Source: Cycas panzhihuaensis (lineage: Eukaryota > Plantae > Cycadophyta). From it: a stretch of 64,000 bases of DNA. The notes under the pieces were generated by a model. The model made no database searches. It was given only the letters and a program-made list of their open reading frames with translations, and was not told where the DNA came from. The translations under genes were made by a program, and so were the position numbers. Location of the stretch: NCBI GenBank assembly GCA_023213395.1, contig CM041465.1:246643741-246707740 (forward strand), given 5' to 3'. Positions 1-64,000 of the stretch are shown in pieces (within the stretch, counting starts at the first letter, position 1; each line of letters opens with the position of its first letter).

Positions 1-1
1 T

Positions 2-1228
2 GCTAGCTTAGAAAATGGCAAAGAGGAAACTCGGTGGGGAGGATGAGTTTTGGGAATCACAGAAAATCGCCTAACCTAGGGCGTTTCTAGTGAGCCACAA
101 CTACTAAGGTTATATGCATCAAGCGGCCAAAGAAACTCAAAGGAAGTGCATGCAAACAAGAGGAAAGAATTTGCAAGCAACTCAATGGAAAAACAAGCAA
201 AAAGCACTAATAGAGCCAATAAATACCTTGAATGGAGAAGAATGAGTGCATGTAGGCACTTAGCAACTTAGAGGCGGCCATGAGCGGTGTCAAGTGGAGT
301 TGAATGTCCTTTGCATGAGAGTGGAAGAGTAGAGCCTCATGCAAGTTGGGAGCTTGAGCGGGTCTTTGGAGTGGATTTTGATGGAAAACCTCTTGAAGCC
401 TTGGATCTTTGTGAGGAGATGGTGCTTGTAATGGAGCTCGTGAAGCGTGATAGCCCTGCAACTCCCTAATAGCGACCCTCTGTATCTACATCCAAGCTAG
501 CATGGGAGAAGCTCTCTTGTCACTCTTTCTTTTTGTTTTCTAATAGAGAGTTTTTCTTGGAAGTCTTGAAAAGTGAGTTGAAGAATTTTTTCTTTATGAG
601 TGAAAAAAAGGCTTTTATGCCTTGGGCATAGCAAGTGAACGTTGGGGGCCTTGGGGCGCCTCCAACCGTTCGGAACCACGCGACAGTGGCCGCGTTTTTT
701 CGTGAGCGCGTGGCTCGAGGCGGTTGGGCTGGCTCACTGCCCAAGGCATAAAGCTTTTTTCACTCATAAAGAAAAATTCTTCAACTCACTTCAGAAAACT
801 CTCTATTAGAAAACAAAAGAAAGGTGACAAGAGAGCTTCGACGTTGAACAGGGTGTGAGGGGAGTTGCAGGCCGTTGCGAGCTCCACCATCTCTCCTGAT
901 CAGGCTCAGAGGTTTTCCATCAAAATCCACTCCAAAGACCTTCTCAAGCTCCCGTGAGGCTGCTCGTGCAGGACATTCAACTCCGCTGTGGACGCCAGGC
1001 TGACGGCTGGTGCCTACATGCACTCGTTCTCCGTTCAAGGTATTGGCTCTGTGGTGCTTGTTTTTCCATTGAGTTGCTTGCAAATTCTTTCCTCTTTTGC
1101 ATGCACTGAGTTTCTTTGACCGTTGATGCTAACCTAGGTGGTGACTTACTGTAAGCGCCCTGTTAGCGCGACCTTGTGATTAAACTCATCCTCTTCCAAG
1201 TTTCCTCTTTGCCATTTTCTAAGCTAGC
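2..1228. repeat. Imperfect long inverted repeat (arms ~2-682 and ~707-1228)
   Basis: GCTAGCTTAGAAAATGGCAAAGAGGAAA at 2 is the reverse complement of 1201-1228. Similarity continues inward to CCACGCG/CGCGTGG around 676-713. The right arm carries many small deletions. Confidence 0.9.
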
Positions 1229-2039
1229 CGACATAAAGGCTTTCTAAAGATTTGAGGAGATAGTGATCCGTCCCGTGAAGATAGGCGGGGTTAGTCCCCA
1301 TTGCCGATCCTTCTCCCCAAGGGTTCCGTCCTTATCCTCTCTCCCTTTATCACCCGCGCTTTCTTAGGAGACGGGGCTAGAGAAACCTTGGAGGGTTGGC
1401 TTGAGTTTCCTCATTGGCGGAGGCCATTTGTTGTCACGCGACCCATCCTGTTGCATGCTAGCATTGTTTCCCTATATCCTGTGGAGACCTCTCGTGGGTG
1501 AGTTAGCCATCCCGAGGCTACACTCAATCCCATTCGGTCTATGCTTTTATATGTTGTATGACGCAAATCGCATATGCTGGCTGATTTCATTTTCCTATAT
1601 GTGCATATGTTGGTGCTGTAACTAGCCTAGTTGATTTCATTTTCGGTGCATACATATAGTTCTTCGGTTGTTGGAGCGCTCGAGGGAGGGTGTTCTCTCC
1701 GGATTGTGCGGATCGCTTGAGAGGCTGGAGCGGCACGTTGAGGACTCAGCTGCTGTGGCCCGTCACGGGAAGAAACGCCTTTCGTTTCTGTTGCTGTTAT
1801 TCGTGCTTTCCGCTTTTTGGCGTTGTCGTTTCTGGATGCCAGCCTCGTGCTGCGTCCTGCGAGAATGCTCTGCCTTGCTGCGATCGCCTTCGCTGCCGTT
1901 GAAGGCGACTCGATTCTCGCTGACTTCAAGTGAAAACCTGCGCTGCAAACTGACGTCTGCCGTGAATGATCCGCTAGTAGCTTGCGACGCTGATTATTTC
2001 TATGCCCTTCCCGCTAGGCGTTGGATCATTGCCCCGCGG

Positions 2040-4550
2040 AGAGCGTTTCACCTGGCTACACCAAAATTGATTAAATTAAAAATGTAATTGCAAGACCTAC
2101 TTGACAAAGGTTTTATTAGGCCTAGTGTTTTACCATGGAGAGCACTAATTCTATTTGTGAAAAAGAAAGATGGAACTCTAAGATTGTGCATAGATTACTA
2201 GCAACTAAACAAGGCAACAATCCAGAACAAATATCCCTTGCCTCGGATTGAAGACTTGTTTGATCAAATGAAGGAAGCTAAATTATTCACTAAGCTAGAC
2301 TTGAGATCAAGATCCTACCAAATCAGAATTAGGGAGGAGGATGTTTTCAAGATTTCCCTTAGGACTATGTATGAGCATTACGAATTTTTAATAATGCCAT
2401 TTGTACAAACTAACACACTTGCAACATTCATGTGCTTGATGAATAGTGTGTTCATAAAGTACTTAGACAAATTTGTCGTAGTGTTTATAGATGACATTTT
2501 GATTTATTCAAAAATAAAAAAAGAGCATGCAAAGCATTTGTGAATTGTGTTATAGTTGCTTAGAGAGCACAAATTGTATGCTAAGCTAACCAAGTGTGAA
2601 TTTTACAAAGAGGAGGTGCACTATTTAGGACATATCATTTTAGAAACAAGAATTTTAGTTGATCCAAAAAAGATCATAGCCATCATGGAATGGCCATCAC
2701 ATGAGAAGGTGCATGTAGTGAGGTGTTTTATAGGATTTGTATGTTACTATGGGAGGTTTCTAGAGTACTTCTCTAGCATTGTAGCTCCTACCACTTTTTT
2801 ACAAAAGAAGAGTGCCAAATTCATATGGATAGATCTGTGTGAGGAAAGATTTTAGTTACTAAAGCAATTGCTCACCATTGCTCTAGTTCTCATAGTCCCT
2901 GACCCAAATTTAGACTTATCAATCTGTACAGATGCTTGTGTTGATAGCCTTAAACACACATTCACATAGCCAAACTTAAATGCCAGGCAATGTAGAAGAT
3001 GGAATTCTTGTGTGAGTTTGATTTCTAGCCATAATATATCAAGCAAAAGGAGAATAAGGTGGATGATGCTCTAAGCCGATGCCAATATATTGCTGTTATA
3101 AGTGTGCAACAATCTAGTTTGATAGATTCTATCCTAAAAGCTTGTGAGAACGATGAGTATTATAGGCAAGCAAGGGAAGATTTACAAAACCAACAAACTC
3201 AAAATCAAGAAGATGGTAGGATTGTGTGAAAATATGTAGCTTGCCAAAGGAGATAGAATAATGTATTAACCTATCAACAAACAATCTCTATGCCTTAGGA
3301 TTCAGACATTTGGGAAATAATCATCCAAGAAGCTCATGCCACACCATATGCAAGGTCATCTAGGTTATCATAAGATCTATGTAGCAGTGAAGAAATAATT
3401 TCATTGGCTTGGCATGAAGAGTTATGTCATAAGCTTTGCAGTAAAATGTATAACATGTCAAAAGGTTAAGCATCCTACAGGTTTATTATAGCCATTGGAG
3501 ATTCCAAAACGGACGTGGTAAACATCTTGCAGGTTTATTACAACCATTGGAGATTCTAGAATGGAAGTGGGAAATAATCATTATGGATTTCATCACAAGT
3601 TTGTCTAAGAGTTCTCATCAACATGATTTCATTATGGTGGTTGTAGATAAACTAACAAATTCAAAGTATTTCATCCCAGTTTGCACTACCCATACCACTT
3701 TAGATGTTGTTATCTTTATGAATGAGATAGTGAGACTACATGGTGTGCCTACGGCCATTGCGGTTAATAGAGATGCTAAGTTCACTTCATAGTTTTGGAT
3801 GTCCATATTCCCAAACTTGGGTACAAAGTTAAAGTTTAGCACAACCTACCATCTCGAAATTGATGGGCAAACAGAGAGAATGAACCAAGTGCTAGAAGAC
3901 TTGCTTCATATGCACATAATGGAGCAACCAATAAATTGGCAAAACCACCTACATTTGGCCAAATTTGCCTATAACAATGCAACCCATTCCTCCATGGGTA
4001 TTCCTCCTTTTTGAGGCATTGTGTGGTAGAAAATGTAACATACCTCTTAGTTGGAAAAATCTAGAAGACAAGTACATGTCAGTACTAGAAATGCTATAAG
4101 AAATGGAGAGGCAAGTAGTCAGCATTAGAAAGCAGTTGAAGGTAGCCTAGGATAGGTAGAAGAGTTATGCACACCTAAAGAGAACAAGTGAATTTTAGGT
4201 TGGTGATCATGTGTTCTTATGGCTAAGACCCAAGCACAGTTTGCTCAGCTCTCATCGAGAAACTGTGTTCTATTCGAGATCTTGGAGTGAATTGGATAGG
4301 TTGCCTTTAAGTTTGCCTTGCCATTAAATCTTTAAATTCATAATGTGTTCTATGTTTCGTTGCTAAAGAAGTACATGTTAGATTCAAAGCATGTGTTTGA
4401 ATGTATTAATCTTGTAGCTAGGTCGAGTATTGATTTTGAAGAAGAACGTTTGAAGATATTAGACCAAAGGGTGAGAATGTTACAAAACACCATAAGAGGC
4501 AACATGGGAGTTGGAGAGCGACATGCAACAACAACATCCCTCTCTATTTA
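2040..4550 (+). pseudogene. pol: Ty3/gypsy pol (RT, RNase H, integrase, partial chromodomain), disrupted
   Basis: [30 protein letters not shown]; [13 protein letters not shown]; KWEIIIMDFI; STTYHLEIDGQTER; C-terminal EATWELESDMQQQHPSLF. Many stops and frameshifts. Confidence 0.92.
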
Positions 4551-4587
4551 CAACAAGAAGAAGTCACATCAAGGATGGTGCTTTTGT

Positions 4588-4599
4588 GAAGAGGAGAGA
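4588..4599 (+). other. Polypurine tract of the Tekay-like element
   Basis: GAAGAGGAGAGA lies just after pol and immediately before TGTAAGGAC. Confidence 0.75.
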
Positions 4600-7500
4600 T
4601 GTAAGGACTTAGTTCTCTAACCACCCTTGGTTAGGCTGTGACTCTGGCAAATATATAAAGTTTAATTTTCATCTCTAGTTTTATTCATCCTATGTAAAGT
4701 GAATGCACAATTTATGCTTCACTAGGTGTGTGGATGCACCATTTTGGTTTTTTAGCTTAACATGCAGTTTTGTGTAGAGGTTGTTGTCCGTTGGAAAGTT
4801 ATTTGTCTCTTTTTCTTCAAAATTTTATTCAATGTAAAAATCACTCTTTATTTGTTGCTTGCAAAATATAAAAGCAACTGAGTCATTCAGATGGGTAATA
4901 CAAATGGGGGAGCACATGATATGAATGAGGGAAGAATAAGAGGGAAAATTAATGTAAAGCTAGATGTTACATACAAAGACCCTCATGACTTTTTGGGGGA
5001 CAAGAATTCATTTGCCTGTCACAATTTGCAAAGGATGAATCCACCAAGTAAAAGAGGAGATTTGCAACTTTCCAACAAATGGTGTAACGTTAAAAAATGG
5101 GGGTCAAGAGAGAGAAGTTATGATAACTTGAAGCGGGCCTACAAGTAGAATATCTTTTTGGTTTTGAGTAAAAGATTTCTTGCAAATGAATTGTTGAGTG
5201 AAGACATAGGGAGATTAGATTATGAAATCACGAAGTTAGGGTGTCAGTAAAAGGGCTTCTTGCAATTTCACAAAAGAGTTGCCAAAAGTGAACTTAGAAA
5301 GTTTGAGATGCAAAATTGCGAAGTCAAGTGGACTTTGAAAGTTTGAGATGCAAAATCATGAGTTCAAGAGGTGAGTAAAGGGTATTTTGCAGGCTTGCAG
5401 TTGGGTCATCGGGTATGGGCGCTTGTAGATTCAACTTTGAAGTTATGAAACAAAGGTTACGAAGGGAGAGCCTTTTGTATTTTTGCGAGTGTGACCCTTC
5501 AAACATTATGTTGCGAAGTTGTGAAAATAAAGCATGCGAATAATAAGCTCCTTGAAAATTTTCTAATGGATCACTGAGTGGGAACATAGAGCAATTAAGT
5601 TGTGAGGTTGCGAAGTGACATCATGGGTGATGAGTTTTTTGTAAATCTGCATGTGCATTGCATAATATAAGTCAAGGAGGATTGAGTTGCGAAATTGTGA
5701 AATGGGACTTAAGAGAGGAAGCTCCTTGCAATTTTGCAAGGGGGTTGTTGAGTGCAAACATATAAAGACTGGGTTTTGAAATTGCGAAATAACAAGATGG
5801 TGGTATCAAGCAAACCTTTTGTAATCACACAAATGAGCTATTGAGTGGAAAACACATGGGAATAATTGTGAAGATATGAAATAAAGTCACAGACAAAGAA
5901 TTTCTCCTTGCATTTTCACAAATGGATCACTGAGACCAAACATAAGCATATAAGATCTTGAAAATGTGAAAACAAAGGATTTTGCAAGTAAAAGTCTTGA
6001 TTTGTGAGCTCCAAGGAAAAGGGTTGTAACTCACTCGTTTGAGGTTAGATTTAATTGATTCCAAATGCATTGGAATTCTTGATTGTAGATCTATATTCTT
6101 AGATGCAAATGATGAAATATTCATGCAAAATGTGATGCATGTTTTTAGCCTAAAGTACCGACAGTACAGAGAGAGAGTAAGAGCATAGTTGGCATACATT
6201 GATAAATTCGCCTAGATGATTCTCGTTAATGGACATAATAATGTCAAGGTAGATTCATACTAAGCTTATTGAAGGTGTTTGTAAACCGGGATGAATAGGG
6301 GGATGCATAAGGCCATCATACGTAGAGATATTTTGTTGACTTAGACAAGAAGGTGGAAGGCAATTATTGCAATTGTAATAACTACAAGCTTTCATACTAC
6401 CATTATAGCATGGAACCATCCACAAGGACTTGATGCTATCAATGATAGCAAATTGACTCACCAAAGTGCGAGGGTTTAGTTAGAAAGGGAAGAGAAAAAG
6501 GGATCTTCTTCCATCCCTTTGCAACATCATCCTTTAAGAGAAAACAATTGGAGGAGAGTGGCAAAAGGTTAGAGGGTTGAATAGAGGGTTAGAGCCCAAG
6601 AGCAACTAGAGACCATTTTGGTGACTAAGACTGGGACTCTAAGTCTGGAAGTTTGCAAGAATGATAGAGGAGTGATGTCAGAATCTTTTAGTGGAGCTTT
6701 TATAAATTTTTCATTGTTGAATTTTATAAACGTTGGCCTATGTGTGTTAAGTATTATCACAACTTGAGGTAGAATTCCAAAATAGACAAATCAACTCACA
6801 TTGCAATCTCTTAGAGTTTATCTCCATCCCACGTAAGGGATAAGTTTGGTAAGTAGCATGAATGCATGCATCTATTATTGTGTCAATCTTAGTGGATTGA
6901 TTTGACGGTTCTAATTTTTTAGTTGGCTTATGGGATTTGCATTGAGCGAGTCCCCATTCCCTAAGGCTTGAGTGAGTCCCCTTTTTTTTGAGATTATGAA
7001 AGGAATTTGTGTTGAGTGAGTCTTCTTTCCTCCAAAATTGCGATAGGTATTTGGTTTGAGCAAGTCCCCTTTCTCATGAGGGTTGAATGAGTCCCTTGTC
7101 TTTGTTATTGTTCTAGCATGCATGAGTGATGCTTGTAGGGTATAGAATCACAACCTTATCATGGGTGAGTGCCAATGTGGTATGAAATGCGCAAGCTCAT
7201 TATGGTGAGAGCTAGTGATGATACTTGTAGTGTTATCTGTCATGCCATGTGTGGTATGGGTCATGCAGGTCACACAGAGAGAGTCCAAAGTGATTGATTC
7301 GACAATGAACCATATGTGGTATGACATTTCTAAACGTTATTAAGTTGAAGTGTAGTGAGAAGGCTCAAATATATTTAGCAACATTCCTTTGTAAATTTGT
7401 GAACCAAGAAGTCATTTGGGCATGTTATAGAGTTGTGAGTAGAGTGAAATGCTAGTACTCCAATGTTCATACCATGTGCTCTATCTTGAGGGTGATTTCC

Positions 7501-7841
7501 TCAAGAATTCAGTTGGTTGGGTGGCAATTCTATCAAAGTAATTTGGTTGGGTATGATTGATGACCTAATGGTGTACTATATTGCTTTGACACTTAATTCT
7601 CTTTTCTAAAATGTTACTACTGGAAATGTGTTTTGAGTGCATTCTGCAAGACATCTTTGTTATCTTGATCTAGCTATATCTTTTGGGCATATGTTTTCCA
7701 CTATGCACATATGCAATACTCTATTTTATGCTTTTGCAGTTTAAGTGGTTTAGATGATGTTGGCTTGGTTAGTAGACTCAAGTGAGTTAGAACTAAGCGG
7801 GGTCATAACTAACTCTTAGTTAAAGTAGAGGGGTTGTGACA
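4600..7841 (+). repeat. 3' LTR of the Tekay-like element (~3.2 kb)
   Basis: Starts TGTAAGGAC after the PPT and ends GGGGTTGTGACA, typical Tekay termini. No partner LTR in the window confirms the right end. Confidence 0.65.
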
Positions 7842-8316
7842 CAAGGTTTGTTCGTATTAGTCTATTAAAGTAAGATTATAACTACCTTCTAAATTTTAGG
7901 ATGAGCTATATATCCTCACACCAATTTTTATCTAAAATTATTTGGTGAATCTATATTGCCCTTTTGAATTTGCTTATCTCCAATCTTGTCAATCTACACA
8001 TTTCACCATTTGTACCAATTTAGTTTTCATGTTCACCATATGTTTCAACATAGTGTAATGTGATGCAAACTTAGTGTCAACAACCTCCAATAACTTCAAC
8101 ATTGAATGCTGTTGAAATATGGGTTGGGATGCATGGTGGTTACTTCTATCATTGGAAATGTCAGTTTCCCTAGGTGTTTTGTGTTTTTGGAATGGGAAAA
8201 TGTGAGAGAAAATCTCAAATATTTTTAGGTTGTTTTCAGTTCTTGTAAACTTAGATGTTTGTAGGTAGCCTATGATTGTTTTAATTCATCCTCTTTGATT
8301 TATGGGGCTCACATGG

Positions 8317-9196
8317 TGTTGACTTCATCTCTGCCCCTTAGAAGGTACACTTGTCAAAAGGTCAGTTTTTGATAGTCTAAACTAGCCCTTATTGTCAACA
8401 TGCATGTCAATTACACATAGATATGCCACATAAGTCCACAATATGATAATAATCACAACCTTTTCACGACATTATAATCCATTACATCATCATAAATAAA
8501 TCAAAGCAACATGTGATACACCTTTTTCACATAACTTGTTATTCCATTAAGCAATATCAATGTTTACATCAATTTCACATCATCATATGGCTTATTCTTG
8601 TTAGAACACCATCCATATTACAATGCACTTAGCATCCATACTAGAAAACATGCCATAGAACTTAGGTACTTGGCTCTTACACTAGAGCATATGACATAGG
8701 AATGAATAACTTGGCTCTCACATTAGAGAGATTGACTTCTGATCAATTGATTTGCCTCACATCCAAAATCGTGAGAGAATGACCCATTAATACCCCATAT
8801 ATGCCTGTTAGCAAATGGATGTGACCAAGAGTCAGAATCATCTCTTTTACGTCTTTTCATATTTAATCCACCCACTACATAATGATTACACTTAACCATC
8901 CTTGTTCCAATCATCCGTCCATGTGTCTGTACAGTTTTGGTCATTGTTGGCTTACATTTTGCTTGTTTTGGTATGTGCATTTTAGTTTTGACATTGTTTT
9001 GTCGTGCGTTATTGTTTCGGAAAGCACCTTGTCATGCATTCTTTGAGAGGCTTCCATTGTTTTTTGCTAGATTCTTGTGTGTTTCACTGCTTGAACGCCT
9101 GTTAAGTTGAATATTTGGCACTCATAATATCTTGTTGGATGCCAATTACCATCTATTCCACTGCCTGAACGCACAGGAGTCAAATTTGACCCAACA
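8317..9196 (-). repeat. 3' LTR of G1
   Basis: TGTTGAC...GACCCAACA; aligns with 30765-31662. Confidence 0.92.
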
Positions 9197-9229
9197 TTTA
9201 TCTTAGGTCAATAAAAAGTGGTTGAGTGT

Positions 9230-9560
9230 CCTTGCTAAGAAAAAATATCAAAATTTTCTCGCTTCTCTAAATTAGGTATGCCCTTGCAGTCTAGGATCAC
9301 TTGTAGTCTCAGAGGCTTGGAGCAAATCATCATTAATTTGGGGCAAGGTGGTGATTTTGCATCCTTTTCCTTTAATTTCTCTTGTAAAGTTGTAATCTCT
9401 GCCTTGTATCCCTTCTCTATTTCTTCTATCAGTTGCATAATTTGTATACCTTTGCCCTCCATGGGATTTTGTTGCTGAGAGAACCCTTTTTTTGGCTTTG
9501 TGACTATGGGGAATGCCAACTCTATTACCCATTCCTTGAGTGACAATGTGGACTCAAATG
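9230..9560 (-). pseudogene. Remnant of the extra 3' ORF of G1 (coiled-coil C-terminus)
   Basis: IEEIEKGYKAEITTLQEKLKEKDA matches G2 IQEMEEGIKAEIAALQDKIKEKDA (~44625-44700). Confidence 0.65.
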
Positions 9561-10036
9561 TCTTCCATTTCTATATGTCCACGTTTCACACTCTTCTTCA
9601 CCACTTGTTTTGGTTAGAGTGGAATGGGGTTGCCAAGTTTTTATTAAACTAAATTTGTTACATTCATCATTTTCTTTTTATTTTGGAATCTTGAAGGGTA
9701 TTAGGAAATATGTTTACTTACTACTTCATTGTTGGTTACCCTTGTCTCTTGGTCAACTGTAGATCCTGGGCTGCTTTGACATCCCCTTTCTTGTGGCTGC
9801 TTTGACATCCCCTTCCTTGGGAAGTCTTGTGAGTGCATGGACAATGTTTACATCAAGTTGCATTCTCCCCATGTCTTTTTCTAGGGCCACTAGAATTTGA
9901 TCCATTAACTCTAAATCTCAATACAATGGGGGTATATAAATAAAATTTCCCCAACATGCCTATTTTATTTTGCCTTGGAATGTGGTCGACATCCCTTTTA
10001 ATTTGGTCCTTAATTTTGGCAAATGTGTCTCCTGAT

Positions 10037-10518
10037 CACCTATGATCCTCATTCTAACATTGTGGCAGAACTAGTGGAACAAGTAGCAATTGAATTCAAT
10101 ATAAACAAAGGGAAATGCATGGGAAAAAATAACATTAGAAAGTCAGAACTTGAATTCGTTCCTCCAATGGGATGCAATTTAGCTGTGCATTGCTTGTAAC
10201 ATTTTATGCATTTGTTGCCAAGGACACACACTTCCTTTGGCTTCAATCTTGTTGAATTGTTTTTCCAAATCTTTGTCCACCTATGATCCTCATTCTAACA
10301 CTGTGGTAGAACTAGCGGAACAAATAGCAATGGAATTCAACAAAAACAAAGGAAAATGCACAGGAAAAAAGAACACTAGAAAGTCAAAACTTGAATTCAT
10401 TCCTCTTATGGGATGCAATATAGCCGTGCATTGCTTGTAACATTTTATGCATCTGTTGCCAAGGATGCACACTTTCTTTAGTTTCAATCTCGTTGAAAAT
10501 TTTCTTCAAATCTTTGTT
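10037..10518. repeat. Tandem duplication, 2 x 241 bp
   Basis: CACCTATGATCCTCATTCTAACA at 10037 and 10278. Confidence 0.9.
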
Positions 10519-10856
10519 CTGGGCTCTCTAAGTTTTCTCGTTCCTTGGATGACAAGAGTAAGGTATCACACGCTTTAAATCTTGTGCATTTTCCTATACG
10601 GTCCTTCGTCTGAATGCGAGTAGGAATGCATGGTGAAGTTCACTATGTGGTCCTCTAGCTTGTGCGTTCTCGGTCTTATTCCATTTCTAGAATGCATAGT
10701 ATATTTTAAGGGAATAGTGATTAAAATCTTGTATTCTTCAATATTCTTTCACTAATATTCTTTTTTTTTTAGTAGTATCTTCTTTTTTCAATATTTTTCA
10801 TCATATTTTTTTCAATATATATTTTTTTCAATAATATTCTCTTCTCCAAAATTTTC

Positions 10857-10859
<3 letters not shown>

Positions 10860-10899
<40 letters not shown>
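10860..10899. repeat. (TA)n microsatellite
   Basis: About 20 TA units. Confidence 0.95.
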
Positions 10900-10902
<3 letters not shown>

Positions 10903-11229
10903 CTTTTGCCCTATATTTTTGTCCATGGTTTTACTTTATTTTGGGTTACGATTATCATTATTTTTTTCCAATATATATATTTTCATTCTTTTCTCTAATT
11001 TTTTCATATATATATATATATGTAATTCTTTTGCCTTATGTTTTTGTCCATGATTTTGCTTAGGAGTATGATATTTTAGGTTATAGTTGTTTTTTTCTCT
11101 TTTTTTTTTGTATTTCTATTTTTATGCATTTGGACATAATTGTATCTTCGACATTAGGCCAACCTCGATTGTTTGCATCTTTAAGCAACATGCTTTAGTA
11201 TATCCAGTCAATTCTTGCTGAAAAAATAA

Positions 11230-12559
11230 CCTAATGGTGGTAAGGTTTCAATTTGTTGCAATTTATCAACGTCGATAACTACAATCTGCCAATCTTTGTC
11301 AATTGGATGGAACCATTCTCAAAGGTCTTCTCCACCTTGTATGGACATAACCACCTCATCTCTAGATGGGTTCAAAATTTATTGTCGTAGAGCAACACTT
11401 GGTCTCCTTTAGTGAATTGGGGTGTCTTCTGGTGATGATTGTGCCACAACTTTTGTCTAATTTTCTTGACACTCTAAAACCATTGTGCCTTTTGTTGGTC
11501 GTCCTCCAACTATAATAATGACCACAACCTTTTGTGAAGGGGTTTGGTGTTGTCAAGTCAACAGGTGAGTACTCCCCTTAGATTCAAAATTTGGAATTCA
11601 ACTGGAATAATGGCTACAACTTTGTATACTAGTTTGAATGGAGGTTGGCTAGTTGCTTGCTTATATGCGATACAAAATGCCCATGATATCGAGGGTAATT
11701 TTTTTGCCCAATTGAATCTTCCCACATTACATATTTTTCTTAAGCAATTCTCAATTATTTTATTAGAGTTCTTAGCCTGGTCGTTTGCTTGTGGATAATA
11801 TGGGGTTGATTTATGATGGTTGATTATAAATGTGGTCGTTAATTCTTAGTCAACTTCATTTAGGAAGTGTGATCCTTGATTATTTACCAACTTGAGAAGG
11901 CAATTGAATCTTGTGATAATTATTTCATAAAGGAATCGTATAACACTCATCGAATTTGCTTTTTGAAGTGGTTGTGCTTCCACCCATTTTGTTCCATAGT
12001 CAGTAGCAACCAAGACATATCTTGCTTGGAAATGATGAGTTGTTGGCCAATTAGGACTTGCAAAATCTATGCCCCATTTTTTTGAATGGTGCAAGTGGCA
12101 ATACTAGGCTTAGTGGAAGAAAGTCCTATCGTCACAGCTTACTTGTCCTTTGGTATTGGTTGCATCTCTTCACCCATTGATGAATATCCTCAAAAAGTGT
12201 CGGTCACCAAAACCCCAACAGTAAAAACCTTCCTCCATTTGTCTCTCCCCCATGTGTGGCCTCCTAATATTCCTTTGTGAGTTTGGGTGATTTCTTGATT
12301 AACCTCATGAGGTTTGATACAATACTATAATACATCGTCTGATCCAATGTGACCATAGACTACTTGATAGGGTTTAACTTTTCGAACTAAGTTTTGCCTT
12401 TTTGTTTTATCCATGTGAGGCAAAAATTTTCTAGTTGCCAAAAATTCTAAAATATCTTCATACCAATTCTTCTGGAATAACTTTCACATTGAACAATGTC
12501 ACATTAGGGAAATCATCTTTTATTCCTAGGGCTTGATCTCCATTTTCTATTCTTGATAA
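11230..12559 (-). pseudogene. pol: G1 integrase region
   Basis: KKWGIDF; YVLVATDYGTKWVEAQPL; NQGSHFLN; HKSTPYYPQANDQA. Continues across the Copia B insertion to 26453 (HVVLDQLSRIENG reconstituted). Confidence 0.9.
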
Positions 12560-12744
12560 TGTTAAAGGTAATGTTTTATCTAAGACATTATGTTAATGAG
12601 GGCCATGTATTAAACCCCTCTTCATAAGTTTCAGACAAATAGTTTACCGACAATGAGCAGTTATACAACATTTATTGTAAATATAGAGAGAGCCTCTCTC
12701 ACATAGTCAAATGTACTATCTTCATTTATTGAAGGTTTTTTACA
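12560..12744 (+). repeat. 5' LTR of Copia B
   Basis: TGTTAAAGGTAATG...TTTTACA, followed directly by the PBS. Confidence 0.92.
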
Positions 12745-12755
12745 TGGTATCATAG
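12745..12755 (+). other. Primer-binding site (tRNA-iMet) of Copia B
   Basis: TGGTATCATAG versus canonical TGGTATCAGAG. Confidence 0.85.
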
Positions 12756-13526
12756 TAGGGCAAATCACTCATCTAATAAAGTATTGACAATAAGTCTGTT
12801 GTCGAAGAAAGCCAGAGATAATTGCATGAATAGAAATTTGTTGAAGTCTGTTGGCAAAAAGTTATTTAATTCTCAAAGCTGGTGTGAAATCCAAATGAAA
12901 TATGGAAAGCAACTACTATATGGACCTATATACGCATGGTACAAACTAGAAATCTCAAAGTGCTCAAAATCTCACAAAATTTTACCAAAGGTGCATTTTG
13001 GTACAATCACCATTTCTTTCAACTAGGTCAAATTCATTCGGGCTCGCTTTTAGGCAATCTGTGTGGGTTTGGAGTTTTTTTTGCATTTTTTGCTTAAATC
13101 ACTCAATTTTTTTGGGTAATTCTAGACAAAATTTGTTCTCCTATTTAATCTATTTCATTTAAATTTGCTTTCAAGTTCTTTGATTGAGTATTTTGAAAAA
13201 TATGAGCATTTAAAAAAAAAAAAAAAACCTAGTTGTAGTTCAGAGTTTTCAGGTTAGATTATGAGAAAATGAAAGCAGATCTCTCTTAAAAAAATTTTAC
13301 ATATTTGGATTGCTTGCTTTGAGATCTTTCTTTTGGGACCATTTTTCTTGTCATTCATACAATTGTACTTTTGTGTGAAATTTCGTATAGTCATACGACC
13401 CACTTGCCTACAGTCCTGAAGACCAGTCTGATACCCTTAGTTTGCTCTTTAAAATGGCCTATTCTATTCTAGCTATTATGGAACATGAATTCATACATAT
13501 ATGTTCCTATCTGTAGAATCTTTAGC

Positions 13527-14127
13527 CATACCCAACAAGCAAACAAAGATATACATAGAATATAGATGCACAGTACACAGGATTTATGCAGGAAACCCTT
13601 TCGGGAAAAAATCCACCACGAAAGATCCTTTGGGTCATGTTGATTACACCCCTTGAATTGATTGAATACACAAGGGCTCTAGGATATAAATATCCTTCCA
13701 AGAGGTGTCACCGGACAAGGGTTGTGACCCTCCAAATATCTTGCATATTTTTGATAATCATAATTAGTTAAATTGCATTAACATTAATTAGTGGTTTAAC
13801 AAACAATTGCCATGTTAACATTTCCCCATACACAATAAGTAGACAAAGATATACACAGAATACAGATGCACAGTACACAGGATTTATGCAGGAAACCCTT
13901 TCGAGAAAAAATCCACCACAAAAGATCCTTTGGATCACATTGATTACACTCCTTGAATTGATTGAATACACAAGGGCTCTAGGATATAAATATCCTTCCA
14001 AGAGGTGTCACCCGACAAGGGTTGTGACCCTCCAAATATCTTTCATCTTTTTGATAATCATAATTAGTTAAACCACATTAATTTTAATTAGTGGTTTAAC
14101 AAACAATTGCCACGTTAACATCTCCCC
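13527..14127 (-). repeat. Tandemly duplicated 3' LTR/PPT of Copia C, 2 x 300 bp
   Basis: ATGCAGGAAACCCTTTCG at 13586 and 13886. Both copies end GTTAACA followed by T(T/C)TCCCC. Confidence 0.9.
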
Positions 14128-14199
14128 TTGATGTGAATGTGGGGAACCTGCAACCTACAACAGTTCTATTATCATGAAGGTTGGGACTATCCTATTGCT

Positions 14200-17100
14200 T
14201 CTTTATCTTTGTCAATACATCCCTCCTCAAGGATAACATCTATGAATCTTATTTCAATACGCATCTTTGTGAATGGATCTTTAGTAAGCGGCTTGGTGAA
14301 GACGTCTGTAAGCTGATATTTATTCAGATGATAGTCAACCTGCAGCTTCCCTGATTTGATTTGTTCATGGATGTAGTGATGTTAAATCTCGATATGTTTT
14401 GTATGTGCATGAAACTTTAGATTCTTCAACAAGAGAATGGTACTCTAAACATCGACGAAAATAATTGAATATCTATTTGGAACTCTAAGAAATTCTAAGA
14501 GATCTTGCAACCATATAGTTTCCTTTGCTCTAGCACTGAGTTTTTGATATTCAACCTCTGTAGAATATAGTGCCACTATTTGTTGCTTCTTTGGTTGCTG
14601 CTAAACAAAGCTATTACTGACATCAAAGATGTATCCAACGTTGGACTTTCGATCATCGGTGCCTCCTCCCCAATCAGCATCAGTGTAGCTATGCAACCTT
14701 ATCTCCTCACCTCGGTAGTATTCGAGACCAAGATTGATTGTCCCCTTTAGGTACTTTAGAATCTGCTTTGCGACAACTCAATGTGATTCTGAGGATTTTG
14801 CATGTATTGAGAAACCAATCCAATATCTGATTTGGTATGAGTCAAGTAGATTAGACTTCCTACCAATTGACAATACTTTGTTCCATCTACAAAGGGTTTG
14901 GCTATATCCTTCTACAATCTTGTGCCCTTAACACATGGTGGTGCAACTGGTTTGCAATTCTACATCCCAAACTTTTCCAGTCGGTTATTCATGTACTGCG
15001 ACTGCAACAACACGATTCGATTGTCCATCTGCCTGATTTGAATGCCCAAGAAGTAATGAAGTCTCTTGAGTTCTGTCATGTCAAAAGAAGCTCTCAAATT
15101 GGACTTGACCTCTACAATAGTATTATTACAATTATCTTCGATGATTAAATCATCCACAAACACCACAATAGTGACTATTGAAGCCCCCTTCCTTTTCACA
15201 TATAAATTTTGGTTGAGATCAAAAACTACGAAACCTTTAGCTTTTAACTTGGCATCCATCTTCTCATACCAAGTATGGGTTGCTTGTTTTAGGCCATAGA
15301 GTGATTTTTTCAATCGACATATAAGATGCTCCTGCCCTTCCTTAATGAATCCTAGAGGCTCTGACATACAAATCTCTTCCTTTAGATCGTGGTCTTGACG
15401 TCCATCTGGCTCTCAACCATAAGCAGTAAGCAGTTGCTAAGGAAATGATCAAGTAGACCTTTGTTAGCTTGGAGACTACTGCAAATGTCTCTTCATAATC
15501 AATTCCGTCATTTTGTTTGAATTCTTGAGCGACGAGCTTGGCCTTGTACTTGTCCACCTCTCCATCAAAGTGGAACTTAGTTTTGTAGACCCACTTGCAT
15601 CCAACAAGGCTCTTTGTCAAAGGGAGCAAAACCAAATCGCATGTGTCGTTTTTCATGAGCGAACCATACTCCTCTTCCATTGCAACTCTCCATCGCGGAT
15701 CACCTTTTGCTTCATCATACGAATCAGGATCACTAGAGTTGTTGGTATCTACTAGTAGAGTTTGACTAGCATGCTGATTTCTTGTTCTTCTCTCATTAGT
15801 AAGGGTATGCATTGCCACTCCAAAATCTTCAATTGTTTTCCTTGCCCTAGTGGTATAGAAGGACCTATTGTTGGAGGTGCTTCTTCACGTGGTGGCTTCT
15901 CACTATTACTTGACCCACTGGGCATTGCTTCCTCATGTATTTCAGTGACTGGTTCATCGTCCTTTTCACCTGATGAATTTGAGAATGGAAGTAGTGGGGG
16001 GTAAAAATGTTCTTCTAATGATTTTTTAGCATAATACGTTGATAACTTATCGAATGTTACATCTCGATTAATCACAGTCTTTCTCTCCGATGAATCCCAC
16101 AGTCTGTAAGCTTTGTTTTGATCACAATACCCCATAAAAATACACTTCATACTATTTTGATCAAGTTTTTTGCGAGTATTGTTTGGGATGTGTGCATATC
16201 CTATGCATCCAAAAGTTTTCAAATGGTTAATGATAGGTTTTCTATTGGTCCATTTTTCTTTGGAGGTCATGCTATGAATTGCTTGAGGGGGTATCTGATT
16301 TAGAATATAAATAGTAGTCGCCACAACCTCTATCGAAAACATCAGTGGCGAGTTTTTATCATGCATCATACACCTTGCCATCTCCATCATGGTACGGTTC
16401 TTTCTTTCAGCAACTTCGTTTTGTTGTGGAATATACAGGATCGTAAATTCTTGCTTTATACCATGATCGTGACAAAATTGATTAAATGCATGGTTGTCGT
16501 ACTTCTTGACATTATCACTTCTTAATGACTTAATCTTCTTCTCACTTTCATTCTCAACCGTCACTTTCTAGTCACGAAAGCAATGAAACACATTTGACTT
16601 TTTCTTCAGAAAGTATACCCAGGCTTTCTTGGTATAATCATCCACAAACACTAAGGTATAACGAGCTCTTGATATTGAGGGATTTGGCAGTGGACCCATT
16701 ATATCCCTATGCACAAGCTCTAGTTTCTCCTTGGCTCTCCAGGTATTATACCAAGCGAAAGGATAGTGGTGATGCTTTCCATACATACACCCTTCACAAA
16801 CATCGTCCGAGCATGAAACAGATGGTAAATTTTTCACCATCTTCAACCTCTTTAGCAATGCGATGCTTCTGTAATTAAGGTGTTCTAGGCGATTATGCCA
16901 TAGTTTGCTCACATCATTAGCACTAGTAACAAAGGCATAAGACTTCTTTTAAGATTGAAACTTCTCAAACACCCAAAAGTTATCTTTGACCTTCCCAGTA
17001 GCAATGACAGAAAGATTTTGCTTTGGATCCTTAATTAGGCATCTATCATGGTATCACTCCACCTTCATACCTTGTTTGTAGATCTATTAGGCTGAAAGCA

Positions 17101-18111
17101 AATTCAATTACATCTTGGGTACATAATATACCCCTGTAAACTTACCACTTGCTAAAGAAGCTTTGTCGATACCTTCTATCGGTAATATGCGAGCATCTCC
17201 AAGGATGATTTCTGCACCAGTATGATTTTCGTTCATCGTATCAAAGTTGTGCTTTTGGTAAGAGATGCTTATGCACTTTAGAGTCAAAAATCCAGTAATC
17301 TCTCTAATTTGACTGGATTGATAGGGCTGATGCTTGGATGTAGTGTGTAACAACACTTTTCTCTTTGCATTTGTCACATCTCTTGAACCAACAATTCTTC
17401 TCTTTATGACCATCCTATTTGCAGTAATTACATTTTCCATTGAATTTCTTCTTCTCCTTAGAACTTTTCCTAGACCTCTGTGTGAACTTCTTCACCTAAA
17501 CAACCTCTTTCCTCTATGTCTTTATGGCTAAGGCTTGACTTGATTCAGAACCTCCAAGCATTCCATGATGTTTTAGCTTGGCAACCTCTACTAGAATAAG
17601 TTTCTTAATTCCATCAAAGGTTTTTGCCTCCATCACCTCATCTCTAATGTATATGGTCTGAAATGTGGCGAAAGCAATTGGCAATTTTGACATGATTATT
17701 GCGAACAATAGCGCATCATCGATCGAATTTTGCTTCAATTCTTCTAGCTTATTCTTCAAGTCAGTAATCTTATTTAGGTACGAATTGATATTAGTCTCAT
17801 CTTCTACACGTGAATTGAGTAGTTTAAAATCAGGGCTAGACACCACACAATTTTGTCCAAATTTTGTCTAGTTCTTCCAGATTATGAACGAAGGCTTTTT
17901 GGTTTGGCACTAGTGATTGTTTCAACGATCCAATGGCCACCAACTTCTTCTCCTAAAGTCTTACTTGCTCTTTATGATTTAGCGGAATCACATCCACCTT
18001 TGCCTTAGTAATTCCCTAGAGTTGATTCACCATCAATACCAGCTCCATGTTGGCTTTCCACTCGTTGAGATTGTTGTCGTTGAAGATAACCTTTAGTATC
18101 ACATGCTTCAT
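14200..18111 (-). pseudogene. pol: Copia C gag-pol, disrupted
   Basis: LWHNRLEHLN (GAG-pre-integrase); LELVHRDIMGP; LRSDN; PQQNEVAERKNRT; GCKWVYKTK; VVFVDDLII; QLTDVFTKPL. Confidence 0.93.
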
Positions 18112-18879
18112 CTTGAAAAACGGGCTTCCGCACATGATAGTCAAAAGCACCAAATGATAGTCTTACAGACTTTTCAAACAAAAGTGCACCATTGTGGTCT
18201 CCTTTGGCTTAGGCACACTCACTAGGGGACCACTGAACAACGGTTGTGTACACACTAGGTAGCTAACCAACTATTTGTCCTTCAACAACAAGCCTCAAAA
18301 CATCCTCAAAAGTACAAAAAAGCCTTAAAAAAGGACTTAGAATGCTCCAAAATGTACCTAAGACCAATAATTTCTCCACACAGTGTTATGGCATGGTCTC
18401 CAAGTCAGATTTCATAATAAATGCCTTAAAAAAGAACTTCAAAAACACATCAAACTCCTTCAGTAGGCTTTACAATATGAAAAATATGATATATCAATGG
18501 TGCAGGGTCCTTTTGTAATGTCAAATTGTAAAAGGAATATCTCAAAAAGTATATTCCAACTAATATGACTTTTCAACACTCCTACGACCTCTTTCAAATA
18601 AACGCACATGTTAAATAACATAAAAAACATGTGTTAAAATATGTATTAAAGTTCCAAAGGTTTAATTTATCAAAGTATTGCCTTTGGAATATCTCGTAGT
18701 TGGCGATAAAGTGCGACGACTACATCATGAGGTGCGGCAACTACGTGACCAGCGCAAGTCGACTGGGCATTTAATAATCTCTTCTCGTCCTTATGGTTGG
18801 TAAGGACGCTTCTAATGTAGCCCAACCACGTAGAGAACAACCCAACCAACCTTTGCTTGACAGGTTCGGGCTTAAATGA

Positions 18880-20345
18880 ACCACCTATAGCCAAACCTAT
18901 TGTCAATTGTAAGTGGGTATATAAAATAAATTTTTTTTTTGATGGCATGATAGAAAAATACAAGGCTAAATTAGTGGCCAAGGGCTATATTTACACTGTT
19001 GGAATAGACTGTGACTATGTTGGAGTAGACTATGGTGAAACCTTCTCTCCAGTGGCCAAGCTGAACACAATAAGGATAGTAATAGCCTTAATTGCGCAAC
19101 AAAATTAAAAAATTTATCAGTTGGATGTAAAAAGTGCTATTTTGAATGGAGATCTTGAAGAAGAGGTGTACATGCAGCAACCAAAAGGATATGTTCAAAA
19201 TGGACAGGAATATCTTGTATGCAGGTTGAAAAAGGCTCTATATGGGCTAAAACAAGCTCTAAGGGCAGGGTATGTCAAGTTGAACAAATATCTCATTCAA
19301 AATGGCTTTCAAAGATGCAGATTAGACTCTAGTCTATATGTGAAAAAAAATCTAAGGTTGATCACAATATGTGAAAAAAAATTAAGGGTTAATCACAATA
19401 ATTGTAGTATATATAGATGACATGATTCTCACAGGCGGTGACATAGAGTCCATCGTAGCCATAAAAATGCAATTGGAAAAAGGCTTTGAGATGATTGACC
19501 TGGGACTTCTAAATTATTACCTTGGTATAGAAGTAAACCAAAAGGAAGATTCAATCACTCTGCCATAAAACAAATATACCAAAGGTTTGTTAAAAAAATT
19601 TTAAATGGAAGACTGTAATAGTTGTGCAACTCCTATGGAAATAGGTTGTGACTTGAATTAGTCTACAAAAGAAACCTTAGTTGATACAACTCTATACAGG
19701 CAATTAGTTGAAAGCCTGATATATCTTACTACAACTAGACCTAACATTTTATACTCTATTGGAGTAATCTTTAGGTACATGTAGGAACCAAAGATAGTAC
19801 ATTTGAGAGTAGTAAAGAGGATACTCAGATGTCTGAAAGGGACTTCAAATTTGAAATTCACATATACAAAAATTAAGTCAGGAAAATTAATTGGGTACAA
19901 TGATTCAAACTGGGCAGGAGATAAAGAAAAAAGAAAGTCAATCAGTGGATATTGCTTTCTTCTTGGGTCAGCAATAGTTTTCTGGAGCAACAAATGACAA
20001 CCAACAGTTTGTTTGTCTTCTACAGAAGTGGAATACAAGTGGGTAGTTAGTGCATCCTACGAAGTAATTTGGCCAAGACAATTACTGATAGATTTAAATC
20101 AACAGCAACAGGAACCAATGACACTTTTAGTGACAACTAGAGCCTAATAAAATTGACCAAGAATTCAATCGTCCACACACAAACCAAATATATTGAAGTG
20201 CATCATCACTTTATTCGAGAGAAAGTACAAAACAAGGAGATAGATATGATTCATTGCACAACAAATTAAAAACTTGTAGATATCTTGACAAAATCTCTCA
20301 GCAAAGATAACTTTCAATTCTTTAGAAATAAGCTTGGCTTAAAAT
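18880..20345 (+). pseudogene. pol: Copia B RT and RNase H, disrupted
   Basis: CKWVYKI; YKAKLVAKGY; ETFSPVAK; DVKSAILNG; VYIDDMI; DSNWAGD..RKSISGY; TKYIEVHHHFIRE. Confidence 0.93.
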
Positions 20346-20399
20346 AGATAAAACATTTTTTTTTGGAAGGTAAAAAGTAGATATCATTAAATTATAAAT

Positions 20400-23300
20400 T
20401 CAAAATAATACAAAGTGCTAAATAGCGCAAGGGTCAAGTGGATGTACTTGCCCAATCTTTTACATATAGTGCAGTCAAAATAATTATGTTAGAATGAAGA
20501 TTTTTCTTAAGTTTTTTGCGGAGAGAAGCAAAGCAAGCATTGTGAGATAGCCATATTAGAATTTCCTTACATGAATCTTTTACATGTGCGTTCAAAATAG
20601 TTATGTCAAAATGAAGATTTTTTTTTATTTTTTTGCAGACAGAAGCAAAGCAAGCCTTGTGAGTTAGCCATTTCCTTCCTTATATGTCCAAAGGTTTTAT
20701 TAAAGGACGAGACTATTCTTTGAAAGTAAGATGTGGTACGAATTTTCCAGTTTTTGTGCAGGATGGTCTTGAGGAGAAGAAGCTAGAGGTTTATCAAGTG
20801 CTGATGGGTCTCCAACCAATCGTATGCCTTTGCCCAACTCCCCTTAATTAACTAGGAATGAAGAGGCAAGTGACCATTATAAATTTGGGTGAAGCTTTGA
20901 TCCAGATTAAAAATTTGAAAAGCAATATACTAGATGACTTAGATTGGAGGACATTGCCACCAAATGTGATCGAAGTTGTCGATCTGAGCACCACATACTG
21001 GGCACTAAGATTGGCAACTCATATTCCACTGGTCCCATGTGTCTTGGAAAATGAAAGCCTTGTGCAGAATCCTCCAATGAAGCACATTGTGTTTGGGTTG
21101 TGTTTGTTTCCACCATATCCACCCCCATTCAGCTCGAAGTTGGACATGTCGATATTGTTGACTATGTAATAGGTAATAGAATTCTGTGTGCTTGAAAACT
21201 GGACCCTTGGAAAGGAACCTGAGTGCTTCCTCCTCTATTTCTTTAGAGGCGATAAGAGGGTCCACTTGCCGCATAGAAAGGTTGAGTCTATCAGCCAATT
21301 GTAGGAGTAGAGGTTTAGGTTGAGAGTTAAGCTCAATCAGGAGTTCAACAAAATGCTTCCAACGAAGCTAGCCAAAATCGTGGAACTGAGCCATAGTGTG
21401 CCAATTGTGAGAGTTGAAGAACTAAGCTAAGGGTATGAACTCCTCTTGATTGACTAGCGAGGGAAACCCTAGAGGCAACCACTTATCGGTCCAAAAGTTA
21501 ACTTGAAGGCTTGTCAATCTTGGAGAACAAATAGTATTGTAGTGGAGATTGTCCTAATCTACTACCATTTGATTCCGGATAATGGAGCCTTTATTAAGGT
21601 AGTTTGGAGTAGCTGGTTATTGTTTTGCAGAAAACGTAAAACAATACTTTCTCCTGATAATGCAGGCCCATTTATTGTTCTCTCTATTCCAAAGGTCCCA
21701 CAATTGCTTAGCTCCTCTCATTTTTGCCTTGAAAAAAGGTTCTTTGAGACCAAGGCCACCTCAACCATTGTGATTCGAAACCATGCTCTGTTTCACAGTG
21801 TAGAAAGTTTTCATTTCAGCTGACCACGGTTTTTAGAGAAATCTTATGAACAAACTCTGGATTGTTGATAGAACTGCTTTAGGGGCTTGAATGATGGACA
21901 TTAAGTAATTTGGCATTTGGGATAGGGTTGATTTTATTAAGCTTCATCAACTTGCTTGAATGATGGACATTAAGTAATTTGGCATTTGGGATAGGGTTGA
22001 TTTTATTAAGCTTCATCAACTTGCTAAGTTTAGAGAGTTGGTTAGCTAAGCATCTAGCTTCTTCTTGATTTTCAGGATGTAGGGGCACCGATCAGGAACT
22101 TTTAATCTTAGAAACACCCATAGGGATGCCTAAATATTTGAAGATCATGGATCTAGGATGGGACCCTAAGAATAGTCGCCAAAGTGGATTGAGCCTCTAT
22201 ATCCACTTCATTGAAAATGATGTTGGATTTACTATGATTGATTGTCATCCCTATGGCAAGGCCAAAAACACTAATTGTTTGGTTTCAGACATTGATTTCT
22301 ACTTGCGAAGGCTGACCCAACATAATGGTATCATCTGTGAATATCTGATGCATTGTGGTCTCTATTCCATCAATAGAATCCCTTAGAGAAGACCTGTTGA
22401 TTGGAGCCATAATAGTAGGGAAGATAGGCCTCCCATAGCGATCATGAAGAGATAAGGAGATAGGGGGCAACCCTAGCGTATTCCTCTGCTCGTGTAGATA
22501 AGGCTATTGGTTGACCTATTGATTTTTATAGCCATTGAAACTGAAGAAGTCATGGCTTTGATCCAATTGATATGTTCTAGCTGTAAGCCCTTTCAGGAAA
22601 GAGCAAAAAGGAAGTTCCATTCCACTGCGTCATATGCTTTGTTGATGTCCAATTTGAACAAAGCAACTTGTTGCTTTTCTGTATGCATGGAGAGCCTCAA
22701 TAATCACAATAATGCTATCTACTATGCGTTGGCCTCTTACAAAGGCTATCTGGTTTTCATTAACAACTTGTGGGAGGAACTCTTTAAGTCGGTTGGCTAA
22801 TACTTTAGCTATTAGCTTATATGAGGTGTTACAGAGACTTATGGGTCTCCACTGGTGGATGGTGAACCATTTTTTGGAATCAAGGACATCATAGTTGTGT
22901 TGATAGCTAGGTGCATTCTTCTTGTCCGATGAACCTTTTCCGCTACTTTGGTTTGGTTCATCAGATTATATGGCTAATAGGAGCTTAATAGGGATTCCAT
23001 CCAGGCCAGGTGACTTGCCTTTGGGAAGCTTCTTCATGATTTTGTGAATCTCCTCCTTGGTAATTGATCTACTGAGAGTGTCATTGAGATTTTTACAACA
23101 ATCCTTCGAAATTGGGTTCACCTTGGATAGAATGATTTGAGCAGCTTTATGCCTAGAGTTTGAGAAACCCTAAGTGGTCCACAATCTATCAAAGTGATGT
23201 AGAAACTCAGCTTGAATTTTGTGGTGAGAGTAGGTGACCTCCGTAGACACTTAAGCGACTGTTGATGTTCCATTGCTTTAACATAGTGGTTGAAGAATTT

Positions 23301-24423
23301 TTAATTCTGATTTGCATTAAGTTTCCATTGAATATTTTACCATGGTTTCCATGTTTCAACTTCTTGCTTTTGCATAAGAAGGAATTGATTGTTTAAATCA
23401 ATGAGACTTGAATGAAGGTCAGGTGATCCTTTTCCTTCTTCAAAAACCTTTTGCATGTCTTGAAAAGTGACCATCAAGGACTCCCTTTGTTCCTCAAAGT
23501 TACATTCGTGATCTTTACCAAAAATCTTGATGCAGGATTTAAGGCCCCTCATAATCATTGTCCATCGATCACTAGGGCTATTTAAATTTTTTGAACTGGT
23601 ATATAGTTCCTCCTACTATCACTGTAGGACTGTTTGAGTAAATTTACGTTGAGTTTAAAATCTGTCTTCATTGTAGTAGAAGGATTAGTTCTAGTAACAA
23701 GTTGGATTTTAATGGGAACATGATCAAATAACACGACCGCGTTCACCGAAACCTATTGGTACTGAATAATGAGATGCTTGAGTGAATTTGATATATAAAC
23801 TCTATCCAATTTTTCAGCTGTGTGACTGCTGCCCTGACGATTGTTGGTCCATGTAAACTTAAGAGGCCCCTTCCAAGGAAGTTTAGAAAGACCCAAGCCA
23901 TCTTTGAGTTTAGTGAATGTTAAATTGTCTTTTTGATAAGGTCTTTCGAAATTACCACCTAATTTGTCATTAGGGCATTCCACGAAATTGAAATCCTCCT
24001 AATAGTACAATTTGGTCATGCTCACACTGATAGCTATGTAGAGAACCTGCCAAAACTTGCCACGAGTCGTAGAGGTATAGGCTCCAATGACCCAACAAAC
24101 AAATTGATCCTTTTCCATTTTTAAACATAGCCAATCTTGGAAAGGGCTTACAATATATTGAAGCATCTTCCATTGATTGTTCCATAAAATACATAGTCCT
24201 CCGATGGGTCAGTTCAGAATGATTACTTTCCATTGAGTTGATGGCCATATACTTCGGGTTGTGCATTGCATGTCATTGTCAGACATAATACGAGTTTCTA
24301 TCAGAACCAAAAAATGAGGATAATGATGTCAAACTATACGTTTTAACTCTAGGCGTTTGTGAAAATGGGGGGATCTATACCCCTAATGTTCTAAGTCATT
24401 GCTGAAATGTTATTTTTGTCCAT
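20400..24423 (-). pseudogene. LINE ORF2 (APE endonuclease, RT)
   Basis: MT*NIRG; VLLGGF; FTWTNNR..EKLDRVY; KSPGLDGIP; WRPISLCNTSYK; KLDINKAYD; HQIFTDDT; KYLGIP. Confidence 0.9.
21885..22022. repeat. Perfect tandem duplication, 2 x 69 bp, within LINE ORF2
   Basis: GCTTGAATGATGGACATTAAG at 21885 and 21954. Confidence 0.95.
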
Positions 24424-25890
24424 TTGTTTGAGAAGAATTGATTTTAGCTAGAGATATGAGTCGGGTATGTTGCGAAGTTTCTTCGTTGCTAGGTACATGT
24501 TGTTGAGTTTGATGAACATTCACATTTGGGGATCTTAACCATTGAGTTTCTGAAACATGATCTGGGGATTCTGCTTCCTCTATAAGCAAGTCATTCAGTT
24601 CATCTCGAGGATACCCAGAGCTAGGCACTGTAGCAACCTCAAACCTTTGTCCTTGGATTGATGAAGCAACCTTAAGCCTTTTCTTGAGCTAATCTCTAGA
24701 GTCATTGGAACCTGGGTTTGGAAGTTGAGTACTTGTGAAGTGGCCTTTGCCTTTGTTTCGCAGACGATTAGTTCCAAGCGTCCACCTTCCTTTTTCTCTA
24801 GCCTAAGGTGAGGTTGTATGTTGATAATGGGCGTCCGTTTCCGTGTGGAGTTTCAGAGTTTCCTCAATATTAATGGGGTTGTTTCTTACCAACTGCTCCT
24901 CCTTGTTTTCCTTATTGGTATCTGGTTGGATGGGTGGCCTTTGGTCAGGAATGACTTCATCTCTCCAAGGGTCTAAATTAAGAGGTGCCTAAAATAAGTG
25001 ACAATTTGTGCACATGCCCAATATTATGGCAAGCTGTGCATCTGAAAGGAACTCTTTCATAATCCAAGTTGATTTTTATGGACTTATTTGCAACTTTAGT
25101 AAATAGGTGTTCTTTGAGCTGTTTAGTCGTATCAAGCTCAGCACACACTTTTGCCATTCCCCTAGTAGTGTGATCTAGAGTGTTTGGGTCTAGCTTGATA
25201 ACCTTACCCAGCATAGAACCTGTTTTAATTAACCGTTCTCGCTCTCTAAATTCATCAGGTATGAATGGTAGTAGTATCCAAATTGGGATTTTTAGAGGCC
25301 CAGGTTTGCTCAGATCAAACATGGGGGATCAACATTGAAGAGCTAGACCCAAATTTTGCATGAACCAATGACCTCCATATAATACCTTTTTCAGATCTGT
25401 TGTATTTGAAAAGGAAATGTTAAATAAAACCTTTACCTTTCAGTTCAAAGGCAACCTTGCCTGAAAGAATGGGAGCCCATACCACTTTTGCCCATTCTTC
25501 AAGGGACCATGTGGGAGGATAAAGATTGTTGAATTTGCCAATGAGTGTTTTAGCTTGGAGTTCCATGCAGATGCTTTCGATATCTTCAACTGGAAAGGTG
25601 ATAGTGTTTGTATCATAATCCACCAGTCCCAGTAAAGTATTGAAGAGATCCTCGTCAGTAGATTTTTCTTGATTTTTGTATTGTAGAACCTGGGACTGGG
25701 GTAGCAGTGCATGTGGATTGAGAAGAAAGAAGTCACAAACTTTTTTTAGGAGGTTATTTTGTTGCATGGTTGATAAGCCAAGCTGTGCATATTTCCTCCT
25801 AAGGTGGTCTTGAAGGGATTACGAGTCCCAAATTGATTGAGGCCTCAAATCCTATCTATTATTAAGAACTAGAGCAGGTGCTTCCTCCAT
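24410..25890 (-). pseudogene. LINE ORF1 (DUF4283-like RRM region plus zinc knuckle)
   Basis: LIGKF..W..VW; PIWILLPFIP; GKVIKLD; AKVCAELD; DYERVPFRCTACHNIGH. Confidence 0.88.
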
Positions 25891-26251
25891 TGAGGTTATA
25901 CTCTAGAGAAAAGCTGTAAAAAAACTCCGTGTATTGCTAATATGAGAAAAAATTGAAATCAACAAGTTTACCTCTGCTTCAAGGTGTCCAGTTGTGAATC
26001 TAAGCGAAGGCATGCACAGAGACGTTGCATGCAACTGTATGTAACAACATGCAGCAACATGCACCCCTGTTTGTAGAGTGAGAACAAGGAGATCTCTAAA
26101 TCAAGGTCTGTCGGTGCAGATCCAATGCGGGGAAGTCACATGCAAAAGCATGCAATATCATGCAACCTTGATTGTGGAGATTTAACAGCAGAGGAGTCTC
26201 GTCCTAAAACCATTTGCATTTGAAAGAAATAGATAAAATCTTAAGAGAGGG

Positions 26252-26447
26252 TGTTAAAGGTAATGTTTTATCTAGGACATTATGTTAGTGAGGGTTATGT
26301 ATTAAACCACTCTTCATTGTAATAAAGGCAAGGGTCATGCAAATGGCTTACCGGTAGTGAGCAATTACAAAACATTTGTTGTATATATAGTGAGAGCCTC
26401 TCTCATATAATCAATGTACTATCTCCATTTATTGAAAGGTTTTTATA
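26252..26447 (+). repeat. 3' LTR of Copia B
   Basis: Matches 12560-12744; terminal CA mutated to TA; followed by TSD GATAA. Confidence 0.92.
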
Positions 26448-26452
26448 GATAA

Positions 26453-28580
26453 CTGGTCAAGAACCACATGTGCCTTTCCCCAGTTTCACCATAATTTTGA
26501 AGGTAAACTCTTGAAAAAGCATTAACCACTGATTAACCCATCCTTTCAGTAACGATTTGTTGATGAGGTGTATTAGGGCTTGATGATCTATGTAGAATAT
26601 GAAAGGATTAGATAACAAATAGTGTCAAGATTTTTGCAGTGCATAGACTATTCCAGGCTTTCCCTTTTTGTAGTGGTGTAATTTAGCTCTACAATTGTTA
26701 GCTTTTTGTTGGAAAAATAGATAGGGCAATTCGCGTTGATCTCCCTAGGTTGCGCTAATACACACCCAATTGCAAGTTGCAAAGCATCGACGTTGATAAA
26801 GAATATCTTGTTCAAGTCAGGGAATTTGAGCACAGGAGCAAAGGCTACAGCTTGTTTTAATGCTTCAAATGCCCTTTGTTGATCAAGTCCTCACTTTCAA
26901 TCCATACCCTTTTTCAACAAGGATTCTAGGGGTCTAGAGATGTATGTGTACCTTTTTATAAACTTTAAATAATATTCTATTTATTCGAGTAATTTCTTAA
27001 GTTGTTTCCTTAATAAGGGTTGTGGATAGTGCAAAATTATTGACACTTTGGTTGGGTTTGCCAGTAAGTTTTACTTGTTGACAATATGACCTAGCAAGTT
27101 GCAAAATGTTTTGAGGAATACACGCTTTCTTGGATTTAGGTATAGATTATTCTCTTAATAAGTTTGCAACATCTCTCAAAGGTTTTCCATATGATTTTTC
27201 ATGATCTCATATAGTGTCAAATCATCCAAGAAAGTTGCCACTTTCTCCCCAGTCAATTTTTAAAAATCTTAATCACTATCCTTTGAAATGTTGCTAGAGC
27301 ATTCATCAATTTGAACGACATCACTTAATAAGCATATGTACTCCATTTTATGACGGATATGGGTTTTCATTAGTCTTTTAGACCGATGCTGACTTGATTA
27401 TAACCATTAAATCCATCTGTGAAGGATTTTACCTTGTTCCCCCACAACCATCTCCAAACATTTTCTGTGAATGGAATTATGAATGGATCTTTTTTGGCCA
27501 CCTTATTTAGCTGATGATGATCCGCACATATCCTATTTTTTCCATTTTTTTTGGGAACCACCACTACAGGACTCACTTAATCGTTATACTCCACCTCATA
27601 AATATAATCAATCTCAAGCATTTTATCTAGTTTTTCTTTCACCTTTTCTTTAATCTTTGGACTCATTTGGTATGCCCTTTACTTCACTAGTTTGCCTCCC
27701 TTTATTAGGTTTATATGATGTATTCTTATCTTAGGAGGGATACACTTTAGGTCCTTGTAGGACCAAGCAAAGACATCCTTGAATTCTTGAAATATTGCTT
27801 GGGCTTTTGCAATGGTCTTGTCATCTCAATAATTTCCAATTATGACATTCGAAGGACTATCCTTAGTTCCAAGGTTTACTTTAGTTGTTTTGATCTCCTC
27901 ACTGTTGATTTGGCGATCTTCAACTATTTTATGTGTTGGTGTTTCCTCTATTTCCCTCTATTTGTAACATAAATTCATATATTTGAGAGGAAAATTATGA
28001 GTTTTCTCCTCCTCTTCATTGTCTCTATTTCCTGCAGTCCTTATAACTAACATGGGTTTAATTTGTTGTAGTTCCATGCTCATTGTTCTAATATATTTTA
28101 ACACTTTGTTTATGGTTTGGTTTTTATATGCATAAGATAACAATTTAATGAATGACTTTTCTAGACTATTCGAAGAAACTTCTTGGACTCTCTTGTTTGA
28201 GAAACCATTCTTTCCCTGACTTACTTATGGTATGGAAGAATAAATGTCCCTAGTCACTCTTTGGGATGTTTTGAGATATCCATAATCTTTTGCATCAATT
28301 CATGTGTTTTATGGGGCACTCTCCTATTAGGAATTGGGTGATGGATAGTTTTTTCTTTCGGTCATTTTTTAATCTAAAGGTTGTTTGTAGATTTGCCCAA
28401 TCACGAAGTAAGGTTTGGTGGGCTAAATACCACCACCGACCTTGGTTATAGAGGGTGACGACAAAGTCTATTACCTATTGAGATTTGTCCAATACCCTAT
28501 GTTCCAACCAATATTCCATACACTATATTAAATGGTTGGTACCCTTTAATCTATTTCCTAAAAATAGGGCTACCTTATTC
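26453..28580 (-). pseudogene. pol: G1 pol: two capsid-like modules, RT, RNase H
   Basis: SPVVVVPKKNGK; DGFNGYNQV; FLDDLTLY; VDALQLAIGCVLAQ; NYTTTKRE. Collinear with G2 47720-55620. Confidence 0.9.
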
Positions 28581-28779
28581 TTCATTTAACCATCTTAAAG
28601 CCCTTTGTCTGCTTAATTTTGGTATCACCTTCCTTAGGTGAAGGTCTCTTCGGTGGCTTTTTTGCCTTCAAAGGCTGTTTAGGTGGCATTGGAGGGTCCC
28701 TTAGCTATCAAGGCTTATTTAGAGCCTACCATCACTCTTATAGCTAGGGTGACTTGGTTTTTGGGCATTACCATGAACT

Positions 28780-29660
28780 TTTGAAGTAAAGTTTTGAAAG
28801 AAGTGGCAGTGGCGAGTTATGTGTTGAGTAGCTCCAGTATCCATAACCCATGAAGAATCACTTGAGGCAACGCCATGTGCAATTCTAAGGGGTTGGGGTG
28901 ATTTAAGATCACAAGTAGCGTATCCACAATAAGGCTCAAAGAATGTAGTGGATTGGTCAACATCTTGAAAAGAAGAGGTCTCTGTAAGAAGGATGTGTGC
29001 ATGAGCAAATTGAGTTCTAGTATGATCATCTTCAAGACAATCATCATCAACATTATGGGCACCACGGCGCTAGTAGTTCTTGTGGGCAGGAACTTGACAA
29101 GTTGTGATGTGGTGTCCTCGTTTGTGACACCTTTGGCACATAATTGTTGGATTACCAGTCTCATACGAAGTACTGGGCTGGTTATTTTATCTCTGATTAT
29201 TGTTTTGGCCTTGGCCTTGAGGTTGTCTTTGTTGATATTGGGGAGCTTGTTGACCTTGAGGATGTTGTCCTTGTCGTATGCCTCTTCTTCGTTTGCGTGA
29301 ATTACCACCTCCACGAGAGGGTGGACCTTGATTTTTGTTATAGAAAAGAGCTTCTTCCACATCAAAAGCGGCATTAAGAGGATCTGATGCAATGGAGAAA
29401 TTTGTATCAACGATCTTGTCAAATTCAATGAACTTGTCGGCGAGGGCCTCAAAGTTTCACTGGATTGAAGACCTCAAAGCAGATTTTTGTAATCCAGGAT
29501 ATGGAGACATGATTGAATCAAGAAAGCCCATGTAATACATTGAGTCTTAAAATCTTTGTCAATGGCTTGCTTGATAGGTCGAAGGAGATTGATTGTTTTA
29601 GTGGCATGCCCCTTTTGCATCTTCAATTTGTTCATCTTCAACACTAGGTGAAAAAATTCC
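28780..29660 (-). pseudogene. gag: Copia gag and protease N-terminal fragment
   Basis: CQRCHKRGHHITTC zinc knuckle; WVMDTGATQH. Confidence 0.8.
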
Positions 29661-30535
29661 AAGTCCGATTTTACTCTTCAAGATGTTTTGCATATTCCTA
29701 CCTTGAAGCAAAACCTGCTTTCCCTGCTCACCCTTGTCTCTTGTGGATTTGATCTGAATGTAACTGCCAATAATCAAACTCTCCATGTCATTCACTCTCC
29801 TTCAAATGGTGTGGTCATGACTGGAATTCTTGATGGCAAACTTTTTCGCCTTGCTGATTCATTGTCTTCTGAAGCCAATTGTGTTGATGACAACTTTGCA
29901 TTGAATACAACCCTGACTCCTCAAAAGCTGTCCTGAGAAGCCTTATGGCATGCTTGCATGGGCCATGTCAAAATTGATTGCTTGAGAGAACTACATGCCA
30001 CCATTCTAGGTGTGCTTAAGTTCTCCTCTAAGGCCTTCAAATGTGAAGCGTGTATCATCGCCAAATCTCAAAAACAACCCTTTCCCTAAAGTCAGTGGAA
30101 ATCTAGCCAGCTTGTGTAGCTTGTACATCCAGACATATGCGGTCCTATGCCCATCCCTTCTCTCAAAGGGAAGTGGTATTATATCACTTTCATTGATGAT
30201 TTTACCAAGAAAGTGTGGGTTGCCTTCCTTGGCAAGAAAGATAAAGCTTTTTACATGTTCAAAGATTTTAATGCCTGTGTTGAGAAAGAATTAGGTTGTT
30301 TAATTAAGACATTTAGGATTGATAATGATGGCAAGTACACGTCCAATGAGTTCAAGATGTTCTTGCATCATCATGTGATCAAACAACAGACTACGGTTGT
30401 AGGCACATCCCAACAAAACAGAGTTGTTGAGTGCATGAATAGAACCATCATGAACATGGCTCGTGTTATGTTGGTGTATAAGAATGTGCTTGCCTAAATC
30501 TTTGGGTCGAGGCTATATGGATTGCCATGCATTAC
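29661..30535 (+). pseudogene. pol: Copia protease C-terminal half, GAG-pre-integrase and integrase fragment
   Basis: DVLHIPTLKQNLLS; LWHACMGH; HPDICGP; YYITFIDDF; QQNRVVECMNRT. Confidence 0.88.
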
Positions 30536-30750
30536 ATCAACACTGTTAGTCCCCCTCGGCTTGGACCTCCTGTTAGGTGGTCTCTTTGGTGGTTTTTTGC
30601 CTTCAAAGGTTGTTCAGTTGGCATTGGAAGGTACCGTAACTGTCGAGGCTTATTTAGAGCCTCACATCGCTCCTATAGTTAGGGTGACTTCGTTTTTGGA
30701 CATTATTTTGAAGAAAGCTCTGATTCTTCTTTCCCCCACTAGCGGACCTA

Positions 30751-30763
30751 GGCAACGAAATTA
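30751..30763 (-). other. Degenerate PBS of G1 (tRNA-Glu type)
   Basis: + strand GGCAACGAAATTA versus G2 GCAACGGAACCA; the differences are C>T/G>A transitions. Confidence 0.65.
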
Positions 30764-30764
30764 A

Positions 30765-31662
30765 TGTTGACATCCCCTCTACCCCTTAGAAGGCACACTT
30801 GTCAAAAGGTCACTTTCTGTTAGGCTAAACTAGGGCTTGTTGTCAACGGATAGATCAATTACGCATAGATATGCCCCATAAGTCCACAATATCACAATAA
30901 TCACAACCTTTTCACAACATTATAATCCATCACAACATCATAAATAAATTAAAGCAACATGTGATGTGGCTTTTCAATGTAACTCATTATTTCATTAAGC
31001 AATATCAATGTTCATATCAATTTCACATCATCATATGGATTTTTTCTGCTAGAACACCATACACTTGGCATCAGTACTAGAAAGCATGCCATAGAACTCA
31101 TATATTTGGCTCTCACACTAAAGCAAATGACATAGGAACGAATAACTTGGCTCTCACGCTAGAGAGAATGACTTATGATCAATTGACTTAGCTCTCCCAT
31201 CTAGAATGGCAAGAGAATGACCCATAAATACCCCATGCATGCCTTTTGGAGAACAATTGTGACCAATAGTCACAACCAACTGTTTTACGTAATGCACATT
31301 CTCTTGATAATTAATTGGCTACTGATTAATGCTTATATTTAACCATTCCAATTAATTGTCCATGTGTTTGTATGGTTTTGGCTATTGTTGGTTTGCAATT
31401 AGCCCATCCTAATTTGTGCATTCCTTGCACATTCCTCATGTGTTCTAGTTTTGGCATTGTTCCATTGTGTGTTCTTGTTCCATAATGCACCCTATCATGC
31501 ATTTCCCAAGAGGTTATTTCCAATGTTGTCTACTAGATTCTTGTGTATTCCATTGCTTGGATGTCTATTGGGCTGAATACTTGCACTCACAATGTCTTAT
31601 TGAATGCCAATTACCATTTGTTCCACTATTCAAATGCACAGGTGTTAGATTTGACCCCAACA
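30765..31662 (-). repeat. 5' LTR of G1
   Basis: TGTTGAC...GACCCCAACA, followed by TSD CATGG. Confidence 0.92.
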
Positions 31663-34600
31663 CATGGCATGTGACTCCTTCAAATCAAGAATTTAAGTTA
31701 AATAATAATATTTAGTAATGAAATTGTTTTTTTCTCATAATTCTAACCAAGTAAAAAATAAAAGGTTCTATATTGTTGGCTAGAAAACAATGGGCAACAA
31801 AGTAGTGAGCCATGAAATTGTGGGCCATAAAGCTAGAAAACCATAGGCTTTAAACCATTTTTATAGTTGAGTTGGGTTCTACCTATGCATTTGCATTTCA
31901 CAATTCATCCTTCAATGATTTCTCTTCTCTCATTTTCTTTTGTGTTTGCAAGTGCTTGGAGTTATTTGGAAGTCATCAAAGAGTTGTGTTGACATTATCA
32001 TTAGTCATTCATCACAATGGCTCTAAATATTTTGGTTTGGTGATAGCTAGAGGGAGGTTCAGATTGATGATTTCTTTCTTTTTTTCTTTTTTTTTTTCAG
32101 TTGAACTAGATGTTTTTATTAATGCAGAATATTACATATAATTTTAACAAAAATTGGGGAGAAAATTGTCAATCTCCTTCATACTTGTGGATGAAACAAT
32201 AGGAGCCAAAGATGACTCCTAGCACCAAAAAGGACAATTTTCATATAACAAACAAGTATCCTTTGCCACTAGGGGTAGTATACCATGCATTGAGAAGCCA
32301 CATTGGGTGGAGTAGAAAAATCACTAGGTAGAGGTTGGCTTGTTTAGCCATTATCATCCTTGTCTAGGCAATCTTCCTTCAAGCTACACATGCTTGATTC
32401 TATGTTGATGGGCTTATGAGGTGGTTGCCTAAAGTGCCATTCTTCTCCCTATTGCGAGTGTTGGCTAGTTTGAGGCCTATGTCTTGGGCTCCCAAGAGGT
32501 TGTAGAGGAGGAAAAACCCATATGTTGAGGGGCATTTACCTTGGGAGCTACTCTGACCCTTAGATCTCATTTAGTGTCTCCCTATATTTTGATTGTGTTG
32601 AGAGAGATTTTCTTTCAAAGGCGTCCCTCTCACAGTGCAAGGGGTTCATCCTTAATGGTCAATAAGTTCACATAAGAATGAAAGCTACACTTGCACCTTT
32701 TTGGCTCATACTAATTTATAATGAGTAATTGGATACTATAGTAGAACACATAACATCAATAAAACACATTGAGGAAGTTTGACTTGCAGAGAGAACATCA
32801 TTCATGTGCTTCTATATGCAATATAAAGTCTCCACTTTGAGAATGCTTCTAGTAGTTACGAAGGTTTGGAAGAAGACTCTATTATTGCCGAATAATGTTG
32901 TATTCCATCCAAATGGTTCATAAATGACAGGATTGGTAAGCTGATCGGTCTAAACCCAAGTAGACTTGGCTAGTTGACACCACTAGAATAGGTGGATAGG
33001 GATTTTTAACTAATCACAAGTGGGATAGGCTAGATTCACATGCCCAAGTTTGGTTGGTCTATATTTGGAAACTAACCTATTATGAAACAACAACTAGATA
33101 AAATAGGCTTTAGTGCACACTCCACACAACCTTTTGAATCATCAAAATGGAATACTCTTATTGTTGGACTATTTCCAAAGCATATTCAACTTTTCACTAA
33201 TTTGCCCTTCCAAGGAAATTGATTTATACATATGGAAGGTAGAAAGTTTGGTGAAAGACTTAGAGTAATTCTATGCCCAAGCCTTCCACCATTTGTATGA
33301 TTCGATATTTATGAAGTTGGAAAATAGTTCCAAATTTCATCCATGATGAGCCTATTCGAGTTCTTAAGCCTAGACTCTTGTTTGATGGTTGGCCATGATT
33401 TCCATTACCCTCTAATATAATCAAATAGTCCCCCAATAATGGCTAAGCCCTTCTTATGTAACCTTATGGTTTTGAACTAGAGTTTTCTTTCTAAGGTAGT
33501 AGATATCTTTCAAGATGATTGTGATCACCAAATCCTAGTGATTTTGGATTGATAACGTGTTTCTCGGTTCCTCTCTTTATACTGTGTTCCTAGGTTCCTC
33601 TCTCTACCACACTAGAAATTTCTTATAATCCTCTAAAGCTCACCCTAAATGGATTTGAAAAATGAGTGATTCAACTTTAATGGGCCTCAGGGAGATAAAG
33701 ATTGTATGGGGGAGTGAGTGAAGCCCTTTTGACCAGGAGGGCAAGAACAAGCTAAATTATGTTTGATAAAGGTCTTCTCGATTTTCTCAATCTCTATAGC
33801 TTTGATAAGCCACAACATACAGAGCCCAACCTTGCTACTTGATGTCAATCATACCCAAACCACCTTTACTCTTGTTGAAGCAAGCCCACACAAGGAATAA
33901 TAACAATTTGATAATAATGTTATATTCAAAGATATCAATAATTAAAATGCAAGTAAATGACAAATGGCTAGTCATTCGGGTGCTAAATAATAAAAAATAG
34001 TCCATGGTTAAAATAATAAGTCATATTTGTTCTTTTAATGCTCAACCCATAAATAAGCATTTATTTTGGAGCTAGCTTCCCAATAATTGAAGCATTTATT
34101 ATTGGGCTCATTAAAGTCGCTCCCTCCTTAAGATACCTTGCCCTTGAAGTATTTTTTTTTATCGCCTTGGACTTGAAAGATTCTTATCTTGAAAGGCTTC
34201 TCCCAGGAAGCATGGGAGATGCAATGTGCATTTTAAGTAACCCATATACATGCCATGCTCAAGATATCACGAGCACTTGGTCTACCTTTGTGTCATTTTA
34301 CATAAGTAACCTGTATGTATGCTCTTCTTTTTCATGATGATGACCTATGTTGGGTGACTTTTATACATGATTTTATGTGCGAAAGATCTTGGGACCTGTG
34401 TGTTGAGGATTCACATTGTGCCCATGAGAATTTGTCCTTGAGATGGGAAAATGACTTAGGGATGAATAGATGAGGTTGGTGTTGACAAGGGGCACAAATT
34501 AGGGGATATAGTTAGGGTTTCTTAACCGTGAGTCAATTAGATGGAGACACATGGGACAAGCAAATAAGTGATGAGATTTGGATTAATGGGCATAGTAGAA

Positions 34601-35488
34601 AATCTATATAGGCAAGAGATTTAGTGGGAGATACTAGAAAAGGAAATCTCAAGGATGGAAATGGGCTGGCAAGGTAATGGAGTGACTGAGAGAGATGGAA
34701 CTTAGGAGTAGGATTTGGGGTTGAGTATGGGGGGTTAGAAGACAATATGGAGCAAGAGGGTATACTTGAAGTGGCATTTGAGGGTGAGATGGTGTTAATG
34801 GATAAGGGGTTGATTAAGGGTAATCATGATGACATGAATTTTTTCAAGTACTAAGCAATAAGGAATATGGCGATTTAACATGGACTTGAGAGTTAAGGTA
34901 TAGTGAATAGATATAAGGTATGTAACGAAGATGTACAAGGAATGAAGAGGGGGATGGGCATGATAAGGGATGAGGATGATGAGAGATAATGGGAATAGCA
35001 GCAAGCATATGAGGGGAATGTGTAGGAGTGTTTGTTGAAAGAATGGCAACAATTAGTAAGATTGATATTTGTTGGGGATAAGAGTAGGGAATGATCTACC
35101 TAGGGGAACAATGATAGAATAAGAGGTAAGTAATGGGGGATACAATGAGTATTCTACACATATAGGAGATGAAGAAAGTTGGGGTGAAGCTTGGAGTGCA
35201 AGTGAACATTGGTAAGCGTTATGTAGAGTGTGGCCAAATTTGGGGAATGGCACCTATATTGAATTATGAAGGGGAAAGTAGATAGTGATGTGGTATGATA
35301 GGAATTGTGTGTGGGCAAACATTAAGGAAGAGGGTTCACAATAGGCATTTTGTAAACATGGAGAGGAAGGACATAAGGAGAGGATATTGAGGTGTAGGTG
35401 TGAAAAGGGAATAGGGTTGGTTTAAGGTACTAATGGGTTTAGGGGATGGCAAAGGTATGGAGACCATGGGGGAAAAAATAGAGAATGA

Positions 35489-35778
35489 GAGTTAGGTGGA
35501 GTGATAGAAATTCTATAGGGGCACCTATCAAGTAGAGAGATATGAAGCAAAATGAGAATGGAGGAAAATGGTGTGTTGTGTTAAGAGTAGGACTTGGAAG
35601 TGGCATATATGAGGAATTGATAGGGAGATGAAGGAGTTAGGTGGAGTGATAGAAATTCTATAGGGGCACCTATCAAGCAGAGAGATATGAAGCAAAATGA
35701 GAATGGAGGATAATGGTGTGTTGTGTTAAGAGTGGGACTTGGAAGTGGCATATATGAGGAATTGGTAGGGAGATGAGG
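35489..35778. repeat. Tandem duplication, 2 x 145 bp, in a purine-rich tract
   Basis: GAGTTAGGTGGAGTGATAGAAATTC at 35489 and 35634. Confidence 0.9.
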
Positions 35779-36384
35779 GTTGTGAATGATGGGTGTTGAT
35801 AAACAATGCACATAAGTGACAAGAACCAATGGAGGGAATATATGGGGGTTGTGCATGATGATGTGGGTGGTTTGTTAGCTCACAATAAGGGATTTTAGGA
35901 GATGAATGGGGAATAAGTGTTAGGCCTTCTTTATTGGAAAGTGGTTTTGATATTGGCATGTGGAGGAGATATGTAGAGTAATGACTAAGGATAACTGAGA
36001 GGCATGATGGAAGATAAGAATGTTGCTTATAAGATGATTTGTGAGGTGGTGAGGAAAAAAACAATGCCTTATAAGGGGAATGAATGTACTTTAATAGAAC
36101 TATGGAACAAGGAGAGTGGGGGTTTAGGAAGATGAAGAGGGATATGATGATGTGTTTTTTTCTTTAGGGACTTCTTAAGGACTCATGGTGACAAAGGAGC
36201 AATGAGGGATGGGTTTTAGGTGGAACCAAGATTTCATCTATGAGAGAATTGGCATTAAGGTTCCTAGGGTATAATTCAACTATGCATTTTTGCTAAGACT
36301 TTTTAAAGCCATGCAACGTGGAAAATCAAGAGGAACGATGAAAGTACCAATTGAAATGAACAAATGCAAAGGATGACTTAGACT

Positions 36385-36695
36385 TATTATGGTAACTTGG
36401 TTGGCGTTGATGTGTGGTTCTTCACCCTTCTTCAATATAGATTCCTTGCTTGATTCATGCACTTCAATTGCTTCCTTTTCAATATACTTAGTAATGGACT
36501 CCTCACCAATATTTTGATCTTGTAGATGTTGCTACAAATGGAAAACATGATGTGGTCTTATTGTAGTAACCTGGTTGGAGTTGATATGTGGCTCTTCACC
36601 CTTCTTCAATACAAACTCCTTGCTTGCTTCATGCACTTCAACTGCTTCCTCTTCAATATGGACTCCTTTCCAATATTTTGATCTTGTAGATGTTG
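36385..36695. repeat. Diverged duplication, ~174-bp period
   Basis: TCTTCACCCTTCTTCAATA...TTCATGCACTTCAA occurs twice (~36420 and ~36594). Confidence 0.8.
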
Positions 36696-38589
36696 CTTCA
36701 CATGTAGCCTCTTCTTTTGTTGGGCTTTCCTTTGTATTGCTAGGTGTTTTCTTTTTGCAGTAATAATCAAATAAATATGCTATGGTTGTATCCCTATCTA
36801 TAGGATGTGACATGGCTTTGTAAAATTGAAGATAATAATTCATGGCAAATTCTAAGTGGTTTGCCATTGTTAATTGTTTGTAGTTTCAATCTTGAATAAA
36901 TGACGCCCTTGAAAAAAATACTATAAAACAAAATCCAATATAGTCTTGTAAAATCCACTCATTTTGAAGGCATTGAAATTAGCTTTCAAATGCCTCTGAT
37001 AAGCTAGAAATTTGATACTATGTGAAAATGTTATAGTTGAAATAATGTAGGCAGGTATTGAAAATTCAATGTAGGTAAAAGTTTGAGTTTTGTGCCCCCC
37101 TTTTGAAAAGACCCAAGTCACACTTTCTGTTCCATATGATCTCCAACGAACAATTTGGGTTTAACACTGGGCTTCAAAATATATTTCAATATAGCAAAAA
37201 ACATTACTCTCAAAAATTCAAAATTTGTTTCGTTTTATAATTTATCCTTGTGGTTTGTGATTTCTCCAATTTCTTGTGCTATGTTGCTTCAATGATGGCT
37301 TTAATAAGTTGTGAATTTACTTTCGTCTATGAGTACTCAAATGTGGGTGAATGCAATTACTTGAATCATATCAAAGCAAGTAGGCAGGTTGCCTACAAAT
37401 ACTTTGCTTGAATTATGTTGATGGCAGCCTAACACATCCCGACTGCATGTGCGGATTTCTAAGTTGGGTAGGTGCATGGTTGCATGCTAATGGTTGTTTG
37501 TTGAGGTCGTCTCGGGGTAGGTCATCTAAAAGTGTCTCCGATATAGTGGGCGAATGTAGTAAAGCTCCCCCCAATGCATGTGTGAGAACACCTTCAAGAT
37601 ACATTGGGATGTTAGGTTCAAACTCGAACTCAAAGTATATTAGATTTGGCCAATTCTGCTATCAAACTTGCATGCTTGAATTTTCAACTTGTAAAGAAAA
37701 TAGTTCAAACGTTCTTCCTCCCCCAAATATTGATGTTCAAATTTCAAATAATATGCACCCAATTGCTTAACAAATCTACATGTTGACGTCTGTAGGCCTA
37801 CATGATGGTTGTTGTGTTGCTTAGTATGTTGCACTTCAACCTCTTATTTTGCTCATGCTTCGCACATAAAAGAGTGATCTACTTGCTATTATCTCCCAAA
37901 TTAATGTGATTTGTAGTGCATGGTTGCCCAATGTAGGTTTTGAAGACATGCACTTATTTCAACAATTGACTACTAAAGTCATTGCTGTGCAAAAGACCTT
38001 GAATAGGAATGATTACCAAGACTTTGGTCACTCAAGGACTTGCACATAAGAGAGGTGTGCTAAACAAATCATCTAAATGGAGAAATACAATTGCAGTGGA
38101 AGAGATTGAGTGAGAGACAAATAGGTACACTAGGGATAGATTGTGATGAGCCAAACAACAGGGAAAAAAATTGCCAACAGGATCAACTCGCTCTAATATT
38201 ATTGAAGTGAGCTTGCTTAGAAAACAATAGCAATCAGATAATAATGTCAGATTTAGTGATAGCAATAATTTGAATATCAATAAATGGTAGATGTCTAGGC
38301 ATTGAAGTGTTGAATAATAAATATTAATTTATGGTCAAAATAATAAAATATCCTTCCTTACGTTGCTCTACTTATAAGTAAGCTTTCATTTTGGAATCGA
38401 CTTCTTAATAATTAAGGTATTTGATATTATTTGGCTCATTACACTTGTCACGATAGTAGATTGGCCATTTAACTTTATTGAATTCCTTTCTATACCCTTG
38501 GCCCCGGTGCCCCTACCCACCCCCCCTGATGACCACGAGTATAAGTTAAGGAGTTAGATCAATTTGTTAAAGGCCAACATTAGAGGGAA

Positions 38590-39006
38590 TCAAGCAGGAA
38601 AAGTAGTACGCATGCTTTGCAATAAGAACCCCTTAGTACAAACTTGAAATCTATAGGTTTGAAAAAGGTGTTTTGATCTTAAATTTGCTAGTATCTTTTC
38701 TATTGTATTCACAACATATTCCCATATCATAGAGTTTTGAAACCTAAATGGAATGCCCAAGGACTTAAAAAATTTCTCTCGATTTGATCCAATTGCACTC
38801 ATATTATGAGTGCCAACCAAGAATGCATTTAGGGGATTAAAGGTAGCATGTTGTCTTTTTGAGACCAAATGAAAGCTTTGGATAGTCTTGAGGGTTTGGG
38901 CTATGCACTTAGGTTTAGCTTTGCTAGTGAGAAATGAATCATCAATAAAGGGGCCATTAATGATATGTCTTTCCATTCCTTTGGTGAGATAAATGCCTTT
39001 GATAAG
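38590..39006 (-). pseudogene. Old LINE RT fragment (left part of an interrupted element)
   Basis: FIDDSFL; FKSLGIPF. Duplicated at 60538-60941. Confidence 0.8.
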
Positions 39007-39009
39007 GCA

Positions 39010-41346
39010 TTGGCGGACAGACAAGATGAGCCACGCTTAAGCAGTGAGGGTGAGGGAAGCCCTTATGCTGGTGATGCAAAATCCTACCAAGAGGAAGGTA
39101 GAACATGCAAAAGATGCGACCGGAATGTGACTAGCCAGAGCACTCGACGAAGGGTGAAACAGGAGGGACAGTTGCAAGCACTAGAAATCGAGGTGAAGGG
39201 CCTTCAAGCATAATTTGGTGAAAGTATAAGGACCGAAATCAGGATGGTAGAGAGGACGTAGCCTTCTTGAAGCAGTTCATGGCTATAGGGGGGAGCTACA
39301 CTCAACAGATTCAGCCCAAACTCAAGGAGCTAGAAACCTATGACGAAGCGAGGGACGACAAGGTCCTTGAGAATTTTTATTGGGATGTGGAGGAATAATT
39401 AGTAGGCATGTTGGGCCTCTCGGATGAGGCTCAAGTGAGAACAATAGCCATGTACTTCACTGGAAGTGCCAAGCTTTGGTGGAAGGCTAGAGCAAAGGAC
39501 AAAGCGGTTGGAAGACGTGTTGTCGAGGTTAATGACTGGGAGGGATTGAAGGCCACATTGAGGGATCAATTTCATCATGGGAACTCTGCATAGGTAGTGA
39601 TCAGAATGGGACTTGCCGGAGCACTTGGCGAAAAGTGGAGGGACAGGTGCAGGCACTAGAAATCGAGGTGAAGGACCTTTAAACACAGTTGGGTGAAAGT
39701 ATAAGGACCCAAATTAGGATGGCAGGGGACATAGCCCTCTTGAAGCGGTTCATGGCTATAGTGGGGGGCCACACCCAACAGATTCAACCCAGACTCAAGG
39801 AGCCAGAAATCTATGATGGAGCGAGGGACGACAAGGTCCTTAAGGATTTTTATTGGGATGTTGAGGAATACCTAGCAGGCATGCCAGGCCTCTCGGACGA
39901 GGCTCAAGTGAGAACAGCAGCTAGGTACTTCACGGGAAGTGCTAAGCTTTGGTGACGGCCAGAGCAGAGTACAAAGCGACTGGAAGACACGTTGTAGAGG
40001 TTAATGACTAGGAGGGATTAAAGACCGCGTTGAGGGATCGATTTCATCTTGGGAACTTTGCATGGATAGCGAGGACAAACCTGTCGAAGTTGAAACATAC
40101 GAGAAAGGTAAGGGGCTATATCAAGGCCTTCATATCTCTGATGCTGGAAATCAAGGATATGTCAAAGCCAGACAGGCTGTTTCGATGCATGGTAGGGCTT
40201 CAGCCGTGGGCTCATAGTGAACTAAGGCGACAAAATGTGGATAACGTCGCCGTTGCTATAACTGCAGCAGATAGGTTGATGGACTTTCAAGAGGAGGGGT
40301 CTAGGAAACCTAGCACGTCTAAGTTTAGGGAACAGATGAGCCACACCTAAGTAGTGAGGGTGAAGGAAGCCCTTATGCTGGTGATGCCGAATCCTACCAA
40401 GAGGAAGGTAGAACATGCAAAAGACGCGATCGGAATGTGACTAGTTGGAGCACTTGGCGAAGCGTGAAACACTTGGAGGGACAGGTGCAGGCACTAGAAA
40501 CCGAGGTGAAGGACCTTCAAGCACAGTTGGGTGAAAGTATAAGGACCCAAATCAGGATGGCAGAGGACATAGCCCTCTTGAAGCAGTTCATGGCTACAGG
40601 GGGGAGCCACACCCAATAGATTCAACCCAAACTTAAGGAGCCAAAAACCTATGACTGAGTGAGGGACGGCAAAGTCCTTGAGAATTTCTACTAGGATGTC
40701 GAGGAATACCTAGCAGGCATGCAAGGCCACTCGGACGAAGCTCAAGTGAGAACAACAGCCATGTACTTCACTGGAAGTGCTAAGCTTTGGTGGAGGGCCA
40801 GCGCAGAGGACAAAGCGATTGGAAGACGTGTTGTAGAGGTTAACGATTGGGAGGGATTGAAGGCCACGTTGAGGGATCAATTTCATCCTGAGGACTTTGC
40901 GTAGGTAGCGAAGACAAAGTTGTCGGAGTTGAATCAAATAGGGAAGGTAAGGAACTATATCAAGGCTTTCACGTCTCTGATGCTGGAAATCAAGGATATG
41001 TCAGAGCCAGACAGGTTGTTTCGATTCATGGTAGGGGTTCAATTGTGGGTTCACACTGAGCTAAGGCGACAGAATGTGGACAACGTCATTGCTGTTATAG
41101 CTGCATCAGATAGGTTGATGGATTTTCGAGAGGAGGGGTCCAAGAAACCTAGCCTGTCTAAGTTCAGGGAGTAGACGAAGACAGGTAAGAAGTCGTTCAA
41201 GCTGAAGACAGGGGTCAAGGGTAAGTGGTCAAGGAAGAAGTCCTCAGGGAGCAAAGGGACTTCAAGAAGCGAAGGTTCGGGGAACCAAAGGAGCTCGAGG
41301 AAGAGTCACCCAATAGATGAGGCTGGGTCGAGCAAACAACACTCTT
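39010..41346 (+). repeat. gag: Left arm of gag-only array: three Galadriel-like Ty3 gag pseudogene units (~39010, ~39597, ~40336)
   Basis: EPEIYDGARDDKVL..FYWDVEEYL; MYFTGSAKLWWRA; WEGLKATLRDQF; VRDYIKAFTSLML repeated. Confidence 0.9.
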
Positions 41347-43629
41347 GTGGTCCTTCTTCGAGCAGATATAACACCCTTCCCACTGAGAGTGTTGTTTGCT
41401 TGACCCAGCCTCACTTGTTGGCTAGCTCTTCCTCGAGCTCTTTTGGTTTCTCGAACCCTCGCTGCTTGAAGTCTCTTCACTCCTGGAGGACTTCTTCCTT
41501 GACCGCTCACCCTTGACCCCTGTCTTCGGCTTGAACGACTTCTTACCTGTCTTCGTCTGCTCCCTAAACTTAGACATGCTAGGTTTCTTGGACCCCTCCT
41601 CTCGAAAGACCATAAATCTATCTGATACAACTATAGTAGCGATGACATTGTCCATATTCTGTCGCCTTAGCTCACTTTGAATCCGCGACTGAAGCCCTAC
41701 CATGAATCGAAACAGCTTGTCTGACTGACATATCCTTGATTTCCAGCATCAGAGACGTGAAAGCCTTGATATAGTCCCTTACCTTCCCTATTTGTTTCAA
41801 CTCCGACAGCTTTGTCCTCACTACCTATGCAGAGTTCCCAAGATGAAATTGATCCCTCAATGTGGCCTTCAATCCCTCCCAGTTATTAACCTCTACACCG
41901 CATCTTCCAACCGCTTTGTCCTCTGCTCTGGCCCTCCACCAAAGCTTGGCACTTCCAATGAAGTACATGGCTATTGTTCTCACTTGAGCCTCGTCCGAGA
42001 GGCCTGGCATGCCTGCTAGGTATTCCTCGACATCCCAGTAGAAATTCTCAAGGACCTTGTCGTCTTACACTCTGTCATAGGTTTTTGGCTTCTTAAGTTT
42101 GGGCTGAATCTGTTGGGTGTGGCTCCCCCTGTAGCTATGAACTGCTTCAAGAGGGCTATGTCCTCTGCCATCCTGATTTGGGTCCTTATACTTTCACCCA
42201 ACTGTGCTTGAAGGTCCTTCACCTCTATTTCTAGTGCTTGCACCTGTCCCTCCAAGTGTTTCACGCTTCGCCAAGTGCTCTGGCTAGTCACATTCTGATC
42301 GCATCTTTCGCATGTTCTACCTTCCTCTTGGTAGGATTCTGCATCACCAGCATAAGGGCTTCCCTCACCCTCACTACTTAGGTGTGGCTCATCTGCTCCT
42401 TGAACTTAGACATGTTAGGTTTCCTAAACCCCTCCTCTCGAAAGTCCATCAACCTATCTGCTACAACTATAGCAGCGACAACGTTGTCCACATTCTCTCG
42501 CCTTAGTTCACTTAGAGCCCACGGCTAAAGGTCTACCATGAATCGAAACCACCTGTCTTGCTCTGACATATCCTTGATTTCTAGCATCAGAGATGTGGAG
42601 GCCTTGATATAGTCCTTTACCTTTCCCTTCTGTTTCAACTCCAACAGATTTGTCCTCGCTATCCATGCATGAGTTCCCAAGACGAAATTGATCCCTCAAC
42701 GCGGTCTTCAATCCATCCTAGTCGTTAACCTCTACAATGTGTCTTCCAGCCGCTTTGTCCTCTGCTCTGGCCCTCCACCAAAGCTTGACACTTCCCGGGA
42801 AGTACCTGGTTGCTATTGTTCTCACTTGAGCCTCTTCCAAGAGGCCTGGCATGCCTGCTAGGTATTCCTCGACATCCAGTAGAAATTCTCAAAGACGTTG
42901 TCATCCCTTGCTCTGTCATAGGTTTCTGGCTCCTTGAGTTTGGGTTGAATCTGTTGGGTGTGGCTCCCCACTATAGCCATGAACCGCTTCAAGAGGGCTA
43001 TGTCCTCTACCATCCTAATTTGGGTCCTTATACTTTCACCCAACTGTGTTTTAAGGCCCTTCACCTCGGTTTCTAGTGCTTGCACCTGTCCCTCTAAGTG
43101 TTTCACCCTTCGCCAAGTGCTCTGGCAAGTCACATTTCGATCGCGTCTTTCACATGTTCTACCTTCCTCTTGGTAGGATTCTACATCACCAGCATAAGGG
43201 CTTCGCTCACCCTCACTGCTTAGGCGTGGCACATCTTGTTTGTCTGCCACAGCGGTCCTTCTTTGAACAAATATAACATCCTTCCCACTAAGAGTGTTGT
43301 TTGCTCGACCCAACCTCACCTGTTGGTTGGCTCTTCCTCAAGCTCTTTTGGTTCCCCGAACCCTCGCTGCTTGAAGTCCCTTCGCTCCCCGAGGACTTCT
43401 TCCTTGACCTCTCACCCTTGACCCTTGTCTTCGGTTTGAGCAACTTCTTACTTGTCTTCGTCTGCTCCCTGAACTTAGACGGGCTAGGTTTCTTGGATTC
43501 CTCCTCTCGAAAGTCCATCAACCTATCTACTGCAGCTATAACAACGATGACGTTGTCCATATTCTGTCGCCTTAGTTCACTTTGAACTCACGACTGAAGC
43601 CTTACCATGAATTGAAACAACCTATCTGG
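41347..43629 (-). repeat. gag: Right arm of gag-only array (units 41347-42392, 42393-43250 and the 3' part of the third unit)
   Basis: Reverse-complement copies of the same gag. The third unit continues at 59853-60534 beyond the G2 insertion. Confidence 0.9.
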
Positions 43630-44462
43630 TGTTGACTGGGGTTGTTCCCACTGCACTTGTGGGAACAATGCACTTGTCAAGGTTACACAGGCTATAGTCT
43701 AGTTAGGATACTATCAACGTGGTTATTCACATACATTCCACAGATTATTCATAGAATTATATCACAATAGTACACAGCAGCATAGAAATCAACACATATT
43801 CAGCACTTCATCCTTATAAACACAGAGAATACACAGTTTTCCACGTAACTCTTCTTTCCATTAAGTAATAAGTTCAATTACACAGAGGGCTGGAATGCAT
43901 TCCTGTGCATTCCAGCAGCATACACTCTTTCTGTTACAAGTGTACCTAGATGGTACTTATCACTAAACACTGCTTCAATCAGCTGTCATGCGTGCTGGCA
44001 TCTGTACCATTGCGTACCCTGAATATTCGGCTCTCACCCTAACCGAATGGTCCATGCGTACCTCCTTAAATATGCCTCTTCGTACCTTTTGGCTGAAGGG
44101 TTATGACTGCCTGTCATAACCGTACCCCTTCGATCATCGTACCCTTTCCTTAATCATTAGTTATACACTTAACTAATGTCTTCATTATGTCCGTAAAACG
44201 TCCTGCACGTCCGCGCCTTCCTGTGCTTCTAGTGGTCTCGTACTGTCGTGCGTATCGCTTTCGTTCAGTTCCGTTTCGCTGCTGGTACGTATATGTGTTA
44301 CGTACCGTTTCCAGGTATGCACCTGTCATACATACCCAGAATGCTGATCTTTCCACTGTTTCGCCTCGTGCGTACCTTCGTACGGTCCGTACTTGCACAT
44401 CTCGGGTTATCCAGCCTACCTTTGGTCTTCCAACAACCATATGATCAATTTATGCCCCAACA
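43630..44462 (-). repeat. 3' LTR of G2
   Basis: TGTTGAC...CCCCAACA; highly similar to 59020-59847. Candidate TATA (TATTTAA on minus) at 44066-44072. Confidence 0.96.
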
Positions 44463-44549
44463 TCTATCCTGGGTGAACAGTATGGGTTTGAGCATCCTTG
44501 CTCAAGAAAACTCCAAAAATTTTTCAAAAATTTGGGGTATTCCTCCCCT

Positions 44550-45638
44550 GCTCTATCTCAAGGCGGCTCCTGCTGCCTCTGTCCTGCCAGGATTTCTTTA
44601 TTAATCTGTGTTAAGGTAGCAATGATAGCATCCTTTTCCTTAATTTTATCTTGAAGGGCAGCTATCTCAGCTTTATACCCTTCCTCCATTTCTTGAATCA
44701 GCTAAATTATAGGTCCTGATTTAGTATGTGGTGTGGGAGGTGCTGAGGTTTCACCTGCTTCCATTGTCGGAGGGAAGTCTTCCCATTCTTCCCAGGAGGC
44801 CTCTGCTTCTTCTTCCTCCTCCCCTGATTCCTCTTCACCTTTCTTCCTTTTACCTCTTCTATGGACAGCCTGTTTTGTCCGATGTGGAATGGGTGTTCCT
44901 GGTGTTTTCTGCAACCAGGTAAGTACCTTCTGCATTTGTTTTTGAACCCTTCTTTTTGCTTCCCCACATTAGCGTATCCAGGAATTCTGCCGCCCACTGT
45001 TTGATTATAGGTTCCCGTGGAGAAATGGTGGTTCATGTTAGCTGCACATCTGGACATTGATAGAAAAAGATGGCCAAGAGCAAGGAGGCATGTCGAAAGG
45101 GATGTGTCCTGATCTCCTTGAGTTGCTGCCTCATGTTTTCTGCCAAGAATTCGGACTAATTCAGTTTCTCTCCTTCCCGAATTTTTAATAACACTGGCAT
45201 CATACCTCCCGAAATGTATGTATACTTCCGTTTGGACAAAAATCGGGAATTTATAACTTTTGCTACCCATTGGAGTCTGATATCAATGATATACGCTGCA
45301 ATTCCACCAGACATTATCTGGGTATTTGGTTGACATAATTCTCTAAGCCACATTTCACGGTCAACCTCTGACCTCTTGGTACCCATTGGAATTTGTCCTT
45401 CATTTGGGAGTTTTATTATGGTATGAATTATTTCTGCATCCATGTTGACCTTCCTGCTATCTTCCTTCAGTGCCAACAGGATCTGGTCCATAAGTTCCGG
45501 GTCATAATACATGGGATTGCAATAAATGTAGTCTCCCCATCCTGCTTGTTTTACCCTGGTCTGAAATTGAGCTGGTAGAGCTTGCAATTCCTGCTTGAGC
45601 TTTGGTACAAACGCTTCTTGGCATCGTACTGTCCTCAT
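44550..45638 (-). pseudogene. Extra ORF downstream of integrase (Athila-type accessory ORF), few stops
   Basis: 160-aa ORF MRTVRCQ...GWGDYIYCNPMYYDPELM..IIKLPNEG, continuing past stops into an acidic stretch and a coiled-coil end. Homologous tail in G1. Confidence 0.7.
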
Positions 45639-45829
45639 TGTGGCTGTGGAATCCCAGAGATAGCTGAAAATAACCTAGAGTGCAAATCAGAACCCTATGT
45701 GCGTACTGTTTGGGTATGCTTGCCATTTTTGTGAAATTTTGTGCTGAGATGCGTACCGGAGTCACTTTTCCTTCTTACCGGGTCGTACAGTTGCTTGGCG
45801 GAAAATCCGGAGTCGATTCGTCCGTCCTT

Positions 45830-46250
45830 TTTCCACTGCGTACTTCGCAGGATTGCTCGCAGGTACGTAATGTTTTGTTGTATTCACTATTTTGTCTTAT
45901 ACGTGCTTTTGGTACGTATAATGTTATTCGCTTCCACTGTGCGTACTCGATTGCGTATTTTTCAGGTACGTACTCTATAATCGTTTAACTTAATTTTCTT
46001 TTCACTGTGCGTACCTGATTGCATACTTTTCAGGTACATATAATGTAATTGGGCAACTTAAAATTTGTTTTCATTGTGCGTACCCGACTGTATACTTTTT
46101 AGGTACATATAATGTAGTTTTGATTCACTTTTTTGAACTGTGCATTAGATCAGATTTCCTGCACGTATAGTATAATTTTTTGAATTTGATCACTTTTTTA
46201 ACTGTGTACCTGGTAACATACCTTTTTGGTACGTATAATGTATTTTGCTT
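45830..46250. repeat. Degenerate ~68-bp tandem repeats rich in CGTAC/GTAC between pol and the extra ORF
   Basis: CACTGTGCGTAC...CAGGTAC units at ~45934, 46002, 46070, 46136 and 46200. Confidence 0.8.
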
Positions 46251-46472
46251 GTATGCTTTTGAATTTTCCTCTGAATTTTTTAGTTTATGATGCTATTACT
46301 TATGTATATGATGAGTTACGGTTGTTTTTTATTTTTTCAAATTTTTTTTTTTTTCTCTTTTTCTGTATCCGTACCGAATTGGATCATGTCTCGGTATCAA
46401 GGCAATTGGTTTTGCCTCAACTTCATGCAACACGATATGGTACAACCAGCTGATCTGGCTGGTAAAGCTGAC

Positions 46473-49400
46473 CTACTCAATGTATGGTTTCAGTCTGCTA
46501 CCATTCACCCGAGTTGGTAGCATTGGTCCATCGATTTCCTGAAGTTGCACCGATCCGTTCTCGAAGACTTTTTCTGCGATGTACGCTCCCAACCACTGCA
46601 TCTTGAGTTTGCCAGGGTGCATTTTGAACTTGCTGTCGTAAAGCAGCATTTGATCACCTTCTTTGAACTGAGGTTTTCGTAAATGGCGGTCGTGCCATGC
46701 TTTTTGTTGTTGCCTTTCGACATTTTGCAACCATTTTACCATATGTCACTTCTCTTCTATTCGCACTAAGTCTTTCAATTGCTGCCGTAAGGACTGGAAG
46801 TCGTCTAATCGACATTGTATAGTAACTCATAGACTTGGTATCTCAAATTCCGTTAGAAGAATGGCTTCTGTGCTGTACACAAGCTATAATGGAGTTTGTC
46901 CAGTTGATCTTTTATATGTCGTTTGGAACGGCCATGGCACGGATGGCAATTTCTCGGCCCAATCAGATCTGCCGACGTCGCATATCTTCCTCCAGCAATT
47001 CTCAATTATCTTATTCGATCTTTCCGCTTGGCCATTTGCTCTCGGATAATAGGGAGTAGATTTTCGATGGTTCATCATGAACGCTGATGTCAATGTCTCT
47101 ATAGTTTGATTCAGAAAGTGGGCGCTTTGGTCGCTCACAATTTCCAAGGGGCATCCAAATTGTGTAATAATCACCTCGTATAGAAATCGAGCTGTACTTT
47201 CCGCATCAACTTTCTGTAATGCTCGCGCTTCTACCCACTTCGTCATATAGCCAGTTGCCACCAAAATGTATCAGGCTTTCGATCGACGAGCGGCTGGTTT
47301 AATTGGCCCCACGAAGTCGAGTCCCCATTTCTCAAATGGTGCTAAAGGTAAAATGGGATGTAGGGGTTGGAAATCCTGTCGATTAGGTTTTCCAACTTGC
47401 TGGCAATAGTTGCAAGCTTGAATCCACTTCCTGACGTCCTCGAACATGGATGGCCACCAGAATCCAGACATCAAAATTTTTCCCATGTGGCTAATTTGTC
47501 CATGTGTCCACCTGTTACTCCTTCGTGTGCTTGCGACATGATTTGGTTGATCTCGTGTGGTCGAACACAGTGTCTTAACACTTCGTCTGGCCCCAATTTG
47601 TATAATTCCCCATTAATTAGTTGATATGGTTCTACTTTTCTGATAAAATTCCTTTTTCCCGTGCGATCTAATTCTGTCGACACTTCTCCAGTCGCTAAGT
47701 ATTCTGGTATTCCCTCATACTAGTTAGTTGGGACCGCTTCCACACTGAATAGTGCTGCGTCTGGAAAGTCGTCTGGCACTCCCATGGCTCTTTCCCCGTT
47801 TGTGATTCTTGACAATTGATCAGGGATGATATGGGCTTTTCCGGGTTTCACAATGATCTTAAAAGAAAATTCTTGGAACAACATCAACCACCTGCTGATT
47901 TGCCCTTGCATGATCGGTTTATTCACCAAATACATCAACGCTTGGTGATCGACGAAGAACAAAAATGGATATGACAATAGATAGTGTCGAAATTTCTGCA
48001 ATGCATATACCATGCCGAGTGCTTCCCTCTCTGTCATTGTGTAATTCTGTTCGGCCTTTGTAAGTTTTTGACTGGCGAAGTATATCGGGTGATCCGTCTT
48101 GTCGTCACTGGGTTGTGCCAATACGCATCCAATAGTGTATTGTGACGCATCCACATGTACATGGAAGGTCTTCTTCCAATCTGGAAATCGCAGTATAGGT
48201 ACTGCTATGATAGCTTGTTTTAGTGTTTTAAATGCTTGCTGCTGTTCCTCCGTCCATGCCCATTCAATGTTCTTTTTCAATAATTCTTCCAGGGGTCCTG
48301 ATATGTATGCATATCCCCTGATAAACTTTCTATAGTATCCCGTTAACCCCAAAAAACGTTTCAGTTGTTTCCTCGTAAGTGGCATAGGGAAGTGCGATTG
48401 CGATACTTTATCGGATCTCGGCAATCCTTCCTTGCTGACTATGTGCCCCAACAGGTTTCCAAAGGGTACCAGGAAGGCACATTTTTTTGGATTCAGGCAC
48501 AACTTGTTTTCACGGCATGTCTGTAACATTTCCCTCAAGTTCTCCATGTGATCCTTCATTAATCCATACAATGTCCAATCATCTAGGAATACCGCAACTT
48601 TTTCTCCAATAAATTTCTGAAATATATTAATTACAATCCGTTAAAATGTAATCAGTGCATTCATAAGACCGAATGACATCACTTTATATGCATACGTTCC
48701 CCATTCTGTCACAAATGTGGTTTTCGCTTGATCCTCTGGGGCAATTTGCACTTGATTGTACTCGCTGAATTCATCGGTGAAGGAGTAGATTTCATTCCCT
48801 CCAACTGCTTCCAGAATATCCTCTGTAAAAGGTAATGGAAAGGGATCCTTCTTTGTTATCTTATTTAGTTGTCTGTAATCCACATAGACACAGATTCTTC
48901 CATTCTTCTTGGGAACTATCACTACAGGGCTCACCTAGTCACTGTAGTCGATTTCGTAAATATATCTTGCTTCTAACATTTTGTCTAGTTCGGTTTCACT
49001 TTTTCCTTATATTTGGGATTCATCCGGTATGGCCTCTGTTTTTCCAGTTTCGCATCTTCCACTAAATCGATGTGATGCATTCCTATTTTCGGAGGAATGC
49101 CTTTTAGGTCCTTGTATGACAATGCAAATACGTCGCGGAATTCTTCAAACAATCACGGGCTTCAAGCATCTTGCCTAATGATCCCAATAATTCCAATTCA
49201 TATGAGTTTGGGATTGTCTTGGCTGCCAACATTAATCTCAGTAGTTTTCAACTTAGTTACTCCCACATCTTCCGTATTTCCGATTTTGTGTCTCGGAGTA
49301 TCCTCTAACTTTCTTTCTCCAATATTAAGTTCTGTGAATTCTACAGAGTAATTCATAATTTCTTCTTCTTCACTATGTACTGATTCTTCCTCCTCTTGGT

Positions 49401-49712
49401 TTGTCAGTTCTTGTTCTAGTTTTATACTCATTAATCTAATATGTTTTAGGATTCTATCTATTTTCTTGTTTTCCGAAGTATGCCTAAAGGTTTTTATAAA
49501 GGATTTCTTCAAGCCTCCCCAAGTCACGTATAAACTTTGTTCCTTTTTGAGGAACCAGTCCTTGGCTACTCTTCCCAGGGTATGGTAAAAATAGTTAGGC
49601 CAATTTTGTTTGGGTATACTTAAGGATGTCCATTTTTGTTTACATTTTTGTATATGCTCCCTAGGGTTTTGACCTACATAGAATATTGGGGTGTATAATT
49701 GTTTTGGATGAT
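46473..49712 (-). pseudogene. pol: G2 pol 3' part (capsid-like module, RT, RNase H, integrase)
   Basis: VDYRQLNK; VFLDDWTLYG; HVDASQY; NYTMTEREAL; PFEKWGLDFVGPI; VSDQSAHF; GKLKMQWLGAY. Confidence 0.95.
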
Positions 49713-49713
49713 C

Positions 49714-50004
49714 GAATCAGATTCAAATCTGATTCATTGTTTACAAAGGTCACTGATTGACCTTTACCTTCCTTAATGTTGCATAGGAGTTCTTCACTCC
49801 CTATCATATGTTGAGAAGCTCCTGAGTCGACGATCTAAGTGTGATCAACCTTGGATGACTGGTATACGCAAAACAGTTTGTCTTCATTGTGCAAACTGAT
49901 TAAAGTGGCGTTGGTAGCCACCTCTTTGACCCCCCCTTCCTCTTGGACCTCCTCGATAGGCACCTTGATTTGGTCGACCAAATCGAGGTGCCTATCGAGA
50001 AGGT
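49714..50004. repeat. Templated filler: copy of 51300-51548 bounded by two palindromes
   Basis: Direct duplication; palindromes at 49714-49735 and 49947-50004. Confidence 0.9.
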
Positions 50005-52435
50005 AACATTTGGTTGCTTCTTACATGGTACAGGAGGTGTAGATGAAGAACATGGTGTATAAGATTGAGAGGAAGGGAAGTCCTCAACAATCTTTTTTTC
50101 TTTGTCAATGGGGGGTTGGATTGATGCCATATCCAACTCTTTCTGATTATTCTCAACAAAGATTACATCTCTTGAGAGATGCATTTTTCTCCCAACTGGA
50201 TCATACAACTTGTAGGCTTTGCTATGAATTGCATATCCTACAAAGATGCATTTAAGACTATGTTTGTCCAACTTTGTTCTTTGTTGATCTGGTATGTGCA
50301 TATACGCAGTGCACCCGAATGTCCTCAAATGGTTGATAGTTGGCTTCTTACCACCATGCCTCCTCAAGTGTGATGTCTGGATCATTGTAGGACTCGATTG
50401 GCCACATAGGTCAGATGAAATGCTTCGGCCCAGTAAGCTCTTGGAAGTCCTTTTGCATGCATCATCATTTTGGCTTTATTAGCCAAAGTTCTGTTCATTC
50501 TTTTGGAGACTCCATTTTGTTGAGGAGTATGAGGAGCTGTGAATTGTCTCCGAATTCCATTATCCTTGCAGAATTGGTTGAATTCATTTGAAGTGAATTC
50601 ACCTCCATTATCTGACCTTAATGTGCCAATTGAGTAGCCAGATTCATTTTCTACTTCCGCCTTAAACTCTTTGAACTTGGAGAAGGCCTCTGATTTTTGC
50701 TTTCGGAAAGTAGACCTAGACTTTGTGAGAGAAGTCATCAATGAAAGATATGTAATACAATGCTCCTCCAAATGATTGAGTGGACATGGGTCCACACAAG
50801 TCTGAGTGAACTAACTGCAATGGATAAGATGCACGCCATGCTTTGCCTTTAAGAAAAGACAACCGATGTTGTGTCCCCATTATGCAAGCTTCACAAAGAC
50901 ATTTTGAACCATACATCTTTGGAAGCCCATACACCATGTTTTTGCTTATCATCTGCTTCAAATTGTCCAGGCGTAAGTGACCTAGACGTTGATGTCATAA
51001 TTGAATTTTCGACAAAGATATGGAACCAGAATAAGCAAAATCAAGCGTAATGTTATTGGCATCCAACTTATAAAGATCTTGATCCTCACAGGCAACAGCT
51101 ACGATCTGGTCATCTTTGTCACTAATGATACATTTCCCATTTTTGAATAGTACGTTCATCTGTTGCTTGTCCAACTGGCTAACAGATAGCAGATTCTTCT
51201 CCATGGAAGGAATAAAGTAGGCATCACTGTTGGGAAATGATGAGGAAGGATTTTGTGAAGAATGAAAAGGAGCTATAGTGCCTATTCCTGAAATCTCAAC
51301 TGATTCATTGTTTTCAAAGGTCACTGATTGACCTTTACCTTCCTTAATGTTGCATAGGAGTTCTTCACTCCTTGTCATATGTTGAGAAGCTCCTGAGTCG
51401 ACGATCCAAGTGTGATCAACCTTGGATGACTGGTATGCGCAAAACAGTTTGTCTTCATTGGCAAACTAATTAAAGTGGTGTTGGTAGCCACCTCTTTGAC
51501 CCCCCCCTTTCTCTTGGACCTCCTCGATAGGCACCTCGATTTGGTCGAGGGGGATTCTATCCGATCCGTCATTGAATTTTTGTTGGAACTGTTGCCTTGG
51601 CTGCTGTTGTCGTTGACCTTGTGGTCATTGCTGCTGCTGTTGTCGTCGTAGATCCGCCCGCTTCTTTCTGCAATCAGGTGCAATGTGGCCAAGTTTGCCA
51701 CAATAATGACACACAACATTGGACTTAGAAGATCCAATGTTCATGTTTCCAAACTACTTTGTGAAAGCAGGTTTGGAGTTTTGATTTGCCTTTGCCTTGG
51801 CTGTGAAAGCACCTAGTGTAGATGGTTCTTCATTATCCTTCGCATAAATTTGTTCTTCTTGAAGCAATAAGCTTTCAAGTTCATTGAATTTCATATGCTT
51901 TATTGAACCATCTCGTGTGGTTGATGATATGAAGCCGTTGTAGTCCTTAGGCAATGCCTTTGTGATGGAGGTGATGATTTCGTCCCTTGTAGCAGGACTA
52001 CCTAGAGTACTCAATTCATTACAAACCTCCTTAATGGAGGTCAAGAATGTCGACATTGGCTTTACAAATTTGATAGAATACAATTTGGCTTTTATCATCA
52101 AAATGTGAGCTTCATCTCGCCTTTCATACAAAGAGGACAATGTGTCCCATGTTTCTTTAGAAGATTTGGCAGAAGAAATATTCTGATCTATATGTACATC
52201 CACAATCATATGAATAAATGCCAAAGCAATTGCCTTTGGCCTCCCAAGCAAGAACACGTTCATAATCAACTTGAATTTCATCATCAACAAGTGCAGGATT
52301 GGGGATTCTTCCAGAAACATATCCCCAAAATTCATTCATTATCAAGAGATTTTGTGTGATTCTTTTCCATTCTTGATAATTTGCTTGTCCTGTTAGCCTT
52401 ATGGTGCATGCATTGAGCATGTTTATGGCAGCCAT
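50005..52435 (-). pseudogene. gag: Copia D gag, protease, integrase
   Basis: LTGQANYQEWK; WIVDSGASQHMT; LQLVHSDLCGP; LRSDNGGEF; PQQNGVSKRMNRT; KCIFVGY. Confidence 0.93.
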
Positions 52436-53074
52436 CTTTCCACTTGTTTAAAAGCTAACAAATAACTTGGTAACTTCAAAGCTTTTGTCGTTTAAGTTCC
52501 GCCTTCTAACAACACCACCAGTCCTGATTTTACAAGAAGATCCAACAACTGGTGGAGTGATGAGGGGTGGAGGACGTCGGCTATTGAATTGGTCCAAAGT
52601 TAAGTGTAGCAGAGGCAAGGATTCAGCCTTTTTCGAGCCTCTCCAGCTAGATTTTAAATTCACTTTTAGACAAATTTTAAGTGAATTTTTAAAGTCCTTT
52701 TATTTGGATTTTGATGCTATGCCTTTTAGCTTACAATGAATGCTTCTTAAGAAGCAAGTACATGAGAGAATGAGCACTTTTATTAAGTGATTTTTAAGTG
52801 CTTTGTGATCCAAGTAAAGTGCTTTGAATGCTTGAGTACAATGATGTAAGTACTTTGAGTACTTAGTGAAAAAATGATGCAAAAAACCTTTGATGAAGAT
52901 CACAGAAGTGGGTTCTTTTTAACCCTCCAAATCCGATGTAGTGAAGAAGCCACTAGTCAAGTGTACTCAAAAGTGCTCCAAAGCCAACACGAACTCCAAG
53001 TAGTAAGTTGTTGAGACTTTAAAATAGTCTCAACAATCCAAAAAAATGTGATTTTATTAAGTGTCAAATTTAGC

Positions 53075-53228
53075 CTTCTTTTTGAGCTTTTTGAAGGCTA
53101 AGGTCACCATGCAAGGTGCCAAAAAATGAACTTAGATGGTGATGTTTCTCACTTCTTTTTGAGCTTTTTGAAGGCTAAGGTCACCATGCAAGGTGCCAAA
53201 AAATGAACTTAGATGGTGATGTTTCTCA
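53075..53228. repeat. Perfect tandem duplication, 2 x 77 bp, in the Copia D leader
   Basis: CTTCTTTTTGAGCTTTTTGAAGG at 53075 and 53152. Confidence 0.95.
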
Positions 53229-54806
53229 CCTTTACAATGTGAATATGCCTTTTGATTACTTTATTTAAGCTCAAAGTGCTTTACTGGCATTAAACAATGT
53301 GTTAAATGAGCTTAAAAAGACATAAGACAAATGCTGAAAATCAACTTTTTTAGCAACTTTGCCTCATTAGAACACCTCGCAGGGAGTCTTTTTAGGCATT
53401 TAAATCATGCAACATTGAACTTCAATAAGAGGAGAATGACTTAGCATGTGTAATTCGTTGAGTCCTCTATCCATCAAGGAGATTTTAATAAACTTAAGTA
53501 CTAAAAAAGTACTTTAGTAAGCCAAAAAAAACTTTAAAAAAATGAGATTAAATCTCATTAAAAATAGTCTTAAAGCATTTAAGGCTTTAATGATACCTTA
53601 AATCTTGAAATGGCTGAGCCTCATGTAGCATCAAAGAGCATTAAGCCCCCCCCCCGCCTTGCTTAGGAAAAACTCTTAAGGTACAAAAAACCTCTTAATC
53701 CTTGATTAATAAAAAAGTTCTCTTAAAAAAACCTTTAGAGAAATAACCTTTGATTAAAAAGAGAATATGTTTGGCATATGCCAATTTGCATATTCTAAAG
53801 TTATGAAGTCCAAAGAAAAAATTGATTTATATAAAAAATCGAACGCGGACTTTGCGTTTTTGCAGGCGCTGTTCCCGAGATGAATTGTGCGGGCCCCACC
53901 TGCGTGCTACTGGCTATGCTCCTTCGTGCCGTTGCGGGTCCCACCGATTGCTGTGCCAGCCGTGCTGGGTGCGTCTCCCCGTGCATGAGCCGTGCAGGCT
54001 CGTCCAATTTTTGGAAGGTTCCGGAAGGTTCTTCCGCGTCTGCGCAAATATGAGCTTGTGAGACCCGTGCAGGTCTGTCCAGTCGCAGGTCAGTTTCCTC
54101 CCGTGTGCGGGTGTTTTCTCTGTGAGAGTTCCGTCCGTGAGCAAGTGCAGGTCCACATGGTGGAGGCAGCAGTAGGTGCGGGTCTTCTTGTGTGGACAGA
54201 GCAGGGTCTTTCCGTAAGTGCTCTTCAGCAAGAGCTAAAAAAAATCTTGGAGATGCAGCCAAAGTGCAGGGTGCTCTTTAGGAGCAGGGTTCCAGACTTA
54301 AATGCAGGCTTCAGCAGATGTTCCTTCCACAGTAGGTTCTCAGCAAAGGAGGATGGAGTCCCCTTTAACTTATTGCAGTTAAGCAGCCAAAGATGAGGTT
54401 CAATGAGATTAAATTAGGGACAGAGGCAGGGTTAAGTGAGATTAAATCTCCTCATCAAAGATGGATTTAAGGACAGCAAGATTTCAGAATTCTGTGCAAG
54501 ACCTTTCAGTGGCTGGATCTCTCAAAAATGTGGGACAACATTAAATGCAAGCTTAAAGATAGGACAACAATTGTCCAAATTGCCAAGAATGTGATGAGAG
54601 GACAGAATTAAAGCTAAGATGGACCAAGAAATGATAGAGTTAAATGGAGAAATCACCCATGAAAAATTCCAAGAAATGGACCAAGAAGGGACAGAATTAA
54701 ATGCTGAAATTACCCATGCATCTGTCTCCAAGAATGTGCTAAGAAAGCTTCAAGACAACAACAAACTTAGGTAAATTCACTAAATCAAAGCTCAAACAAC
54801 CATAGA

Positions 54807-54818
54807 GCTCTGATACCA
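54807..54818 (-). other. PBS (tRNA-iMet) of Copia D
   Basis: Reverse complement reads TGGTATCAGAGC, 2 nt from the LTR. Confidence 0.95.
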
Positions 54819-54820
54819 AT

Positions 54821-55415
54821 TGTTAGAATGGGCTTTAAGCCACATATAGGTCCAAGATCTTTAATGAAAGCACAATACCATAAATGTATTAAGCATAAGT
54901 AACAAAGAACTTTAAGGAATTCAAAGAATTCAAAGGACTCAAAGAGAAATAGGAGCAAGAACACAATACCCAAGATGAGGTGTTGGAATTAGTCCAACAA
55001 CCAAAGAATGCCTTTAACTTGATTAGCAAACTGATAGAATAACAATGAGCTCCAACTCTTGAATGAGCAACAATGAGGAATAGGTCTCATTATATAGAGT
55101 GAGATGAGAGACCTAAGGCCTTGGATGTTTGACTAGTGTCAAACATCTAAGATACATGCCTTGGATGATTGACATGTGTCTTTTTGGAAGCTCTTTGTGT
55201 GAGCAAAAATGCAATGGGGTCATTTGACCCTCAAGTTACATAAGTGACAACATTGTGTCACTAGTCATAAAGTGGGTGTGTACTTTATCACTTAAGTGAT
55301 AAAGTCACCCCTAAAGTACAAAAGTGCACATGAGCATTAAAGTGCACACATAATACAAAAATAGAAAGTACATAAGCTTAACATATAAACATAAGGTAAA
55401 CCATGAGGTTTAACA
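54821..55415 (-). repeat. 5' LTR of Copia D
   Basis: TGTTA...TAACA termini. G2 coding sequence resumes at 55416. Confidence 0.88.
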
Positions 55416-58400
55416 GAAACATCATTTGTAACTCTTTCCAGTTTTTAAGAATGGCTTGGTGGGCTAGGTACTAATACCAAGCCTTTCCCCGTAAGGTCAA
55501 TACTAGGTCCTGTTGCCATTGGGTTTTGTCCCAATTCCCGTGTTCTATCCAATATTCAACACAATGAGTTAGGTGGGTAGTCCCATATAACTGCTCTCCG
55601 TAGAATGGCTTAACATGCTTCCCAATGTAAATTTCATGATTTATTTCTTCTGGGATAATAACTCTATTGTCTAGACCAGAGTCTCTAGAAGTACTTACCA
55701 GTGATTCTCCTTCCATTTTCCTGGTTTTGGTGCCAATCATTGGAAGGGATCGATCGGGTGGGTATACTTCTAAGGAAGAGGAGGAAGGAGTGTTACTTCC
55801 TTCCTCGGGTTGTACTAAGGGGGGGGGGGGGGTAGGGAATCTACCTCAGGACCCACGCCTGATATAGAAGGGATGTCGGGGTTAGTATTAGCTACTATAA
55901 AACTATGAAAAATATTAGGTAAGCTAGGGGGTTGTTGGTCTAGTTTGCTGTCATCCCTTAAACTATCAGTAATCATTATATACTCAAAAGAATCTAAATT
56001 ATCATCAATGTCTTTAGTTACACATTTGGATAATAAATTACATGTATGAGAAGAGGAGTTTACTTCATAGGCATCCTGCAGCTAATAATCCACTAATCTC
56101 ATTCTGTGTTCGTCATCCGAAGAGTTGTATATTTCTCCGAAATAGGTCGGTTCTTCTTCTTGATAGTTGGTCGATGTCGTGGGCTCTTCCGCAGTATGAT
56201 AGAGGTTTCTTTCCTCGAGGAAAGATGATGTTGTTTTGCTTGTGACAGTCGTGTTGGATCCTTCATCTGATATCATTTCGATGGAATTCCTTCCCAACAT
56301 TGGTAATACTACTTTGTTTCCATTATCCGTTAAGGTGAAGGTCACGCTTTTCCAATTTTGGAGGCATTGCATCTTGTATAGCCATGGCCTCCCCAAGAGT
56401 GCTGGATAGGGCGTTGCCCCTTTTTCTGTTTCCGCGATTGTGAAATCAATTTTTACCACAATCCCTGCCACATCTACCTTGATGTTGGCTAATCTTCCCA
56501 TAGGTCGTACTAATAATTCGTTGGCCAATTTCAACGAATATGTTGCTGCTTCTAACTTTGGGCTTCCCAGTTTCCGCCATGTCGAAGCTGGTAATACGTT
56601 GACAGTCGCGTCTCCATCAACAATTACTTTTGGGAATGTTTTTTTCAGTACCATCATAGTTATCATTGGATCCATATCGAATGATAGCATTATTTGCTTT
56701 AAACTCTTTGTAATTCCACGTTGTAGTACTCCTCCTTTAATCCAATCAATGACTTGGCATAAGGGGATGGTCAATTGTAGTTGTTTGACCAAATTCTCCA
56801 TCAACAACAGCATTCTCGGAATGTCTTCCACTGGTAATCCTTTAAATAGTTCTTCCAAATGCACCATCTGAGGTTGCCCCTTTGGCTCTTCTGGTATGTT
56901 CTCTTTTTCTTTCTGCTTATCTTTCTATACGTATACGTATTTGGTTTCTGGTTTTCCCATTGGTAATGTATTTTCTTCTCGAGTTAAGCCATCCTACACT
57001 TGTTTTGCTTTTTTAAATCGATCCATTTCTGTTTGCGGACCGGGTATCTTTTGTTTTGTTTCTCCTTCTGCTTATTCTGGAGTTTTACGTTTTTAGTTTC
57101 TGGTATAATCGTCATTAAGTTGGTGGCTTTGGCCTTCCCTTTACAATCCTCCGTCTTATGGTCACTTGGGCCGTAGTTGTTACATATGAACAGTTTCTGT
57201 TCGTATTCCTGCTTAGTTGGGCATTTTGACTTCCAGCGCTCAAATTGCAAACAGATGAGGCATCTACCCATTGGTGGTTTCTTTCTCGAGGGCTTTTGTG
57301 TGCCCCTCGTTGTATAAACATTTCGAGGTGGGTTGCCTCCCCTTCCCCTACCTCATCCTCTGTAGGCTTTCCCTCTGGGATTGTAGAAACAATCCTTAGT
57401 CATATGCGTATCTACCTCGCATATGTGGCACCATTTGTCTTGTTGGTGCAACGCACTATTTTTTAGATTCAATTTGCATTCTTTAGTTGTATGTGAATTC
57501 TCTTCACAGATATGGCACCATTTGGTTATCCTCTTGGCATGGTCTTTCTTTTTCGTCATTTCTTCTTCTTCTCTGCTATTTCTGATTTTTAGCCCAGCCA
57601 CTTCTTTTCTTAAGGCTTTCAATTCCGATTCCTCTTCTGTTATTCCCACCTGGCAGAAGGGTCGGTTATACTGATTTTGCTTGAGTTCCCTAATCTCCTC
57701 TTGCAATCTTAATAGTAGGGAGTCATGTCCTCCTGCCTGTGCATCCATCTCCATGTCAAAATCCAATGTTAAATCTTGGGCATTTTTAAACGATTTCAAC
57801 GGATGGGCATGCATCATAGCTCTCAGTTTTTCATTCAATCCTCTCACAAAATAGTTCTTCGTGTTGTGGTCGATCGCTTTCGTTAATCATACTGGCCGTG
57901 ATGATTTTCATTCTGCTGATATAAGTTAGCACTGATTCTCCTACTTTGTTAAATTTCCTCAAGGCGATTTCCATCGCTCACATTACTTTAACTTCTGAAA
58001 TCTTTCTTCGAAGGATTTCTTGATCGTTGCCCATGAATCATTCTTGTTTATTTCTTTGTACAATGCCAATGGTACTCCCCTTAGTGTGCAGGCGAATCTG
58101 GCTTTTATTTCATCCTCGTCTGTAATCTTTTTCACATCAATCAGATTTTGAAAGAAGTATACGTGTTCTGCTGCGTCTGAAGTGTCATTGAAAATCAACT
58201 TTCCAAAATCTCTGTAATCATCCATCTTGGGGGATTGCAACGGTGTCCCACCTGGTGGTGATTCTTCCCTTTTCTCCTCCTTCGGAGATGCACTTGGAGT
58301 GCCTACTACTGTATTATCCTTCCCAAACAACGGATTCTTAAATGGAGTTTTGATATGTATAGGTTCTACTACACCTGGCACTTGTATAGTTAACGGTGTC

Positions 58401-58879
58401 ACTATAATATATGATTGATCAGATCCCTTTTCTGATGAATCTTCAAAAAGCTGTCTTGTGAGCTTATTTTCCTAATTTGTCGAGGGACCTTCCTCCGCCT
58501 TCTTTTCGCTGTCACTTAGGTCCTTCAGACTGTCCTCCATAGGTATACTTCCCTCTTTTAAGGTTTCTTGATGCTTTTCATCCACCTTTGGTTTTCCTTC
58601 AAATTCTAGGCTAAACAAATCATCTTTGATTGGGGTTGGTGTTAATACCATACGTTCGCCATTAGTTCCCTCTTCTTGTTCTTGAGGTGTCTGGGCTCCA
58701 CTTGCCTCAGATCCTTCAACGGACTGTCCCTTAGTCTCGTTATTTTGCGAATTTAATCTCCTCGCCCTTCTCAGTTTTGATTCCTTCGACCATCTTAATG
58801 CCCTTTGTCTGCTGGTTTCCTTCTCTATACCAGTAACCTTTTGTGGCTCTTCTGACCTTGAAGGCCTCTTAGGTGGCAT
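55416..58879 (-). pseudogene. gag: G2 gag, zinc knuckles, protease and linker
   Basis: MPPKRPSR start; FACTLRG..WATIKKSFEERF; CCHC knuckles; VIVDGDATVNVL and LLGRPWL protease motifs. Confidence 0.92.
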
Positions 58880-59006
58880 TGGAAGGCCCCCTGGCTATCG
58901 GTGGCTTAGTTACAGCCTGCCATCACGATGGCAGCCAGGGTCCTCTGCCCTTTACACATTCCTTTCTTTGAAACTCTTGGGCCCTGTCCCTCCTCAACGG
59001 ACGTAA

Positions 59007-59018
59007 GCAACGGAACCA
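59007..59018 (-). other. PBS of G2, complementary to the tRNA-Glu 3' end (12 nt)
   Basis: Minus strand TGGTTCCGTTGC. Plant cytosolic tRNA-Glu(CTC) ends ...GGCAACGGAA-CCA (recalled). Confidence 0.85.
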
Positions 59019-59019
59019 A

Positions 59020-59847
59020 AGTTGACTGGGGTTGTTCCCACAACACTTGTGGGAACAGTGCACTTGTCAAGGTTACACATGCTATAGTCTAGTTAGGATA
59101 CTGTCAACATGGTTATTCACATACATTTCACAGATTATTCACAGAATTATATCACAATAGTACACAACAGCACAGAAATCAACACATATTCAACACTTCA
59201 TCCTTATAAACACAGAGAATACATAGTTTTCCACGTAACTCTTCTTTCCATTAAGTAATAAGTTCAATTACACAGAGGGCTGGAATGTATTCCTGTGCAT
59301 TCCAAAGAAGATACACTCTTTACATTACATGCGTACCTAGATGGTACTTATCACTAAACACTGCTTCAATCGACTGTCATGCGTGCTGGCATCTGTACCA
59401 TTGTGTACCCTGAATATTCGGCTCTCACCCTAACCGAATGGTCCATGCGTACCTCCTTAAATATGCCTCTTCGTACCTTTTGGCTGAAGTGTTATGACTG
59501 CCTGTCATAACCGTACCCCTTCAGTCATACGTACCCTTTCCTTAATCATTAGTTATATACTTAACTAATGTCTTCATTATGTCCGTACGTCCGCGATGCT
59601 TTCTGGCTTTCCGGCTTCCACCGTCTTGCATCGTGCGTATCGCTTCCATTTAGTTCCGTTCCGCTGCTAGTACGTATCTGTGTTACATACCCGTTCCGGG
59701 TACGCGCCTATCATACGTACCCAAAATGTTGGTTTTTCTACTGTTTTGCCTCGTGTGTACCTTCGTACGGTCCATACCTACACATCTCGGGTTATCCAGC
59801 CTACCTCTGGTCTTCCAACAGCCATATGATCAATTTATGCCCCAACA
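59020..59847 (-). repeat. 5' LTR of G2
   Basis: Matches 43630-44462; the inner terminal base is changed (AGTTGAC). Confidence 0.96.
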
Positions 59848-59852
59848 TCTAG

Positions 59853-60534
59853 CTCTGACATATCCTTGATTTCCAGCATCAGAGACGTGAAGGCCTTGAT
59901 ATAGTCCCTTACCTTCCTTGTCTGTTTCAACTCCGACAGCTTTGTCCTCGCTATCCATACAAAATTCCCAGAACAAAATTGATCCCTCAATGCGGTATTC
60001 AATCCCTCCGAATCGTTAACCTCTACAACGCGTCTTCCAATCGCGCTTTGTCCTCTGCTCTGGCCCTCCACCAAAGCTTAGCACTTCTAGTGAAGTACAT
60101 GGCTGTTGTTCTCACTTGAGCCTCGTCTGAGAGGCCTGGCATGCTTGCTAGGTATTCCTCAACATCCCAGTAGAAATTCTCAAGGACCTTGTTGTCCCTC
60201 GCTCCGTCATAGGCTCCTTGAGTTTGGGCTGAATCTGTTGGGTGTGGCTCCCCCTTATAGCCATGAACAACTTCAAGAGGGCTATGTCTTCTGCCATCCT
60301 GATTTGGGTCTTTATACTTTTACACAACTGTGCTTGCAGTTCCTTCACCTCGGTTTCTAGTGCCTACACTTGTCCCTCCAAGTGATTCACTCCTTGTCGA
60401 GTGCTCTGGCTAGTCACATTCTGGTCGCGTCTTTCGCATGTTCTACCTTCCTCTTGGTAGGATTCTGCATCACTAGCATAAGGGCTTCCTTCATCCTCAC
60501 TGCTTAGGCGTGGCTCATCTTGTTCGTGTGCCAT
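59853..60534 (-). pseudogene. gag: Outermost gag unit of the array (5' part)
   Basis: Begins ATGGCACACGAACAAGATGAGCCACGC (MAHEQDEPR) and joins 43629 when G2 is removed. Confidence 0.9.
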
Positions 60535-60537
60535 GGG

Positions 60538-62000
60538 GCATGCATCGCGGTAAGAACCCCTTAATACAAACTTGAAAGCTATAGGTTTGAAAAAGGTGTT
60601 TTGATTTTAAATTAGCTAGTATCTTTTCTATTGTTTTCACAACATATTCCCATATCTCTATCATAGAGTTTTGAAACCTAAATAGAATGCCCAAGGACTT
60701 AAATAAGTTTCTCTCAATTTAATCCAACTGCACTCATATTATGAGTGCCAATCAAGAATGCCTTTAGGGGATTAAAGGTAGCATGTTGTCTTTTTGAGAC
60801 CAAATGAAAGGTTTGGATAATCTTGAGGATTTGGGCTATGCACTTAAGTTTAGCTTTGCTAGTGAGAAATGAATCATCAATAAAGTGGCCATTAATGATA
60901 TGTGTTTCCATACCTTTGGCGAGATAAATGCCTTTTATAAGTTGTTGGTTGACTCTACTTTGAATTAGATATCCCATAGCACCAACAATAAAGGCATACA
61001 ATGTTGGGGCCAGAGGCATTATTGTGTAATATTTTTATTGGATAATTGGTCCATCCATTGAGGGAAATATTGACTAAAGCTTTAGCAAAGAGAACTTGCA
61101 TGATTTTGAAATATTCCCTCCCTAACCCTAAAAGTAGTAAGGATGGAGGCCCATTCTAGCCCTTATCACACAACTAAAAGTTTGTTAAGAACATACTAGC
61201 CTTAATGAAGCTAGTCTACTCAGATTTGGCAATCTCAAGAGGAATATATCTGACTCCCTTGGCAAGGACTATTGCCAAAATCTTGTAGGAGACATTCAAT
61301 AGTGTAATGTGATGTCAATTGGTAATCAATTCGCATTCACCTCCATTGGTAACGAGTTTGATATTGCCTTGATTGATCTTAGTCCTTAATGACCCAGGGA
61401 TAACCACTTCGTTATGGACTTTGAGGAGGGTTAGTGTAGTGTACTCCCAAGTGGCCTTATAGAACTCACATGGGAAACCAACAAGCCTAGGGGCCTTTTC
61501 ATCAGCCATGCAAGGCTATTGTAATCTCCTCCAAATTGAGAGGGACCTAGCTTGCATCCCCCCCTAGACTTGCTTAACTTGGAGGGATTAATTGTAGGCA
61601 TTTTTCCAAAGCCTCGTTTGTTTCTTTAGTTGGTTTTAGGGGGCTTTGAAAATTCTTGTGATGTTGGGCCAAAAATTCTTTGGTAATCTCCTCTTGGAAA
61701 GTGAACCTTGCTTTAGTGGTTTTGAGGGTAAGAATATCCTCTAGGGCATGCTTGCATTACAAAGCTTGGAAGAAACTTTTTGAGCACTTATCTCCCTCTT
61801 TAATCTAATGCACTTGTAGGGTTCATTAAAGGGGTCTTCCTCCAAAAGCGATCTAACCTCCACAAGTTTTCTTGTGTTGGTGTTCTCTTTTTTCTTCTTA
61901 AAAAATTTGGTGTTTCTACTCAACTTCTTTGTACCAAATAGTCCAATTAGTATTTTTTAGTGGGAATGGAGAGAAGTGCCAAACTTGTTTGATATTGTTC
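60538..62000 (-). pseudogene. Old LINE ORF2/RT fragment
   Basis: KAPRLVGFPCEFYKATW; ITLLNVSYKILAIVLA; PLAPTLY; FIDDSFL. The right boundary is uncertain. Confidence 0.82.
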
Positions 62001-64000
62001 GAGTACATTATGGACAAGTGATAAGAGATACGAAGCTTAAACATAGACATTTGATATGAGAATTTACCCTCCTTGCAAGAAAGGGCAAAGGTGAAAGGTT
62101 AGTGAACAATCAAAGCAACTTCTCTAGAGACATAAGTAGGCCTACTTGTTTTTGTCATTAGAAATCATGGCTTTATTAGGTCTTTTTAAGACACGATCAT
62201 GCTTGTCTTGAAGATCATACCACATTAACTAAGGATCATGGCTCTCATTCGTTTTATTAGCATTAAGATCATATGAGCTAAGCTTTATTATTTATATGTA
62301 ACCATGCTCTCATTTCTTCTTGGTTCCATTTAAATAGCCTATAGATAACTTTGTCTATGGATGGTTCAATCATTTTGAAAATTTCACATGAACTACGTGA
62401 TGCCTCTAGGAGGTGATTATTAAGCTAGTTCTGAAGGGCATCCTATTTGGTCTAAAAATTGGGCACATGGATGTTGGCAATCCCTAAAATAGCTTATTGC
62501 CAATTTTCACAACTATTCATGGTGTCAAAGCTAACTAAGAATAGCACACCTATTCTTGGGGTCAAAACTAGACATCATTATCTTTTCATCTAGGGATGTC
62601 TTAGTCAAAATGGCTATGACACCTTTAGCTTTAGTGTGCATGGTAGTGAACTACAAGTAATTAGTCCAAATATAAGATAAGTCAAATCTAAAATTACATT
62701 CAATGTAGACACAAAATGTTAATCTTAGTTTTCCATCGTACAATGTTGTATGACTATATGGAAAATGAATTGGTTGACATTTTGATGAATTAAAATGATA
62801 TAAAATTCATTGGAAATTGTTGAAATCAATGAGCATATGGTGTGTACCACCTATTCAATTTAGTGAATTTCAACTGTTGGTGCAAAAATCAAGGTTTGAT
62901 TTAATTTAATATTTGGCTAACATTTAGGAGGAGTGGGGCTTAACTCGCTATGGGAAAAATATTAGCATTAGGCTATCATGTCAATATTTTCCTATAGTAA
63001 GATGAAATGGTCAACTTAAAGTTTGTATGCCACTTAGTTGCTACATTGATTGTGTATTGTTGGGTGGTCAGCCTTGGTGTGACTTCATCAACCTTGGCAA
63101 AGAATTTTGAGGTAAATCTTAGGACCCAGACCAACCCAAGATAGTTCAAATGATGGTAGGGTAAAGGCCCCTATGGCCTCTCTAAAGGAGATTGTTCAAC
63201 CTGTCATAATTTTTTAGGGAGTGAGCATAGAGTCAATCCATCTCCTTTTAGGTGTTAACAGTAATATCTAATTCTAGCTCATTCTTTTCCTTGAATTGAT
63301 TGATGAGCCACATTATGCAGGTTTTTTTTAGAGTTGTATTTCTATTATTGATCTCTCATGTGCAAGAGCATGCATAAGTTGTACCTTGATGTTTTTTTGC
63401 TTTACAACTTTGTTCTTTGCTCACACTTTCATTAATGTGACAGGTGGTCTTATTCTCATCAATTGATTGATGCGTGGAGAGTAGACTGAGCCATTGTATT
63501 CATTTGTGATCTAATGCAGGATTGTTTTTTGTAATCGTTGTGCAATTATGTTTGTGTCATTGCTCTCATTTACTTGTTGAATTTCAGTTTGATTCTCTCA
63601 TATTTCCAACATGGTGTTAGGGCCCATCGTTCATTAAGTGGGATTTTTTTGAGTTTCTTTCATACATTCTAGTTTATTAGTTCGATATTGTTGCAATGTA
63701 GATCTCTATTGATGATTCTTATAGCTTTCAAGTGAACTCACATGAGTTTTATCAGTGGAAAGGGTGTCAATTTTATTATAGGGGACTTTAAATCACTTGT
63801 TTTCGCAAATTCTTATTTGTGAGATTGTTGCAAACAATGTAAGGACCATTTGGCACTTATTTTTTCCTTTTGAACGAATTATTTTGGTTTGAACTTCTTT
63901 GAAAAAGCTAGAGAAATTGCACGATCCTTTAAAACCCTTTCTTGCTCTTAATCTGTAAATTTTGGCTTGTTTTTTTTTCTAATCTTTGTTGCAGATGTGT

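Follow-up and report, generated by a model that had tools for sequence, protein, structure and literature searches.

The LTRs of G2, a Ty3/gypsy retrotransposon in a 64-kb stretch of Cycas panzhihuaensis DNA (hereafter the window, meaning the whole stretch that was analysed), carry two boxes that match internal parts of tRNA-Glu(CUC), the same tRNA whose 3' end matches the PBS of the element. The likeness of the boxes to their cognate tRNA is confirmed as real and beyond chance. Based on their orientation and on their counterparts in an older relative, we infer that the boxes probably originated by capture of primer-tRNA sequence. We also propose, more tentatively and with a confidence that falls slightly short of probable, that the boxes captured from tRNA-Glu(CUC) were kept for use as auxiliary primer-docking or strand-transfer sites.

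G2 lies on the minus strand, and its LTR ends, domain order and PBS all fit a Ty3/gypsy LTR retrotransposon (Table 1). Its two LTRs are ~90% identical in a pairwise alignment, end in TG..CA (TGTTG...CAACA), and are flanked by a TSD in which four of five bases are equal (TCTGG / TCTAG). The Pfam matches in the minus-strand ORFs run PR - RT - RNase H - INT, which is the Ty3/gypsy order; the ORFs are broken, and a copia-like fragment lies between PR and RT. A single spacer base (59019) separates the PBS from the end of the LTR, where base 59020 is an A private to G2 and a T in nearly all family contigs. ARAGORN found no tRNA gene anywhere in the 64-kb window, and a search of 58900-59900 against Rfam at E<=10 gave no tRNA match; these negatives, for the window and for the LTR respectively, rule out a reading of the boxes as a tRNA gene, a tRNA pseudogene or the head of a SINE.

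Table 1. Positions within the window of the features of G2 and of its older relative G1.
Feature	Position	Strand	Remarks
G2 5' LTR	59020..59847	-	828 nt, U3-R-U5 on minus strand; from repeat search and pairwise alignment
G2 3' LTR	43630..44462	-	also holds both boxes (43695-43712, 44023-44039)
PBS	59007..59018	-	+ strand GCAACGGAACCA; once in window
Box 1 (D-arm box)	59081..59102	-	core TAGTCTAGTTAGGATACT at 59085-59102 and 43695-43712
Box 2 (anticodon-arm box)	59414..59433	-	core ATATTCGGCTCTCACCC at 59414-59430 and 44023-44039
TATA-like TATTTAA	59457..59463	-	conserved in both LTRs; 33 nt upstream of box 2
Predicted hairpin around box 2	59416..59439	-	stem ATTCGG/CCGAAT (59416-59421 / 59434-59439); MFE and centroid folds
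Perfect 11-bp U5 hairpin	59033..59057	-	inverted repeat I3 and fold; between box 1 and LTR end
G2 aspartyl protease	56082-56867	-	Pfam match weak, below curated cut-off
G2 RVT_1	48641-48934	-	Pfam match
G2 RT_RNaseH	47720-48571	-	Pfam match
G2 Integrase_H2C2	47271-47683	-	Pfam match
G2 rve (integrase core)	46884-47264	-	Pfam match below cut-off
G1 5' LTR anticodon-arm boxes	31102..31165	-	tandem 31102-31123 and 31145-31165, then a third, degenerate copy
G1 3' LTR anticodon-arm boxes	8662..8729	-	8662-8687 (back to tRNA position 20) and 8709-8729
G1 3' LTR D-arm box remnant	8369..8379	-	TTGATAGTCTA against tRNA positions 5-14; weak alone

The tRNA sequence used for comparison comes from 123 tRNA-Glu(CUC) genes on 120 metagenome contigs of plant DNA, from which the host's own set may differ. 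The pattern used to find them fixed the 5' 15 nt, which are confirmed by a poplar small RNA (PMC4189724), together with the 3' acceptor strand, and left free the D loop after nt 15, the anticodon arm and the T arm. The genes are nearly uniform and read TCCGTTGTAGTCTAG(T/C)TGGT(T/C)AGGATA(C/T)TCGGCTCTCACCCGA(G/A)AGACC...GCAACGGA, with D-loop variants (T/C)TGGT(T/C)A, and the sequence that an earlier, sequence-only reading of this DNA had given for tRNA-Glu(CTC) was thus essentially right. At the top pair of the anticodon stem the commonest form, ATACTCGG..CCGAGAG, is found in ~97/123 genes; the ATATT isodecoder, ATATTCGG..CCGAAAG, accounts for about 20-22, and ATATTTGG for two. The discriminator base is A in 117 of the 123, as the PBS demands. 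None of the 120 contigs has any likeness to the window. When 862 kb of unrelated plant DNA was examined outside tRNA genes, the box strings turned up in two truncated tRNA-Glu copies (L022, L024) and otherwise only in a sequence repeated at three loci and in two 9-mers attributable to chance.

Against these genes, the PBS equals the last 12 nt of mature tRNA-Glu (discriminator A plus CCA; string positions 65-76) at 12/12, and the match ends there, the sequence downstream having no continuation into the T arm. The core of box 1 corresponds to tRNA string positions 8-29 at 18/18 with a 4-nt gap in the D loop. Next to it, GCTA at 59081-59084 stands where the tRNA has GTTG, a difference of two transitions (T>C and G>A in tRNA sense), both of which leave a G-U pair in RNA; with this extension the pairing of box 1 would reach tRNA position 4, and the fact that both mismatches would keep pairing favours a docking role. 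The core of box 2 corresponds to positions 25-41 and spans the 5' strand of the anticodon stem, the CUC loop and the start of the 3' strand. It matches the ATATTCGG isodecoder at 17/17, or at 19/20 when extended to 59433, and the commonest tRNA-Glu(CUC) form at 16/17. Box 2 includes the anticodon CTC, which makes its match specific to the CUC isoacceptor; that the boxes match the same tRNA as the PBS, and this isoacceptor in particular, is a point in favour of docking. All three matches are tRNA-sense on the + strand, and the element RNA is therefore antisense to the tRNA.

In these respects the sequence-only reading stands. It had claimed a 12-nt PBS for tRNA-Glu and two further motifs of the same polarity in both LTRs, where a search by exact sequence located them. 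It had described motif 1 as the D arm minus four loop nucleotides, extendable through GCTA by G-U pairing, and motif 2 as the anticodon arm at 16-17/17. Its distances are borne out as well, with box 1 ending 66 nt upstream of the PBS (~65 nt, in U5, had been claimed) and box 2 lying the claimed 33 nt past TATTTAA, ~395 nt upstream of the PBS. Within the G2 LTR we found no T-arm or B-box match of at least 9 nt.

On the tRNA, the stretches matched by the two boxes have 5 nt in common (positions 25-29), and the boxes therefore cannot both pair in full with one tRNA at the same time. They also differ at tRNA position 28, which is C in box 1 and T in box 2, so at most one box can be perfect for any one isodecoder. 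Both features would count against docking.

The chance expectation, a check that the sequence-only reading had proposed, was computed from 5000 dinucleotide-preserving shuffles of the LTR, scored by local SW alignment against both isodecoders. For box 1, the probability of a score of at least 25 is 0.009. The values for box 2 run from 6e-4, for a score of at least 29 against the common tRNA form, to 2e-5 against the ATATT form, for which the observed SW of 35 was reached by no shuffle (Gumbel fit ~1.6e-5). The opposite, element-sense strand scores 15-16, which is the shuffle mean. Since chance 10-11-mers of the tRNA do occur in the whole 64-kb window, either half of box 1 alone means little; the joint chance of a collinear box 1 pair and a box 2, on the right strand of an LTR primed by the same tRNA, is roughly 1e-7 to 5e-6. 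A likeness so far from chance, confined to the tRNA-sense strand, is a further point in favour of docking. The leader at 58850-59006 has a tRNA score at the shuffle mean. Two other candidate matches were set aside as chance: a second PBS-like string at 58990-59006 (..GTCCC..CAACGGA), whose SW of 14 equals the shuffle mean, and a U3 segment at 59649-59660 that is 11/12 complementary to the PBS region, which, for the number of pairs tested, is no more than chance would give and of which only AGTTCCGTT is common to the 3' LTR.

Family copies were sought by comparing contigs of four organisms to 58900-59900 at a likeness of at least 80%, and 897 to 7654 pieces per run could be placed, with coverage of both boxes. 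The G2 family is thus very high-copy and common to several species. A protein scan of viral contigs returned no other family member; one 99-aa protein homologue was found. Among the 40 best-supported variant sites (95 further sites exist beyond these), the only one within a box is 59419 C>T, a CpG transition, and such sparse variation would favour docking. In one organism most copies have this variant; it turns the box into the ATATTTGG form, as in G1, and breaks pairing with a C30 tRNA. In box 1, an extra C or T behind 59094 shortens the D-loop gap of some copies from 4 nt to 3, and a diverged subfamily retains TAGTCTAGTT-T-AGGATAC with a different downstream flank. The polymorphism at the CpG and in the length of the gap tells against docking. 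It sits better with the possibility that the boxes are inert fossils, that is, accidental RT copies of the primer tRNA (made by over-extension or template switching) that were fixed in a hugely amplified master copy and have no present role. We regard this as a serious alternative that is nevertheless rather doubtful.

The older relative G1, a much older minus-strand element in the same window, bears on both possibilities. Its LTRs (~8317-9200 and 30765-31665) are 75% alike, and its PBS, for the same tRNA, has decayed by three transitions (GGCAACGAAATTAA). A blastn comparison of the G1 LTRs with the G2 LTRs gave no match, and the two share short collinear blocks only, whose small number and nearness to chance make them insufficient by themselves as footprinting evidence. 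The G1 LTRs carry two to three tandem anticodon-arm boxes, in the same orientation as in G2 and in the same place, just downstream of the G1 TATA, that match tRNA-Glu from position 20 or 25 to 46-47. With SW scores of 27-34, this recurrence of the anticodon-arm boxes is itself real and beyond chance. The D-arm box of G1 is nearly lost and its anticodon-arm boxes have pairing-breaking changes, a decay that would count against docking, though G1 is a very old copy.

The sequence-only reading had listed a relic of tRNA capture only as an alternative; capture now appears to be at least the likely origin of the boxes. Three features argue for it, namely the orientation that plus-strand read-through would yield, G1 copies that are longer than pairing needs, and tandem duplication. 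The same features suit inert fossils: the G1 similarity is contiguous over tRNA 20-47 and decays at its edges, and the boxes vary in number. The boxes are not, however, simple read-through fossils, because they lie upstream of the PBS, inside both LTRs and out of register with it; their distances from the PBS, 66 and 395 nt, weigh against the fossil explanation more generally. An in-register fossil of this kind was rejected since the PBS match stops at 12 nt and the leader scores as shuffled sequence does. We also considered that an insertion of 311 nt, flanked by a 5-bp TSD (ATACT/ATATT), had divided a single tRNA copy into the two boxes. Terminal features are absent from the DNA between the boxes, the 311 nt are present in every family contig that spans them, and a G1 anticodon box that reaches back to position 20 would make the overlap greater than 5 nt, so this candidate was discarded.

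In G2, all 35 of 35 bases of the boxes are kept, while the remaining LTR has diverged from G1 almost beyond recognition, past detection by blastn. At a rough 13-18% per-site change on the G2 lineage, perfect retention would have a probability of ~0.001-0.01 by our own estimate. The boxes also hold the same positions in the G1 and G2 lineages. Both observations favour docking and speak against inert fossils.

Based on the TATA-like motif, the G2 TSS probably lies at ~59428-59440. By LTR logic box 1, being 3' of the TATA and 5' of the PBS, should be part of the genomic RNA. Box 2 would be the start of R and so present at both RNA ends; its 5' copy, 33 nt past the TATA, may straddle the TSS, and a putative TSS at ~59431 would cut the 5' copy of the box 2 hairpin. 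Such a cut of the 5' copy may weaken the argument for docking. Box 2 of the 3' LTR is certainly present, in U3-R at the 3' end of the RNA. In the predicted hairpin (self-fold -9.7 kcal/mol) the element RNA presents a loop that could pair with the anticodon loop of the tRNA, and this apparent display of box 2 on a loop favours docking. Next to box 1, GTCAAC (59103-59108) is predicted to pair with GTTGAC at the LTR end, which would place box 1 beside the PBS; both hexamers are found in G1 too. The four U5 copies are too diverged for an informative RNAalifold result.

This setting raises the possibility that the boxes are cis-elements unrelated to tRNA, such as a downstream promoter or initiator, a TAR-like 5' hairpin, or a U5 integrase or packaging signal, and that their likeness to tRNA is historical or incidental. 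Box 2 sits at the expected TSS in a predicted hairpin, and in G1 it has multiplied in tandem, a frequent trait of enhancer-like elements; box 1 belongs to a U5 domain that has a perfect hairpin and the GTCAAC/GTTGAC stem conserved in G1. Nevertheless, a chance likeness to the cognate tRNA is statistically excluded, and such functions would explain the conservation only if capture came first; they also leave unexplained why the bases kept are those identical to the tRNA. We consider cis-elements of this kind very improbable.

Cofolding of the leader with the tRNA, another check that the sequence-only reading had proposed, was carried out with a 452-nt leader and an unmodified tRNA. The predicted complex pairs tRNA positions 4-41 contiguously, with 4-28 (or 4-19) on box 1 and the remainder on box 2. 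Its energy of -180 to -183 kcal/mol compares with -126.2 when the leader folds alone and with -23 to -26.5 for the tRNA alone. This favourable calculated energy, with pairing across both boxes, supports a docking role.

We propose that pieces of the primer tRNA-Glu(CUC) were copied into an ancestral LTR, in the orientation expected if RT read through into the primer during plus-strand synthesis, and that the boxes may owe their retention since then to their use by the element RNA as additional places to dock the tRNA. The PBS would grip the tRNA 3' end. The U5 box would pair with the opened 5' acceptor strand and the D arm, with the G18-G19/D part of the D loop skipped, and the start-of-R box, shown on a hairpin loop, would pair with the anticodon loop and the 5' strand of its stem. 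Together the boxes could aid primer selection, unfolding and annealing. The anticodon-arm box is also present at the 3' end of the RNA, and could there aid the first strand transfer. A more elaborate possibility, which we think unlikely, is that the 5' half of tRNA-Glu (4-41) acts as a molecular splint between the U5 and start-of-R boxes, between the 5' and 3' ends, or between dimer RNAs, and thereby brings the genome into a folded or circular form in which initiation and the first strand transfer can proceed. The element would have built such a device from the cDNA of its own primer, and its dose would depend on how many times the anticodon-arm box is repeated in tandem (1-3 copies among relatives). 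That the two boxes can share one tRNA as a splint is a matter of calculation only.

A further alternative starts from tRNA positions 4-41, to which the element RNA is complementary and which belong to the half that is the source of 5' halves and fragments: the boxes could make the element RNA a target or a sponge of the abundant ones derived from tRNA-Glu(CUC), either for silencing by the host or for titration of the fragments by the element. A 20-nt poplar small RNA identical to tRNA-Glu positions 1-20 (PMC4189724) is in keeping with this. A harmful target site, however, should vanish from so successful a family rather than stay perfect, and the 4-nt gap in box 1 would break Argonaute-type pairing. 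There is, moreover, no link between the boxes and silencing, and we hold this explanation to be very improbable.

LTR retrotransposons make up the bulk of many plant genomes. To our knowledge, detailed accounts of auxiliary contacts that a primer tRNA makes with the genome are limited to Ty1 and Ty3 of yeast and to a few retroviruses, and the surveys of plant LTR retrotransposons that we know of record the type of PBS only. A hugely amplified family with long, exact primer-complementary boxes would offer a testable case for primer choice and strand transfer in plants, and G2 points to the capture of primer cDNA as a route by which contacts of this kind could arise. Even if the boxes are inert, they would still be a marker of reverse-transcription accidents and a caution for the prediction of tRNA-fragment targets in plant genomes.

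The proposal that the boxes dock the primer finds precedents, by analogy, in Ty3, Ty1, HIV-1 and RSV. Ty3 has a 5'-3' bipartite PBS whose T- and D-arm contacts lie in U3 at the other RNA end and are thought to bridge the ends (PMC5371799). G2 resembles it in being a gypsy element that combines a short PBS for the tRNA 3' end with complementarity to internal tRNA arms in LTR-derived sequence. It differs in its primer, tRNA-Glu(CUC) rather than tRNAiMet, in the arms concerned (D and anticodon rather than T and D), in the placement of its boxes, which would occupy R and U5 in addition to the 3' U3-R, and in a PBS of 12 nt rather than 8. Other contacts of this kind are boxes 0, 1 and 2.1 of Ty1, the HIV-1 A-rich loop with the anticodon loop, the HIV-1 PAS with the T arm, and RSV U5 with the T arm (PMC5371799; PMC13191261). 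As in G2, sequences near the PBS match internal parts of the cognate primer tRNA in Ty1 and the retroviruses, where they tune initiation, and the A-rich loop, like box 2 in its predicted hairpin, presents a complement of the anticodon loop on a loop. Contacts in Ty1 and the retroviruses span 4-8 nt, no more than tens of nucleotides away from the PBS, whereas the G2 boxes are 17-22 nt long and one of them is ~395 nt upstream, at the putative start of R. Piekna-Przybylska et al. 2010 (cited in PMC11241228) reportedly described a tRNA-Lys3-like sequence in the U3-R of HIV-1 that promotes minus-strand transfer. This sequence resembles the G2 boxes in being related to the primer tRNA, in lying inside the U3-R of the LTR, in a presumed acquisition from the primer and in a proposed role in the first strand transfer. 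It is said to be tRNA-sense in the viral RNA and to pair with the PBS. The G2 boxes, in contrast, are antisense and would pair with the tRNA itself, and the PBS complement in the U3 of G2 is at chance level only.

Sequences derived from small-RNA genes are also found within the LTRs of other elements, as in the tRNA-derived LTRs of Helenus and TRIMp3 and the 5S-derived LTRs of Cassandra; Helenus has a whole sense tRNA-like unit, unrelated to the tRNA of its own PBS, with A and B boxes as a Pol III promoter (PMC10886601). G2 shares with these the location within LTRs. Unlike Helenus, it has antisense fragments of its own primer, with no B box or Rfam tRNA match, and is an autonomous-type gypsy element; an LTR of the Helenus/TRIMp3 type was rejected for G2, whose LTR holds no sense tRNA unit with A and B boxes. 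In lentiviruses, the PBS is adjoined by a retained 'primer over-extension sequence' (PMC13191261). Such read-through fossils have the same tRNA orientation relative to the element as the G2 boxes, but they are in register and directly downstream of the PBS, whereas the G2 boxes are upstream, in both LTRs and non-contiguous. Half-tRNA priming of the copia, Ty5 or Bianca type was likewise rejected, given that the PBS at the LTR end is of the canonical 3'-end type and that the anticodon-arm box is ~395 nt away from it. Our literature search found no description of such boxes in plant elements; tRNA-Glu is absent from the primer tRNAs named in one plant survey, and the available portion of its supplements has no 'Glu' entry (PMC6317226). 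G2 thus differs from the Ty1, Ty3 and retroviral systems in the primer, the arms that would be used, the box length of 17-22 nt, and the placement of the boxes in U5 and at the putative start of R.

The DNA flanking G2, a minus-strand Ty3/gypsy element, is mutually paralogous on the two sides (42000-43629 and 59848-60511), with blocks 84-92% identical and internal periods of approximately 840 and 1070 nt. The insertion target of G2 was accordingly an array of repeated units, the one that the sequence-only reading had called the 'gag-only' array. The target site duplication reads TCTGG / TCTAG. G1, an older minus-strand relative in the same window, is a very old insertion of ~22 kb; identity between its two LTRs (8317-9200 and 30765-31665) is just 75%, and three transitions separate its PBS from the 3' end of tRNA-Glu. 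Within G1, 30650-30705 recurs at 28715-28770 (87.5%).

Inside G2, the stretch 49480-55620, between protease and RT, looks like one or more nested copia-like fragments rather than additional capsid modules of the element. Direct repeats in the same interval (49729-49889 and 51300-51460) are 97% alike, and a 77-nt unit occurs as two exact tandem copies at 53075-53228. The minus-strand ORFs with the two domain matches tabulated below also fall within 49480-55620.

Features located in the window and in two plant metagenome contigs (L022, L024)
Feature	Position	Strand	Setting
Copia-type gag family PF14223 match	51754-52335	minus	ORF in G2, between protease and RT
Retroviral SH3-like domain PF25597 match	49900-50385	minus	ORF in G2, between protease and RT
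Perfect hairpin, 11 bp, 3-nt loop	59033-59057		U5 of G2 5' LTR, between D-arm box and LTR end
Shortened tRNA-Glu copy	L022:~8510	minus (of locus)	plant metagenome contig
Shortened tRNA-Glu copy	L024:~9992	minus (of locus)	plant metagenome contig

Both shortened copies track the tRNA-Glu gene as far as GGCTCT and diverge after it (..GGATATTCGGCTCTTTCCTG); they are 5'-half tRNA-Glu pseudogenes. Among the fetched plant tRNA-Glu genes, three isodecoder classes stand side by side at the top pair of the anticodon stem (C-G; T-A; T with TTTGG).

The U5 hairpin of G2 recurs in the 3' LTR (43643-43667), altered in the loop and beside it. In U3 of the 5' LTR, plus-strand TTTAGTTCCGTT (59649-59660) is complementary at 11/12 positions to the PBS region 59009-59020, which would allow pairing between U3 RNA and the PBS; the 3' LTR shares only AGTTCCGTT (44267-44275) with this segment. 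Statistically, the complementarity of the G2 segment to the PBS is at chance level. The segment brings to mind a tRNA-like one, complementary to the PBS, that has reportedly been found in HIV-1 U3-R.
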